From a virus, in the IMG/VR virus record IMGVR_UViG_3300002153_000349, positions 3,176 through 67,175 of that record: a DNA stretch of 64,000 nucleotides, one strand, 5' to 3'. The translations under genes were made by a program, and so were the position numbers. Below are positions 1 to 64,000 of the stretch, in pieces (the first letter of the stretch is position 1; every line of letters begins with the position of its first letter). Below the pieces are notes generated by a model, which was given only the letters and a program-made list of their open reading frames with translations, searched no databases and was not told the DNA's origin.

Positions 1-1
1 A

Positions 2-157
2 AAACCACCAGTGAGAAATAATCGCCCAACGTTTAACAATAATTCTCGTCCATCTAATAATAGTCGACCTGTGATTAATAATTCTCGTCCATCTAATACA
101 AGATCTTCGACACCTGTTCGTTCAAGCTCTCCTCCTTCAAGAAAAAAAGGTAATTGA
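2..157 (+). CDS. 3' end of a protein with an N/S/R/P-rich low-complexity tail (partial, runs off the left edge)
   Basis: Frame 2 is open from the edge: KPPVRNNRPTFNNNSRPSNNSRPVINNSRPSNTRSSTPVRSSSPPSRKKGN*, TGA at 155-157. This explains the duplicated aataattctcgtccatctaata. Confidence 0.65.
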   Translation, partial: KPPVRNNRPTFNNNSRPSNNSRPVINNSRPSNTRSSTPVRSSSPPSRKKGN

Positions 158-183
158 AACAATTAAGATTATTAGAGTATAAT
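157..183 (+). promoter_or_regulatory. Class A promoter (AAAC-N17-TATAAT)
   Basis: AAAC at 157-160, 17-nt spacer, TATAAT at 178-183; one of ten identically spaced copies. Confidence 0.7.
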
Positions 184-210
184 ATTAAAGGATTAACTTA
201 AACTTTTAAT

Positions 211-474
211 ATGAAAGACCTTTTATCTAAATTAATATACACTTCAATAATAGTTGGCGTAATTTCTGTTATATTTGCAGTTCCAGTTTTAATAATAGCC
301 ATCATATCTTCAATATTGTCATGGATATCAGGTTGGTATTTTGGATGGATATTCTCAGTAGGAATTACTATTACTTTTCTTATATCAGCTACAATATTAG
401 ATAATCTATATAGACAAATACAAGAATTTAAAATAGATCTAGACCTGGAAAGTGAAGATGAAGATCTATTATAG
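211..474 (+). CDS. Small membrane protein
   Basis: Two hydrophobic stretches and an acidic C-terminus; lies downstream of a class A promoter. Confidence 0.7.
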   Translation: MKDLLSKLIYTSIIVGVISVIFAVPVLIIAIISSILSWISGWYFGWIFSVGITITFLISATILDNLYRQIQEFKIDLDLESEDEDLL

Positions 475-495
475 CAATTATAATAACTTAATATT

Positions 496-732
496 ATGAT
501 AAGATTAATACAAAAAGAAATGGCTAAGAAAACAACACATTGGAAAACTAAAGAAGTAGATGGTAGAAGAATGATGATATGTCAGAACTCAAAACCAACT
601 ATGAGTAAATACTCTGAATTTGCACCAGAAGACGGAGAGTGTAATGAATGGTCTGAGGTAGGTTCTGATTCAACGGGGTCACTATGTTGGAGATGTACGG
701 CTAGATCAGTAAATAATATTAGATTAAAATAA
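496..732 (+). CDS. Hypothetical protein, possibly Zn-binding (start may be 520)
   Basis: Four Cys residues including CWRC. Confidence 0.6.
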   Translation: MIRLIQKEMAKKTTHWKTKEVDGRRMMICQNSKPTMSKYSEFAPEDGECNEWSEVGSDSTGSLCWRCTARSVNNIRLK

Positions 733-826
733 TAAGATATTTTAAGATTCTTAAATTATGATATTATGATATTATCATTTTAAATGAATCTTTTAATAAA
801 ATATTATAATTTACCGATTCAACACT

Positions 827-834
827 GATATATA
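827..834 (+). promoter_or_regulatory. Class C (late-type) promoter GATATATA with no ORF before the next terminator
   Basis: Same octamer as found upstream of the structural genes. Confidence 0.4.
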
Positions 835-889
835 ACTTATAAGTTTTAAAAGACTTGGACGAATAGCTATACAGAAATAATTTATTTTT

Positions 890-921
890 AAGACCAATCT
901 CAAAGGGATTGGTCTTTTTTT
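890..921 (+). terminator. Intrinsic terminator
   Basis: aagaccaatc / gattggtctt stem followed by a T-run. Confidence 0.8.
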
Positions 922-925
922 ATCT

Positions 926-952
926 AAACTTTTATGAATATGTTAGTATAAT
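926..952 (+). promoter_or_regulatory. Class A promoter
   Basis: AAAC at 926-929, N17, TATAAT at 947-952. Confidence 0.7.
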
Positions 953-983
953 ATTAAAGTATTCATATAATCAAAAACACATA

Positions 984-1649
984 ATGGGTAACAATAGAAA
1001 ATCTGAAGATGCTTGGCAGATTCTAAGAATTCAGGGAGAATTCACAAAGGGGTTTGATACGTTTAATGAACTAGGACCATGTGTCTCTGTGTTTGGAAGC
1101 GCTAGAACTCTATCAACAAATCCGATGTACAAAGAAGCTGAGAAAATTGGAAAGCTTCTAGTTGAAGCAGGGTTTGGTGTAATTACGGGAGGTGGTCCTG
1201 GAATTATGGAAGCTGCGAACAAAGGAGCACATGGAGCGGGAGGTAAAAGTATAGGTGTTGGAATCGAATTACCATTTGAAGCTAGCATGAATGATTACGT
1301 AGATTTAGGAGTTGAGAACAGATATTTCTTTACACGAAAAGTAATGTTCCTTAAATATTCACAGGCATTTGTTATTTGCCCAGGAGGTGTTGGAACTTTA
1401 GATGAGTTATTCGAAGCTATAACGCTTGCGCAATGTGGCCATAATGTAAAATATCCTATAGTTCTTGTAGGTAAAAAATACTGGGAAGGTCTTGTGGATT
1501 GGATGCAAAATACTTTATGGGAACATGGCGCAATTAGCCAAAGAGATTTTGATTTATTTAGAGTGGTAGATACTGCAGAAGAAGCAGTTTCTAAAATTAC
1601 AGAGTATCATAATAAGTTTTCTGATAATACTGACACTCCAAATTTTTAA
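984..1649 (+). CDS. LOG family (TIGR00730-type) nucleotide monophosphate phosphoribohydrolase
   Basis: VSVFGSAR, TGGGPGIMEAAN, RKVMF and PGGxGTLDE motifs. ATG 984 is preferred over 909 because a promoter lies at 926-952. Confidence 0.9.
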   Translation: MGNNRKSEDAWQILRIQGEFTKGFDTFNELGPCVSVFGSARTLSTNPMYKEAEKIGKLLVEAGFGVITGGGPGIMEAANKGAHGAGGKSIGVGIELPFEASMNDYVDLGVENRYFFTRKVMFLKYSQAFVICPGGVGTLDELFEAITLAQCGHNVKYPIVLVGKKYWEGLVDWMQNTLWEHGAISQRDFDLFRVVDTAEEAVSKITEYHNKFSDNTDTPNF

Positions 1650-1661
1650 TACATATAATAG

Positions 1662-2117
1662 ATGAAGTTTAAAAAGCTGGCAGATGGATCTGCCATAGAC
1701 CTTGCAACATATCTCAAAAGCTATATAAAGAATAATTCTAATAATTCAATACGTATTTATGTAGGATGTGATTCTCATGTTAAGGGAGAACACACAACAT
1801 ACGTAAGCACTGTTGTTATTCATGTTGGAAATTCAGGTTGCCATGTTCTCTATAAAAAAGAAAAGGTAGATCCCATCCGAGATTTATTTAGAAAGTTATG
1901 GGGTGAAGTTGAAAGATCAGTTGAAGTTACTATGTACCTTAGAGAAAACGGGATAAATATACATACTATAGACCTAGATCTTAACCACCAAGAAGAACAC
2001 GCATCTAACAAGGTCGTTAATGCAGCAATGGGATACGTAAAGTCTCTAGGTATTAAAGTACGAATAAAGCCAGATATATTACCCGCAATTGCTGCGGCTG
2101 ATAATTTGTCAAAATAA
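1662..2117 (+). CDS. RNase H-like YkuK (DUF458) family protein
   Basis: IYVGCDS, LWGEVERS, IDLDLN and C-terminal AAAD pattern. Confidence 0.75.
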   Translation: MKFKKLADGSAIDLATYLKSYIKNNSNNSIRIYVGCDSHVKGEHTTYVSTVVIHVGNSGCHVLYKKEKVDPIRDLFRKLWGEVERSVEVTMYLRENGINIHTIDLDLNHQEEHASNKVVNAAMGYVKSLGIKVRIKPDILPAIAAADNLSK

Positions 2118-2165
2118 ACAAATCCTAAAAAGGGAGTAAAACTAGTATAACAATTAAATTCTACA

Positions 2166-4172
2166 ATGGCAGAACAATTTGAAAATCCAGGAAAAGGAAG
2201 CGGAAAAAGAAAAACACCATACGTTGATGAATATGGAGAAGACCTAACGGCTGAAGCTGCAAAAGGAAACTTAGACCCTATTATAGGGAGAGAGAAGGAA
2301 GTATATCGTATTTGTCAAATTTTATCTAGAAGAAAAAAGAACAATCCAATTATCTTAGGAGATCCTGGTGTAGGTAAAACTGCATTAGTCGAGGCGATTG
2401 CACAAAGAATTGTAGATAAGAAAGTTGCTAGAACACTGTTAAAGAAAAGAGTAATTTCTATTAATATCTCTAACATCGTTGCAGGTACAAAGTATCGTGG
2501 TGAATTCGAGGAGAGAATGAAAAATATAGTAGATGAACTAAAAAACAATAAAGATATTATTGTATTCATCGACGAATTACACACGATCGTTGGAGCAGGT
2601 GGTGTTAGTGGATCTTTAGATGCATCTAATATATTAAAACCGGCATTAGCAAGAGGACAAGTACAGTGTATTGGTGCAACTACATTAGATGAATATAGAG
2701 AAAATATCGAAGATGACGGTGCACTTACCAGAAGGTTTCAAGAAGTGTTTATCGATCCACCTAGTGAAGAAGACACTATAGAAATATTACAAAAAATAAA
2801 GGGAAATTATGAAGAGTATCACGCAGTTGAATATACTGACGATGCAATCGAAGCGTGCGTCACTCTTTCTACTAGATATATTACTTCTAGGGAATTACCC
2901 GATAAAGCGATTGATTTACTAGATGAATCAGGTGCAAAGGTTCACTTAAGCGAAATTAAAGTTCCTGTTCATATTAAAAAAGCAGAGATGGAAGTAGAAT
3001 CACTCACGCTCGAAAAATTAAAGGCAGTTGAAGAACAAGACTATGAAAAGGCTGCACACTTCAGAGATAAAGAAATTCAATCGAAGAATAAAATCGAGGG
3101 GAAAATCACTGCATGGGAAAAATCATTAAGAGATAAGAAAAAGAAAGTTACAGCAGAAGATATTGCAGAAACTATTTCGCAATCTACCGGGATTCCAATT
3201 ACTAGAATGACAGGTGATGAAAGTAAAATCATCATGGCAATGGAAACAGAATTAAAGAAGATGATAGTTGGACAAGATCAAGCAGTAGACGCATTGTCTA
3301 AAGTAATTAAAAGATCTAGAACGGGTGTATCTTCAGCTAAAAAGCCAATAGGTTCATTCATGTTCCTAGGACCAACTGGTGTAGGTAAAACTGAGACTGT
3401 TAAAGCCATTACTAATTATTATTTCGGAGGTGAAGAACACCTTATAAGAATTGATATGAGTGAATATATGGAAAAGTTCGCGGTATCTAGATTAATAGGT
3501 TCTCCTCCAGGATATGTTGGACATGAAGACGGTGGTCAATTGACAGAACAGGTTAGAAGAAAACCATATTCAGTTGTACTTTTCGATGAAATTGAAAAAG
3601 CACACCCGGACGTATTCAATACTCTATTGCAAGTATTAGATGAAGGAAGATTAACAGATTCATTAGGAAGAACAGTAGACTTTACGAATACAATTATAAT
3701 TATGACATCTAATGTTGGTGCTAAAAAAGTAAGTGAGTTCGGAACGGGTATTGGATTTGAAACTAAGAAATCTTCAATCGCTGGAAGAAAAGCACACACT
3801 GAAGCTATTATTGCGAAGGAACTTAAGAATAAGTTTGCTCCAGAATTTTTAAATAGATTAGATGATGTAGTATTATTCGACCAATTAAAACATGAAGATA
3901 TTCTTCAAATAGTTGATATTGAAGTTCAGCACCTTGTAATTAGAATGTTTGATCAGAAATATAATATTAAAGTTACTAAGCAAGCGAAAGAATTTTTAGC
4001 AGAAAAAGGATATGATCCTGACTATGGAGCAAGGCCTCTTAAAAGAGCTATTCAAACATATATTGAAGATCTTTTAGCAGATTCAATTATTAAAGGAGAT
4101 ATAGTAACAGGTGATGAAGTTTACACGATCAATCACACTAAGAAAGAAGATAAACTTTCTATCAAAAAGTAG
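2166..4172 (+). CDS. clpC: ClpC-type Hsp100 ATPase lacking the N-terminal domain
   Basis: Two AAA+ modules (GDPGVGKT, GPTGVGKT; FIDE, LFDEIEK), GTKYRGEFE and PPGYVG pore loops, UVR middle domain (AVEEQDYEKAAHFRD), IGF ClpP-docking loop. The protein begins directly before NBD1. Confidence 0.92.
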   Translation: MAEQFENPGKGSGKRKTPYVDEYGEDLTAEAAKGNLDPIIGREKEVYRICQILSRRKKNNPIILGDPGVGKTALVEAIAQRIVDKKVARTLLKKRVISINISNIVAGTKYRGEFEERMKNIVDELKNNKDIIVFIDELHTIVGAGGVSGSLDASNILKPALARGQVQCIGATTLDEYRENIEDDGALTRRFQEVFIDPPSEEDTIEILQKIKGNYEEYHAVEYTDDAIEACVTLSTRYITSRELPDKAIDLLDESGAKVHLSEIKVPVHIKKAEMEVESLTLEKLKAVEEQDYEKAAHFRDKEIQSKNKIEGKITAWEKSLRDKKKKVTAEDIAETISQSTGIPITRMTGDESKIIMAMETELKKMIVGQDQAVDALSKVIKRSRTGVSSAKKPIGSFMFLGPTGVGKTETVKAITNYYFGGEEHLIRIDMSEYMEKFAVSRLIGSPPGYVGHEDGGQLTEQVRRKPYSVVLFDEIEKAHPDVFNTLLQVLDEGRLTDSLGRTVDFTNTIIIMTSNVGAKKVSEFGTGIGFETKKSSIAGRKAHTEAIIAKELKNKFAPEFLNRLDDVVLFDQLKHEDILQIVDIEVQHLVIRMFDQKYNIKVTKQAKEFLAEKGYDPDYGARPLKRAIQTYIEDLLADSIIKGDIVTGDEVYTINHTKKEDKLSIKK

Positions 4173-4178
4173 TATAAT
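4152..4178 (+). promoter_or_regulatory. Class A promoter
   Basis: AAAC at 4152-4155, N17, TATAAT at 4173-4178. Confidence 0.7.
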
Positions 4179-4199
4179 AATAAACTAATAACTTATTAA

Positions 4200-5105
4200 A
4201 TGAATTTCTCAAGTCAATTCTCAAAAACGATTACAAACATAGAAGAAATAGGTAGCGTATCACAGCCACGTGATATGAAAGTAAAAGAGCTTGCTCTTAC
4301 AACTTTACCCATAGATCCTTATATGCCTATTGCTAATTTTGAAAATAGAAAATTCAACTGGAAATATTTTGCAGGTGAATTAGCATGGTATTTACGAAAA
4401 GATAATGATGTAGATTACATAGGTCAATTCTCAGGATTCTGGTCTACTCTAACTAATCCTAATACAAATGAAATTAATTCAAACTATGGTTCACTATTAT
4501 TTAATGAGCAATTAGAATGGGTAGTAGATTCATTAAAGGCAGATCAAAATACAAGACAGGCTATAGCATTTCTTAATCAACCTAAATTTCAATTTGAAGG
4601 TAATAAAGATTTCGTATGTACAATGTACTTAAATTTCTTTATTAGAAATAATCAATTGAATATGAAAGTTCAGATGAGATCTAATGATGTATTTTATGGA
4701 TTAACATTTGATGCACCTTTCTTTGCATTCGTTCAGCAGCATGTTTATTTATGGTTAAAAGACACATACCCTGAATTAAATTTAGGTGTATATTACCATT
4801 GTTCAGATAACTCTCATTTTTATGAAAGACACTTTGAACTAGCTTCCAAAATTCAACAAGAAACTATAGAAGATTCTACGCAATACGCTATGATTCTTGA
4901 TGAACCGTTCTTTACGATCGAGGCAGGTAAGATGCTATTAACTGATCATGGTTTAAGCTTTATAGAAAAAGTAAATGAAACTATAGAAACTGAAAAACCT
5001 ACACAAAAAGAATTCAAACAAATTCTACAATCATACGCCGGCATAATTAACGAAGAAGAACTCATAGCAGAAGAAGAGGATGGACTACCCGAGATTCAGA
5101 ATTAA
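4200..5105 (+). CDS. Thymidylate synthase-family enzyme resembling T4 gp42 dCMP hydroxymethylase
   Basis: SNYG, TRQA, DFVCT (catalytic Cys), MRSNDVFYGLTFD with Asp at the specificity position, HFYERH. Confidence 0.8.
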   Translation: MNFSSQFSKTITNIEEIGSVSQPRDMKVKELALTTLPIDPYMPIANFENRKFNWKYFAGELAWYLRKDNDVDYIGQFSGFWSTLTNPNTNEINSNYGSLLFNEQLEWVVDSLKADQNTRQAIAFLNQPKFQFEGNKDFVCTMYLNFFIRNNQLNMKVQMRSNDVFYGLTFDAPFFAFVQQHVYLWLKDTYPELNLGVYYHCSDNSHFYERHFELASKIQQETIEDSTQYAMILDEPFFTIEAGKMLLTDHGLSFIEKVNETIETEKPTQKEFKQILQSYAGIINEEELIAEEEDGLPEIQN

Positions 5106-5382
5106 TACCAGGCAAATGGAACTAGGTTCCTTAGAAGAAGGCATAGATGACATTGTCGGATTTCACCTAAATATCGTAAAACACATAGAAGACAACATTG
5201 ACGGAATATCAATGAATGCAAATATATTATGTGTATTAATAGATGAGGAAGGAAATGAGTATGACTCTCTATTAGATGAAGATAGATATATTAAGTCTTT
5301 GCAAAAATCTCTAGAATTCTTTAAAGAAAGAGAAAATTACGAAAAATGTAAACACGTAACAGATTTGATAAACAGAATATAA
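5080..5382 (+). CDS. Small protein with a C-terminal UVR-like motif
   Basis: Ends SLEFFKERENYEKCKHVTDLINRI; the motif is shared with three other ORFs. Confidence 0.7.
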   Translation: MDYPRFRINTRQMELGSLEEGIDDIVGFHLNIVKHIEDNIDGISMNANILCVLIDEEGNEYDSLLDEDRYIKSLQKSLEFFKERENYEKCKHVTDLINRI

Positions 5383-5388
5383 ATCAAC

Positions 5389-6228
5389 ATGAAATACGGA
5401 CTGACCGGATTTAATAGAGTCGCTAGAACCACAACAAAATGGTTCTCTCGACTCTTACGAGTATTCGAGAGACAGAAAAGAATTGACTGGGCTAAGTATA
5501 TTGACGACACCGTTGTTATTCATCTTGCATACAGAAAGGATAGATTAAAAATAGCAGAAAAGAGAGCATCTTCCCAAAAGCTAAAGGGACGTAAAACATT
5601 ACTAGATCATTTAAGATTCTTTGACGCAATAGAAGGAAAGAAAATTAAATGGTTTTCTAAAAAAATACACATTAACAAATATCCATTTTCATTTCACTGG
5701 GAAATAGATCCTTCTCCCGGAATGAAAAATAAATTAAAAAGAAATAATAAGATATTATGTTCTTCTGCTGAAACTGGAATCGCATTTTCACACTATAGAA
5801 TTTGGAAAGAAATTGTAGAGAATAAAACACCAGTCACCCTCATAATGGAAGATGACTTTGAATTTTGTCATAAGTTTCAAGATAAAATAGAAAGCATATT
5901 TGAAAAAGAACTTCCTAATGATTGGGATTTATTGTATCTTTCTAGTTTGCCAAATCAATTTGGATTTACATGGGATCCTCATTCTCAAAATCTATCACGG
6001 TTATATAATGGAGTATGGTGGCTATCAGGTTACGTATTAACATACGAAGGAGCTAAGAAATTATTAGAAGGTTTGCCTATTATCGGCCCTGTTGATGTAT
6101 GGATTAATTATCAATTTAAAGATATGAAAGTATATATGACTAATCATAATCTAATAACACAAGGTGACGATACCGAATCTGATAATACTTATTCCTATGT
6201 TGAAACATTTAAGGATAACTTAATATAA
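5389..6228 (+). CDS. GT25 family glycosyltransferase (Lex2B/COLGALT-like domain)
   Basis: VIHL..RKDRL, DAIEG, G...SHYRIWK, LIMEDD, DWDLLYL, GYVLTYEGAKKLL, PVD. Confidence 0.85.
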   Translation: MKYGLTGFNRVARTTTKWFSRLLRVFERQKRIDWAKYIDDTVVIHLAYRKDRLKIAEKRASSQKLKGRKTLLDHLRFFDAIEGKKIKWFSKKIHINKYPFSFHWEIDPSPGMKNKLKRNNKILCSSAETGIAFSHYRIWKEIVENKTPVTLIMEDDFEFCHKFQDKIESIFEKELPNDWDLLYLSSLPNQFGFTWDPHSQNLSRLYNGVWWLSGYVLTYEGAKKLLEGLPIIGPVDVWINYQFKDMKVYMTNHNLITQGDDTESDNTYSYVETFKDNLI

Positions 6229-6229
6229 T
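6203..6229 (+). promoter_or_regulatory. Class A promoter
   Basis: AAAC at 6203-6206, N17, TATAAT at 6224-6229. Confidence 0.65.
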
Positions 6230-6256
6230 ATTAAAATAATACACACAAAGAATTAT

Positions 6257-6925
6257 ATGAATTACGGAAAAGAATTTCAGAAATACGCGATGAGTGATCA
6301 TAATGTTTCATCATCTAAATTAAATTACTATGAAAAGCAGATTGAAAACTCACTAACTCCGTATATTCTAGAAGAAAGAGAGTTAAGAGCTACTCAGATG
6401 GATATCTTTTCAAGATTAATGATGGACAGATTACTATGGGTCGCAGGACCAGTTAATGATAATATGTCTACTATTGTTCAAGCTCAGCTGATGTTTTTAG
6501 ATTCAGTAGGAGGAACAGATATTACGATGCACATTGACTCACCGGGTGGAAGTGTTAAAAGTGGACTTTCAATGGTAGATGTTATGGATTATATCAAATC
6601 AGATATCAAAACGGTAAATACCGGAATGGCTGCATCTATGGGTTCTGTTTTATTAGGAGCAGGAACTAAAGGAAAAAGATCTTCACTTAGACATTCTACT
6701 ACAATGTTACACCAGTCTTCTGGTGGATTTAATGGTAACATTCAAGATGCTGAAATAGACTGGAAAGAATGGCAAAAAGTAAATAAGGAATTGTTCAATC
6801 TTTTAGGAGAATATTGTGGAAAAACTGCAGACGAAGTAATGAAAGATGCTACTAGAGATTTCTGGTTAAATGCAAAAGAAGCGAAGGCATACGGTATTAT
6901 TGACGAAATCATCGGGAAATCCTAA
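6257..6925 (+). CDS. clpP: ATP-dependent Clp protease proteolytic subunit
   Basis: DIFSRLMMDR, IDSPGGSV, AASMGS (Ser), MLHQ (His), RDFW (Asp); Bacteroidota-type N-terminal extension (EFQKYA...LTPYILEER). Confidence 0.95.
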   Translation: MNYGKEFQKYAMSDHNVSSSKLNYYEKQIENSLTPYILEERELRATQMDIFSRLMMDRLLWVAGPVNDNMSTIVQAQLMFLDSVGGTDITMHIDSPGGSVKSGLSMVDVMDYIKSDIKTVNTGMAASMGSVLLGAGTKGKRSSLRHSTTMLHQSSGGFNGNIQDAEIDWKEWQKVNKELFNLLGEYCGKTADEVMKDATRDFWLNAKEAKAYGIIDEIIGKS

Positions 6926-6937
6926 TATATAAATTAT

Positions 6938-7153
6938 ATGAAAATTCATATTTACGTAAAAACACAAGACTTAGACGATCTTAATAAGATATTAAGTGAT
7001 CCTTTTTTAGAAATAAATGAGGATCCCGTGACTCGTCAAGAATTTGAATTTTTAAATGCACCAGCAAAGGATTTTACCATGATATCTTTGACCCATGAAC
7101 AATGGACAAGGCTGCATGACATGGACGCACTAATAACAATACTATCATTATGA
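6938..7153 (+). CDS. Hypothetical protein
   Basis: ORF in tight gene packing. Confidence 0.6.
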   Translation: MKIHIYVKTQDLDDLNKILSDPFLEINEDPVTRQEFEFLNAPAKDFTMISLTHEQWTRLHDMDALITILSL

Positions 7154-7461
7154 GAAATAGAGAAATAGAAAGAGAATTATTCATAGACCTAATCAACCAC
7201 CAATTAAAAGACCATGGTGTAACATATGATGATGTTAAAGATAATCCACAATGGTATATGGAATATAAAACTACTCAAGAAAAAGAGAAAAAGTTTATAA
7301 AGCATATTACCGAAACGGTAGTTAACACACTAGGACTAAGCACTGTGCAAGCTGAAAAGGAAGCTCATTGGTTTATTCTACAATGGGGATTAACAGTTAC
7401 TCCAACTTCAGAAACTGCTCCTAAAAAAACTTCTAAAAAGAAGACATCTTCTAAAAAATAA
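7150..7461 (+). CDS. Hypothetical protein with a basic tail
   Basis: ATGA overlap with the previous ORF. Confidence 0.65.
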   Translation: MRNREIERELFIDLINHQLKDHGVTYDDVKDNPQWYMEYKTTQEKEKKFIKHITETVVNTLGLSTVQAEKEAHWFILQWGLTVTPTSETAPKKTSKKKTSSKK

Positions 7462-7469
7462 AATACTCG

Positions 7470-7496
7470 CATGGAATTGTAGATAAATATTCCATG
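7470..7496 (+). promoter_or_regulatory. Late-type promoter GATAAATA (7482-7489) in the loop of a hairpin that covers the start codon
   Basis: catggaat (7470-7477) and attccatg (7489-7496) form an inverted repeat that includes ATG 7494. Confidence 0.5.
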
Positions 7497-8180
7497 AATG
7501 TATTAGATCCAAATTGGCTCACTATCGAGCCACACGATTTTGAATTAAAATACTATAAACTCTTAGCAGCTGAGAATACTTTTAGCAAGATTCTCAAAGA
7601 TGGAGCTTTAATATCTATACTAGACGAGGTGGAAGATCATCTACTCGAAATGTATAAGATTAAGCATAGGAAGGAGGAGATAGATGTTAATTTAAGAGTT
7701 CTCAAGGGAATTAACCTTGACACAATGTCCCTAGAATATGAATATCCAGAAGGAGATAAACATATAGAAGACATGTATAAGCTTTGCGATAAAGCTATAG
7801 ATATACTAGAAGATATACACAAAAATGTAAGGGTAGTATTTAGATTAGTCGAGAGATCTATTAATATTACAGAAATTCCAGATATTAAAAGAACTAAAAA
7901 ATTAGGATATGCTTTGGTAAAAACACCAGAAGATATCATGCAAATATATTCTTTTAAGGTTCCTTCTCTATTAACAGAAAACTGGAAAGATTTAAATTTA
8001 AAATATGAAGGAGAAACGGTATATGATATACGAGCAATTTCTCTTTTTATTTCAAAGGTAGAGGATGAAAGTTCTGATTATAGATTCTTTAGATGTAGTG
8101 TTAATGCAGAATTTGATATGGATGAAAGAGTTTTACCCGTATTAAAGTTTAAGCTATACAATCACTTAAGAGCACATTAA
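7494..8180 (+). CDS. Hypothetical protein
   Basis: 228-aa ORF. Confidence 0.7.
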   Translation: MNVLDPNWLTIEPHDFELKYYKLLAAENTFSKILKDGALISILDEVEDHLLEMYKIKHRKEEIDVNLRVLKGINLDTMSLEYEYPEGDKHIEDMYKLCDKAIDILEDIHKNVRVVFRLVERSINITEIPDIKRTKKLGYALVKTPEDIMQIYSFKVPSLLTENWKDLNLKYEGETVYDIRAISLFISKVEDESSDYRFFRCSVNAEFDMDERVLPVLKFKLYNHLRAH

Positions 8181-8184
8181 TCAA

Positions 8185-8192
8185 GATATATA
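8185..8192 (+). promoter_or_regulatory. Class C late-type promoter GATATATA
   Basis: Octamer recurring upstream of structural genes; resembles T4 late TATAAATA. Confidence 0.55.
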
Positions 8193-8217
8193 GTTTATAA
8201 AAACAAAATAGTTTAAA

Positions 8218-9444
8218 ATGCCACAGGTCACATATGAAGATATTATAGGTTACATTGATAACACAATCGATGTTACACAGGGAGATTCACAAGTCTATAC
8301 TATAAAATTATATAGAGATAGAGTCGGTGGAAATCTTAATCCATCTCTTTATTCTAGTTTTACTATGAATTTATTAGATGAATCGTCTAACTTAATCGCA
8401 CAATATGCAATGCCTAGGGTATACGGTGTCTCAGGTGAATTAAATTTAATTAATACTGACCCAGAAACACAGGCTGTTTTTCAGTTTGAGTTAGCAAAAT
8501 TACAAACATTAAATCTTCCAGCTGGAAAAATATATGTAAATATCGTAGTGACTAATGATAGAATTAATCCTACTAAAATATATTCTTTACCTAATCTAGA
8601 AATTGGATCAATTTTATTTAATGAAAATAGACATGATCCTTCCCTATATAAGTCTACTCAAAGAAGTTCAGGAATAGGAGTGTCGGCATCGATGGACCCT
8701 TATTATAAAGTTCAACATATAGATGGCTCGGTTCCTATCGGACAAGGAAATTTATCTTTAGATTCAGGATCTCCTGGAGAAGTAACCAAAATGACATTTA
8801 TGAATAGTGATTTTGATGGAATTAGAGTAAGTGTTCTAGAAAACTTCTTAATTAATAGAATAGATAGAGATGGAATCGAAGGTACGATTACATTAATAAA
8901 CAGAGGCGACACCGCACAGTATTCTATATTTAATGTAGTAGACTGGTACAGAGTAAATTGCGGATCTGGAAACTGCGTCGATGATATAGATGATGCAATA
9001 CAATTAATCGTAGTTCATGAAATGTCAACTGAAGGACCTGGTGTACATAAAAATAATTGGCTAGTTACGGACGAAGTTTCATTTAAACTAGATGTATATG
9101 GTTCTGCACTATCCGCGTCTGATTTAGGTAAGAAATCTAGCACAACTTTAGATAAAGAATTAATTCCAAATAATACATCTGGAAATGTATCTAGAACTGG
9201 AATTATATTATCAGTTACGCCGCAAGATGGCCAATACATTGATGTAGAAATTAATGGTATCTCTATTTCATTAGGAGACGGAACTAAAAATCTAGATGGT
9301 TACTTTTCAACAGATGGAGGAACTACTGCTAGAACATTCCAAGATATCCGAGTAGGTGATGAATTAATCTTCAACGCGATAGTTGCAGGATATGAGCTCA
9401 GTGATGAAGATAGAGTCTCTTTATTCTACGAATCTTATTCTTAA
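8218..9444 (+). CDS. Putative virion structural protein
   Basis: Beta-rich composition; C-terminal domain (YFSTDGGTTA...GDEL.FN...AGYEL) is paralogous to that of 13586..14362. Confidence 0.6.
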   Translation: MPQVTYEDIIGYIDNTIDVTQGDSQVYTIKLYRDRVGGNLNPSLYSSFTMNLLDESSNLIAQYAMPRVYGVSGELNLINTDPETQAVFQFELAKLQTLNLPAGKIYVNIVVTNDRINPTKIYSLPNLEIGSILFNENRHDPSLYKSTQRSSGIGVSASMDPYYKVQHIDGSVPIGQGNLSLDSGSPGEVTKMTFMNSDFDGIRVSVLENFLINRIDRDGIEGTITLINRGDTAQYSIFNVVDWYRVNCGSGNCVDDIDDAIQLIVVHEMSTEGPGVHKNNWLVTDEVSFKLDVYGSALSASDLGKKSSTTLDKELIPNNTSGNVSRTGIILSVTPQDGQYIDVEINGISISLGDGTKNLDGYFSTDGGTTARTFQDIRVGDELIFNAIVAGYELSDEDRVSLFYESYS

Positions 9445-9469
9445 TAATATATTATCTTAGTATTATAAG

Positions 9470-9493
9470 AAAAACGTAAAAACGTAAAAACGT
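9470..9493. repeat. Tandem 8-mer (AAAAACGT) x3
   Basis: Seen directly in the intergenic region. Confidence 0.8.
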
Positions 9494-9614
9494 AAAATTT
9501 AATTAATTTTATTAAGATATTATATACTTTTTTACCCCCCACGAATAAACTTATAAATATATAATCCAATCCTACAATAATGTAGGGTGTGCAAAAAATA
9601 ATTATATAAATAAT

Positions 9615-11384
9615 ATGGCACAAATTCGTTCAAAACAAATTTCTGACTTTCTAAGTTCAATCACATGGGCAAATGTTATCGCGTCTGACAATGTAAAAAT
9701 TGCAAACGTATGGGACATCAAACAAGGATTTGACACAGTAGATGCATCAGTAAACTCTCTAGAAAACTATATCTCAACTGAGGTATCTTCTTTAGAAATA
9801 GTTGATGGTAAACTATCTGCAGAGATCGTAACAGAAAAAGAAAGAGTAGATGCAATCTTAGAAGCTTCAACAGCAGACAAAGATTCATTCGCTGAAATCG
9901 TTTCTTTAATCAACGCAGTTGATACTGAAAATGACAGTGCATTCGCTTCATTTGTACTAAGAACAGATAAATCAATCGATTCATTAGAATTAGTTGATGC
10001 TGATCTTCAAGGACAAATCACAAGCAATGACACTGACATTCTTGGTTTACAAGGTGATGTTACTTCATTAGACACTAGAGTTTTAGGTGTTGAAGGTGAC
10101 TTAGCTGCTGAAATCACAAGAGCTGGTAACAGAGAAGATGCTATTGAAGCTGCATTAAATGCAGAGATAGCTACGACTGGCGCTGAGCAATTAGCACAAG
10201 ACGCTTCTATCAATTCTTTAGAAGCTGCTGATGTTGCTTTCGGTGAAGATGTTACTTCATTAGACACTAGAGTAACTGGTGTTGAAGGTGACTTAGCTGC
10301 TGAAATCGACAGAGCAACAGGAGTAGAAAACAAGATATCAGAAGCATTAGCTGCTGAGATCGCTGAAACTGCTGCTGAGCAAGCTGTACAAGATGCTTCT
10401 ATTAATTCATTAGAATCAGCTGATACTGCATTTGAAGCTGCTTTAGGTGAAGAAGAAAAAGCAAGAGTTGCTGCTGATGTAGCATTAGGTTCTAGAATCG
10501 ACGCTAACGATTTAGATAACGCTAACTTAACATTATCTGTAAACTCTTTAGAGGTTGTTGATGGTGAATTAGCATCTGACATCGCTACAGAAAAGAGTAG
10601 AATCGATGCAATCTTAGCTGCTTCAACTGCAGACAAAGATTCATTCGCTGAAATCGTTTCTTTAATCAACTCTGTTGATACTGAAAATGATGATGCTTTT
10701 GGTGCATTCGTACTAAGAACTGATGCTTCAGTTGATTCTTTAGAAGTTGCTTTAGCTGCTGAAATCTCTTCAACTGACGCTGAGCAAATAGCACAAGACA
10801 GATCTATCGATTCTTTAGAAGCTGTTGATAACAATCTAGCGATTGCTATCGAGCAAGAAAAAGAAGATAGAGCTAATGAAGACGCTAAGTTAAAATCACA
10901 GATCGACGCAAATGACGCTGACAACTTAAGATTAACTGCTTCAGTTAATTCTTTAGAGGTTGTTGACGGTGAATTAGCTGGTGACATCACTTCAATCGAC
11001 ACTAGAGTATTAGGTGTTGAAGGTGACTTAGCTGCTGAAATCACAAGAGCTGGTTCTGTTGAAGCTGCTTTATCTGCTGAATTAGCTGCTGAGATATCTA
11101 CAACTAACGGTGAGGTAAATGTTATAAACGCATCTATCGATTCATTAGAAGTAGCTGTTGAACAAGGAGCAACGTATTTAAGACAAACTGCAGTATTCTC
11201 TGCAAGTAACTTATTTACTATACCTATGCCAGTATTATTTGGTGCTAACGATGATTTATCCGTTTATGTAAATGGTGTATTCGTTGACTTCAGATGTACA
11301 GGTCAAGAGGTAGACTTCACTGGTTTATTAGCTTACAATGTTGACGCTAATGACAAAGTTCAAGTTATGGGTATCAAAGCATAA
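9615..11384 (+). CDS. Acidic repeat-rich coiled-coil fibre/structural protein
   Basis: Repeated SI(D/N)SLE, D(V/I)TS(L/I)DTRVxGVEGDLAAEI x3, DAILxASTADKDSFAEIVSLIN x2; small C-terminal beta domain (VYVNGV); strongly biased codon usage. Confidence 0.7.
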   Translation: MAQIRSKQISDFLSSITWANVIASDNVKIANVWDIKQGFDTVDASVNSLENYISTEVSSLEIVDGKLSAEIVTEKERVDAILEASTADKDSFAEIVSLINAVDTENDSAFASFVLRTDKSIDSLELVDADLQGQITSNDTDILGLQGDVTSLDTRVLGVEGDLAAEITRAGNREDAIEAALNAEIATTGAEQLAQDASINSLEAADVAFGEDVTSLDTRVTGVEGDLAAEIDRATGVENKISEALAAEIAETAAEQAVQDASINSLESADTAFEAALGEEEKARVAADVALGSRIDANDLDNANLTLSVNSLEVVDGELASDIATEKSRIDAILAASTADKDSFAEIVSLINSVDTENDDAFGAFVLRTDASVDSLEVALAAEISSTDAEQIAQDRSIDSLEAVDNNLAIAIEQEKEDRANEDAKLKSQIDANDADNLRLTASVNSLEVVDGELAGDITSIDTRVLGVEGDLAAEITRAGSVEAALSAELAAEISTTNGEVNVINASIDSLEVAVEQGATYLRQTAVFSASNLFTIPMPVLFGANDDLSVYVNGVFVDFRCTGQEVDFTGLLAYNVDANDKVQVMGIKA

Positions 11385-11407
11385 TTAAAACTTCGGTTTT
11401 TTAATTA
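11382..11407 (+). terminator. C(UUCG)G hairpin directly after the stop codon
   Basis: taattaaaac-ttcg-gttttttaatta. Confidence 0.5.
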
Positions 11408-11429
11408 TTAGCTTAATGCTTTACAAATT

Positions 11430-11457
11430 AAAGGCTCCTCGCAAGAGGAGCCTTTTC
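11430..11457 (+). terminator. Intrinsic terminator
   Basis: aaaggctcctc-gcaa-gaggagccttt followed by T. Confidence 0.85.
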
Positions 11458-11495
11458 TATTTAAAATATATAGTAAAACAAGATATAACATAAAT

Positions 11496-12683
11496 ATGAA
11501 CATTGGAATTACATTAGGATTACAGCAGGATAATGAATCTCTTTGGATAAATGGAATTAAATTAAATGTATTAAATTTAATTGAAACACTTTCTGCTATT
11601 GGAGAACATGAAGTATACGCACTAGACACGAGTAATAAAGTTAAAGATATTTCAAAGGTAGAATGGGACACTTCTAAATATCCTATTTATAAATATGCTG
11701 ATAAAATTAAATCAACAGACATATTAATATTATTAGGAACTTCATTTAGTACGGAACAAACCATTGCTCTTAGGAATAAAAACCCTAAGATTAAAATTAT
11801 TAAATACTTTTGCGGTAATAATTACATCATAGATATGGAAAGAGTCTTATTTGATTCTAAAGAATCTGTTAGCAATTGGACACATGGCCATGACGAAGCA
11901 TGGTTTATTCCCCAACAAGAATATCAGAATAGATCTTATTATCAAACAATGGGAAGACTTTCTGCAGATAAAGTCAAAGTAGTTCCATTTGTATGGAGTC
12001 CTAAGTTTATAAAAGAAGAGAATTCTAAAAATGTTAAAAACGGTTTAAAGGACGCTTTTTATCAGGGAGGTAAAAATGCAGAAGATATGAATTTATCTTC
12101 AATGGAACCTAACATGAATGTAGTTAAATATTGTATGCCTCTCATTATGATGGTAGAGGAATTATATAGAAAGAAAGGTAAAAAATCATTTAACGAATTT
12201 TGGATAGGAAGCGGCAAGAGACTGCTATCAAGTAAATACTTTATTAGCTCTATTAAAAACCTAGACGTAACTCATTCTGGAAAATTAAAACTATGTTCAA
12301 GATATCCAGTAACTAGCTTTCTTTCTGAAAAAACCGATATAGTATTGTCTCATCAATGGGACAATCCTCTTAACTATGCATACTTGGATGCCCTTTATTT
12401 CGGATATCCTTTAGTCCATAATGCAACAATGATTAAAGATGCTGGATATTATTATAAGGGATTTGACACAGTGTCAGCCTCAGAGATGCTAGCGAATGTA
12501 TTAAATCACCATGACGAATTAAAGGAAGATTACAATACTAAAAGTGCAAAGGTGCTTTCGAGATATCTAACAACAAATCCAAATATCGTAGATACATATA
12601 AGAAACTAATAGAGAATATTTTTGAACCGGGAAAACACGCTCTATCCGATGAATATGACTGGTCAACAAACCTATATAAATAA
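11496..12683 (+). CDS. DUF2827-like protein (putative GT-B glycosyltransferase)
   Basis: SLWINGI, VPFVWSP, EPN.NVVK, SHQWDNPLNYAYLDALYFGYPLVHN. Confidence 0.7.
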   Translation: MNIGITLGLQQDNESLWINGIKLNVLNLIETLSAIGEHEVYALDTSNKVKDISKVEWDTSKYPIYKYADKIKSTDILILLGTSFSTEQTIALRNKNPKIKIIKYFCGNNYIIDMERVLFDSKESVSNWTHGHDEAWFIPQQEYQNRSYYQTMGRLSADKVKVVPFVWSPKFIKEENSKNVKNGLKDAFYQGGKNAEDMNLSSMEPNMNVVKYCMPLIMMVEELYRKKGKKSFNEFWIGSGKRLLSSKYFISSIKNLDVTHSGKLKLCSRYPVTSFLSEKTDIVLSHQWDNPLNYAYLDALYFGYPLVHNATMIKDAGYYYKGFDTVSASEMLANVLNHHDELKEDYNTKSAKVLSRYLTTNPNIVDTYKKLIENIFEPGKHALSDEYDWSTNLYK

Positions 12684-12694
12684 AACAAATAACA

Positions 12695-13465
12695 ATGGAA
12701 TTAAAAGAAATAATCGAAGCGGCCGCAAAGCCAAAAATTAGTATCATAATGCAATCCTATCTTGGTAATTATCCAGGATCTAGGAAAGATTCACATTCTA
12801 AATTTTTAAGAGCAGTTCAAAGTTTTCAAAATCAATTATATAAAAACTGTGAATTAATAATAGTAGCAGACGATTGCATGGAAACAAAGGCATTATATGA
12901 TGTTCACTTTAAGGGTGAAAATAATATGAGATTAATATATGTTTCTAGAAAGAAAAACGAGATGAGTACATATATGGAAAATGAAGAAGGCCATAAATAC
13001 TATAGAGGGTTTCCTCGTAGAGTAGGTGTAGGAGCTGCAGTCGGCGACTTGATTACATATATGGATTCAGATGATATGTTACTAGAGGAACACACATTAC
13101 ACTTGATGATAGAATTTAATAAGAATCCTCAAGCTAATTGGTGGATTAACAGATCATGGTATGATAATGAAGTTATGAAATTCAAAGATGATAAGACATT
13201 TGAAGATTCTCCAGAATATGGAGAAGAACTCCCAGATGTTGAAGGTAAATGGAACATATCTAGAATAAAGGAAGGATTAGTAGTAATGAGTCCCTGGTTA
13301 TTTATGCATAGGCCTTCTCCATCAGTTAAATGGAGAGATACATGGGGTAATGTAAGCGAAGATTCAGATTTCAATACAAGATTTAGAGAAAAACACAAAG
13401 GAGGAGCTGTGATGAACAGGCCAACATACGTAAGGTGTCACTTCGCGAATAAATGGGATATCTAG
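12695..13465 (+). CDS. GT2/GT-A glycosyltransferase
   Basis: KISIIM, ELIIVADD, ITYMDSDD, SED motifs. Confidence 0.85.
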   Translation: MELKEIIEAAAKPKISIIMQSYLGNYPGSRKDSHSKFLRAVQSFQNQLYKNCELIIVADDCMETKALYDVHFKGENNMRLIYVSRKKNEMSTYMENEEGHKYYRGFPRRVGVGAAVGDLITYMDSDDMLLEEHTLHLMIEFNKNPQANWWINRSWYDNEVMKFKDDKTFEDSPEYGEELPDVEGKWNISRIKEGLVVMSPWLFMHRPSPSVKWRDTWGNVSEDSDFNTRFREKHKGGAVMNRPTYVRCHFANKWDI

Positions 13466-13585
13466 TCCCTAAAAATAATATCTTATACTGCTATTTTTGT
13501 CACTATCTTGCGACAAATTCTAATATATAAGATTGAGTGGATTAAATTCCACATTTAAAATAAATTAAAAAAAATGTAACTATTC

Positions 13586-14362
13586 ATGTCATTAATTAAA
13601 ATCAAGCAAATTGACGGCTTACAAGCTGCTCTTGATCTTATTAACACCAGCATTGAATCAGGTTCGTTAAAATCATCATACACACAGGAAGACCACGGTT
13701 TTTCTGCTGGAGTTGTTATAGCGTACGTCGGTTCTAGGTGGGTGTTAGCTGATTCAAGCACTGCTAACAAGCTAGGAAGATTAATCATCGAATCTATTGT
13801 AGATGCAAATAACTTTATTGCTGTACAAGTTGGAACTATTACTGTTTCTACTTGGCCAAAGTTAGATGTATTAGTTCCAGGAGATTTCTACGTAGTAGAT
13901 AACTCAGGTAACGGTACTTTAGAAGATTACGTTAATACTGGTGATCCAGGTTTTGCATACAGCAATCCTGTTTTACAAGCATTAACAACAACGATGGGTC
14001 ACGTTCTTCCATGGAGACCATCGCAGTCACCAACAGACCTAATTCAACCAGAAGAATTTACACAGACTTCATTCTCTGCTGTAACTTCAGGTAATTACTC
14101 ATCAACAGGACTTACACTAACGTATACTCCTTTCCAAGATTCAACAGTTCAAGTATTCTTAAACGGTATAGCACTTGACGAATCTTATAATGATAGAAAC
14201 GGAGACGTATATTTCTCAAGAGACGGTGGTGCAACTGCTGTTCCTGCATCTGACTTAGATGCCGGAGATACACTTTACTGGAACGGAACTCTTGCAGGTT
14301 ATGAACTTGCTGCGAGTGATCAGTTTGAAGTAGTATACGACAAAAGTAATCTAGACGACTAA
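13586..14362 (+). CDS. Putative virion structural protein (fibre-associated)
   Basis: N-terminal IKIKQI resembles IRSKQI of 9615; C-terminal domain is paralogous to 8218; AATATATA at 13522-13529 upstream. Confidence 0.6.
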   Translation: MSLIKIKQIDGLQAALDLINTSIESGSLKSSYTQEDHGFSAGVVIAYVGSRWVLADSSTANKLGRLIIESIVDANNFIAVQVGTITVSTWPKLDVLVPGDFYVVDNSGNGTLEDYVNTGDPGFAYSNPVLQALTTTMGHVLPWRPSQSPTDLIQPEEFTQTSFSAVTSGNYSSTGLTLTYTPFQDSTVQVFLNGIALDESYNDRNGDVYFSRDGGATAVPASDLDAGDTLYWNGTLAGYELAASDQFEVVYDKSNLDD

Positions 14363-14382
14363 AAAAAATAAATTATTAAAAC

Positions 14383-19926
<5,544 letters not shown>

Positions 19927-19951
19927 TTTAAACCAATCAAGATAATTTTAG

Positions 19952-19981
19952 AAAGGGTCCTCGAAAGAGGACCCTTTTTTT
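19952..19981 (+). terminator. Intrinsic terminator
   Basis: aaagggtcctc-gaaa-gaggacccttt followed by a T-run. Confidence 0.88.
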
Positions 19982-20027
19982 ATGTGATATATAGATTGTA
20001 ATAACTTATTATCTTATTACAAATAGT

Positions 20028-20054
20028 AAACAATTTAAAATATTTAAGTATAAC
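20028..20054 (+). promoter_or_regulatory. Class A promoter (with a class C GATATATA at 19986-19993)
   Basis: AAAC-N17-TATAAC. Confidence 0.65.
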
Positions 20055-20079
20055 TAATATTATAGAACACAATATCTAA

Positions 20080-21012
20080 ATGGAGAAAATAATCAATCAT
20101 GATACATTTAATAAGAATGTAAAATTATACGTAGAAAGCGTAACTAAAGGCACAGAAAAATATACTCTTACTGGATGGGTTGGATTAATCGGAGGCGAAG
20201 CTCTTGGGTTTTCAATGTCAAACAAACCTCTTTCCAATGAATTTACAGGTATAAGAATAGACGTAATGGAAGCATACGATAATATATTCACTAATAAGAA
20301 TATGCATTTTACCCTTGAAATTCCATTAGACAAAAAATTAAACACACTGGTTATTCACACTAGTATTGGAGAAACAGCAATCGGTCCTATAGGACACTGG
20401 TTATCTTATCATTCAGGCTTTGCAAATACTTCAAAGGATATTATAGTAGTAGATAACTTTTATAATGACCCTGATCTTGTAAGAGAATGGGCTATGAACA
20501 GTGTAGACTTTTCACCTTCAGAATACCATAAAGGTCAAAGAGCAAATGAAAGATTTATCTTAGATGGAACTAAAGAAAAACTAGAAGAAATTATAGGAAA
20601 ACCAATATTTAATTGGAATCACGACAGGTACGCTAATGGAATATTTCAGTTCTGTACGGCAGATCAGCAAATTGTTTATCATGTAGATAATCAGACTTAC
20701 GCAGCAATGGTATATTTAACACCAGACGCACCTCCAACCTCAGGAACTGCGTTTTATAGAAGTAAAGTAACGGGTGATTATACATTCGATGACGATAAAA
20801 GAAAAACCCAAGCATACGTTGATGCATTCAAGGGTAACAGTAACGAAATGAATTTTTACGATGGATCTAATTTTGAAAAAATAGATGAAGTAGGGAACGT
20901 GTATAATAGATTAGTATTGTTTAATGCTAAAAATATTCATGCTGCAACTCAGTATTTTGGAGATGCAATTGACAACGCTAGATTTTTCCACATGTTCTTT
21001 TTTGACGTATAA
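20080..21012 (+). CDS. 2OG-Fe(II) oxygenase (DUF6445-like) with an extra N-terminal domain
   Basis: IIVVDNFYNDPD, HVD, YLTPDAP..SGT, YNRLVLF, distal His (IHAA) and Arg (ARFF). Confidence 0.75.
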   Translation: MEKIINHDTFNKNVKLYVESVTKGTEKYTLTGWVGLIGGEALGFSMSNKPLSNEFTGIRIDVMEAYDNIFTNKNMHFTLEIPLDKKLNTLVIHTSIGETAIGPIGHWLSYHSGFANTSKDIIVVDNFYNDPDLVREWAMNSVDFSPSEYHKGQRANERFILDGTKEKLEEIIGKPIFNWNHDRYANGIFQFCTADQQIVYHVDNQTYAAMVYLTPDAPPTSGTAFYRSKVTGDYTFDDDKRKTQAYVDAFKGNSNEMNFYDGSNFEKIDEVGNVYNRLVLFNAKNIHAATQYFGDAIDNARFFHMFFFDV

Positions 21013-21027
21013 AAAACAAATATAAAT

Positions 21028-22902
21028 ATGAAGATTAATATTATTACAAGGTGTACTAGAACAAGTAACCTTTTAACAATTAAAGAAGGAGTATTAAATG
21101 CACCTAAGGGAGTAACGGTAAATTGGCACATTGTATTTGACACAGGAGCGTTAAAGGATATTGACGCAGAGGTTCTTTCGAACTTAACAGATACTGTCAA
21201 TGTCAAATTACATTTTGTAAAAGGTCAAAAAGGAGGATTATTATATCCAGAAGTTTCAGATATTATTAGAACCATTAAATCAGGTTGGATCTATTTATTA
21301 GATGACGATAATATTATTCACGATGACTTTTATAAAACTATTAAAGCGAGTATAAAGAATCTTCCAGTTGCGCAAGTTCATATAGTTTCTCAATTAGTTG
21401 CTGGTAAAGATTTTACAGGCCAAGAAATTAGAGTTGCTAGTCGTGAAAATACAGCCTTTCAGAAAATAGACATTGCACAAATGGTTATTAATAGGAGTAT
21501 ATTCGATACACATTCTTTTAGTGCAAATTATGCAGCCGACGGTTTCTTTATAGAAGAAGTATTAAAAACACATGGAGATTTATTTGTATGGATTGATAAG
21601 GTTTTATGCCACTATAATTATTTAGAAAAAGTACCATCCGCTAAAATACCTAAAATACTTTATATAGGAAAAACTAAACCAGAATTAAAGTCTATAAAAT
21701 ATTTATCATACGAAGCAGATGAACTAGACGTCAAGTATATGGAAGACGATAGTGAAGTAATTGACACAGTCACTTTATTTAATCCTGACGCAATTATTAC
21801 AAACGGAGAATCATGGAAAGAGTTTCCTAACCTAGCTTCTCTTCCTCTTCAATTTAGAAAAAGGTGGTTTAATTCAGAATCTATTGATAACATTGGAAAT
21901 ACCGCGTATTCCGTTGCAATGAATTCTATTTTATCTCCATCTAACCTGGAAGATGACCAGATGATTTCATTCTTCACTCCTATATATAATACTGGTGAAA
22001 AACTATGGAACACGTACAGATCTGTAAGAGACCAGACGTATAATAACTGGGAATGGGTTTTAGTAAATGATTCTACAGACGGAGGTAAAACTTTAAAGAT
22101 AGCAGAGGAGATTGCCTTAGTAGATCCACGAGTAAAGGTATATGATTTCAGAGAAAAATCAGGAGGATGTATTGGAGAATCTAAATACAGATGCTGTTCT
22201 CTTGCTAAGGGATATATTCTAGCAGAATTAGATCATGATGATTTATTAGTTAAAACGTGTGCTGAAGATTTACATAATGCAGCACAGGCACATCCGGATT
22301 GTGGTATGTTTTATGGAGATACGGCAGAAGTTAACGAAGAATGGGAAAATCAAAAATATGGAGAAGGTTTCGCACTAGGATATGGTTCTTACAGAGATGA
22401 GGAATATGAAGGTAGATTATTAAGTCCTGCGAATCAACAGAATATTAATCCTAAAACAATCAGACATATTGTAGGAGTTCCAAATCACGTTAGAGCATGG
22501 AGAAGATCTACTTATTTTGAAATAGGAGGACATAATAGAAGTTTAACAATTGCAGATGATTTTGAATTAGTTATCAGAAGCTTCCTATATTCTAAGATAT
22601 GTAAAATACCTAAACTAAGTTATATACAGTTTCTCTATAATAACTCGGGCGGAAGAAACACTCATGATTTATCAAGAGCAGATATTCAAAGAAGAGTTAG
22701 AACTATAGCACAGTATTATAATGAACAAATCAACGCTAGATTTATTGAGCTAGGAATAGAAGATTGGGCATATAATGAAAGGCCTGACTATCCTATCTCA
22801 GCAGAATCAAGATATGGAGAAGAAGAGGGAGTTGCTAACGAAACATACACTGAAAAATCAGGAGTTGAAAAAAAAGTAACTAAATTACAAAAAGTAAAAT
22901 AA
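21028..22902 (+). CDS. Glycosyltransferase with two GT-A/GT2 domains
   Basis: N-domain YLLDDDN; C-domain FTPIYNT, WEWVLVNDSTD, ELDHDD, ADD. Confidence 0.85.
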   Translation: MKINIITRCTRTSNLLTIKEGVLNAPKGVTVNWHIVFDTGALKDIDAEVLSNLTDTVNVKLHFVKGQKGGLLYPEVSDIIRTIKSGWIYLLDDDNIIHDDFYKTIKASIKNLPVAQVHIVSQLVAGKDFTGQEIRVASRENTAFQKIDIAQMVINRSIFDTHSFSANYAADGFFIEEVLKTHGDLFVWIDKVLCHYNYLEKVPSAKIPKILYIGKTKPELKSIKYLSYEADELDVKYMEDDSEVIDTVTLFNPDAIITNGESWKEFPNLASLPLQFRKRWFNSESIDNIGNTAYSVAMNSILSPSNLEDDQMISFFTPIYNTGEKLWNTYRSVRDQTYNNWEWVLVNDSTDGGKTLKIAEEIALVDPRVKVYDFREKSGGCIGESKYRCCSLAKGYILAELDHDDLLVKTCAEDLHNAAQAHPDCGMFYGDTAEVNEEWENQKYGEGFALGYGSYRDEEYEGRLLSPANQQNINPKTIRHIVGVPNHVRAWRRSTYFEIGGHNRSLTIADDFELVIRSFLYSKICKIPKLSYIQFLYNNSGGRNTHDLSRADIQRRVRTIAQYYNEQINARFIELGIEDWAYNERPDYPISAESRYGEEEGVANETYTEKSGVEKKVTKLQKVK

Positions 22903-23519
22903 TGGGAAAATACGTAGAAATATTAGATGCAAGCAATTGGGAAACATGGTGCGACAAATACATTGATCCACTTTTAAGAAAAGGAGAATACGAATTAATA
23001 GTAGATGAGGTAGCTCCAAGTGTATTATTATTTCCTTTATTTAAAGAACAGTTTTGTAAAGATTTAATAGAACTATGTGAAACCGAGGGAGAGTGGACTG
23101 TAGATAGACACGAATTTTATCCAACAACTGATATGTTAATTAGTCAAGTATGGATGAATGAAATTTATGCTAGAGTACTTAACGAATTTGTAAGACCTTT
23201 AGGTATATGGTTCTGGACATTAGAAGGAAAGCAATGGAATTCAATGTCAGATGAAACATTCATAGTAAAGTATACTACTGAAACACAGGCACATCTTTCT
23301 CTACACCATGACAATAGCCATTTAACTACTGTTGTAAAAATGAATGACGACTTCGAAGGAGGAGGAACGTACTTTCCACTTTATAAAGCAAATGTAAATC
23401 CTAAAAGAATAGGAATGGCAGCTTTACACCCAGGTGCGATAACACATAGACATGGCGCAAAGCCTATTCATTCAGGAACAAGATACATTACTGTAAGTTT
23501 CTGCAAGATGAGTGGATAA
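22902..23519 (+). CDS. 2OG-Fe(II) dioxygenase resembling the PLOD procollagen lysyl hydroxylase catalytic domain
   Basis: W..KYI, FPLF.E.FC..L, PT.D, FIVKY...Q..L..HHD.S, FEGGG..F, HPG..TH.H, GTRYI.VSF. Confidence 0.82.
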   Translation: MGKYVEILDASNWETWCDKYIDPLLRKGEYELIVDEVAPSVLLFPLFKEQFCKDLIELCETEGEWTVDRHEFYPTTDMLISQVWMNEIYARVLNEFVRPLGIWFWTLEGKQWNSMSDETFIVKYTTETQAHLSLHHDNSHLTTVVKMNDDFEGGGTYFPLYKANVNPKRIGMAALHPGAITHRHGAKPIHSGTRYITVSFCKMSG

Positions 23520-23526
23520 ATAGAAT

Positions 23527-24480
23527 ATGGAACAGATAAAATCATTTAACCAATTTATTAACGAAAACTTAAACGAAGATACTAATGATCTTTTTAAAGT
23601 TTATTTAGCAATTGATCCCGATTCAGGTCACAGATGGTGGTCTTATAAGGGATTTGCCAGCGATAATTTCTTTATACAAATTAATAAAGATAATTATAAA
23701 GACATTGACATCAATCCGGATTATCCTATATTGACTTATAACTCAGGAGTTGTTGAAACTCTTTTAAAAGAAGAATTAGTTAAAAAGGAAAATGTATATA
23801 ATAGACCGGAATTCATTAAGCAATCTGGCTCTAAAGCAGAGTTTCATAAAATAGTAGATGGAGATGAAAATATTCCACAAACATGCCATGACGAGAAAGA
23901 AGCTCTAAAGATTGGTTTTCCATTAATTGCAAAGCCAGCTGAAGGACATTCAGGTATTGGAATTCAGGTTTTTAAATCTCAAGAAGATTGGGATAAAGCT
24001 GATCATTCTAAATTTGATGTATATTCAGAATTTGTAGATAAAAAATCAGAGCATAGAATAATTAACTTTAAAGGAGATGCTTTCTTTTGGATGGAAAGAG
24101 AACCATTAAATGATAAAGCAAAATCAGGTGATGGTGACGGTAAAGAAGAAATGAATTTTAAATATATTAAAAGAGACATTAATACTCTTCCTGAAAAATT
24201 TAAAACTCTAATAGAAAAGTTCTGTGATAAGTTTAAAGATTTACCTTATATATGTTTTGATATAATGGAAGATCAAGAAGGAAAGCTTTATATTATAGAA
24301 AGTAATTCTCAACCTGGAGTTCCTTATGATTCGACAGTTCAAATATATCGTAAAATATTTAAAGACTTTTACGGAAGAGAAGTAAACAAAGACACTGATA
24401 AAGTTTTAACAAAATTATCTAATGACTTAGACAAAAAGACAATAGAACTTGACAGTAAAAGATTCGAAATAAAAGAATAA
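23527..24480 (+). CDS. ATP-grasp fold ligase (RimK-like) with a CTS-like N-terminus
   Basis: FPLIAKPAEGHSGIGI, EHR, FDIMED, IIESNSQPG; starts MEQIKSFNQFINE; GATAAATA at 23515-23522. Confidence 0.75.
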   Translation: MEQIKSFNQFINENLNEDTNDLFKVYLAIDPDSGHRWWSYKGFASDNFFIQINKDNYKDIDINPDYPILTYNSGVVETLLKEELVKKENVYNRPEFIKQSGSKAEFHKIVDGDENIPQTCHDEKEALKIGFPLIAKPAEGHSGIGIQVFKSQEDWDKADHSKFDVYSEFVDKKSEHRIINFKGDAFFWMEREPLNDKAKSGDGDGKEEMNFKYIKRDINTLPEKFKTLIEKFCDKFKDLPYICFDIMEDQEGKLYIIESNSQPGVPYDSTVQIYRKIFKDFYGREVNKDTDKVLTKLSNDLDKKTIELDSKRFEIKE

Positions 24481-24483
24481 ATT

Positions 24484-24708
24484 ATGGCATATCCAGATAT
24501 GACTTGTATGCATGTGAACCTATGGGTTCATCACATGGACATTGATAAACTGTTTGACTTTATAACAGAAAGAATTAAAGAACCACCTAACTATTGGATT
24601 TCTAGGGAATCTTGTCCTTCCACTATTACAGGAGGATATGCAGAAATTAACGTATCCTATAATACATATCTTATGATAAGGCGCGTTAAAGAACACGGCC
24701 ACTTTTAA
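24484..24708 (+). CDS. Hypothetical protein
   Basis: ORF in operon context. Confidence 0.55.
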   Translation: MAYPDMTCMHVNLWVHHMDIDKLFDFITERIKEPPNYWISRESCPSTITGGYAEINVSYNTYLMIRRVKEHGHF

Positions 24709-24722
24709 AGTATTTTATATTG

Positions 24723-24749
24723 AAACAATTCTACCTGGCGGTGTATAGC
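24723..24749 (+). promoter_or_regulatory. Class A promoter (variant -10)
   Basis: AAAC-N17-TATAGC. Confidence 0.5.
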
Positions 24750-24775
24750 TAAGTATAGTTAATAAACTTCCAAGT

Positions 24776-25243
24776 ATGAATAGATTATGGTTACGATTTG
24801 CACTGTGTATTTACGCAATATTATATACAGTGTGTCTGCCACTAATCCTAGGCATAGAGGATAGTTATAGCGATTATCACCAATTAAAACCAATCTTATT
24901 TCCTTTATTAACAATAGGAGTTTCATTAGGATTATGGCTTCATCGTTCTATTGAATGGAAAATACCAGCATTTTTATTAATAATCATAGCAAGCTTTAGC
25001 GTTGCAAACTACCCTACAATACATAATATATCCGCTATTTTATTTTTTATGTCATCGACGTGGATTATGCTCTTCGATAAAAGATTTAAAATCTTTGGAA
25101 TAATATCCGCAATATTATACCCAACGCTATTTATAGACACTGAACAGAATTTATTCCTATTTGAAGTGCTACAGATACCTATTCTTTCTCTTTATCATTT
25201 CTCTAGAGTAGTACACCTGATGAGATTAAAGAAGAAAATTTAA
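24776..25243 (+). CDS. Polytopic membrane protein
   Basis: About five or six hydrophobic segments. Confidence 0.7.
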   Translation: MNRLWLRFALCIYAILYTVCLPLILGIEDSYSDYHQLKPILFPLLTIGVSLGLWLHRSIEWKIPAFLLIIIASFSVANYPTIHNISAILFFMSSTWIMLFDKRFKIFGIISAILYPTLFIDTEQNLFLFEVLQIPILSLYHFSRVVHLMRLKKKI

Positions 25244-25268
25244 ACAATTTCACATATTTAAGTATAAT
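25242..25268 (+). promoter_or_regulatory. Class A promoter
   Basis: AAAC at 25242-25245, N17, TATAAT at 25263-25268. Confidence 0.7.
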
Positions 25269-25272
25269 CTAT

Positions 25273-25521
25273 ATGGCAAAGAAGAAAACCAAGCTAGAGA
25301 TTATTCACGTTAAGAAGCCTATTATAGGTGAAACTTACTATTTTTACTTCGCAGGAGGATGGGATATAGGTACACTAGACTGTACTGCAGATAAATTAAC
25401 TGAAACCTATGGCCATCGATGGTTTACATTTGTTAATGGAAATTATGGAAGACAAATGAGATATCCAGTCTCTATTTATAATATTAGAAAAACTCAACCA
25501 AAACAAGAAAAAGATGTATAG
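25273..25521 (+). CDS. Hypothetical protein
   Basis: ORF directly after the promoter. Confidence 0.6.
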   Translation: MAKKKTKLEIIHVKKPIIGETYYFYFAGGWDIGTLDCTADKLTETYGHRWFTFVNGNYGRQMRYPVSIYNIRKTQPKQEKDV

Positions 25522-26263
25522 TATTTCAGATTTAAAGAACATGTTATTTATCGACATTGAAACGTCGACAGCTGCAAAAGATCTAAAAGGTTACGCAGAA
25601 ATTATTGGAGAGAATGCATATTCTCACTGGGAAAAGAAAGCAAAGTATGGTAGACAAAGCAAATCAGAGTATGAAGGAGTTTCAGATGCTGATATGTATA
25701 TCAAGGATGCTGCCCTTTATCCTGAATTCGGACGAGTAGTAGTAATTACAATTGGACAGATCACCTTCCCAGATGGCATTACACCGACCCCTAAAGTAAA
25801 GTCCTTTTATGGAGACGATGAAAAAGAATTACTTAAAGAATTCATGCATACGATGGGTCTTATATTTAATAAGAATCCTAAGATCCAGATAGTAGGTCAC
25901 AATATTAAAGGATTCGATATGCCCTACCTTATTAAAAGATCTATTATAAAGAGAGTTGAAATTCCACAGCAATTACATTTACAAAAATTAAAGCCATGGG
26001 AAAACTGTCTATTAGATACTAATGAAATTTGGAAGTTCGGTGGATGGAACGGTGCATCTCTTTCTATGATATGTGATCTTTTGGAAATTCCATCTCCTAA
26101 ACAAAATATGTATGGTGGAGAAGTTTCAGAAGCGTATTATGCTGGAAGATTAGAAGAGATCAAAGACTATTGTGAAGATGACGTAGTAGGAACTATGAAT
26201 ATTCTTTTAAAAATGTCGGACATGGAATTAGTATTTAATAATCGGGTAGAAGCTCCGTTTTAA
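25514..26263 (+). CDS. DEDD 3'-5' exonuclease (PolB proofreading-like, stand-alone)
   Basis: FIDIET (ExoI), GHNIKGFD (ExoII), YCEDDV (ExoIII). Confidence 0.85.
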   Translation: MYSISDLKNMLFIDIETSTAAKDLKGYAEIIGENAYSHWEKKAKYGRQSKSEYEGVSDADMYIKDAALYPEFGRVVVITIGQITFPDGITPTPKVKSFYGDDEKELLKEFMHTMGLIFNKNPKIQIVGHNIKGFDMPYLIKRSIIKRVEIPQQLHLQKLKPWENCLLDTNEIWKFGGWNGASLSMICDLLEIPSPKQNMYGGEVSEAYYAGRLEEIKDYCEDDVVGTMNILLKMSDMELVFNNRVEAPF

Positions 26264-26270
26264 TTTAAAC

Positions 26271-26336
26271 TTTTTTGAAAATAAACAGCTAAAAGTTTTT
26301 TTATCTCAGATTTTTTGCTTATATTAGTATAGTAAT
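26271..26336 (+). promoter_or_regulatory. Class B 66-bp upstream element, copy 1 (putative early/host-RNAP promoter)
   Basis: Identical to 32145-32210; contains TATATTAG, resembling the Bacteroidota -7 element TAnnTTTG. Confidence 0.7.
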
Positions 26337-26351
26337 TAAAAATAAAGAAAT

Positions 26352-26636
26352 ATGTTTGAAGACTTTGAAGACCAAAATAACGATGAGCACGATGAAATAA
26401 CTCAGATTCAGAAAAAAGCAGATATGGAAAATAATCTTCATGAATTAAAAGATAAACTAGTTAGAAATAACTGGGAAATGATCTTAGAAAAAGGAGTTGA
26501 TTTTAAATCAATGCAAGACAACGGTATTGAAATTGAACCCGTTGTTAGAACATTACAGCAAATGCTAGATTGGTTTCAGGAATCTGAAGAGTATGAAAAA
26601 TGTGCATATCTTAAAAATATTTTAGACAATAAATAA
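26352..26636 (+). CDS. Small protein with a C-terminal UVR-like motif
   Basis: Ends MLDWFQESEEYEKCAYLKNILDNK. Confidence 0.72.
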   Translation: MFEDFEDQNNDEHDEITQIQKKADMENNLHELKDKLVRNNWEMILEKGVDFKSMQDNGIEIEPVVRTLQQMLDWFQESEEYEKCAYLKNILDNK

Positions 26637-26653
26637 ATGTGTATAAATATATC

Positions 26654-26848
26654 ATGGAAGAACAATTACTAAAAGTCATTGCGGAGCAACTTACTAGAAT
26701 TGCAGATCTTATGGAAAACCAACAGAAAAGAGATGTGGTTGAAAAAAGAAAGAGCATCAAAGTCGTTAAGGAAGCCGTAAAGAAAAGAAAGAATGAACTA
26801 CTACGAACTGCTGCAGATAGACAAGTCAGCAAGCCAAGCCGAGATTAA
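26654..26848 (+). CDS. Small basic helical protein
   Basis: ATG 26654 lies 4 nt after TATAAATA (26642-26649); overlaps the dnaJ start. Confidence 0.55.
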   Translation: MEEQLLKVIAEQLTRIADLMENQQKRDVVEKRKSIKVVKEAVKKRKNELLRTAADRQVSKPSRD

Positions 26849-27593
26849 GAAGGCCTATCGTAAATTAGCAAAACAATATCATCCCGATACTGATCAAGGG
26901 GATGAGTCTTCCTTTAAAGAAATCGTTAATGCGTATGAAGTTTTATCTGACGAAAACAAGAAAAGAAAATATGATATTAGCATAGGACATGCATCTTCTG
27001 ATAATCCATTTCATACTTGGTTTCAAAATGAAGGAGGATCTTTCAGCGATATGTTTAACGATGCATTTGGTTCTTCGTCAAAGGGAGTGGATGTCACTGT
27101 TAGAATGACAATAACCCTAGAAGAATCTTATCATGGAACTCAAAAGAGAGTAGACCTAGGTTCTAAAAAGTTAAATGTTAATATACCTAAAGGAGTCTAT
27201 GAAGGTATGAAGCTAAAGATTAGTGGAAAAGGTCAACCTCATCCGGCTAATTCATCTGCACCTAACGGAGATTTAATCATTGTAATTAATTTAAAATACG
27301 ATGATAGGATTATATTAAACGGAAGTGATATTTACGTAGATGCAAACGTTCCCTTTTATGACATGATTCTAGGAACAGAAATAGAAGTAAATACACCCTT
27401 TTATAAATTAAAGGTAAATGTTCCTCCAAACTCACAAAATAATAAGATACTAAGAATAAGTGGCAAGGGTTTTCCGATATATAGTATGAATACTTTTGGT
27501 AACCTTATGGTGAAGTTAAATGCATTTAATCCACCGCTAAAGGATTCACAAATAGACTTAATAAAAAAAATTAAAAAGATAGACAATGAATGA
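26793..27593 (+). CDS. dnaJ: DnaJ/CbpA-type class B J-domain co-chaperone
   Basis: NYYELL...IKKAYRKLAKQYHPD J-domain, short G/F region, DnaJ_C domains, no Zn finger. Confidence 0.9.
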   Translation: MNYYELLQIDKSASQAEIKKAYRKLAKQYHPDTDQGDESSFKEIVNAYEVLSDENKKRKYDISIGHASSDNPFHTWFQNEGGSFSDMFNDAFGSSSKGVDVTVRMTITLEESYHGTQKRVDLGSKKLNVNIPKGVYEGMKLKISGKGQPHPANSSAPNGDLIIVINLKYDDRIILNGSDIYVDANVPFYDMILGTEIEVNTPFYKLKVNVPPNSQNNKILRISGKGFPIYSMNTFGNLMVKLNAFNPPLKDSQIDLIKKIKKIDNE

Positions 27594-27888
27594 TTTACCA
27601 GATTTCGACGAATGGGATAATTCAGAAAATAGAGAAAACCAAGAATTTGAAGTTAACAACAGTGTAGAATCAATTGCGTTTATTGAAAAATTAAAATCAT
27701 CATCCAAAGAGATCATGATGGAATTAATTTATAAAGCTATAATTGAAGACGAAATGGGAGCATTAAAGAATAATACTCCTAAAGAAGAGAAAATTGCAGC
27801 ATTAGAAACGGTTATCAAATATTTCGTAGAACAAGAAGAATATGAAAGATGCCATGAACTTAAAAAAATTATCAGGAATATATGTTAA
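27586..27888 (+). CDS. Small protein with a C-terminal UVR-like motif
   Basis: Ends VIKYFVEQEEYERCHELKKIIRNIC. Confidence 0.72.
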   Translation: MNDLPDFDEWDNSENRENQEFEVNNSVESIAFIEKLKSSSKEIMMELIYKAIIEDEMGALKNNTPKEEKIAALETVIKYFVEQEEYERCHELKKIIRNIC

Positions 27889-28079
27889 TAATTAATGTAG
27901 ATAAGGGAAATATAGAAAAGGCTTTAAAACAGTATAAACGTAAAACCATTAAAACCAAGCAAATGAAAAAGGTTAGAGATGAGAAACAATATACTAAACC
28001 CTCTGCGTTAAAGAGACTTAAGTTCCAAAAAGCAATATATCTTCAAAAGAAATCAGAAGCCGAAAATAAGGACAAGTAA
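27882..28079 (+). CDS. rpsU: 30S ribosomal protein bS21 (Bacteroidota-like)
   Basis: MLII.V...NIEKALKQYKRK...YTKPS..KR....KAIY.Q; basic, 65 aa. Confidence 0.9.
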   Translation: MLIINVDKGNIEKALKQYKRKTIKTKQMKKVRDEKQYTKPSALKRLKFQKAIYLQKKSEAENKDK

Positions 28080-28185
28080 AAATATAATAAGATATTTTTT
28101 TACTTCATTTTACCCTAGACTTTAGTGGAATTAAATATATAAGTTGAGATTATTAATATCTCGATATAAAAAAACATACTTTGTA

Positions 28186-28443
28186 ATGAAGGAATCTTTT
28201 AGTGATGATAAAGATGCATTGATGAGATCAAGCTATTATACTATCACAAGAAATTTTACTAAAACTATCAATAGATTTGTCGTATTCAGCGAAGGCAAGA
28301 ATACGATAGAAATACCACATGGTGAAGGACAAAGAAGCAAGTTCATAGATATTATTATAGAATACTTTGAAGAACTTGAGGAGTATGAGAAATGTGATAC
28401 GTTATTACAGCTTAAAAAAACGGTAATAATGGCAGGAGACTAA
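28186..28443 (+). CDS. Small protein with a C-terminal UVR-like motif
   Basis: IIEYFEELEEYEKCDTLLQLKK; ATG 28186 preferred over TTG 28144. Confidence 0.68.
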   Translation: MKESFSDDKDALMRSSYYTITRNFTKTINRFVVFSEGKNTIEIPHGEGQRSKFIDIIIEYFEELEEYEKCDTLLQLKKTVIMAGD

Positions 28444-28457
28444 AAAAATTAAACTCA

Positions 28458-29186
28458 ATGAGCAGAAACAATTCAAACAATAAATCTTCATCTAGTTCGG
28501 AAGGACCTAGAAGAAGAAGATACGGAATAAAAGAAGCAGAATTAAAAGGAGTACAATTAAGACAATCCCAAAAGAAATATACAAACACAATACTAGAGAA
28601 TCAGATAACGTTTTGCACAGGTCCAGCTGGAACATCCAAAACATTTACAGCATGTTATACTGCACTTCTCCTCTTAGCTAAAAAAGAGATTTCACAAATA
28701 GTATTATGTAAACCCATCCAGGAAGCAGGTGAAAAGTTAGGATTTTTACCAGGAGATATCGCAGACAAGATAGATCCATTTATGCAATCATACATATCGA
28801 ACATTACAAAAATAGTAGGAGCTGAAATAGCACAAACTCTCGTAGAGAAAGAAGTTATCGTATTTAGACCAATGGCATATATGAGAGGTGATACGTTTGA
28901 CGGATCGTTAATGGTATTAGATGAGGCACAGAATGCTACGTTTAAGCAGTTAATGTTATTTGTAACAAGAATGGGTAAAGACTCTAAGGTTATAGTAACT
29001 GGAGACGTTAGTCAACATGATATATCTAAAGCCAATGTTGGTTTACCTTCGTTTACTGAATTAATGACAGGTATTAAAGGAATAGGTGTGCATGAATTTA
29101 CTGAAAAAGATATTGTTAGAGCAAAGATCCTTCAAGAAGTCGTAAAGAGATATGACAAGTGGAAGGAAAACCACGAGCCTAAATAA
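28458..29186 (+). CDS. phoH: PhoH family ATPase
   Basis: GPAGTSKT, EKLGFLPG, AYMRGDTF, LDEAQN, GDVSQHD. Confidence 0.93.
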   Translation: MSRNNSNNKSSSSSEGPRRRRYGIKEAELKGVQLRQSQKKYTNTILENQITFCTGPAGTSKTFTACYTALLLLAKKEISQIVLCKPIQEAGEKLGFLPGDIADKIDPFMQSYISNITKIVGAEIAQTLVEKEVIVFRPMAYMRGDTFDGSLMVLDEAQNATFKQLMLFVTRMGKDSKVIVTGDVSQHDISKANVGLPSFTELMTGIKGIGVHEFTEKDIVRAKILQEVVKRYDKWKENHEPK

Positions 29187-29211
29187 ACATTTCGCTAAAT
29201 GTGTGTATAAC
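29185..29211 (+). promoter_or_regulatory. Class A promoter
   Basis: AAAC-N17-TATAAC. Confidence 0.65.
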
Positions 29212-29227
29212 TCCTATAAAACTTAAC

Positions 29228-29857
29228 ATGGAGAAAACAAAACACATCTTACTTAAAGGAAGCTATCATGGTGATAGAAATATTGTTGAAGTTGGCATAG
29301 ATGAAGCAGGTAGAGGAGCCCTAGCGGGACCAGTTACAGTATCTGCTGTTATTATGCCACACGGATTCAGTCACCCTTTGGTTAAAGATTCTAAATTACT
29401 AAATGAATCTCAGAGAAAGGAAGCAAGGGAAATAGTATTAGACAACGCAATTGCGTATAGTGTTCAGCATATAGATATTGAAATCATAGAATCTACCAAT
29501 ATACTAAAGGCAACTCTTTTAGGAATGAAAGAATGTCTCAATAATATTGATAGCTCATTTGATTTTATTCTAGTAGATGGAGATCAATTTCATGGTTATG
29601 AAGGAATTCCATTTAACACAATAGTTGGTGGAGATAATAAATATAGTTCAATCGCTGCAGCATCTATTCTTGCTAAAACAAGTAGAGATATGTTAATGAA
29701 AGAATTAGACGAAGCTACGCCAGGATATGGATGGAATTCTAATAAAGGATATGGAACAAAACAACATATCACTGCAATAAAGGAAATGGGTCCATGTGAA
29801 ACTCATCGCCATTCATTTATATCACATTTATTAACGACTACTTCCTCACTCTTTTAA
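29228..29857 (+). CDS. rnhB: Ribonuclease HII
   Basis: GIDEAGRGALAGPV, DSKLL, LVDG, IAAASILAK..RD, NKGYGT..H; ATG 29228 follows the promoter. Confidence 0.93.
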   Translation: MEKTKHILLKGSYHGDRNIVEVGIDEAGRGALAGPVTVSAVIMPHGFSHPLVKDSKLLNESQRKEAREIVLDNAIAYSVQHIDIEIIESTNILKATLLGMKECLNNIDSSFDFILVDGDQFHGYEGIPFNTIVGGDNKYSSIAAASILAKTSRDMLMKELDEATPGYGWNSNKGYGTKQHITAIKEMGPCETHRHSFISHLLTTTSSLF

Positions 29858-30201
29858 TGAGGAGTTTGTTAATAGGAATGTTATTATTCCTAGGAGGCCA
29901 GATCGGAATATGGTTTCAGACTAATAGTCAGTTTATTTCTCCATGGGCTAAAAGAAATCCAATGCTATTATCAGTTGTAGGAGGAACTATAATAAGTTAT
30001 ATGTTTATTAAAGCAACTGCACAGATTGCAGGATATTATGATGGTGCACTATGGCCTGGCAGATTTATAGGTTTTTCTATGGGAATATTCTCATTCGCCT
30101 TTTTAACATGGTATTTTATGGGTGAAGGTATTAATACAAAGACAATGGTTTCACTATGTCTAGCAATAGCACTAATTAGCGTACAATTATTATGGAAATA
30201 A
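29857..30201 (+). CDS. Small four-TM membrane protein (DMT/SMR-like size)
   Basis: 114 aa with four hydrophobic helices. Confidence 0.65.
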   Translation: MRSLLIGMLLFLGGQIGIWFQTNSQFISPWAKRNPMLLSVVGGTIISYMFIKATAQIAGYYDGALWPGRFIGFSMGIFSFAFLTWYFMGEGINTKTMVSLCLAIALISVQLLWK

Positions 30202-30917
30202 ATTCAGTTACAGTTGTTCTTACTTCATGTGGGAGAATAGATCTTTTAGAAAAAACACTAGATTCTTTTTTTAAATTTAACACATATCCCATTGAAAGAT
30301 TTATTATAACTGAAGACTCTGCACAACATGAAGTATTCGATGCATGCGTTGAACTTAATAAGAAGTATGATAATTCTATTGAGTTTATGTTTAATGAAAA
30401 TAAGCTAGGACAATCTAAGTCAATAGACAAGGCATACTCTACAGTAACTACGAAATATGTTTTTCATTGTGAAGAAGATTGGGAGTTCTATAGACACGGA
30501 TTTATTGAAGATTCTATTAGAATTCTTTCTGCAAGTGAAAAGATATTACAGGCATGGATACGTCCTAAGAACGATAGAATTTTAAATAAAATATCTGAAA
30601 AAATATTCGAATTAAATGGAATGAAAGTTAGAGCAGTTCTTCCTGCTAGTTTTTCAACAGGGGATATGAACGAAGATGGTACTCCTATGATAGTTAAAAA
30701 CTATATGGGATTTAGCTGGAATCCAGGCCTAAAACGAATTAGCGATTACAGACTATTAACTAACGGGTACACGGGAATGGTCAGAGAACATCTAGTGGAT
30801 CATTGGTATAGAGATCATGGTTTTATAGTTGTCAGTTTATCTGTGAACGACGGAGACGGGTATGTTAAACATATCGGATGGGACAGAAGAGCAGGAGATC
30901 CTGGTTTTGTAGGATAG
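30192..30917 (+). CDS. GT-A/GT2-like glycosyltransferase
   Basis: VVLTSCGR.DLL..TL.SF, IITEDS, YVFHCEEDW, FSWNPGL, HIG. Confidence 0.78.
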   Translation: MEINSVTVVLTSCGRIDLLEKTLDSFFKFNTYPIERFIITEDSAQHEVFDACVELNKKYDNSIEFMFNENKLGQSKSIDKAYSTVTTKYVFHCEEDWEFYRHGFIEDSIRILSASEKILQAWIRPKNDRILNKISEKIFELNGMKVRAVLPASFSTGDMNEDGTPMIVKNYMGFSWNPGLKRISDYRLLTNGYTGMVREHLVDHWYRDHGFIVVSLSVNDGDGYVKHIGWDRRAGDPGFVG

Positions 30918-30928
30918 ATATATAGAGT

Positions 30929-31486
30929 ATGAAACATCTAATGACATTTGAAAAATATTACGGATACGACGATTTTAATCGTAAATGGGGTTCTCCTGAA
31001 GAAATGATGGAAGAAGTAGAATGGGTTCTTTCTCGATTACTGCCTAAAAAAGATATGGTAAAATCTATAGAAGATTCTTCTACTGACAAGGGTATTAAAT
31101 TTACAGTTACTCTAAAATCTAAAGACATTATACATTTATATAAGATCAGTCAATTTAGATTTCAAGAAAATCAAGGATGGGAATATTACTTTAATAAAAA
31201 GAAGGTTAGCTTTAACGATTTAAAATCAGACCTTGAAAAGAATAACATGTCAGATTTGGAAGTATTCTTAAAGTACTTCAAGTCATATGATTTCTATTAT
31301 CAATATATCGATGATGGAGGACAATATAAAGCCGCACAGAATAATAACAACTCTATTGTTAATAGGTTTAATAGCTTATCATCTTCTGATAAAAAGAAAG
31401 CTAAAAAGGAATTAGTAAAGCATTTTAAAGCTTCTTATAAAGATAAGAAAATTCTCGATTTAGTAAACTCTACGTTTAAATCGTAG
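30929..31486 (+). CDS. Hypothetical protein with a CTS-like N-terminus
   Basis: MKHLMTFEKY; GATATATA 4 nt upstream. Confidence 0.65.
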   Translation: MKHLMTFEKYYGYDDFNRKWGSPEEMMEEVEWVLSRLLPKKDMVKSIEDSSTDKGIKFTVTLKSKDIIHLYKISQFRFQENQGWEYYFNKKKVSFNDLKSDLEKNNMSDLEVFLKYFKSYDFYYQYIDDGGQYKAAQNNNNSIVNRFNSLSSSDKKKAKKELVKHFKASYKDKKILDLVNSTFKS

Positions 31487-31498
31487 CTCTTTAAAAAT

Positions 31499-31521
31499 AA
31501 CCCGAACTTATCGGGTTTTTT
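31499..31521 (+). terminator. Intrinsic terminator
   Basis: aacccga-actta-tcgggtt followed by a T-run. Confidence 0.75.
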
Positions 31522-31524
31522 ACT

Positions 31525-32121
31525 ATGACTATTCATGTAGCACCACCGAGAGGAATCAAAGAAAAAGAGTCAATTCGAATCTGGCTTTCTCATTACAATC
31601 ACGAAATAATATGGTTAGATCTTAGACGCAAGGTCAAAGGACCTTTACTACTATGCGGAGGAGCAGACATTGGAAAAGACGAGGAAAGAGATGCTAGAGA
31701 ATTCGTATGGATTAAGCAGGCTCTAGATTCTAATAATAGAATATTAGGAATATGTAGGGGAATGCAAATATTAAATCATTATTTCGGAGGAAAGGTAGAA
31801 GATTTATCTGATGCAATTGTAGAAGACCATAAATCTGCCGACTTTTCAGAAAACATAGATCATAGTGGAAAGCCATCTCAATTTCACACAGTTGAAGACT
31901 TGAATGGTATATTAACTAACGTTAATTCAAGACACCACCAGCATTGTAATACTCTAGCTAAAAACTTCAAAGCTACACATCTTTCATATCCGCTATACTC
32001 TGTAGTTGAAGGATTCGAAGACTTAGATAAAAAGATATGGGCAGTTCAATGGCATCCTGAAAAGATGGAGTCAGAAGATAACGAATATCCTTTAGGTAAA
32101 CTGTACCATAAGTTTTTGTAA
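31525..32121 (+). CDS. Class I glutamine amidotransferase / peptidase C26 (PuuD-like gamma-glutamyl hydrolase)
   Basis: LLLCGGAD, LGICRGMQ, VNSRHHQ, AVQWHPE. Confidence 0.88.
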   Translation: MTIHVAPPRGIKEKESIRIWLSHYNHEIIWLDLRRKVKGPLLLCGGADIGKDEERDAREFVWIKQALDSNNRILGICRGMQILNHYFGGKVEDLSDAIVEDHKSADFSENIDHSGKPSQFHTVEDLNGILTNVNSRHHQHCNTLAKNFKATHLSYPLYSVVEGFEDLDKKIWAVQWHPEKMESEDNEYPLGKLYHKFL

Positions 32122-32144
32122 TAACTTCTGGTTATAACCAAAAG

Positions 32145-32210
32145 TTTTTTGAAAATAAACAGCTAAAAGTTTTTTTATCTCAGATTTTTTGCTTATATTA
32201 GTATAGTAAT
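32145..32210 (+). promoter_or_regulatory. Class B 66-bp element, copy 2
   Basis: Identical to 26271-26336. Confidence 0.7.
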
Positions 32211-32226
32211 CAATCAAGCAATAATA

Positions 32227-32451
32227 ATGATCAGAAAGAAACTTCACAAACATCAATCAAATCCTGTAATAATCGACTTAACAGGTCCTGAAGGAAATGC
32301 CTTCATGCTATTAGCCTACGCAAAAAGTTTTTCAAAAGATCTTGGAAAGGATTGGGAAACTCTTTATTCTCAAATGACAGGAGGAGACTATGAAAATCTT
32401 ATTAAAGTATTTGACGAAGCGTTTGGAGATTTTGTAATCTTAGAAAGGTAA
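32227..32451 (+). CDS. Small phage hypothetical protein
   Basis: IDLTGPEGNAF motif; follows a class B element. Confidence 0.65.
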   Translation: MIRKKLHKHQSNPVIIDLTGPEGNAFMLLAYAKSFSKDLGKDWETLYSQMTGGDYENLIKVFDEAFGDFVILER

Positions 32452-32588
32452 TGGAAAACAAGGGTAAGAAATTAAAAGAAGTAAATTTAACATTGCAAGA
32501 GTGGCTTGATGCCCTTCGTATGCCTACTCCTGTGAGAAACAAGAAAAAGTATCGAAGAAAGAATAAGCATAAAAACAAAGAAGATTAA
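32451..32588 (+). CDS. 45-aa basic peptide with an ArfA-like C-terminal motif (not in the ORF track)
   Basis: MENKGKKLKEVNLTLQEWLDALRMPTPVRNKKKYRRKNKHKNKED*; TAATG coupling to the previous ORF; fills the gap exactly. Confidence 0.65.
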   Translation: MENKGKKLKEVNLTLQEWLDALRMPTPVRNKKKYRRKNKHKNKED

Positions 32589-32646
32589 AAATAAACAGTA
32601 AAATGTTTTTTTATCTCAAGTATTTTGCTTATATTAGTATAGTAAT
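32587..32646 (+). promoter_or_regulatory. Class B element, copy 3 (diverged)
   Basis: aaaataaacag...tttttttatctca...ttttgcttatattagtatagtaat. Confidence 0.65.
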
Positions 32647-32665
32647 TAATAATTAAAACAAACAC

Positions 32666-33085
32666 ATGAACTTAGAATCAATCAAAGCAAACGGAATTAG
32701 TTGGTATGAACCTGCAAAATCTATTATCCCACATCTTACTACTCAAATTGGAATCTTTAAAATGAGACATTCGGATGGAGATATATTAGAAAAATTAACA
32801 TCTTTAGAAAATAATGCATATCACTTTGGACGAAGGTATAATGATAACGGTGATGTAGCAATTAGAATTGGTGGAGCAATCGTTAGACAAGCACAGGAAG
32901 AATACATTTATTCTAACATGGGTCGTAATTCAATGTCATCTGAGGAAACTCTTCCTCTTTTAGAAGGTATTATAGCAGCATGGTTCGATACTCTCTCCGC
33001 TTCTGAAATTGATACACTTATTATCGATGGACTTAAGTGTTGTGCAGAGACAGATCACTGGTATGAATTTGAGAAAGAATGGTAA
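32666..33085 (+). CDS. Hypothetical protein
   Basis: ORF after a class B element. Confidence 0.65.
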   Translation: MNLESIKANGISWYEPAKSIIPHLTTQIGIFKMRHSDGDILEKLTSLENNAYHFGRRYNDNGDVAIRIGGAIVRQAQEEYIYSNMGRNSMSSEETLPLLEGIIAAWFDTLSASEIDTLIIDGLKCCAETDHWYEFEKEW

Positions 33086-33315
33086 TGAATATCCATGATC
33101 GCATTGCAAGGATCGAATCAACCACTCACATCGTTAGAATCGAAGACAGTGTAGTATATCGGCAAAACGGATGGGAATTATTAGGAGATAATTTATTCGT
33201 TCACACTGAAGATAAATTATTATTCATGGACTTAGATGTAATGACTCTCGAAGAAGCATGCGACGCTGAAAGAGCTCTCACTAAAATAAAAAATAAACTT
33301 AATACAGATATTTAA
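33079..33315 (+). CDS. Hypothetical protein
   Basis: ORF in operon context. Confidence 0.6.
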   Translation: MVMNIHDRIARIESTTHIVRIEDSVVYRQNGWELLGDNLFVHTEDKLLFMDLDVMTLEEACDAERALTKIKNKLNTDI

Positions 33316-33325
33316 TATAAAATAT

Positions 33326-34258
33326 ATGGCAGCAGACTATGGATATTGTTGTATCAACATGACTCTTAAAAAAGAATCGAACATATATGTTGGTAGAAAA
33401 ATGATTAAAAGAACCTTCATGGAAAAAGGTATTAAATACGCATCAGAACTTGCGGTATTGAATATCAAGGACATGATAGAAATTATCAAGTGGAATTACA
33501 AGAACGACATAACAATGTATCGTATGTCAAGTAATCTATTTCCATGGATGTCGGAATACGAATTATCTGAACTTCCTGATTATGACAAAGTGTGTAATCT
33601 AATGAAAGGTGCAGGTAAACTTGCTAAGCAATATGGCCAACGATTGACATTTCATCCAGGTCCATTCAATGTTCTTGCTTCTCCAAATGAAAAGGTAGTT
33701 ATCAAAGCTATTAAAGATTTACGCCAACATGGCGAAATAATGGATATGCTAGATTTACCACAAACTCCTTACGCTGCTATCAATATTCACATTGGCGGAA
33801 CTTACGACGATAAAGAAGCTACTAAGAAAAGGTTTGCTGAAAATTTCAAGCGACTTACTCCAAGTGCAGCGAATCGTCTAGTTATCGAAAACGATGACAA
33901 AACAGCACAATATTCTGTACAGGATTTATATGACATACATCTTCTTACACAGAAGACGCCTATTACGTTCGATTATCACCATCACTGGTGTTACGAAGAT
34001 CCAATGCCAGAAAAAGAAGCTCTAGAACTTGCTGCTAAATCATGGCCTACAGGAATTCGCCAACTATGTCATTATTCTTCATGTAAACAAATACACGAAG
34101 ATGCTACACAGGGCAACAAACGTGCTCATGCTGATTATGTATATGACCATATTGAAACGTATGGCATGGATCTAGATATTGAACTAGAAGCAAAGGCGAA
34201 AGAACTTGCTCTTCAAAGATATAAGAAAGAGTTTTTAAAGGAACTCGTTCTATCATAG
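33326..34258 (+). CDS. uvsE: UV damage endonuclease (UVDE)
   Basis: GYCCIN, YRMSS, RLTFHPG, INIHIGG, LVIENDD, FDYHHH, HYS, HAD, EAKAKE. Confidence 0.92.
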   Translation: MAADYGYCCINMTLKKESNIYVGRKMIKRTFMEKGIKYASELAVLNIKDMIEIIKWNYKNDITMYRMSSNLFPWMSEYELSELPDYDKVCNLMKGAGKLAKQYGQRLTFHPGPFNVLASPNEKVVIKAIKDLRQHGEIMDMLDLPQTPYAAINIHIGGTYDDKEATKKRFAENFKRLTPSAANRLVIENDDKTAQYSVQDLYDIHLLTQKTPITFDYHHHWCYEDPMPEKEALELAAKSWPTGIRQLCHYSSCKQIHEDATQGNKRAHADYVYDHIETYGMDLDIELEAKAKELALQRYKKEFLKELVLS

Positions 34259-34269
34259 ATATATAAGTT

Positions 34270-34809
34270 ATGAAGTTTATTAAAACATTTGAAGATTGGA
34301 ATGGAGTTTCTCCAGAATTAAAGGCTCACGTTGAAGAAGGATTAGATCTTACTAATTCATTCTTTCGTTTAGGAAGTGATGCATACTCTAAATTGTTTGA
34401 AGAAGTAAAACAATATTGGGATAAAAACAATATTATTTTAAAGGGTCCATCCGGATGGATGGCTAAGAACCTAGAAGTAGGAACTAAAGCAGTATATAAG
34501 CCAAGAGGAGGAAATCAAAAGAATGTAAAACTAGATTCACCTGAACGAGGTGGCAATAAGAAGTTTATAGTATTTAGAAATAGTGGAAGAACTGATAAAG
34601 AAGGAAACATCATTGCTAAGAAATTAGAATGGGGAGATCCATCTTCTACTATTAAGAATGATGATCCGGGAAGAGCTGCAAATTTCTGGGCAAGACATGG
34701 TTGTGATAAAATGGAGAAGATGGATCCTACTAAAGCAGGATTTTGGGCTTGTTACGGACCTACTCTTTTTGGAAAACAAATAGGAATAAAAAGCGACCAA
34801 CCATGGTAA
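34270..34809 (+). CDS. Phage protein with a CTS-like N-terminus
   Basis: MKFIKTFEDW; C-terminal WGDP...FWARHGC...GFWAC; GATATATA 4 nt upstream. Confidence 0.7.
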   Translation: MKFIKTFEDWNGVSPELKAHVEEGLDLTNSFFRLGSDAYSKLFEEVKQYWDKNNIILKGPSGWMAKNLEVGTKAVYKPRGGNQKNVKLDSPERGGNKKFIVFRNSGRTDKEGNIIAKKLEWGDPSSTIKNDDPGRAANFWARHGCDKMEKMDPTKAGFWACYGPTLFGKQIGIKSDQPW

Positions 34810-35147
34810 ATAAAGATTGTAAATGTAAAAGCTGTGGATGTGGTAAAATGTCAATGGATGAAATGATTTCCATGGTCGATGATCAAACACTTCCTTTTAC
34901 TGAAACAATTATATCAGAAAATGTAATCATTAGAGAATTCCTACCAAATCAACCAGAACATCTTTTTAAATGGCACTTCGATGAGGAAGATAGAATTATA
35001 GAAGCCTTAAACGAAAATGATTGGAAGTTCCAATATGATAATAAGCTTCCTGTAAATCTAGAAGGATATATAGAAGTAAATGCAGGAGAGTATCATAGAA
35101 TTATACAAGGTACTTCTTCTTTGAAAATACAAATAACTAAAAAATGA
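34803..35147 (+). CDS. Small cupin-like protein with a Cys-rich N-terminus
   Basis: CKCKSCGC; WH.DEEDR...YHRII cupin-like pattern; ATG 34803 preferred. Confidence 0.55.
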   Translation: MVNKDCKCKSCGCGKMSMDEMISMVDDQTLPFTETIISENVIIREFLPNQPEHLFKWHFDEEDRIIEALNENDWKFQYDNKLPVNLEGYIEVNAGEYHRIIQGTSSLKIQITKK

Positions 35148-35626
35148 AACATATAAAGCTATTTGAATCCTTTGTAAACGACAAAGAAATTTCTACATGG
35201 GAAAAAGAGTTTGGTAAATTACCAATTCCTAAGAAAATTAAGGATATATCTAAAGAAATGGCTAAGGCCGGTTTTATTAGAAAAGATACGAAATCTGTTC
35301 AAGCCAAATTATGGATTGGATTAGAAGGAATTTCATGGATAGAAATGAAAGAAAAATTCGGAGACATAGTAGGTAAATTCTATGGTGGACAATTCTATCA
35401 GGCAATGACAAACCCTATGGCTGAAAAATCTGCATATTATGCGTATGAAGTTTCTAAACATGTAGAAGATCTAGCAGCGAATGATGAAAGCGTAGAACCT
35501 GCGTATTATATGATGAAAAATTACTTTAATTCATTTGAATTAAAAATCGATAGAAACATGGTATTCGATAGAGCAGTTAAAGAGCTAGAAGCCTGGATGA
35601 AACAAAATAAGATTAATACCCTATAA
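35144..35626 (+). CDS. Hypothetical protein with a CTS-like N-terminus
   Basis: MKHIKLFESFVND. Confidence 0.7.
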   Translation: MKHIKLFESFVNDKEISTWEKEFGKLPIPKKIKDISKEMAKAGFIRKDTKSVQAKLWIGLEGISWIEMKEKFGDIVGKFYGGQFYQAMTNPMAEKSAYYAYEVSKHVEDLAANDESVEPAYYMMKNYFNSFELKIDRNMVFDRAVKELEAWMKQNKINTL

Positions 35627-35679
35627 AAAGGGATATATAGATAGTAATTAACACAATAAAACAAATAAAATAAAAAATT

Positions 35680-36669
35680 ATGGCAAAATTAAAATCATTT
35701 GAACAGTTTTTATCTGAGATGGATAGAACTGAGGAGGTGCAACAAGATGTAGTTGCAACAGCTGAGCCAGTTGAACAATCTGAAGAAAAAGCGGAAGAAG
35801 TTCAAGGAAACGGTGATGCTATAGAAGAAGCAGTAAACGCATCCGGTTATATTAAAGCTGGCAAATTAGGTTACAATGACCAATTCTTAGGAAGAAGATC
35901 TTTATCATGGACATTATCTGTTGATTTAGGTTTAAAAGCAACAGACGAATTCGTTGGACCTTGGTTAGGATTCGATCACGTATCATTATACGCGATTGGT
36001 AAAAAAGGAGGAACAATTATTGATGACGCTCTAACAGGTAAATATACTTATGACGAATTAAAGGCAGCTGCTGCCGATTTCTTAGGTATTAAAGAATCTG
36101 AAGAAGTAATCGAAGATGAAATAGTTGAAAACATCGAAGCAGTAACTGAATCTGGTGAAGAAGCTGGTTTACCTGCTGAAGATTTAAAAGATGAAACTGA
36201 AGTAGTTGATAATGACTGCGAAACTCCTGAAGACAAATCAGACGAATTAGAAGCTGAATTAGAAGACACTGTTGATGCTGCTGGAAATGAAGAAATTTCT
36301 GAAGCTGAAGAAACTGAAGAAGTTGCTGAAGAAGAAGCTGAAGAGGTTGCTGAAGAAGAAACTGAAGAGGTTGCTGAAGAAGCTGCAAAGGTTTCTGATC
36401 TTTTACAGGAGGTTTATGAATCATGTAAAAATGAAGCTAAAGCATGGGCAGATGATGCACATGACGAGCATACTGTTGAAACTTATATGAAAGAAAACGC
36501 TGCATTAGTTGGAGCATTAGCTGCAAAGACACTTAAAGAAATGAAAGAAGATTATTCAGTTGAAGCTTATGAAGCTGCATGTAATGAAATGATCGAAGCA
36601 TATTCTAAGAAAGTGAATGAGATGAAAGAATCTGATTCAGCTGTTGGTGAGGAAACTCCAGAAGCTTAA
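35680..36669 (+). CDS. Highly acidic protein with a CTS-like N-terminus (possible prohead core/internal protein)
   Basis: MAKLKSFEQFLSE; Glu-rich EEVAEEE repeats; GATATATA at 35632-35639. Confidence 0.65.
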   Translation: MAKLKSFEQFLSEMDRTEEVQQDVVATAEPVEQSEEKAEEVQGNGDAIEEAVNASGYIKAGKLGYNDQFLGRRSLSWTLSVDLGLKATDEFVGPWLGFDHVSLYAIGKKGGTIIDDALTGKYTYDELKAAAADFLGIKESEEVIEDEIVENIEAVTESGEEAGLPAEDLKDETEVVDNDCETPEDKSDELEAELEDTVDAAGNEEISEAEETEEVAEEEAEEVAEEETEEVAEEAAKVSDLLQEVYESCKNEAKAWADDAHDEHTVETYMKENAALVGALAAKTLKEMKEDYSVEAYEAACNEMIEAYSKKVNEMKESDSAVGEETPEA

Positions 36670-36686
36670 TATTAAATTAACAATAT

Positions 36687-36727
36687 AAACTTTTTAAAGG
36701 GTTCATGTATAATACATGGACCCTTTT
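36687..36727 (+). terminator. Terminator hairpin overlapping a class A promoter
   Basis: aaagggttcatgtat-a-atacatggacccttt plus T; AAAC at 36687-36690 and TATAAT at 36708-36713. Confidence 0.65.
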
Positions 36728-36742
36728 TATTTATAGAGTAAT

Positions 36743-37249
36743 ATGCCAAGAATTTCAGTAGACGTAATATACATGCAAATAGCATATCAAATTTCTAAAC
36801 TTAGTTATGCTGAGAGAAGGAAAGTTGGTTGTATAGTAGTTAAAGACGAACAGATTGTTTCATTTGGGTATAATGGAACTCCACATGGATTCAATAACCA
36901 ATGTGAAGAAACCCAAACTAGAGATATAGACAATCCTGATCATAGAGAAATTCTAATAGAAAAAGGATATGAGTGTGAAGATACATGTTGTTCTAAGCAG
37001 GTCACTAAACAAGAAGTTTTACATGCAGAATCAAATGCATTAATGAAAATTTCAAAATCTACACTTACTTCTAAAGGATCGATCCTATATACTACTACTT
37101 CTCCGTGCTTTGAATGTGCTAAGTTAATTATACAAGCTGGCGTAGAAAAAGTATTCTACTGTGAAGGGTATAGGGATTTGTCAGGCATTTCTTTATTAAA
37201 AAAGGCAGGAATTATTGTTGAACAAGTAATCGTATGGAATGAGCATTAA
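36743..37249 (+). CDS. dCMP deaminase
   Basis: KVGC, GYNGTP, HAESNA, SPCFECAK. Confidence 0.92.
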   Translation: MPRISVDVIYMQIAYQISKLSYAERRKVGCIVVKDEQIVSFGYNGTPHGFNNQCEETQTRDIDNPDHREILIEKGYECEDTCCSKQVTKQEVLHAESNALMKISKSTLTSKGSILYTTTSPCFECAKLIIQAGVEKVFYCEGYRDLSGISLLKKAGIIVEQVIVWNEH

Positions 37250-37454
37250 TAAAATATTCTTACCGGAATTAAAACACTTAGAAGACTTTCTAAAAGATAA
37301 TGGAAGCCACGAATTATACAGAAGATATATTCAAAAGGCTGACGCAACAGTAGGACCCTCGGCATCCCATGCCTTTATAGAGGACTTTATGAAATACTAC
37401 AGAGAAGGAGAACATAATACCTTCTATATTATACCGCAGCTTAAACTTTTCTAA
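37239..37454 (+). CDS. Hypothetical protein
   Basis: ORF in operon context. Confidence 0.55.
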   Translation: MSINKIFLPELKHLEDFLKDNGSHELYRRYIQKADATVGPSASHAFIEDFMKYYREGEHNTFYIIPQLKLF

Positions 37455-37469
37455 GTTTAGGTGTATAAT
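37443..37469 (+). promoter_or_regulatory. Class A promoter
   Basis: AAAC at 37443-37446, N17, TATAAT at 37464-37469. Confidence 0.7.
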
Positions 37470-37487
37470 AATAAAATAGGTTAAATC

Positions 37488-38000
37488 ATGCAAACAACTG
37501 AAGAAAAAGATATTGTAAAATATCAGTGGAAAAAGGGAGATAATTTTGGTAAGGTAGTTGAGGTAGAATCTAAAGATTCTGAATTCACCTACTTCAAGAA
37601 TGGATCTAAAATTTTTAATAACGTATTACCAGAATTTTTAGAACTAGTAACTGCCGAGGGATTACCATTCCCTGGAACTGAGTTTATAGGAACTACACCT
37701 AAAAAAGCTCCTGTTAAAGAAATTGAAAAAAAGGTAGAAGTTAAAAAAGCTTCTTCTCCTCTCGGTCAATTAATTAAAACTTTATCTGCTAAGAATGTTG
37801 AATCATTTCAATTAAGCGTAGGAATCAATCTTCCTAAGAAAGAAATATTTGATATGTTAGTTGAAAACTCTGAAGAAGAAAAAGATCAAATCTTAGAAGA
37901 AATCTCTAAATCAGCTGTTTCTCAAATAGAGATAAATAACCTACAAGAATTTTTAAACGAACAAATAACTGAATTTGTAACTAATTATTATAAAATATGA
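37488..38000 (+). CDS. Hypothetical protein
   Basis: 170-aa ORF. Confidence 0.7.
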   Translation: MQTTEEKDIVKYQWKKGDNFGKVVEVESKDSEFTYFKNGSKIFNNVLPEFLELVTAEGLPFPGTEFIGTTPKKAPVKEIEKKVEVKKASSPLGQLIKTLSAKNVESFQLSVGINLPKKEIFDMLVENSEEEKDQILEEISKSAVSQIEINNLQEFLNEQITEFVTNYYKI

Positions 38001-38383
38001 GTCAAGCAAGAAAATACAGAAGAGACACCTATAGACGTGCCGGATTATTAAAGGCTAAAAACGAATGGGGAAGATTCTCTGAAAAAGGAATAGCATGGTA
38101 TGCTATGAAACAGGAAGAAGGAAAGCAATTTCAAGAGGCCCAGGAGAAAAGGGTCAATGATCAAATTGAAGAACAATTAGGTTCAAAGCTTAATTCATTA
38201 AAAGAAACGTGGACTAAAATAGGTTATAATAAGGAAGAGATTGATTTATTAGAGGAAGCCTTTGCAATGACTACGATCAAAGACAAAGAAACGTATAGAG
38301 CTGATAGAAAAGCAGCTAGGAAAATATACAAGAAAGTTCAACAATCTCTAGAAGAAAGATTAAATGCAGGAGATAACTCTTAA
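37997..38383 (+). CDS. Hypothetical basic helical protein
   Basis: ATGA coupling. Confidence 0.7.
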   Translation: MSQARKYRRDTYRRAGLLKAKNEWGRFSEKGIAWYAMKQEEGKQFQEAQEKRVNDQIEEQLGSKLNSLKETWTKIGYNKEEIDLLEEAFAMTTIKDKETYRADRKAARKIYKKVQQSLEERLNAGDNS

Positions 38384-38678
38384 GATAGCAGATAACGGTG
38401 TAATTAAAACCGTAACAGATGATAACATTAATGCGGCTGGTGAGAAATACGAGTCGGTTATCGTTTATGATTTTGATAAAGGCACCGATGATAGATTAAA
38501 TTTTATCAGGGATATCTGTATCGATGTCGGATTAGACTTTGGTAATTCAAAGCAATCTAATCAAATAAAGGTGGTTACCGAATGGGGAACTAATTACAGT
38601 CCCTCTGCCATCGAAACAAAACATAAAATCCAAACTTTACAAACTAAAATTAAAGAGTTGGAGAAAATGATAAGATGA
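38364..38678 (+). CDS. Hypothetical protein
   Basis: ORF in operon context. Confidence 0.65.
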   Translation: MQEITLKIADNGVIKTVTDDNINAAGEKYESVIVYDFDKGTDDRLNFIRDICIDVGLDFGNSKQSNQIKVVTEWGTNYSPSAIETKHKIQTLQTKIKELEKMIR

Positions 38679-39076
38679 CAACAACGACCGAAATTACAAT
38701 AGAATGCGTGTGGTGTAACAGTAGAAAGGAATTTAATAAATTCTGTAGAAACAACCCAGGAGAAACAGTGATAGATTTTTATAGCATTAGAAACAAGCTA
38801 GTTAAATCAGATCCCTATGACACTGAACCACATCGCTCTGTAATTGGTCTTGCAATAAGAGATTCTTTCATCAATGTTCTAAATAAGAATGCCGACTTAG
38901 AAAAAATCATTTACTTATTTAAAAATTTAGATGCAGAAACTATTGACAACTTTAAATTATTTTTACAAGAAACAATAGAACCTGATGCATCACTAAACTT
39001 AACAGTCATTAATAGAGATGATTATCCTAAAGGCGTTCTTAAAAGATTCGAAAGCGTCAAGATAATTGATCTATAA
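38675..39076 (+). CDS. Hypothetical protein
   Basis: ATGA coupling. Confidence 0.65.
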   Translation: MTTTTEITIECVWCNSRKEFNKFCRNNPGETVIDFYSIRNKLVKSDPYDTEPHRSVIGLAIRDSFINVLNKNADLEKIIYLFKNLDAETIDNFKLFLQETIEPDASLNLTVINRDDYPKGVLKRFESVKIIDL

Positions 39077-39666
39077 TGATAAGACATAAGTTATTTTCGA
39101 AGGGTGAAAGAATTCACGCCCTCGTATCCAACACCAGATATTCTCACATCGTATTCCCTGTTTATGCAGTAATTCATGACGTAAAGTTTGATGAGGATAT
39201 GCCAAGATATCAAATAAGAATTACTAAGTTTCATGATAACATAGATTTCTTAAAACGATATCTCTTCGGTATGAAGTTTTCAAAGGACTTTAATAATAGA
39301 ACTACAACATTCGGTCTTACTAGAAAGAACTATAAATCTATGAAAGATTTTCAGAATCAAATAGATTCTAAATGGGAATCTTATATGATCTCGGTTGATT
39401 CTGTAATGTGTGTTAAAACCAAGACAGAGGTAATAGATCTATTTAATAATATACAAGATTTCTTAATAGAAAAGAATTTTAAAGACATATTTGAACTCTC
39501 AAGCAGGAGTGTATATTCTTCTGGCAAATATTATTATCAATCACGGGGAGTATATGCTGCCCACCTCAAGAAGTTTTTAGGAGATAGAGAACCAAAGACG
39601 GATAAATATTATGATAAGCTTTTATATAGACCACAGTCAGACGATCTGGATGACATAGAATTGTGA
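39076..39666 (+). CDS. Hypothetical protein
   Basis: TAATG coupling. Confidence 0.7.
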   Translation: MIRHKLFSKGERIHALVSNTRYSHIVFPVYAVIHDVKFDEDMPRYQIRITKFHDNIDFLKRYLFGMKFSKDFNNRTTTFGLTRKNYKSMKDFQNQIDSKWESYMISVDSVMCVKTKTEVIDLFNNIQDFLIEKNFKDIFELSSRSVYSSGKYYYQSRGVYAAHLKKFLGDREPKTDKYYDKLLYRPQSDDLDDIEL

Positions 39667-39701
39667 ATATATAAAACCTAGTAAAAACATAATATTACAA
39701 T

Positions 39702-41459
39702 ATGCCATTATTTGGATTGATACCAGCGGGAGCCGCTTCGAGTTTAAAATCTTCTGTATCTGGCCTCGGAGACAAGGTTGATAACTTCTTTGACTTCTCT
39801 AGCCCGGATGGAGAAAGTGTTCCAAAGAACATAGATCCACAGAACACGATACTCGGAACTTACGATAACCCTAACACACGAAGTAGAGCCCTTTTAGTAG
39901 GAGAACCTTTAAGTAATGTTAGACCAGGGGGAAAGGCACAATATTATACACAAACAGCAGACTCTGTTGTATACTTTAAACGTGGAAAAGACGGTAAAGA
40001 TACTAAAGAAAAAATAACAGATGGTGAACACGCTTATTCTACATTTAATAAATACTCTTTAGTAAACTATAGAGGTAGTTTTTTTACACCCGGTGGATCT
40101 GCTAAATCAGCAGGGGTTGATGCTATTGAATACAATAAGATAGACGAGAGAACATTAGATAATCCTACTGTTTCTAAAATAGTTGAAATTACTAAAAACA
40201 ACGCGTCGAGTACAAACGGATATGGTTATATGTATAACTATGCTGATTTCGCGATGTGTAGATATAACGGAAAGATACCTAATAACTATCTATTAACTCT
40301 TAGAAGATTTCCATATCCTGTCCAAGATGATATTATTACGCCAATGGATATTGATAAAGATGGCAAGGTCCGTGAAACAGATCAGCCCGATATTGCTAGA
40401 GCGGTGACATGGATGAGTGAGGTAACTGGTAATAGTATGTCAGATATTATTAACTGGTCACATGGATATAATTGGAAAGATGAATCAGCTAGTATGCAAA
40501 CTAAGCAATCTAATAATTCAAGTAGAAGAGGTGCATTTGGTCAATTCTTAGATTCAAGTGTAATAGGTACTGCAGCCGCAAATGCAGCAGCTGGTGTCGA
40601 TGGAATAACAGCACAGAGAAGAAAAAACGGAGGCAGTGGATTTGACGCTATGTCAACTACATATCCTAATCATGTCTTTGGACCCGTTAACGTTATTAAA
40701 GATGTTTCATTCAGAGATCAAGGTCTTACGTTTAGTCAAGAATTTAAACTTAAATTTGAATATGAGTTAAGATCTTTTGGTGGTGCAAACCCTAAAGTAT
40801 TAATGCTAGATCAACTTGCAAATATAATGGTACTGACTTCTAGTCAGGCTCCTTTCTGGGGAGGTTCTGTTAGATATGTTGGAAACGGCTCTGCTGGTAA
40901 ACCGCTAGGTGATCTTAGTTTAATTAAATCCGGTAATTATAGTGGATTTATTAAAAGTGTTGCATCTGGATTAGGAGACATGTTTAAAGGAGTTGTTAAT
41001 GATGTAAAAGGATTAGCAAGTGGAAAAGATTCTAAATTCTTAAATAATATATTAGGAGGTACGTTAATGAAAATGTTTAACTCTCCATCAGGTGGACAAG
41101 GAGCAGCTTCGCTATTAACAGGAGATCCTACAGGTTCATGGCACTTAACGGTAGGTAATCCCCTTAATCCTATTATGTTGGTTGGTAATTTAACATGTAG
41201 AGAAACTAACGTAACATTTGAAGGTGGTATGGGAGTTCAAGATTTTCCAGAGAGAATGACAGTTGAAATCACACTTAAGCCAGGTAGAAGTAGAGATAAA
41301 TTAGATATAGAATCGATGTTTAATATGGGTAGAGGTAGATTTTATCTACAACCGGAAGAAGGAGTAGATATTAACAAGACATATATTGAAACAGCGTATG
41401 GTGGTAAAGATAAGAGAAAAGCTCTTAATTCTGAATTTAGAAAAATAGCTAACGGATAA
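39702..41459 (+). CDS. Putative baseplate/tail-tube initiator-type structural protein
   Basis: First gene of the baseplate cluster, after GAATATATA (39665-39673); context-based call. Confidence 0.5.
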   Translation: MPLFGLIPAGAASSLKSSVSGLGDKVDNFFDFSSPDGESVPKNIDPQNTILGTYDNPNTRSRALLVGEPLSNVRPGGKAQYYTQTADSVVYFKRGKDGKDTKEKITDGEHAYSTFNKYSLVNYRGSFFTPGGSAKSAGVDAIEYNKIDERTLDNPTVSKIVEITKNNASSTNGYGYMYNYADFAMCRYNGKIPNNYLLTLRRFPYPVQDDIITPMDIDKDGKVRETDQPDIARAVTWMSEVTGNSMSDIINWSHGYNWKDESASMQTKQSNNSSRRGAFGQFLDSSVIGTAAANAAAGVDGITAQRRKNGGSGFDAMSTTYPNHVFGPVNVIKDVSFRDQGLTFSQEFKLKFEYELRSFGGANPKVLMLDQLANIMVLTSSQAPFWGGSVRYVGNGSAGKPLGDLSLIKSGNYSGFIKSVASGLGDMFKGVVNDVKGLASGKDSKFLNNILGGTLMKMFNSPSGGQGAASLLTGDPTGSWHLTVGNPLNPIMLVGNLTCRETNVTFEGGMGVQDFPERMTVEITLKPGRSRDKLDIESMFNMGRGRFYLQPEEGVDINKTYIETAYGGKDKRKALNSEFRKIANG

Positions 41460-41461
41460 CA

Positions 41462-41935
41462 ATGAAATTATATAGCATAGATAAAAAACAAATATCTGAG
41501 GGTAAGTTGACAATGGCAGTCCCTACTTTTATTTTCATGGAAATGGCAGAAAGTTCAGTACAGGGTGTACATATTGTGGAGGATGACGAATCATGTAGAA
41601 TTGATTTAGTTTCATTAAGCGAATATGGTACACATGACCACGTTGATGCTATCTTAAAATTTAACGGGATTTCAAATCCATTTTCTATAAAGGAAGGAGA
41701 TGTTCTTTATATTCCTAAAATAGATGTAGCTAAAAAGAAATGGAAGCTTACTCTTAATAAGACTTATAAAAACCCTATCAGGGAACAGTTTATTAATACG
41801 AAAAGAATGCCAGTCAAGGATGCCAATAGAATAGAATACTTAAGCAAGAAATATAATAAAGAAATTCTGCCCCCTAACATTTTACAGTCAGGCCAAACTA
41901 ACATTGAAGTTACGAATGGAGAAATTAGAATATAA
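41462..41935 (+). CDS. Baseplate wedge protein, T4 gp53/LysM-like
   Basis: RIDLVS..EYG....DAILKFNGISNPF.I.EG..L.IP. Confidence 0.7.
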   Translation: MKLYSIDKKQISEGKLTMAVPTFIFMEMAESSVQGVHIVEDDESCRIDLVSLSEYGTHDHVDAILKFNGISNPFSIKEGDVLYIPKIDVAKKKWKLTLNKTYKNPIREQFINTKRMPVKDANRIEYLSKKYNKEILPPNILQSGQTNIEVTNGEIRI

Positions 41936-41950
41936 ATAAAAATAAAAATT

Positions 41951-42673
41951 ATGAAACGCATACAATTATTTGAACAATTTGTTAAAGAAGCAAAAAAATT
42001 AAAACCAATTAAACTTAGTGTAAAAAAATCTAGGAAAAACCCATATACATTTAGTGATAAAATGGATAATGAGGAATTATACAAATTGCACGTGCTAGCA
42101 CGTCAAATGGAGTTTGCAGATGAAGAAGAAATGGACGGATATAAAGATACTGATTATGAAAACGCAAAAAAACAAATCTTTAAAATTATGATGTCAAGAG
42201 GAGCTAATCCTTACCGTCAGAAAAAGACATGGGCTGACGACTGGGAAGAAGAAGAGTACGATATAGATGAACAATTCGTAAACGAGGCTCTAAAGGTTGG
42301 CAGAGACCAAGATCTAGCTAACGAAATTATAGCAGTACTTTATGCTGAAAGAGATACACCAGAAGGTGAAGCACTGAAGGCAGCTGGAGGAATGGTAGCA
42401 GGCGGAAGTACAACTGGAGAAGAAATGTATCTAAGCAATTGGAATAAAGATTCTGTTAAAGCATTACATGGTTCAAAGGTAAGAGTTCCTGGAAAGGTTA
42501 TGCTAGGTACTTTAATTGGAGTAGCAGCTGATAATGGAAAGAGTTACTATTTTGATGGTGGCGTATTCGTTGAAGGTGATAAAGACGTTAAAGGAGCTAA
42601 GGTAGGAATGGACTTTAGAGATTTTGTCGATATCCTCGTTAAAAAGAAGATCATTAACAAACCCACATATTAA
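41951..42673 (+). CDS. Hypothetical protein with a CTS-like N-terminus
   Basis: MKRIQLFEQFVKEA plus internal EQFVNEA; TATAAATA at 41931-41938. Confidence 0.65.
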   Translation: MKRIQLFEQFVKEAKKLKPIKLSVKKSRKNPYTFSDKMDNEELYKLHVLARQMEFADEEEMDGYKDTDYENAKKQIFKIMMSRGANPYRQKKTWADDWEEEEYDIDEQFVNEALKVGRDQDLANEIIAVLYAERDTPEGEALKAAGGMVAGGSTTGEEMYLSNWNKDSVKALHGSKVRVPGKVMLGTLIGVAADNGKSYYFDGGVFVEGDKDVKGAKVGMDFRDFVDILVKKKIINKPTY

Positions 42674-42684
42674 ACTAAAGGTAA

Positions 42685-44163
42685 ATGCCAGTAAATAATC
42701 ACATTTTAAATGTATTAGAGCATTCTTTGGAATTAGACACTATAAAGTTTGATTCGCATGATGAAGAAGAGGGTGCACAAAAGATAAGCCATGAGTATGG
42801 CGGTCCAGTTCCTATGATAGTTATTAATGGTAATTCATTTTCAGATGAATCCATTAAAAGAATGGAAATAGACTGTAGTGTAAAAATTCCAATGATAAGC
42901 GCTGTCATCCTCGATACTAAAGGTACATTTGATGCTGATAATATACCAAGAGACGGTGATGTTATTTCAATAAGAATAGCCGCTAGGCAACAAGATACGT
43001 TTAGGGATATTAGAATAGATTTCGATATAGATGAAGTAACAGGTCCTCCTGCTAACGATTTAAAAAGAGCAACTAATGGAGCTAAATACGTTTTTCAAGG
43101 AACTATGAAAATACCTACAATGCATTCCGAGGGATGTGCATCGTATGAGGGTACTTCTAGGGAACAGATTGAAGAGTTTGCTACGAACTTAAAATTAGGA
43201 TTAGCAACAAATATAGATTCAGCTGATGATGCTATGAAAGCTCTTAACGCATGTCAACCTAATTTAGAATTTTTAAATAATTTAGTAGAACATTCATATA
43301 TAGGTGAAGATAGTTTTCAAACATATTGTATAGACCCTTATTATAATTTATGTTATGTTGATGTTAACGCACTATTAAACTCAGAGGAAGGATTAGATGA
43401 AACATTCATAAATATGGATGTAGACTTTGATGAAGATGGAGAAGATCAAACTTCAAATAAAATAGAATCCCCAAACATACTGACAAATGCGGCTAGCATG
43501 AATTCCACTAACACCTTTATATCAAGTTACAATCTTGTAAACAATTCAGGAGCATTGGCTAAGAAAAACGGATATAAAAGGAAAATGATATATTGGGAAA
43601 ATGATTCAGTAGGCGTAGTTGCTCATGAACTAGAACCACTCGCTAGTGATAACATGAAGGATATAGATGAGCCCCTGAAGGGCAGAAGAGATGAAGACAG
43701 ATATACCAAAGAAGTAAAATCAAAATACGTTGGAAGGCTCCCTATTCAATCCGATGACGTACCTAATGTACATTTAAATTATTCATATTCTGCAATTAGT
43801 AATAAGCAGAACTTAGATGAAATGAATAAAATGAAATTAGAAGTAACTTTAAAAACATTTAATCCAGGAATACACCTTTGGCAAAAAATACCTGTGCAGA
43901 TTATGAAATCCGGTTTCACACAAATCAGTTCACAGCAGGGTATAAATGAGGCAAAGGATGAAAAGGGATTTGAAACAGATCAAGAAGTTGAAGCTGAAAG
44001 TGTAAATGATTTAAACGCAGATCAAGTTAAAGATGAGTTTTTAACAGGCTATTATATAATAGGAGGAATTAAATATATTTATAGCCAAAGCACTGGTCTT
44101 ACACAAAAGCTTACAATGTTAAGAAGAGAGTGGCCCAGTAGAATTAATAATCTGGAAGGCTAA
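42685..44163 (+). CDS. Putative baseplate hub protein (gp27/gpD-like)
   Basis: Size and position between the gp53-like and spike genes; C-terminal LTGYYIIGGIKYIY...QKLTMLRR pattern. Confidence 0.55.
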   Translation: MPVNNHILNVLEHSLELDTIKFDSHDEEEGAQKISHEYGGPVPMIVINGNSFSDESIKRMEIDCSVKIPMISAVILDTKGTFDADNIPRDGDVISIRIAARQQDTFRDIRIDFDIDEVTGPPANDLKRATNGAKYVFQGTMKIPTMHSEGCASYEGTSREQIEEFATNLKLGLATNIDSADDAMKALNACQPNLEFLNNLVEHSYIGEDSFQTYCIDPYYNLCYVDVNALLNSEEGLDETFINMDVDFDEDGEDQTSNKIESPNILTNAASMNSTNTFISSYNLVNNSGALAKKNGYKRKMIYWENDSVGVVAHELEPLASDNMKDIDEPLKGRRDEDRYTKEVKSKYVGRLPIQSDDVPNVHLNYSYSAISNKQNLDEMNKMKLEVTLKTFNPGIHLWQKIPVQIMKSGFTQISSQQGINEAKDEKGFETDQEVEAESVNDLNADQVKDEFLTGYYIIGGIKYIYSQSTGLTQKLTMLRREWPSRINNLEG

Positions 44164-44190
44164 CACTAAACTAATAAGAATATATACTAT

Positions 44191-45459
44191 ATGTCAGATT
44201 TTAAAAATAAATTAGATTTTCAAAAGGGTAAGTTAGCACAATCCCCATATCAAGATCCTACGTTTCTTTCATTTGTTATATTATTTAACGTGGCAGATCA
44301 TACTAATTCTCCTCTTTTATCTGGAGCCGCTGAAGAATTTTATAAAGAGCAGCTTGGAGCTTCTGAGAAAGCTACTAGAAATATAGATAGCGGTCCTAGT
44401 AATCCATTAGCAGCACTTTCTTCATCTGCGGGTCCTGCTGATTCATCTTCATCACCAACTGCTAGGTTTTATGAAGATAGATTAGACAGCCTTATTAAAT
44501 TTAAGAAAGCATTGTTGGATATAAATAGAAATACCCCTTGGTTCTTTCAAGGATTACAGGGTGTTGATAGAGCAGTTACTGCGTTTGATCCTAATAATCC
44601 TTACCTCGGAGGAGATGAGGCAAAGTTAACATTAAGTTGTTTAGAATCTATTAACCTTAGAGTTTCTGGTCTTATGCACCTTTATAGAAAAGCAGTGTTC
44701 GATGAAATTAAATGGAATTGGATATTACCTGAAAATTTAAGAAAGTTTTCGATGATAGTATATGTCACTGAGGTTAGGAAGTTTCAAAATATATCTAGAA
44801 TAGAATTAAGTGGAATTCCTAAGAAAATAGACTTAGCTGCTATTAAGGGTTTTCCTGGAAATATGAAGCCAAGTTTAGGAGTTAATAATGGTAATGAAGG
44901 AATTTCCGGAAGTGCCAATAGACCTTTCTTTATGTTTAGATTCGGAGAGTGTGAATTTTCATTGAACACCGGTTCTGAAATATTCGGAGATCTTACTAAA
45001 AATCCAGGCGAACAAGCTAGGCAAACTATAGAAATGACATACGAAGTCATAGATAAAATGGATGCTAGGGTTTTAAATGGAATTGTATCAGACACTATAC
45101 CAGATGGACTTTCACCGGCACATGACTCTGAAGATTATAAAGCAGACGGAATACTTGGACTTTTAGGTGATAAGTTAAAAGGAAAGCTAAAAGAATTAGG
45201 AGAAAGAGGATTAGATGATCTTAATAGATTAGCAAGAGAAAAGAAAGATGAATTAGTTCAAAGTGCAAGAGATGGTATTAGGGGTAGAGTTCCTAATTTC
45301 GAGAACATATACCAAGATGCCCTAAAGGGTGTTTCTGACGGAGTAGATAATATAGGTGGAAACATAGCTGAAAATGTATTTAATGTAGATACCTCATCGA
45401 CAGTTGGAGATGCTTTAACAAAGGCAGCTGCACAGTCTCTTGGTAATATAAACGATTAA
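44191..45459 (+). CDS. Putative tail/baseplate structural protein
   Basis: Context; AATATATA 4 nt upstream. Confidence 0.5.
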   Translation: MSDFKNKLDFQKGKLAQSPYQDPTFLSFVILFNVADHTNSPLLSGAAEEFYKEQLGASEKATRNIDSGPSNPLAALSSSAGPADSSSSPTARFYEDRLDSLIKFKKALLDINRNTPWFFQGLQGVDRAVTAFDPNNPYLGGDEAKLTLSCLESINLRVSGLMHLYRKAVFDEIKWNWILPENLRKFSMIVYVTEVRKFQNISRIELSGIPKKIDLAAIKGFPGNMKPSLGVNNGNEGISGSANRPFFMFRFGECEFSLNTGSEIFGDLTKNPGEQARQTIEMTYEVIDKMDARVLNGIVSDTIPDGLSPAHDSEDYKADGILGLLGDKLKGKLKELGERGLDDLNRLAREKKDELVQSARDGIRGRVPNFENIYQDALKGVSDGVDNIGGNIAENVFNVDTSSTVGDALTKAAAQSLGNIND

Positions 45460-45462
45460 AAT

Positions 45463-46164
45463 ATGTCAACTGAAAAAGAATTAAATACTGATAATCTCAG
45501 AGACACCCATTGGTTAGGAGAAGTTATCGACAATGTCGATCCTCTTAAGATGGGTAGATGTAAGGTTAAGGTTTTGGGTAAATATGATAATTTACCGGAT
45601 GATGCTATTCCATGGGCAACTCCTATGAATAGAGATGCAGTAGGTTCACATCATGTTCCAAGAATAGGAGATATAGTTTCAGCTAGATTTGATAATGGAA
45701 ATTTATATCATCCTGAATATTGGTTTCAGATAGAGCAGAATCTTGATCTTAAAGAAGATATTTTAGATGGTGCAGGCAATGCTGAAAATGTAATCAGTTT
45801 AGTGTATGATGCTGAAAGAAACGTAAGAATTTATCACTCAGAAGAAGATGGTCTTGTAATTACTAGAGGTCTCGGTGCAAAAGAAAGACCTATAATACAA
45901 ATAGATGAAGCCGGCGATATTAAAATTTCTACAGATGATAGAATATTTTTAGATGCAGGTAATATATTTTTAAGTAATACTGGAGAACCCGGTGAAGACA
46001 CTGAGCAGCCAGCCGTAAGAGGATTAGACTTAGAGACATTCCTAAGGAATTTTATTACAGACTATAAAGCACATATTCATCCGACGGGTGTTGGTCCTTC
46101 CGGAACTTTACAAGTTCCATTTGCCGAAGGAGATCACAAGTCATATCAACAAGAAAATAAATAA
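45463..46164 (+). CDS. Baseplate central spike (gp5/gpV-like OB-fold, no lysozyme domain)
   Basis: G.VIDNVDPLKMGRCKVKV, IPWA.P, VP.IGD.V...F.NG; C-terminal HIH motif. Confidence 0.8.
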   Translation: MSTEKELNTDNLRDTHWLGEVIDNVDPLKMGRCKVKVLGKYDNLPDDAIPWATPMNRDAVGSHHVPRIGDIVSARFDNGNLYHPEYWFQIEQNLDLKEDILDGAGNAENVISLVYDAERNVRIYHSEEDGLVITRGLGAKERPIIQIDEAGDIKISTDDRIFLDAGNIFLSNTGEPGEDTEQPAVRGLDLETFLRNFITDYKAHIHPTGVGPSGTLQVPFAEGDHKSYQQENK

Positions 46165-46166
46165 TT

Positions 46167-47852
46167 ATGCCAGCACAATGGTCAACATTCATAGGTGAAG
46201 TATCGGATATTCTAGAAAAACCAGAAGAGCAACCACTAGACGCGAAAGATTTTGGAAAAAAATTAGCGAAGGCATATTTAGCAGCAGTTCAGGGCAATGC
46301 ACAATGTATTCCGGGAATGGCTAATCATGAAGGCTCACCGGGTGAATCTGCATTTATAGCAAGCTACGAACAGTGGTTTCATGATCTTTGGGAAAAAGGT
46401 GAACCGGTGATGGTAACCCCGGATAACGAAGAACCCCTTATAAATGAAAAAGATAATTTAATAGCATTCTTAGCGACAGCTGAAGGTGCTGCGACTAGAT
46501 TAACGATTGCAGGGAAGGACAATGATCCAGAATATAACAAACTAGAAGGTGAAATAGGAGAAGGTATACAATATGAGCCAACGGAAGAGCTTGACAAGTA
46601 TTTAGAAGAGTTTAAGGATGACGAAGCAGAAAACCTATATAGATATAGATATTTTGAATTCCACCGCTTAGATGGTAAGGAATCAGCTGATGAATTAGCT
46701 CGAATAACTGCAACAAGATTGTTAATGACCTTTGAAGATATCTCAGATGGAGAAAAAAGACTAGATTTTTGGAAATGGCTAGAGCGTCTAGAAAAGAATA
46801 CACATTTCACTACAAGTACTACTATTATAAACGACAGAACACGAAATAGGGATAACGCTATCGCTACACTGAAGGGATTAGATTGGAACTGGAGATCATT
46901 TGCAGGATCTGGCACCGGAAATAAACAACGGTTTCATGAACTAGTTGTACAATATATAAGGGAGTCAATATTATTATCACATCCAGCCTCGACAGAATAT
47001 ACTAATAGTTACGGAAATACTGCAACTCGCTCAGTTGACAAGGCGAATGAGGTGGCCGTAGAAATGGATAAAGTAAATGAAATGACATATCCTTGGCCAT
47101 TCGACACAACACTACCCGAGGGCTATGAAGAAATGGAACCTTCAGAAAAAATAAAGGTCAGATATCATTTTAAATTAAACAACCTAAAGATACAAGAACC
47201 GTATGAAGAGAATCAGAAAATGCCGCCTGTACTAACACAGTCATTTGTTTCTGAATTTTCATGGAACGGAAGTGATGATTATGGACAAAAGCATTCAAGG
47301 CTTATATTCGAATATGTAGATACTGAGCTAAGAAAAAAATGGCAAGGATGTCCATTAAGTACAAGTGACGAAGGCCAGGATTCTATTGTAAATATAGATA
47401 TGTCTAAAACGGGAACTTTAGCTAAACAAATTAGAAATACTTTAATAGTAGAAATGGGAATTGAAGCTGCAATGTTAGCAGAAGGTGGAAGTAAAGATGA
47501 TCCATATAAAGAACTTGCAAAGGCAACTCTTAAATACTGGAAAGATGCAACAATACAGCCGTTTGCAACTGGTGACCCGACACCGCCATGTACATCAATA
47601 CCTGTTCTTATGGGAAAATATATAGGTGTCAGTTATGGAAATCAAAAGAAATTAGCAGATAATTTAAGAAGAGCTCTTAATTCAGGAAAGGATTCTGATA
47701 ACGTGCATGATGCAGCCGAGGACGTTGCAAGTGCATTAGCATATTCTTATTTTACACATCTTAGCCAAATGAAATTTATTTATATGGGCGGAATAGCGGT
47801 TCCTTTAGTTCCTTATATTCCTATGATAGGATTTGACGCCACCGTAATTTGA
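46167..47852 (+). CDS. Hypothetical protein following the spike gene (probably structural)
   Basis: 561-aa ORF; context-based call. Confidence 0.6.
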   Translation: MPAQWSTFIGEVSDILEKPEEQPLDAKDFGKKLAKAYLAAVQGNAQCIPGMANHEGSPGESAFIASYEQWFHDLWEKGEPVMVTPDNEEPLINEKDNLIAFLATAEGAATRLTIAGKDNDPEYNKLEGEIGEGIQYEPTEELDKYLEEFKDDEAENLYRYRYFEFHRLDGKESADELARITATRLLMTFEDISDGEKRLDFWKWLERLEKNTHFTTSTTIINDRTRNRDNAIATLKGLDWNWRSFAGSGTGNKQRFHELVVQYIRESILLSHPASTEYTNSYGNTATRSVDKANEVAVEMDKVNEMTYPWPFDTTLPEGYEEMEPSEKIKVRYHFKLNNLKIQEPYEENQKMPPVLTQSFVSEFSWNGSDDYGQKHSRLIFEYVDTELRKKWQGCPLSTSDEGQDSIVNIDMSKTGTLAKQIRNTLIVEMGIEAAMLAEGGSKDDPYKELAKATLKYWKDATIQPFATGDPTPPCTSIPVLMGKYIGVSYGNQKKLADNLRRALNSGKDSDNVHDAAEDVASALAYSYFTHLSQMKFIYMGGIAVPLVPYIPMIGFDATVI

Positions 47853-47898
47853 TATATAACTAGTAAAACATACATTAACCCTTTTAAAAACAAAGTAA

Positions 47899-49227
47899 AT
47901 GTCAACAAAGACAACTCAAAAACAAAAGAGAGCTAGACTCTCAGCGACAACTCAACTAGTTGAAGCAAATCAAGAAACAGAAGTTAAAGTAGAAACTTCA
48001 TTAAACACACCAGCTCCAGAAAAACCAACTCCCGGTCCAGATACAAATTATATGGATGAAAACGGAGAATTCATGTGGGACCAATACGAGGCAACATGTG
48101 TAACTAAGCTTAGGAAACCCAATCCACATATTAAAGCACCTAAAGGTGTAAAAGTATATAGCAGAGAATCATACGCTCAAGAACTATTTGACATAATGGA
48201 AGGTCATTCATTGACCTCTAACACAATATATTCTTTACAATTAGGCGCTAGTTATACAGGAAAAGTATATGCAGTTGATTCAGAATGGGCATCAATTGAT
48301 GTAGGATATAGAGAATTAGTCTATGTAGATTTATCAAGAGAAACTGTAGAAGTAAGAGAACTTTTAAAACAGGGAGTAGAAGTTGACGTTCAGTTAATCG
48401 CTGACACTTCAATGAATGTCAAAAAATATATGATAGGTTCCGTAACTGAAGGTCTTAAGACTAAGGTTATTAAAGAAATCGTAGCATCTATTGACGATGG
48501 AAATACAGCATACAGTGGTGTTGTTGCCAAGATGATTCCAGGTGGAGGATATATGGTGCAAGTTCAAGGCATTGATTGCTTTATGCCAGGCTCATTAGCA
48601 GGTGTAAATAAATTACACGACTTCGAATCAATCATTAACACCGAAATGTATGTAGTACCTGTTAGTTATTCAGAAGAAAAAGGAACTGTTGTAGTTTCTC
48701 ACAGAGCATACTTAAGAGCTCTTATTCCTAATACACTTAAAGAAATACAAGAGGACATTACATCTGAAAGAACAGGTCATGTTACAGGCTCTGCAAAATA
48801 TGGTGTATTTGTTGAATTTGAAGGATGTTTAACGGGTATGATTCACGTTAACGACCTAGACACTGAGACATCAAAGGCACATAGAGATAGATCTTTAGAG
48901 CCAGGAACAGAGATCAAGTTCTATGTTAAAGAAGTTATTAATGAAAGAAAAATTACGCTTGTTCAAGGTTCTCCTGCTGAGAAGAAAGTAGATCCATGGG
49001 AAGGTATTTCTTCTAGATATACTAAGAAAACCGAAGTAGTTGGTATTGTAAAATCTACTAAAGATTATGGTTTATTTGTAGAAATAGAAGAAGGTGTTGT
49101 AGGACTCTTACATATATCGGAATTCCCTGATAACATAGATATTAAAGATATATCTAAAGGTGCAGATATTACTGTCCAAGTGATCAGAGTTGAAGAAGAT
49201 ACTAGAAAAGTATTCCTTAAACTATAA
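47899..49227 (+). CDS. rpsA: Ribosomal protein bS1 homolog with four S1 domains
   Basis: D1 (ASIDVGYRE), D2 (CFMPGS...VVVSHRA), D3 (YGVFVEF..LTGMIHV), D4 (DPW...DYGLFVEIEEGVVGLLHISE); GATATATA at 47851-47858. Confidence 0.82.
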   Translation: MSTKTTQKQKRARLSATTQLVEANQETEVKVETSLNTPAPEKPTPGPDTNYMDENGEFMWDQYEATCVTKLRKPNPHIKAPKGVKVYSRESYAQELFDIMEGHSLTSNTIYSLQLGASYTGKVYAVDSEWASIDVGYRELVYVDLSRETVEVRELLKQGVEVDVQLIADTSMNVKKYMIGSVTEGLKTKVIKEIVASIDDGNTAYSGVVAKMIPGGGYMVQVQGIDCFMPGSLAGVNKLHDFESIINTEMYVVPVSYSEEKGTVVVSHRAYLRALIPNTLKEIQEDITSERTGHVTGSAKYGVFVEFEGCLTGMIHVNDLDTETSKAHRDRSLEPGTEIKFYVKEVINERKITLVQGSPAEKKVDPWEGISSRYTKKTEVVGIVKSTKDYGLFVEIEEGVVGLLHISEFPDNIDIKDISKGADITVQVIRVEEDTRKVFLKL

Positions 49228-49248
49228 TCAAATCTATAATTTAATTGA

Positions 49249-49273
49249 AAGAGCCCGATCACTCGGGCTTTTT
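49249..49273 (+). terminator. Intrinsic terminator
   Basis: aagagcccga-tcac-tcgggctttt. Confidence 0.8.
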
Positions 49274-49332
49274 CACGTTATAGTGTATCTAACAGAGATA
49301 TATAAACCAACTTAAGTTATACAATTACGTAA

Positions 49333-50628
49333 ATGAATAATATTAATAATTCAGACATATTAAAGAATTCGCTACTAGGCGTTGAATTTGAATTCTATTC
49401 TAATAAGGATATCGATACGACTGCTAAAGAGTTAGCGGGTCTTTTAGGTAAAAAGATTAGAGTAGAAGCAAAGGCGCATAGTGATTTTGAAGTTACAAGA
49501 GACGAGTTCAAGATAGAACCTGATATGTCAGGTGGTGAAAAACTGATGGAACTCGTAACAGGTCCACAGCCTTATTATTCTGCAAGAATGATGATCATCA
49601 AAGTATGTAAATGGATAGAAGAAAATGGATATACTAATGATAGAAGTTCTATTCACTTAAACATATCCTTTGATACAGATAAAATAGAAAATAAACACAG
49701 AATATCTAAAATGAATGTTCTTAAATTTATTTTAGATTTTAAAGAAAGTCAAGTCTTTAAGTTTTTTCCTGAAAGAAAGGATTCTGCATACGCAAAATCA
49801 ATTAAATTCGTTTTACCTAAGTCAGATACTTATTTCTACGATGGATTAAATATTACTCCTAGTAATTTCATATATCCTGATTCTAAATATTACGGAATTA
49901 ACTTTGAAAAAAGACATAAGAATTATTTAGAATTTAGATATCTTGGCGGAGAAGATTGGGAAAAGAAAACTTCTAAGATTCTACAAATGCTAGATCTTTT
50001 TATAACTCAACTATGGAATAGCACGAGTAATGTTCAATTTAACAATCTTAATTCAATAGAGCTTAGAAAAATTCTTGCTAAGAATGAAAGAATTATAAAG
50101 GCTAGAAGAGATTGGAAATCTATCAATGCGGGATGGAATAAAGATGTTAAATTAACGGTCGATTTAAATGACAATGAAAAGATAATAGATTTACACTGGC
50201 CTAATATTAGAGAAAGAGTTCTTAGATTATTTACACACGGTGAATTAACAAAAGGACATATTAACTATGATGCTGACAACGGAACTATTCAAGTAGAAGG
50301 TGGTAACTTATCATATTGTGTAGAATTAGAAGGATATGAATTTATAAGATGTTCTTTGAGAGGAGAATTTACAAATTGTGATTTCTTTGGATGTGACATA
50401 AATGGATCCGATATACATACATGTAATTTCTATCAATCTACACAGGTTAATTCATCTAAATTAGAAAGTTCATACGTTCATCAGTCTTGTATATTAAAGG
50501 ACTGTTACATATACGGAAATGGAATAATGAAAGGATCAATGCAAGGTGGTATATTTAGAGATGGTAAATATGATAAAAGAACTGCAAAGTTCGACAACAC
50601 CGAAAAAATACTTTACACTGAAGTTTAA
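49333..50628 (+). CDS. Putative amidoligase (COOH-NH2 ligase type 2) with a C-terminal beta-helix-like repeat region
   Basis: GVEFEF, EPD.S, ELVT, SSIHLNIS, KYYGIN, LEFR; C-terminal Cys/Ser-spaced pentapeptide-like repeats. Confidence 0.7.
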   Translation: MNNINNSDILKNSLLGVEFEFYSNKDIDTTAKELAGLLGKKIRVEAKAHSDFEVTRDEFKIEPDMSGGEKLMELVTGPQPYYSARMMIIKVCKWIEENGYTNDRSSIHLNISFDTDKIENKHRISKMNVLKFILDFKESQVFKFFPERKDSAYAKSIKFVLPKSDTYFYDGLNITPSNFIYPDSKYYGINFEKRHKNYLEFRYLGGEDWEKKTSKILQMLDLFITQLWNSTSNVQFNNLNSIELRKILAKNERIIKARRDWKSINAGWNKDVKLTVDLNDNEKIIDLHWPNIRERVLRLFTHGELTKGHINYDADNGTIQVEGGNLSYCVELEGYEFIRCSLRGEFTNCDFFGCDINGSDIHTCNFYQSTQVNSSKLESSYVHQSCILKDCYIYGNGIMKGSMQGGIFRDGKYDKRTAKFDNTEKILYTEV

Positions 50629-50644
50629 AAATAACTAAAATAAA

Positions 50645-51478
50645 ATGAGTGATAATATAATAGGTAATGATAGCAACCAACAGGCTCCAAGCTGGGATAA
50701 TCCTACATGCTTTAATAACTTTGTAAATGAGTTGGCATCGGAAGTGACAGGGTCATGTATGATTCCTATGAATCTCCCAAGGGCAGAAGTTGAAAGACTT
50801 GTTAAAAGAGCAAAGAAATGGTTTTATAAGAATTACGAATATTCAATGAAAGAAAACTTTATGGTTTTACCAAAGGAACTCTTTACAACACAATATTTTA
50901 AGAATAAAAGATCGTTCACACTACCTAAAATGGATCCAGTTACCGGTGGTGGAGAAGTTTATTCAGTATATGGATGTTTTGAAACAGGATCTAAGTATGC
51001 AGGTGGTTCAGATATTAGATTTCAAGAAGGAGATTTTGCTATTGAGAGAATGATGTACCAGGGTATGTTTAGTGGAGATGGTGTAGTTGATGCCGCAGAG
51101 AGCTTACAATACTATGTGGTTAATGAAAGTTTCTTTGATATGGCTAGACAGATCTTAGAGAATCCTATAGGATTTCACTATAATCAATTAACTCATGAGA
51201 TTAAATTTACAGGTGAAACACCTAATAGAAATATTATATTAGAGGTATATGAAACTATTCCTGAATGTGCTCTTTTCGAAGATGAAGCATTCTTTAGGTA
51301 TTGTGCTGCTAAGATTAAAATTTCACTAGGTCAAAAATTAAGTATATTTGGATTTGCTTTACCTGGTAATATAGAAGTAAACGCCGATGCAATTCAAGGT
51401 TTAGGTGAAGGAGAATTAGAAGCAGTAATAGAAGAAATAAAATCAGATGAAGGCACCGATTGGATGATGCATTCTTAA
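50645..51478 (+). CDS. Neck/head-completion protein, T4 gp13-like
   Basis: FHYNQLTH; YCAAKIK..LG..L......LPG.IEVN...I...GE.EL pattern. Confidence 0.7.
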   Translation: MSDNIIGNDSNQQAPSWDNPTCFNNFVNELASEVTGSCMIPMNLPRAEVERLVKRAKKWFYKNYEYSMKENFMVLPKELFTTQYFKNKRSFTLPKMDPVTGGGEVYSVYGCFETGSKYAGGSDIRFQEGDFAIERMMYQGMFSGDGVVDAAESLQYYVVNESFFDMARQILENPIGFHYNQLTHEIKFTGETPNRNIILEVYETIPECALFEDEAFFRYCAAKIKISLGQKLSIFGFALPGNIEVNADAIQGLGEGELEAVIEEIKSDEGTDWMMHS

Positions 51479-51494
51479 TAGAATATATAGTTAA

Positions 51495-51848
51495 ATGGAG
51501 TTTTATATAAAAGCACAAGGAGATCCTGGTTTTGATCCAGCTAAGTTAGAAGTTAATTCTGAACTGGCTAGGCTAATGACACAGATAGAAACCATTCTTT
51601 TTACAAGAAGAGGTGATGTATTAGGTGATCCTGAGTTTGGAGCAAATTTAGAAGATTATGTTTATTCTTTAAGCTATAATGACTATTTATTAAAAAAAGT
51701 AGTTGCCGAGCAGATTTTTAGATATGCACCCTTGGCTAGAAAATTTAACGTCACAGTAGATGTTGACTTCACAAAAGAAGTTGACAGGCATGCCGTGTTT
51801 GTAGACATACGAATTGATAATAGGTATCAACTAGGAGTTTATGTATAA
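51495..51848 (+). CDS. Baseplate wedge protein, gp25/GPW-like
   Basis: ILFTRRGDVLGDPEFGANL motif; size. Confidence 0.8.
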   Translation: MEFYIKAQGDPGFDPAKLEVNSELARLMTQIETILFTRRGDVLGDPEFGANLEDYVYSLSYNDYLLKKVVAEQIFRYAPLARKFNVTVDVDFTKEVDRHAVFVDIRIDNRYQLGVYV

Positions 51849-51868
51849 TAAAACTAATAAAATAAAAA

Positions 51869-53689
51869 ATGGCAGATAATAACTTTTTATCAACATCTAG
51901 AATTAAAGTTGGAGAAATGATCGATGACGTAAGATCCTATATTACTAGGGTATACGGCGAGGTAGAAGGAGCATTCACGACAGCTTCACCCTTTTCACAA
52001 TTACTTGATGTTATTTCGCAAATAGGTAGATTAATATTCTTTTACATAGAAGATGCTACTGTTGAACAGAACATACTAACAGCACAGAATCCCGAATCAA
52101 TATATGGTTTATCAAGATTAGCTGGACATGATTCATTTAGAGGAGCTGCCGCTTCTGGTGAATTAAGATTAAGACTAGGTGTTTCTAATTTAGACGACAT
52201 TGCAGGTGATGCATTAAACATTCCAGCAAATTCTATTATAGAATGCAAGGATAACGGTCTTAAATACACTCTAAGAACTAGCAACGATCAATTCAGGTTA
52301 GAAAAATCAAACTCAAACTACATATATGTTCCTGTTATACAAGGTGAATACGAATCACAGAATTTAACATCAACTGGAGAATCCTTCCAATCCTTTAATG
52401 TTATAACAAAAAGCATGGTGGATCATTCTCAAGTTAGAATAAAGGTTAATTCTAATCTTTGGTCTAAATACGATTCTTTGTATGATATGAAAAAAGGAAC
52501 TCAGGGATATCTTGTCAAGACAGGTATTACAGGAGGTTTAGATATTTATTTTGGAAATGGATCTTTTGGTGAAATACCGCCTACAGGTTCTACGATAGAA
52601 GTGGAATATTTAAAAATAGCTGGTTCCATGGGTAATTTAAATGGTAGAGCCGATTTATCCTTTTTATTTAAAACAGAAGGTACGGATTCTTTAGGAAATA
52701 CACATGACTTAAATGAAATGTTAGAGTCTGAATTTACAGTTGCCCCAAAAATGGGAGCAAATCCTGAAGATATTCAATTAACGAAATTAATTGCTCCATT
52801 ACAATCACACTCATTTGTGCTAGCAACACCTGATAATTATGAGCATTTCTTATCAAGATATGGTATGTTCTCTTATTTAGATGCATATAATACAACGGAT
52901 GATGGATATTTAGATGATGATAATGTTATCTATCTGTTTATGTTGCCCAACACTCTCAAAAAACTACAAAACAATAAAGATTATTTTAATTTAGATACAT
53001 CTGAATTCTTTTTTACTGAAATAGAAAAAGAAGGTATCTTAGGTTTATTAGAAAAATCAGGAAGACAAATGGTCACTACTGAAGTAAAGATAGTTAATCC
53101 AGAACCACAATTTTTTAGAATGGATGTTAAGGTAAGATACTTTGAAGGATATAGTAAAGCTAACGTTGCGACAGAGATTAGATCTAAGATTGCAGAATAC
53201 TTAATTAATATAACACGAAGAGACAGATTACCTAAATCAGATATCGTTGCAATTGTTGAGGCAATTGACGGCATTGATTCAGTTAATGTTAAATTTACTT
53301 CTGAAAAAGAAGAAACAGCAAGAAGACTAGGCTACTATATATCTGAGACAGTTAATGTTACTCCATCTACTCCAGTATTAAAGGACGTTGGTAATGGTAA
53401 ACAAAAGATGGTTTTCTTTAAAAGAACAGTAACTACATCACAGGTCAACTTTGAACCGGGAGCTGCTCTTCCTGAAAATGTAATTAATCTAGATTCATTT
53501 GGAGATATTATTTTAGAACCTGAAGAAGTAGCATTGTTCAGAGGTGGATGGCTAGATAGCGATAATGCAATGGTCGAAGATTCTGTCAAGACAGGTGAAA
53601 AGGCTGCTCTTTCAATATACTTTGATGAGCCAGCGGTCAAGAATTCAATATTTGCAAAAGTTCAAGCTAAAAATAGAAAATCAATATAA
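51869..53689 (+). CDS. Baseplate wedge protein, T4 gp6/gpJ-like
   Basis: NILTAQ..ESI..L....G, IYFGNGSFGEIP, IEVEYL...G..GN, T.DNYE. Confidence 0.78.
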   Translation: MADNNFLSTSRIKVGEMIDDVRSYITRVYGEVEGAFTTASPFSQLLDVISQIGRLIFFYIEDATVEQNILTAQNPESIYGLSRLAGHDSFRGAAASGELRLRLGVSNLDDIAGDALNIPANSIIECKDNGLKYTLRTSNDQFRLEKSNSNYIYVPVIQGEYESQNLTSTGESFQSFNVITKSMVDHSQVRIKVNSNLWSKYDSLYDMKKGTQGYLVKTGITGGLDIYFGNGSFGEIPPTGSTIEVEYLKIAGSMGNLNGRADLSFLFKTEGTDSLGNTHDLNEMLESEFTVAPKMGANPEDIQLTKLIAPLQSHSFVLATPDNYEHFLSRYGMFSYLDAYNTTDDGYLDDDNVIYLFMLPNTLKKLQNNKDYFNLDTSEFFFTEIEKEGILGLLEKSGRQMVTTEVKIVNPEPQFFRMDVKVRYFEGYSKANVATEIRSKIAEYLINITRRDRLPKSDIVAIVEAIDGIDSVNVKFTSEKEETARRLGYYISETVNVTPSTPVLKDVGNGKQKMVFFKRTVTTSQVNFEPGAALPENVINLDSFGDIILEPEEVALFRGGWLDSDNAMVEDSVKTGEKAALSIYFDEPAVKNSIFAKVQAKNRKSI

Positions 53690-53958
53690 TGAATATTTTT
53701 AGTAAACTATTTAAAAGCAGAAGGAAAAGAATATACTCTATTAGAGAGACCGTATTTGATGATAGAAAGAATCTAGGAAACGATTATAGAAATAATATCT
53801 TAAAGAATTCCATATCTAATCATATATGGAGAAATAATCAAATGAACGATTTCGTTAATTTTGTTCAAGAGATATTAGCAGATTGGGTTGATTCTGTAAA
53901 CTATTTAAAAGTTTATAAATCATATACCATGAAAAAGAACGATAAAAAAATTAGATAA
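53689..53958 (+). CDS. Hypothetical protein in the baseplate cluster
   Basis: TAATG coupling. Confidence 0.6.
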   Translation: MNIFSKLFKSRRKRIYSIRETVFDDRKNLGNDYRNNILKNSISNHIWRNNQMNDFVNFVQEILADWVDSVNYLKVYKSYTMKKNDKKIR

Positions 53959-53960
53959 CA

Positions 53961-56750
53961 ATGTCATATCAGAATCTTAGATTTTTTGATAATAATTCTA
54001 ATGAATTAAACTTAGACTACGACGGTACTTTAGGTTATTCTAAGGGAACTATATTTCTACCTGAAATATCAACGGGCCTATATGAAACTTTAAACCTATA
54101 TGTGTTAGAAGAAGTAAGGGATGAATTAGATAATCAAAGGTTTGTACATCCCATATCAGTTGACGCAAATAAGAATACACTTAAATTTAAATTTACCACG
54201 GAATATGGAGAAAGTACAGACATATTTCTTTATAGTGGTAAAATGAATAATGGTGATTATGATGTAAATGTAGATTCGTTTCAAATCAGTGAGATGAGAG
54301 ACAATACATTTTATAATGGCATTGATGCAAATGGTTTTAAACTAGTTCCATTAAATGCAGCAGCATTACAGCCACAGGCATGTCTTGCTAACATCGCACT
54401 GAGTTCAGAAAAAGAAGGATTTCATATTAGAAAACTAGAAGTTTATGCTACTGAGAATGGAACTGACGTAAAGGTTGCAGAAATTAAAGTTTACGGTGAA
54501 GTGGTTGGTGAAGATGAAAGACTGAAAACCCTTTTAACCAATATGGCACTTAATCTTACTGAGATGGATTATTTAATATTTAGAGATTCTGATATTAAAG
54601 ATCTTGGTGTAGATTATAAATTATTAAATACGAAGAGAAAGGAACTTTTATTACAGGCTTCTACTATTAAACCGTTTATAGGAACATATAAAGCCCTATT
54701 AGGCGTTATAGATTTCTTTGGATATAGTAATGTAAGTCTTAGAGAATATTGGTTAAATATAAATGAACAATCTGAAGGTTTTGGAAAAATGATAGTTGTT
54801 CCTGTTGCTAATCAAACTGAAGTTGGTTTTTTAGCAAAGAAAAGTAAAAATACAAATCTTCCTAATTCTAATCAAAAAAAGACTTCTAGGTTTTCATTAG
54901 CGTATAGACTAAATATTCCTACTGGAAAACTAAATGAATTTGATTTACCAGAAGTAGAAGAAATTTCAGACTTTTCGCCAGACGAAATTTTAATAAAGTT
55001 ATATGCTTTAAAGCGTAAACTACAGAGAGAATATCTACCTCTTAATGCAAAGATCGTGGATATTACAGCAGAGGGTGATTACTTCGACGGAGTAAATCAA
55101 AGAGTTTGGAATAATCAACACCAAATACATGCACAATATGCTGGACAAGACGTACATTATGATATATTTCCAGATGTTAAATCAATTTATATAGAAGATC
55201 TTAGGAAAGTAGATTATAGACTAGAAGGTCGTAATCAAAAGATAGAGGTTTTTAATAAAACAGAAAGAAATGAATTAGAAGATTCTATTAGATCTTTCTA
55301 TACAAGTTGGCATGACGAAGATATGTCTTCACATAATACGATGGCAGGAATTCCTATCGGAGCTCCTATTATATTAACAGGAACTTCTCTTAAAGATACA
55401 TGGGATGATGCAAATTTTACGTTCATAGATGCAAACGACACTGACGATGATGCCAATGTTTTACATTCTCCACTCGGACAACCTCCATACATTACCCTGC
55501 AAGATCCTTTCTTAACATGGGATGATTGGTGGAAAAGAAGTGTATATGAAATTGAATGGATAATTAAAGGTCCTAGAGGTTACTCTAAAAATATTAGAGG
55601 ATCCATTGACAACTGGTACACATTACCAATCATACTTCCATATATAGGTGAGTATACGATTGATGTTGCTTTTTGGGATTTGTATAATGTTAGAAGCATT
55701 AGTCACAATGAAAAGGTAATAGTTAAATCTAAGAACGTTGAGGTATATGGAATGTATCAGAAACTTACACCTGAATTAGATTGGGCAAATTATAAATATC
55801 AATGGGATGAAGCAGGTTCTTCATGGGAATGGGGTAGAGAAAACCTAAATACCGTCGAAGAAAGTATTGCTACATATTACATAACCCTCGATAGAGCTAA
55901 TTATTTACACGATGAGGAAGACGGTAATGAATTTTCAATAGTAAGAAGATTTGCTGATTCTACAACTCCGACTGGATTTAACGAAACAACAGGTCCATAT
56001 CAGTGGAAATCACTAAGAAAACAAATATGGAACGATGGTCCTGAAATATGCTGGGATCAAACTAGAGTCGGACCTGATTTAAATTCTTCTTTTAAAGTAG
56101 AATTAAACGGTGCTAACAATGGAACTATATCTATTTCACAGTTAGATCCCTTTACAGATCTTGAAATAGTGGAAGCATATACTCCAACTGCAACATACCC
56201 TACATCCAATACTGACTTTGTTGCCTGGGAAAATTTAAAGGATGAATTAAATAATTTAAATCCTAATCAATACCCTATTTTTACTAAATTCAATTGGAAT
56301 CCGATATATAAAGATATTGACGGAAATATAATAAACAATTTTGATGGAGCAGATACGTGCGATTATATGCTAGTAGTGTCTAAACAACCTAATCAAGTAT
56401 ATGATTTTTATAACGTAACGACAACCACTGGGATTATAGATCCTGCTAGTTTTGTTAAATATCAGGCGTACAATCCTAGTTTTAATGACTCTTATGTAAT
56501 AGACGATCACGGTACTATAAATCTATTAAATCATATGACTTTTTCTTATGACTTGACTAAAATGCCAGGTATAATAAATCAGAAATGGAGATTGATAAAT
56601 AATAGTGTAAAAAAAGAAGATATATATTATGATAATCAGTGGCTGACATACTTATTTGACACAAAGGGAGAGTATAGTATTGAGCTTGAATTAACTGATT
56701 TGAACGGAAATAAAAACATAACAAGAAAAAACATCTTAACAATTAAATAA
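53961..56750 (+). CDS. Large baseplate wedge protein (gp7/gpI-like) with Ig/PKD-like segments
   Basis: GTYKAL..VIDFFGY; GEYTI.V and GEYSIELEL.D.NGN strands; follows the gp6-like gene. Confidence 0.55.
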   Translation: MSYQNLRFFDNNSNELNLDYDGTLGYSKGTIFLPEISTGLYETLNLYVLEEVRDELDNQRFVHPISVDANKNTLKFKFTTEYGESTDIFLYSGKMNNGDYDVNVDSFQISEMRDNTFYNGIDANGFKLVPLNAAALQPQACLANIALSSEKEGFHIRKLEVYATENGTDVKVAEIKVYGEVVGEDERLKTLLTNMALNLTEMDYLIFRDSDIKDLGVDYKLLNTKRKELLLQASTIKPFIGTYKALLGVIDFFGYSNVSLREYWLNINEQSEGFGKMIVVPVANQTEVGFLAKKSKNTNLPNSNQKKTSRFSLAYRLNIPTGKLNEFDLPEVEEISDFSPDEILIKLYALKRKLQREYLPLNAKIVDITAEGDYFDGVNQRVWNNQHQIHAQYAGQDVHYDIFPDVKSIYIEDLRKVDYRLEGRNQKIEVFNKTERNELEDSIRSFYTSWHDEDMSSHNTMAGIPIGAPIILTGTSLKDTWDDANFTFIDANDTDDDANVLHSPLGQPPYITLQDPFLTWDDWWKRSVYEIEWIIKGPRGYSKNIRGSIDNWYTLPIILPYIGEYTIDVAFWDLYNVRSISHNEKVIVKSKNVEVYGMYQKLTPELDWANYKYQWDEAGSSWEWGRENLNTVEESIATYYITLDRANYLHDEEDGNEFSIVRRFADSTTPTGFNETTGPYQWKSLRKQIWNDGPEICWDQTRVGPDLNSSFKVELNGANNGTISISQLDPFTDLEIVEAYTPTATYPTSNTDFVAWENLKDELNNLNPNQYPIFTKFNWNPIYKDIDGNIINNFDGADTCDYMLVVSKQPNQVYDFYNVTTTTGIIDPASFVKYQAYNPSFNDSYVIDDHGTINLLNHMTFSYDLTKMPGIINQKWRLINNSVKKEDIYYDNQWLTYLFDTKGEYSIELELTDLNGNKNITRKNILTIK

Positions 56751-56751
56751 A

Positions 56752-57306
56752 ATGGCAAGTATTACAACAATTTTAGGAACGCACTCACTTTCTTCTTCGA
56801 GACTTACTATCAATAACAATTTTGATAATGTAAATGATGAATTAGGATTAATTGCAAATGTTCTAGACACGACAAGTTCTACGTTATCTTTAACTGGAGC
56901 TATTACGGCAGGTACACTGTCCGTAAACACAGGTACATTAACTACATTTAACGTAACCGCATCTTCATTAGAAGCAGGTGTCGAAGCTACGTTTAAAGAA
57001 AATGTTATCTTAGAAAAAGGATTACAGCATTCTATTGCAGACACTGTTAATTTTCCAACTGGAAATCCAACACTAGGAGCTTACATATATACTGGATCCA
57101 CGGATCTTATATTAGGAGATTCTAATGCTGGACAAACTTTAACTATAATCGCATCAGCAGCATTTGCTATAGCAAGTGCAAGTTTAGCGAATATACATGG
57201 AGTTACAACTGAAGTAACCGTTTCACAGAATGGTAGCATTAGTTTGATAGGAGGCATTAACAATAAGTGGTGGATTACAAGTTCACATAACGCTATAATT
57301 TCGTAA
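56752..57306 (+). CDS. Putative virion structural protein
   Basis: SR.TINNNF N-terminus; T/S/G-rich. Confidence 0.55.
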   Translation: MASITTILGTHSLSSSRLTINNNFDNVNDELGLIANVLDTTSSTLSLTGAITAGTLSVNTGTLTTFNVTASSLEAGVEATFKENVILEKGLQHSIADTVNFPTGNPTLGAYIYTGSTDLILGDSNAGQTLTIIASAAFAIASASLANIHGVTTEVTVSQNGSISLIGGINNKWWITSSHNAIIS

Positions 57307-57330
57307 CATAAAAATAAAACAATAGATTAG

Positions 57331-59316
57331 ATGGCTACACCACTAATAAGGATTCCACAGGAACAGGGAGGTACGATGTATGCTTTTGCTAACTCAGCAA
57401 GGGATTTGACGCGTGCTTATTATAATCCAGATATTAATTTTGAATTTTCTAAATTTGCATTGCTAGACTTGCCAGTATATGCAGATGCTAATTTAAGTGA
57501 TCCCAATGACCCTAGTACAGGACCTAACTATATTAACTATACGAATTTATTCGAAGGAGGTGGTGGTGAAAATGCTAGTGCTTATAGCGACATAGCACAT
57601 GATGGTAACGGTAATGTTCATTTCGCACAGACTTTTCAAAGTTACGCACTTAATTTAGAGAACATGTTACTTAACCCTGAGGTTAATGACGATTTTGATG
57701 ATGTATTGTTTCAAAGTGATGCAGAAAAAATATTCTTTAAATACTTATATCATATAAATGCAATAAGAGTTAGAACTGCAACTTCACAAGAAGTTTCAAC
57801 AGGATATTCTAGAATGATTGAGTTAGATGATTCTACTCAGTCTGGTTCTGAATATAGTCAAGTTATAAAATATATCGGAAACATCGATGTAACTAACGAT
57901 AAGAATTACAAAGGACAACAATATAACGAAATATTTGTTAATGTTCCTTCTTCTGTAGGATATACCCCTGAAGTTTTATTAGAAACATCTAAATTTAATA
58001 CTAATAATATTAAGTTTGTACCGGGTTCTGAAATTGAAGGAAGAACAAGTGATGATATTCATCCAGATCCTTTCTTAAGTTTAGAATCTTATGCAGATCA
58101 ATCCGATGGAACTTATAATACAGATGAAAATGAAATACCCACGTTTGGAATTGATTTTAATGCAAGTGCATATTCAAAAATCATAAATGATCCAAAACTA
58201 AATTCAGTATTAGATTATTCTAAAAGAGGTGGAGATTTTAGGTTTAACGCTATTTTAGTATACTATGACATCTACTCAAAATCCAATATTGGAAATAAAG
58301 CGACTAACCTATATGGTATAATTTTATTAGATAACTGGAAAGAAGATACGTCTAATGATGGATGGTATATTCCAGAATTAACTAAATACAAACCGAATGA
58401 GGTTACGGGTCTTAATGGTAATGCATTCGCACTTAAATTAAATCTTAAGTTTAATTCTGCCCTAGATAACGTAGGAATAGAGAAGAATATTAATGATTAT
58501 TCTACTTTCTCAATGGATATTTTCTTAGACACGACCAGTGCTTTAGAAAATGCGGTTCAATTATTAAGAGATGCTAATACAAGATACAATGATATTTCTA
58601 AGAAAGTTGAAATGTTAGAAAGTTTCTTTTTAAGTTCTGAAAGTTTACAAGGAATATCTAAAAGATTAGATAATATAGAGCAAGATGTTGAAAACGCTAC
58701 TCTTAATTTCCAAGATGAAAGAAGTCTTTTAGACTTGATAACAAACACCAACTCTAGGTTAAATCAGGTTATATCTGGTGTAATCCCGGCAGAGATACAA
58801 TATAATACAGACGTTCTAGAATCAGGTAACACAGGAGTCTCTATTGATAAATCAAGTAATGGTAAAGTTAAAATTAGTTGTGTAAATTATGGTTATTCTT
58901 TAGGACAAGCTTATGTATATGACACTGTAACTTCTGCTAATGAAAGAGAATTATCAGCTGATTCTATGTTTTTACCGGATGAAGCTGGTACAAAGGCAGT
59001 ATGGCAAAGACTTAAAGAGTTTGATAATTTAGTTAGAATATACACAGACCAATCACAGAGCTTTGATTCTAACCTGAATATATACTTAGATGATACAATA
59101 ACAAACTGGAAAAAAGGCCAAGTTGTTAGAGTAACTTTTAAAAATAAAATAAAAAACTTATCAACGCATTATATAACACTGTGGACTGATAAGAGTAATG
59201 GATGGTCGCAGAAACTTTCTATTTCTTTATCGGACTTATTATCTAATAAACCATATATTGAAATAGTATGCGTAGATCCAGTAAATAAAACGTTTGAATA
59301 CGATATCTTAAGATAA
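57331..59316 (+). CDS. Putative virion structural protein with a central coiled coil
   Basis: 661-aa ORF; context-based call. Confidence 0.6.
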   Translation: MATPLIRIPQEQGGTMYAFANSARDLTRAYYNPDINFEFSKFALLDLPVYADANLSDPNDPSTGPNYINYTNLFEGGGGENASAYSDIAHDGNGNVHFAQTFQSYALNLENMLLNPEVNDDFDDVLFQSDAEKIFFKYLYHINAIRVRTATSQEVSTGYSRMIELDDSTQSGSEYSQVIKYIGNIDVTNDKNYKGQQYNEIFVNVPSSVGYTPEVLLETSKFNTNNIKFVPGSEIEGRTSDDIHPDPFLSLESYADQSDGTYNTDENEIPTFGIDFNASAYSKIINDPKLNSVLDYSKRGGDFRFNAILVYYDIYSKSNIGNKATNLYGIILLDNWKEDTSNDGWYIPELTKYKPNEVTGLNGNAFALKLNLKFNSALDNVGIEKNINDYSTFSMDIFLDTTSALENAVQLLRDANTRYNDISKKVEMLESFFLSSESLQGISKRLDNIEQDVENATLNFQDERSLLDLITNTNSRLNQVISGVIPAEIQYNTDVLESGNTGVSIDKSSNGKVKISCVNYGYSLGQAYVYDTVTSANERELSADSMFLPDEAGTKAVWQRLKEFDNLVRIYTDQSQSFDSNLNIYLDDTITNWKKGQVVRVTFKNKIKNLSTHYITLWTDKSNGWSQKLSISLSDLLSNKPYIEIVCVDPVNKTFEYDILR

Positions 59317-59317
59317 T

Positions 59318-62300
59318 ATGAGCGCTAGCAATTCCATATCACATTTACTCGAACAGTTTCTAGAATTAAATACTAATTCACTAGAAACTTTCGAACGTAT
59401 CAATGAGGCTATTTCAACCGACAAAGAAACGGTTACAATAGATTTATTCGATAATCGCACAGGAGAAATGACTGCAATTCAGATTCCAGCATTTGGATTT
59501 TTGAAAAGAGAAATTGAAAGAATTGATAAGAACATGACTGCGATTAGCGGTTTAGATACTTCTAGTGCAAACGTAAAACTTAAAGATGGATCTTATAGAA
59601 GAATACATACTTCTAAATTAAAAGGACCTTCCTTACCTATAAAATCTCTAGCGACTCCTAAGGAATTCAACACTCAATTAAATGATTTCTTTGAAGATTT
59701 CCTAAATCCTTTATTAACTATTAGCCTAGATGTTAAAGGACAGATTCCAGTAGATACTGAAAGAGTTTATACTGAAAGATTTATATTCGATCATGAAGAC
59801 CTAGCATCTACTGAATCTTTTGATGAAGTTTTTAAAGGTCAAAATGATGTTAATTATTCTAAATTTATTTCTAAAATAAAAGAAGATGGTTTAAAATATA
59901 GAATAGATGCAGAGACGGTAGATATGCCAATAAGATCTATTCAATACAATGGCCAATTAGATGTATTAAAAGTAGAAAATGTTCAAAAAACCTCTTTAAT
60001 AGACGGAACTAGTCAAACTAAAACCGTAAAGGTTTACACTCTAAATAAATTAACGTATTCAGACTCTAATAAAGAGATGAAAGATACTGAAACTCTAAAA
60101 ATTGGAGATTCATTAGTAGTAAATACATCTGAGTACAATACAAGATATAAAGTAACCTCTATTGATTCTTCATCTTCACAAGTTGAACTATCTCTTTTAG
60201 AAGGTTATGCACCCATTAAGATAGCAGCAAACGCTCTCGCTATTTACAAAGACATTGATGTTTCCGTTTCTATAGATATTAAAGTTGGATTTAATGAAAG
60301 ACAAGTTGTCTTTGTTAAACCAATTGATCCTATCTCTAAATTACCAGCTACTGATTTCTCACCAGGTGTTGCATTCTTTTCGAATGAACTTACTATTCAA
60401 AATGAAGATGGTATAGTTACTACACTTGCTAAATATTATAAAGAAGAAGTTGCTGATTTTGGTCAATTTATTAAAGCACTTAAGGTTGATTACATTCCAC
60501 CTGCGTCAGAAGGTCTAATCCCAGATGCACCTGTAGTAGAAGTAGATAACTTTAAAGTAACACAAATTAATAAACACCTTACTCAAAACGCAAGCGTTGA
60601 ACAAGTAAAAAAGATTAAATCTGATAAAGTTAAAGCTAAAGAAGTTATTAAAAAGCTTGACACTACAATCAGAAAGAAAAGAAAATTAATTGCTACTAAA
60701 AAGTTCTCATCTAAAATAGAAAGAAATAGAGAGAAAAATGAATTAGCTTCTATTATTAGAGAAAAGTCAGCTGAAACTAAAGTATTCTCTTCTAGCGTTA
60801 GTCAAATTAAAGCGATTGCAGAATCAAATGAATTACCTAAAGTTAATCCTAAATATAGGGTAAGAGGTTTTTGGTCTATTCCAGAGCCTAAAAAAGTTGG
60901 TGATGAAATTTCACAAGAGGTGGTTCAGTTTGTTGCTAGATATAGATATGTTTCAGCGACGGGTAAAACATCTGTAATAGAGCAAATTAAATTTAATAAA
61001 AAAACTGCTGCATTCTCAAACTGGGTAGAAGTTAAAGGTCCTATTAGAAAAAGAGAAAAGCAAGCAGATGGTGGATATAGATGGATTCTAGAATCTGAAG
61101 AAGATTCACAAGCTATTAATTTTAATTCAATAGATTTATCTATTCAACCGGGAGAGAAAATAGAAATGATGATTAAATCTGTTTCTGAAGCAGGTTTTCC
61201 ACAAACTCCAGTAGAATCAGAATGGTCAGATATTATTACTATTCCATTCCCTGAAGGAGAAATATCATCAGACGGTGCAAACTCATTAATAAACCAAAAC
61301 GACTTAGATAATGTTAAAGTTGAAATAAACGATGATTTAGAATCACAAGGATTATTTACACACCTTGATAGTGGATTTACAGCAGGAGATACTTATTATG
61401 CACATGCCGCAGATGCACTAGCATCTGGCTTTTTAACAGGAGAACAGAATCCTATTAGTGTTTATGATAAATTACTAGAATTGCAAAATCAATTAGAAAG
61501 ATTACAAGCTAAAGTTGAAGGTGCAGTCGGTGAATTACAAATTAAAATTATTGACGAAGATGGTGAAGTAACCTTAGTTAAAAATAATTCTACTGCTAAA
61601 ATATTTGCAGGATATTATGTAGATGAAGCTCCTACTGATGAAACTAAAGGATATATCGTTACCAAAAATTATAGAGTAGAACTTCATAATACTAAAGCAT
61701 CTGATCTGGAATTATGTGCAAGAATTGTTGGAAATCTTAAACAACCTGCGTATGTATCTTCATCACAACAGGAATACGGCCTAGGTCTTATAGACTTAGA
61801 AACAGCTAATCAAAAGCCTGGAGCCGATGCAGCACCAGATCCTATGATAGCAAACGATGCGTATTATACAACAGAGGCACAATATGATTTAGTTCCTGTT
61901 GTTTATCAAAACCTTACAGGAGATGGAAATTCTTACAATCATTTTGCTGGCGCCCCAGATCAATCATCGCAATTAAATGGACAATTTATTTACTCTAGAT
62001 ATAGAAACATAGCTAATAATGGTGATCTTTATTCAGTTGTAAACCCAGATACTGATACTAATAGACTTTCTAACTTAACAGGAGTAAGCAACGCAGAATA
62101 CGGATTGACATTCGACATGGGTAATACTCCAGTTGGTTCAATTACAGGTAGAACACATTTAAGAGATTTTACAGGTGTGACATTGAGTCCATGGGCAACT
62201 GCTAATCTTAACGGAGCTAACGATTTTATATGGAATGGAACATATTCAAACCAAAATGGTGCCACAACTCCTTCTCCGGATTCAGTTCCTATTTCAACAA

Positions 62301-63085
62301 TAACGGCTGCGACATACGATTCGGGTCTTTTTCTATCTAAGTTTCATCCTCTTGTGGTTGATCCACCTGCGACTGTCGCAGATCAAATGCATTCTATCGA
62401 TATAGTTTCGTCCGGAGCAGTTACAATGCCTAAATACGCAGTTAAGAGATCTAATGATAAAGATGGTAAAATACAAACAGCATATCAGCCTTTAACAATT
62501 ACATTTAGAGATGATCCAGAAAGTGGTCCAATAGACTCAGCCGGCAGTATAATTGGTAGAAAATCTTTAAAAAATTCATTTACAGAAGATGATCAGTTTT
62601 TATTAGGTGGTCTTTCATGTGGTTCATTCCTATATCTTTCACCCATAAACCAAAATAGTTTATCAGTAGATGGACCTAATAAATATGGTAAAAAAATAAT
62701 CGAAGGTGGAAGTCAAAATGCAGTGTCAGTTGACATGGTATTCCAATATAGAATGACGGATTACTTTGGAAAAGATGATACAGGTAAAGGTAGAGTTGCC
62801 GGAATATATGGAAATACATTTAGCAATTTAACATATTCAAAGAAAATTGGGTTAGACATTATAGATTCATATAAAACTGAATTTAGTTTCGATATAGAAG
62901 TTTACGCTAAATACAGAGCAGTTGGTACAAATAAAAACAGTATTAATAAAGTGATGCTGACTAATTATAGAAGCTCTATTGGTAGTGGTAGTAACTGGTG
63001 GTGGAATAGAAGAAAATTCTTTAGCGGATATAACGATTTTAGTTCATCTAGATTATACGATTTCGATGCTCGCCCATATAGGTAA
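59318..63085 (+). CDS. Large putative virion structural protein
   Basis: 1255-aa ORF with coiled-coil and beta-rich regions; context-based call. Confidence 0.6.
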   Translation: MSASNSISHLLEQFLELNTNSLETFERINEAISTDKETVTIDLFDNRTGEMTAIQIPAFGFLKREIERIDKNMTAISGLDTSSANVKLKDGSYRRIHTSKLKGPSLPIKSLATPKEFNTQLNDFFEDFLNPLLTISLDVKGQIPVDTERVYTERFIFDHEDLASTESFDEVFKGQNDVNYSKFISKIKEDGLKYRIDAETVDMPIRSIQYNGQLDVLKVENVQKTSLIDGTSQTKTVKVYTLNKLTYSDSNKEMKDTETLKIGDSLVVNTSEYNTRYKVTSIDSSSSQVELSLLEGYAPIKIAANALAIYKDIDVSVSIDIKVGFNERQVVFVKPIDPISKLPATDFSPGVAFFSNELTIQNEDGIVTTLAKYYKEEVADFGQFIKALKVDYIPPASEGLIPDAPVVEVDNFKVTQINKHLTQNASVEQVKKIKSDKVKAKEVIKKLDTTIRKKRKLIATKKFSSKIERNREKNELASIIREKSAETKVFSSSVSQIKAIAESNELPKVNPKYRVRGFWSIPEPKKVGDEISQEVVQFVARYRYVSATGKTSVIEQIKFNKKTAAFSNWVEVKGPIRKREKQADGGYRWILESEEDSQAINFNSIDLSIQPGEKIEMMIKSVSEAGFPQTPVESEWSDIITIPFPEGEISSDGANSLINQNDLDNVKVEINDDLESQGLFTHLDSGFTAGDTYYAHAADALASGFLTGEQNPISVYDKLLELQNQLERLQAKVEGAVGELQIKIIDEDGEVTLVKNNSTAKIFAGYYVDEAPTDETKGYIVTKNYRVELHNTKASDLELCARIVGNLKQPAYVSSSQQEYGLGLIDLETANQKPGADAAPDPMIANDAYYTTEAQYDLVPVVYQNLTGDGNSYNHFAGAPDQSSQLNGQFIYSRYRNIANNGDLYSVVNPDTDTNRLSNLTGVSNAEYGLTFDMGNTPVGSITGRTHLRDFTGVTLSPWATANLNGANDFIWNGTYSNQNGATTPSPDSVPISTITAATYDSGLFLSKFHPLVVDPPATVADQMHSIDIVSSGAVTMPKYAVKRSNDKDGKIQTAYQPLTITFRDDPESGPIDSAGSIIGRKSLKNSFTEDDQFLLGGLSCGSFLYLSPINQNSLSVDGPNKYGKKIIEGGSQNAVSVDMVFQYRMTDYFGKDDTGKGRVAGIYGNTFSNLTYSKKIGLDIIDSYKTEFSFDIEVYAKYRAVGTNKNSINKVMLTNYRSSIGSGSNWWWNRRKFFSGYNDFSSSRLYDFDARPYR

Positions 63086-63142
63086 TATCTCGCCGTAACA
63101 AAGCAAGATATATACTCTAACAAAAATAGAGTCTATTTATAA

Positions 63143-64000
63143 ATGGCGAAAATTATTAACAACAACGTAGAGGGTAGTTCACACAAGGACAAGTCCTTTG
63201 CTCTATTAAGAACTAACCCGAAGTTAACTTCTAATGTCAAATTAATTACTGACAAAGAGGGAGATATCTATCTGAGCTCGATCAAAGCTAATAGAACTCT
63301 ATCACAATCTGAATATCAGAAATATCCTATTTCTAGTTCAGGTGAATATTGTAGAGATGTTGCCCAGTTTTATGGAAAATTAAGTAAAGATGAAAGATAC
63401 CAAATAGGTAGAGAATTCACAGATTTAGGTATTTCTTCAGATTACTCTACACAATACGAAAACTTATACAACTATGGTGCCTCGTTTAATTACACGAAAG
63501 TGTATGATGAGCAATATAGAATCTTTGCACCGATTTGGCTAGAAGAAAGCGTTCCTGAAAAATTTATAATTTATAGAGTCAAGGATGTAGACTTTAAAGA
63601 ACAGATATTCGAAGGCACATATAGCCAAAATTCTAGAATCCAAGAAATGTTATCAAATGCGACTTTAATAAAATCGTATGATATGACTAATAATTCTAAA
63701 TTAGGAAGATATTTAAATAGTCATCTAGCCGATCCTTTAATTCCTACATCTCATATTGATTTTAATTTTGAACTAGATGATCCTACTTCGTTTAACGGAA
63801 TAGACGTGATGTTAGGAGGATTCGTTGAAAAATCAGATTATATAGATGACGATTATATCAAAGAAGATCTTCCTGAAATTTTAGCTAATAATACATTAAC
63901 TACTAGTTTTGAAAGAAACGGAATTGTTTCTCATAATATAATTAATTTAGAATTTTTATTTGATGATGAAGAAGCGGATGATTATAATATTTATAGATAT
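63143..64000 (+). CDS. 5' part of a large putative structural protein (runs off the right edge)
   Basis: ATG 63143, MAKIINNNVEGSSHKDKSFALLRTNPKLTSNVKL..., apparently open to the window end; GATATATA at 63107-63114. Confidence 0.75.
   Translation, partial: MAKIINNNVEGSSHKDKSFALLRTNPKLTSNVKLITDKEGDIYLSSIKANRTLSQSEYQKYPISSSGEYCRDVAQFYGKLSKDERYQIGREFTDLGISSDYSTQYENLYNYGASFNYTKVYDEQYRIFAPIWLEESVPEKFIIYRVKDVDFKEQIFEGTYSQNSRIQEMLSNATLIKSYDMTNNSKLGRYLNSHLADPLIPTSHIDFNFELDDPTSFNGIDVMLGGFVEKSDYIDDDYIKEDLPEILANNTLTTSFERNGIVSHNIINLEFLFDDEEADDYNIYRY

Follow-up and report, generated by a model that had tools for sequence, protein, structure and literature searches.

A relative of the collagen lysyl hydroxylases encoded near a collagen-like fibre gene in a large marine tailed phage

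In mimivirus, the L230 protein has both collagen lysyl hydroxylase and hydroxylysine glucosyltransferase activity, as described in PMC9546862. In humans, lysine O-glycosylation is carried out by the complex of LH3 (PLOD3) and COLGALT1 (Protein Data Bank codes 6fxk and 8zgc). For prokaryotic collagen-like proteins, modification by 2OG oxygenases encoded alongside them, followed by further decoration, has been proposed (Iyer et al. 2010, PMC2938197; PMC8968730). The phage region described here has this idea in common with the bacterial collagen-like proteins that have predicted hydroxylases (PMC2938197) and with Bacillus BclA, for which glycosylation or P4H is reviewed (PMC8968730). Unlike this region, these systems as described in the two sources involve neither a PLOD-type lysyl hydroxylase nor a GT25. 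Decoration of a collagen fibre of this sort has so far been reported for animals and giant viruses only. An earlier interpretation made from the DNA letters alone (the sequence-only reading) was aware of no such described pathway in a bacteriophage, and a literature search likewise found no published phage collagen with a lysyl hydroxylase system.

The window, i.e. the whole stretch of DNA analysed, covers 64 kb of a phage contig that is 67 kb long. The region constitutes the tail-fibre module of a tailed marine phage of large size, and every open reading frame proposed by the sequence-only reading is present on the + strand at the coordinates given there. The features are as follows.

5389..6228, +: stand-alone COLGALT1-like GT25 glycosyltransferase, 279 aa (Pfam PF01755)
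11430..11455, +: terminator-like hairpin 5' of the fibre gene set (11-pair stem with 6 G-C pairs, then a T-rich tail)
11496..12683, +: DUF2827 protein, 395 aa, part of a conserved upstream block (Pfam PF10933, 9.5e-91)
12695..13465, +: small GT2-type glycosyltransferase, 256 aa (Pfam PF00535, 3.9e-07)
13586..14362, +: 258-aa protein directly 5' of the collagen gene (open reading frame)
14383..19926, +: collagen-like fibre, 1847 aa, with a C-terminal S74 intramolecular chaperone (Pfam and GXY count)
19952..19981, +: intrinsic-terminator-like hairpin after the collagen gene (8-bp G+C-rich stem, GAAA loop, 7 T)
20080..21012, +: DUF6445 protein, 310 aa, probable 2OG-Fe(II) oxygenase (Pfam PF20043)
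21028..22902, +: 624-aa protein with two GT-A domains (AF2 model, Foldseek)
22902..23519, +: stand-alone collagen lysyl hydroxylase-type domain, 205 aa (phmmer, AF2, Foldseek)
23527..24480, +: ATP-grasp ligase-like protein, 317 aa, last of the enzyme gene run (sub-threshold Pfam ATP-grasp matches)

Like mimivirus with its L230 and collagens, the phage encodes a collagen together with a lysyl hydroxylase domain, and the GT25 and PLOD-type glycosyltransferase partners of the mimivirus system also occur in phage relatives. In contrast to L230, the hydroxylase of the window is a stand-alone protein of 205 residues, and its GT25 is encoded separately, at a distance of about 17 kb. Since the host is bacterial, all steps would take place within the bacterial cytoplasm, unlike in mimivirus. 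Compared with the human complex, the hydroxylase domain is homologous to that of LH3 over its full length and has all metal and 2OG ligands, the GT25 best matches the catalytic domain of COLGALT1, including the EDD motif region, and the LH3 and COLGALT1 activities are found on one chain in relatives. However, the window has no PLOD-type glycosyltransferase or accessory domains, there is no ER, nothing signals that the proteins are secreted, and the fibre has no proline in the Y position.

From these sequence comparisons and structure models we favour, with a probability of about 0.6, a reading in which the fibre would be hydroxylated by the 205-aa enzyme and then glycosylated by the GT25, with the DUF6445 protein and the double GT-A protein as a second, independent module.

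The hydroxylase-type domain and the GT25 glycosyltransferase

Judged by sequence and by its AF2 model (pLDDT 90), the 205-aa protein truly belongs to the LH3/L230 family of collagen lysyl hydroxylase domains and is catalytically intact. With phmmer against PDB sequences, residues 14-201 match residues 515-713 of human LH3 (E 2.9e-25), followed by mimivirus L230 (2.9e-18), whereas prolyl 4-hydroxylases reach just 0.01; the PLOD motifs that the sequence-only reading had pointed out are thus real. A Foldseek comparison with PLOD, L230 and prolyl hydroxylases, which that reading had suggested, places the model with the first two. All ranks to 15 are LH3 and L230 (TM 0.83-0.88), with the L230 domain (6ax6, 6ax7 and 9nev) at TM 0.84-0.85 and 28% identity, and the next match is C-P4H-II (1.5e-06, TM 0.56). 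Residues His-135, Asp-137, His-184 and Arg-194 are invariant in 21 homologues and align with the HHD, THYH and GTRYI stretches of LH3. In an unrooted tree, the domain groups with GT25-LH and GT4-GT25-LH proteins; most of the GT25-GT_PLOD-LH proteins, together with the best animal-type PLOD match, fall into a 34-row clade that does not include it.

As judged from domain matches, the glycosyltransferase that is actually fused to the hydroxylase domain in relatives is a GT25 of the COLGALT1 family. Among 53 long relatives, picked by length from 150 listed, a GT25 and/or PLOD glycosyltransferase domain is present in 43, and GT4 only in three more. In the L019 fusion, the N-terminal end matches COLGALT1 (5.4e-18) and the C-terminal end L230 (1.1e-22). 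On numerous other phage contigs, GT25-fused hydroxylases directly follow collagen genes.

The separate GT25 of the window covers profile positions 4-196 of 199 in PF01755 (1.3e-18). Among PDB sequences it matches human procollagen galactosyltransferase 1 best (E 4.9e-11), whereas a bacterial GT25 reaches 0.022. With the hydroxylase-fused GT25 domain of L019 it shares 29% identity over 175 aa, and a GT25 gene is present on the window's contig and on each of three relatives with an unfused hydroxylase. By sequence it is a candidate hydroxylysine glycosyltransferase. The gene lies outside the range covered by the sequence-only reading (11496..23519), and unrelated genes such as ClpP separate it from the hydroxylase gene.

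The collagen-like fibre and its linkage to hydroxylase genes

The fibre gene is the only collagen-like open reading frame in the window. Its product contains 520 Gly-X-Y triplets, with two main blocks at residues 24-794 and 911-1687. In Pfam it matches Collagen (4.8e-228) and, over residues 1748-1802 (nucleotides 19624-19788), the Peptidase_S74 chaperone. The Y position is occupied by Thr in 156 triplets, Gln in 153, Lys in 108 and Pro in none, and the X position by Pro in 25 and Lys in 11, so that the Lys- and Thr-rich, Pro-poor composition described from the letters is confirmed by count.

We propose this fibre as the substrate of the hydroxylase. It would be folded by its C-terminal S74 chaperone and is probably chemically modified before trimerisation. 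In the infected cell the 205-aa enzyme would most likely use Fe(II), 2-oxoglutarate and O2 to hydroxylate a subset of the 108 lysines in the Y position, and the hydroxylysine would then most likely be glycosylated by the phage's own GT25, a step that we infer because both domains are fused in relatives. To judge from its gene content, the phage probably decorates its own fibre, because it encodes a collagen fibre, an intact relative of the lysyl hydroxylases and sugar-adding enzymes.

The co-occurrence that the sequence-only reading had named as a check is seen in many divergent phage contigs, where hydroxylase relatives lie downstream of collagen genes. After dereplication at 90%, the hydroxylase loci form 41 clusters, and for 28 of these the upstream DNA extends over 6 kb or more. 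A GXY-repeat open reading frame of at least 30 triplets lies upstream on the same strand in 18 of the 28 and downstream in 0 of the 41; these counts do not represent independent events, because loci of one collection share ancestry. Four architectures show the linkage, and the phages concerned differ greatly. In Roseobacter phage CRP-6, a 45-kb podovirus, it recurs within the structural gene block, where the collagen gp60 (Lys in 26 of 99 Y positions) is followed two genes downstream by the GT25-GT_PLOD-LH protein gp58, and a fused hydroxylase is also linked to collagen in the T4-like cyanophage S-CAM9. Both phages are cultured, which makes the system testable.

The hydroxylase-type protein might instead act on another virion or host protein, or on a small molecule, and lie near the fibre through the clustering of accessory genes. 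Collagen is not found within 10 kb upstream in 10 of the 28 clusters; it lies elsewhere on the contig in three of these, and no collagen was detected on the contig fragment in the other seven. None of 13 hydroxylase loci in bacterial genomes has a collagen open reading frame within 10 kb, and two sit amid ordinary cellular genes, although collagen occurs elsewhere in four of five searched bacterial genomes with a hydroxylase, compared with four of 14 control genomes. Some relatives have a C39 peptidase, a P4H-type domain or TPR repeats as fusion partner, and cyanophages are described in PMC2938197 as having arrays of 2OG oxygenases with no assigned role.

Lysine itself does not point to collagen as substrate. 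Median Y-position Lys is 12.8% in 31 collagen open reading frames from hydroxylase loci versus 16.7% in 43 from loci without the gene (Mann-Whitney p 0.43), and some collagens next to a hydroxylase are nearly Lys-free (1.3-1.4% in L046, 0.5% in L044). As Y-position Lys is no commoner beside a hydroxylase, Lys richness is no evidence for hydroxylation. Nevertheless, the upstream position of the linked collagens, the recurrence in the podovirus and the fusion partners, which overwhelmingly (in 43 of 53 relatives scanned) come from the two glycosyltransferase families specific to collagen, make another substrate unlikely.

The DUF6445 and double GT-A module

The sequence-only reading had combined the genes at 21028 and 22902 into a split PLOD3, in which the double GT-A protein would glycosylate hydroxylysine. 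The genes adjoin, the hydroxylase start overlapping the preceding stop as TAATG. The AF2 model (mean pLDDT 73) bears out two GT-A folds, as in PLOD3, and DxD-type motifs are kept in both (Asp-93, Asn-95 and the stretch Glu-400-Leu-Asp-His-Asp-Asp-405, invariant in 22 sequences). However, Pfam finds a GT2 match in the C-terminal half and neither a PLOD glycosyltransferase nor a GT25 domain. The best Foldseek matches are dual GT-A polymerases, likewise single chains with two GT-A domains: the E. coli K4 chondroitin polymerase K4CP (2z86, 5.5e-15), the Pasteurella heparosan synthase PmHS2 (8viw) and human LARGE1 (7ui6); LH3 was not among the matches listed. These enzymes share just 10-15% sequence identity with it and arrange their domains differently, which keeps the whole-chain TM at about 0.3.

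Gene neighbourhoods also argue against such a pair. In 36 of 37 dereplicated clusters of double GT-A homologues the hydroxylase is absent from the locus, its only occurrence being in the window's own lineage, and five large contigs from phages of this kind, one of them 94% complete, gave no strong hydroxylase match and no GT25. Among 23 clusters with at least 5 kb of upstream DNA, collagen lies upstream in 13 of 13 where DUF6445 adjoins and in 1 of 10 otherwise. The DUF6445 protein matches PF20043 (4.1e-15) and, below the cut-off, PF13640 (2OG-FeII_Oxy_3, 0.0089), and its residues His-201-x-Asp-203, His-287 and Arg-301 are invariant in 12 sequences. DUF6445 and the double GT-A protein make up a module of their own, which is linked to collagen, occurs in many phages without the hydroxylase and would provide a second, independent hydroxylase/glycosyltransferase pair. 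We therefore rejected 21028-22902 as a PLOD3 half, and joint action of the two proteins appears quite improbable. What stands of the sequence-only reading is a lysyl hydroxylase relative near collagen; the split pair does not, the fused partner being GT25.

The hydroxylase gene is an add-on beside this module, because the nearest differing relative in the searches (L113/L114) has none at the same site. There the double glycosyltransferase is 77% identical, the collagen has 21.2% Y-position Lys and the ATP-grasp gene comes next, so that the hydroxylase gene is dispensable.

Lys-Gly-Asp and Lys-Gly-Glu sequences stabilise collagen triple helices. Gly-Asp directly follows 77 of the 108 G-X-K triplets (GDQ 51, GDI 12, GDT 6, GDR 3, GDL 2, GDK 2, GDV 1), and the salt-bridge caveat of the sequence-only reading is upheld by collagens of hydroxylase-less loci, in which Y-position Lys is as common. 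That the Lys pattern reflects only such bridges in Pro-poor helices, with the hydroxylase a recent passenger of little effect on the fibre, as its absence from L113/L114 might suggest, is very unlikely, because the bridges do not account for the conserved hydroxylase-GT25-collagen linkage, the catalytic residues are invariant at 38-61% identity across 20 aligned homologues, and 17 contigs of the lineage carry the gene at 91-92% identity.

Flanking genes and hairpins

The upstream DUF2827 and, more weakly, GT2 assignments of the sequence-only reading were borne out by Pfam. Up to an E value of 1, no PDB sequence matches the DUF2827 protein; homologues with 52-65% identity lie upstream of collagen in L113, L151, L156 and L174. 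Homologues of the small GT2 are found in L113/L114 and L174. The 258-aa protein has no match in Pfam, PHROGs or NCBIfam, and L113 and L174 have a counterpart in the same position, with 82% and 57% identity, respectively.

The hairpin at 19952-19981, absent from the sequence-only reading, sets the collagen gene apart from the enzyme genes; it was read directly off the sequence and was not listed by a consensus terminator scan. The ATP-grasp gene starts 8 bases after the hydroxylase gene, as the fourth gene of the downstream run. Its homologues lie just 3' of the hydroxylase gene in many loci (e.g. L018, L019, L026-L028, L036-L038 and L043), and in L113 directly 3' of the double glycosyltransferase.

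The hydroxylase and the collagen-like fibre gene beside it

The contig of which the window forms bases 3176-67175 is 67,175 bases long and has a CheckV-type completeness of 20%. Because the window encodes a baseplate wedge subunit, a Lon-like protease, thymidylate synthase, ClpP, DnaJ and PhoH, because the baseplate protein is nearest to that of uncultured huge phages (41% identity), and because the contigs of close relatives measure 160-179 kb, the DNA, which comes from an environmental sample, belongs to a large tailed phage. No tRNAs were found in the window, and a promoter scan of it was at chance level (49 seen versus 53.6 expected). The listed genes of the region are all on the plus strand. 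The features that matter here are as follows.

5389-6228, plus: GT25 (COLGALT1 family) gene, found by a family search of the contig (PF01755, 1.3e-18)
14383-19926, plus: collagen-like fibre of 1847 aa, 520 Gly-X-Y triplets in two blocks
19952-19981, plus: hairpin and seven T, closing the fibre gene
20080-21012, plus: DUF6445 gene, the first of four tightly packed genes 3' of the fibre
21028-22902, plus: double glycosyltransferase of 624 aa
22902-23519, plus: hydroxylase of 205 aa
23527-24480, plus: ATP-grasp gene

The 1847-aa protein matches PF01391 Collagen (4.8e-228) and ends in a PF13884 Peptidase_S74 domain (residues 1748-1802, 8.8e-16). Since this C terminus is an intramolecular chaperone, the ORF encodes a collagen-like fibre of the kind that phages use for tail fibres. 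The Y position is occupied by Thr in 156 triplets, Gln in 153, Lys in 108 and Pro in none, and the X position holds only 11 Lys and 25 Pro. The start of the 205-aa gene overlaps the preceding stop codon as TAATG. The sequence-only reading of this region had described the ORF coordinates, the Gly-X-Y repeats, the Lys in Y, the scarcity of Pro and the overlap, all of which were confirmed.

Residues 14-201 of the hydroxylase align with residues 515-713 of LH3 (human PLOD3) at E = 2.9e-25 in a search against all PDB sequences, a comparison that spans the whole lysyl hydroxylase (LH) domain and takes in the helical segment that precedes the double-stranded β-helix. The mimivirus enzyme L230 matches at 2.9e-18; these two are the only strong matches, and the next family, the prolyl 4-hydroxylases (P4H), scores 0.01. 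An AF2 model made from 21 homologues has a mean pLDDT of 90, and in the first 15 Foldseek ranks it matches LH3 and L230 only (TM 0.83-0.88), with the next fold at TM 0.56. Each of the 21 homologues keeps the Fe(II) triad and the 2OG Arg (H135, D137, H184 and R194), and these four residues line up with the matching stretches of LH3. The protein encoded at 22902-23519 is thus a member of the LH3/L230 family, distant from the prolyl 4-hydroxylases, and its earlier description as PLOD-like was correct. Pfam gives only a weak OGFOD2-like match, so routine annotation would miss the hydroxylase. None of the hydroxylase, GT25, DUF6445 and DUF2827 proteins was assigned to an NCBIfam family, and GenBank phages gave no megablast match to the enzyme genes. 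A tail-to-tail homodimer with a second Fe site is reported for L230 and LH family members in the available text of PMC9546862; a homodimer prediction for the 205-aa protein scored 0.30 against a mark of 0.42, which counts neither way.

A scan of 1.84 billion representative proteins returned 2303 relatives at E ≤0.001. Fifty-three long relatives, picked from 150 listed of the 2303, were scanned for Pfam domains. GT25 was present in 35, GT_PLOD (the PLOD glycosyltransferase domain) in 22 and both in 14, so that 43 of the 53 carry at least one of them; 3 more have GT4 alone, and the remainder includes fusions with a C39 peptidase and a P4H-type domain. The architectures are GT25-LH (~440-480 aa), GT4-GT25-LH (~740-860 aa), GT25-GT_PLOD-LH (~860-990 aa) and the animal-type GT_PLOD-LH. 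Fusion of GT25 to the LH domain is exemplified by a protein of locus L019, whose N-terminal half matches COLGALT1 (5.4e-18) and whose C-terminal half matches L230 (1.1e-22). Individual relatives join the LH domain to a C39 peptidase, to a P4H-type 2OG-FeII_Oxy_3 domain, and to GT25 plus TPR (P0124, P0235, P0156).

In a quick maximum-likelihood tree of 126 domains, which is unrooted, the hydroxylase groups with GT25-LH and GT4-GT25-LH proteins in a supported clade of 14 (SH-aLRT 95). The row closest to it, at 58% identity, is a GT25-LH protein of 439 aa. Most GT25-GT_PLOD-LH forms and the best animal-type PLOD match lie in a separate supported clade of 34 rows. The architecture switches many times on the tree, and a stand-alone LH form is therefore not unusual.

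Collagen-like genes upstream of phage hydroxylases

A relative of the hydroxylase is encoded on 221 IMG/VR stretches. Eighty of these, with one from the first scan, were kept as 81 loci; clustering at 90% identity reduces them to 41 clusters. The hydroxylase domain in these loci mostly forms the C-terminal end of a longer polypeptide. Upstream DNA extends for 6 kb or more in 28 clusters, and 18 of the 28 have one to three same-strand upstream GXY ORFs of at least 30 triplets, although two of the 18 (L030 and L035) are counted for Ser/Thr-rich GXY fibres in which just one triplet has Lys. The downstream 10 kb contain a GXY ORF in 0 of 41 clusters. The expected co-occurrence with collagen holds upstream in these 18 clusters but fails there in the other 10. 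Another part of the contig carries a collagen gene in 3 of these 10; the remaining 7, all fragments (13-44% complete), lack one. Such hydroxylase genes sit downstream of collagen-like fibre genes in divergent phages, and, with the fusions counted above, are associated with both collagen and collagen glycosyltransferases.

The fibres that adjoin the hydroxylase in L046 (2-1579), L060 (3-2354), L078 (2-2248), L030 (3-713) and L035 (2-898) are built of GSS, GTS, GTN and GTD triplets. These Gly-Ser/Thr-Ser/Asn/Asp fibres have almost no Lys or Pro and are a different fibre kind within the same gene clusters. The contig of L079 (G010:C1:11348-22585, minus) carries collagen-repeat frames of 2707 and 1268 residues, more than 10 kb from its GT25-LH gene.

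LH enzymes hydroxylate Lys in X-Lys-Gly of unfolded collagen chains, and the Lys-Y substrate motif occurs in 108 copies in the adjoining fibre. The sequence-only reading had cautioned that salt bridges alone could account for these lysines, and this fits the comparison of loci. The median share of Lys in Y is 12.8% for collagens adjoining a hydroxylase (31 ORFs, window lineage left out) versus 16.7% for those from hydroxylase-free loci (43 ORFs; Mann-Whitney p 0.43), where ORFs with fewer than 50 triplets or with less than 20% X-Pro plus Y-Thr/Gln/Lys are left out and the control is drawn from the hydroxylase-free loci analysed here rather than from a collection-wide background. The hydroxylase-free collagen of L113, a close relative, has 21.2% Lys in Y, and several hydroxylase-adjoining collagens are almost without Lys. 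Lys avoids the X position in both sets, as the salt-bridge idea likewise predicts. The Lys pattern is not diagnostic of a hydroxylase.

Glycosyltransferases and DUF6445 at the fibre locus

The 624-aa protein and the hydroxylase had been proposed to form a split PLOD3-like pair. The AF2 model of the 624-aa protein contains two GT-A domains (pLDDT 73), its best Foldseek match is K4CP (5.5e-15), followed by PmHS2 and LARGE1, and LH3 is absent among the matches listed. In Pfam it hits only PF00535, in its C-terminal half, and not the PLOD glycosyltransferase domain PF25342. Homologues number 2069 at E ≤1e-05 among 8000 scored candidates and occur on 230 IMG/VR stretches, of which 80 were kept, giving 37 clusters. 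The hydroxylase is found in 1 of these 37, the window's own lineage. With polymerase-like folds, no PLOD glycosyltransferase match in Pfam and hardly any co-occurrence, the split PLOD3 is not supported.

What accompanies the double glycosyltransferase is DUF6445 and collagen. In the 23 clusters whose upstream DNA reaches 5 kb or more, adjacent DUF6445 and upstream collagen occur together in 13 and are both missing in 9; adjacent DUF6445 is never found without collagen, and the single case of collagen without adjacent DUF6445 is L113, where DUF6445 lies ~550 bp away. The gene order in L113 and L114 is DUF2827, GT2, a 258-aa gene, collagen, DUF6445, double glycosyltransferase (77% identical) and ATP-grasp; no hydroxylase gene separates the double glycosyltransferase from ATP-grasp there. 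In five large contigs from phages of this kind, one of them 94% complete, there was no GT25, and only two hydroxylase profile matches, of 18-20 bits, were seen. We conclude that the hydroxylase joined a fibre module that already existed, as an accessory gene, and is not half of a PLOD3.

DUF6445 is a candidate 2OG-Fe(II) oxygenase: it has an invariant H201-x-D203 and H287, which would make up the H-x-D...H triad, and R301 as an equally invariant basic residue downstream. Its resemblance to known oxygenases stays below threshold. The PF13640 match (0.0089) misses the cut-off, PDB searches by sequence or profile gave chance-level hits and no oxygenase, and hhalign against the LH alignment gave a probability of 0.07. 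In the protein atlas the matches were DUF6445 clusters alone, mainly from viruses, with no structure among them. Upstream of the fibre gene, Pfam identifies a DUF2827 gene and one small GT2 gene; a sequence search of the PDB with the DUF2827 protein found no relative. Two genes without a family match, at 8218-9444 (408 aa) and 9615-11384 (589 aa), have homologues 5' of DUF2827 in L151, L152, L156 and L174, and are part of a conserved block preceding the fibre gene in several lineages.

The GT25 gene at 5389-6228 encodes a full-length domain that matches COLGALT1 at 4.9e-11 versus 0.022 for a bacterial GT25 structure, and it shares 29% identity with its counterpart domain in the L019 fusion. 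Judged by these alignments, it is a member of the GT25/COLGALT-type family and a candidate collagen galactosyltransferase. Three related contigs with an unfused hydroxylase have one GT25 gene each, and a fourth, a 46-kb fragment, has none. The L113 contig stops within ClpP, beside the place where GT25 would be expected. A hidden GT25 closer to the fibre was discounted by BLASTP against the L019 GT25-LH protein (E 1.1 for the 624-aa protein, 0.34 for 13586-14362 and 5.2 for 12695-13465).

Cultured phages, bacteria and a two-route reading

Fused versions of the enzyme are present in two cultured phages.

L180 2952-6564: locus of Roseobacter phage CRP-6 (MK613348.1)
L181 4684-6525: locus of Synechococcus phage S-CAM9 (NC_031922.1)

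In CRP-6 (44.9 kb), gp60, an annotated tail fibre, has 99 GXY triplets with Thr in Y in 48 and Lys in 26. Two genes downstream, gp58 (589 aa, annotated hypothetical) has the GT25-GT_PLOD and hydroxylase match. In S-CAM9, gp218 (613 aa, annotated hypothetical) is GT25-GT_PLOD-LH like gp58 and lies near a GXY-repeat tail-fibre gene. Directly upstream in S-CAM9 are two P4H-type oxygenases.

We infer that the hydroxylase would act on Y-position Lys of the 1847-aa fibre before trimerisation, and that GT25 would next add a sugar to the hydroxylated Lys. More speculatively, DUF6445 and the double glycosyltransferase may modify the same fibre at another residue. Taken together, tailed phages may run two collagen-finishing chemistries, both of which the window's phage would carry on one fibre, a tentative reading to which we give a probability of about one in four. 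The first route would be animal-like, from lysyl hydroxylase through GT25 to glycosyl-hydroxylysine; as the LH-GT25 pair is fused in many phage contigs, it would represent a large pool of this toolkit beyond animals and giant viruses. In the second, phage-typical route, DUF6445, as a new hydroxylase family, would prepare a fibre residue on which the LARGE/K4CP-like double glycosyltransferase would build a glycan, giving a proteoglycan-like tail fibre. Because cultured CRP-6 and S-CAM9 carry fused versions, the idea is directly testable by mass spectrometry.

To our knowledge, the formation of hydroxylysine and the addition of sugars to it count as chemistry of animals, and mimivirus supplies the only viral example. 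A full-text search of the openly accessible literature found no paper on a phage lysyl hydroxylase or on hydroxylysine in a phage fibre, and the word collagen is absent from the accessible part of the CRP-6 genome paper. According to the excerpted text of a review, prokaryotic collagens are in most cases neither hydroxylated nor glycosylated (PMC8968730). Other available excerpts predict bacterial collagen modification by other oxygenase families and note cyanophage oxygenase arrays (PMC2938197), treat the mimivirus enzymes (PMC9546862), or, in the portion at hand, name GT25 in a gene table only (PMC12801897). If the chemistry is widespread, bacterial viruses would build glyco-collagen fibres post-translationally within bacteria, with a bearing on host recognition and fibre stability, and the phage version would bear on the origin of the animal LH3 and COLGALT1 toolkit. 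The small, bacterially expressed enzymes might also serve for modified recombinant collagen, for which enzymes are described as an unmet need in the available text of PMC9546862.

Thirteen bacterial loci were found among 185,579 species genomes, in Flavobacteriaceae, Thiotrichales, Aquimarina, Chryseosolibacter, Cyclobacteriaceae and more distant groups, and some sit among ordinary cellular genes. The expectation that homologues keep company with collagen genes fails at close range, with a collagen ORF within 10 kb in 0 of the 13 loci, but 4 of 5 carrier genomes searched hold collagen elsewhere, versus 4 of 14 control genomes. In Aquimarina sp. RZ0 (L088, 4271-6337), a GT25-LH gene (460 aa) and then an unfused LH-type gene (215 aa) stand in tandem, with a DDE transposase 3.4 kb downstream and no collagen within 10 kb; several collagen ORFs lie elsewhere in that genome.

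In many phage loci, an ATP-grasp ligase-like gene (TTL, R2K or D-Ala-D-Ala-ligase-like, below Pfam cut-offs) trails the hydroxylase, as in the window and in L018, L019, L026-L028, L036-L038, L043 and others, often with a ~140-aa HAD-like gene in between. The ATP-grasp protein could add an amino acid or other group to the fibre. Elsewhere in the window are genes for a LOG/lysine-decarboxylase-family protein (909-1649), the Lon-like ATP-dependent protease (2166-4172), ClpP (6257-6925), a full DnaJ (26793-27593) and a UvdE UV endonuclease (33326-34258), and another small GT2-type glycosyltransferase (30192-30917, Pfam 2.2e-06) lies 6 kb 3' of the enzyme run.
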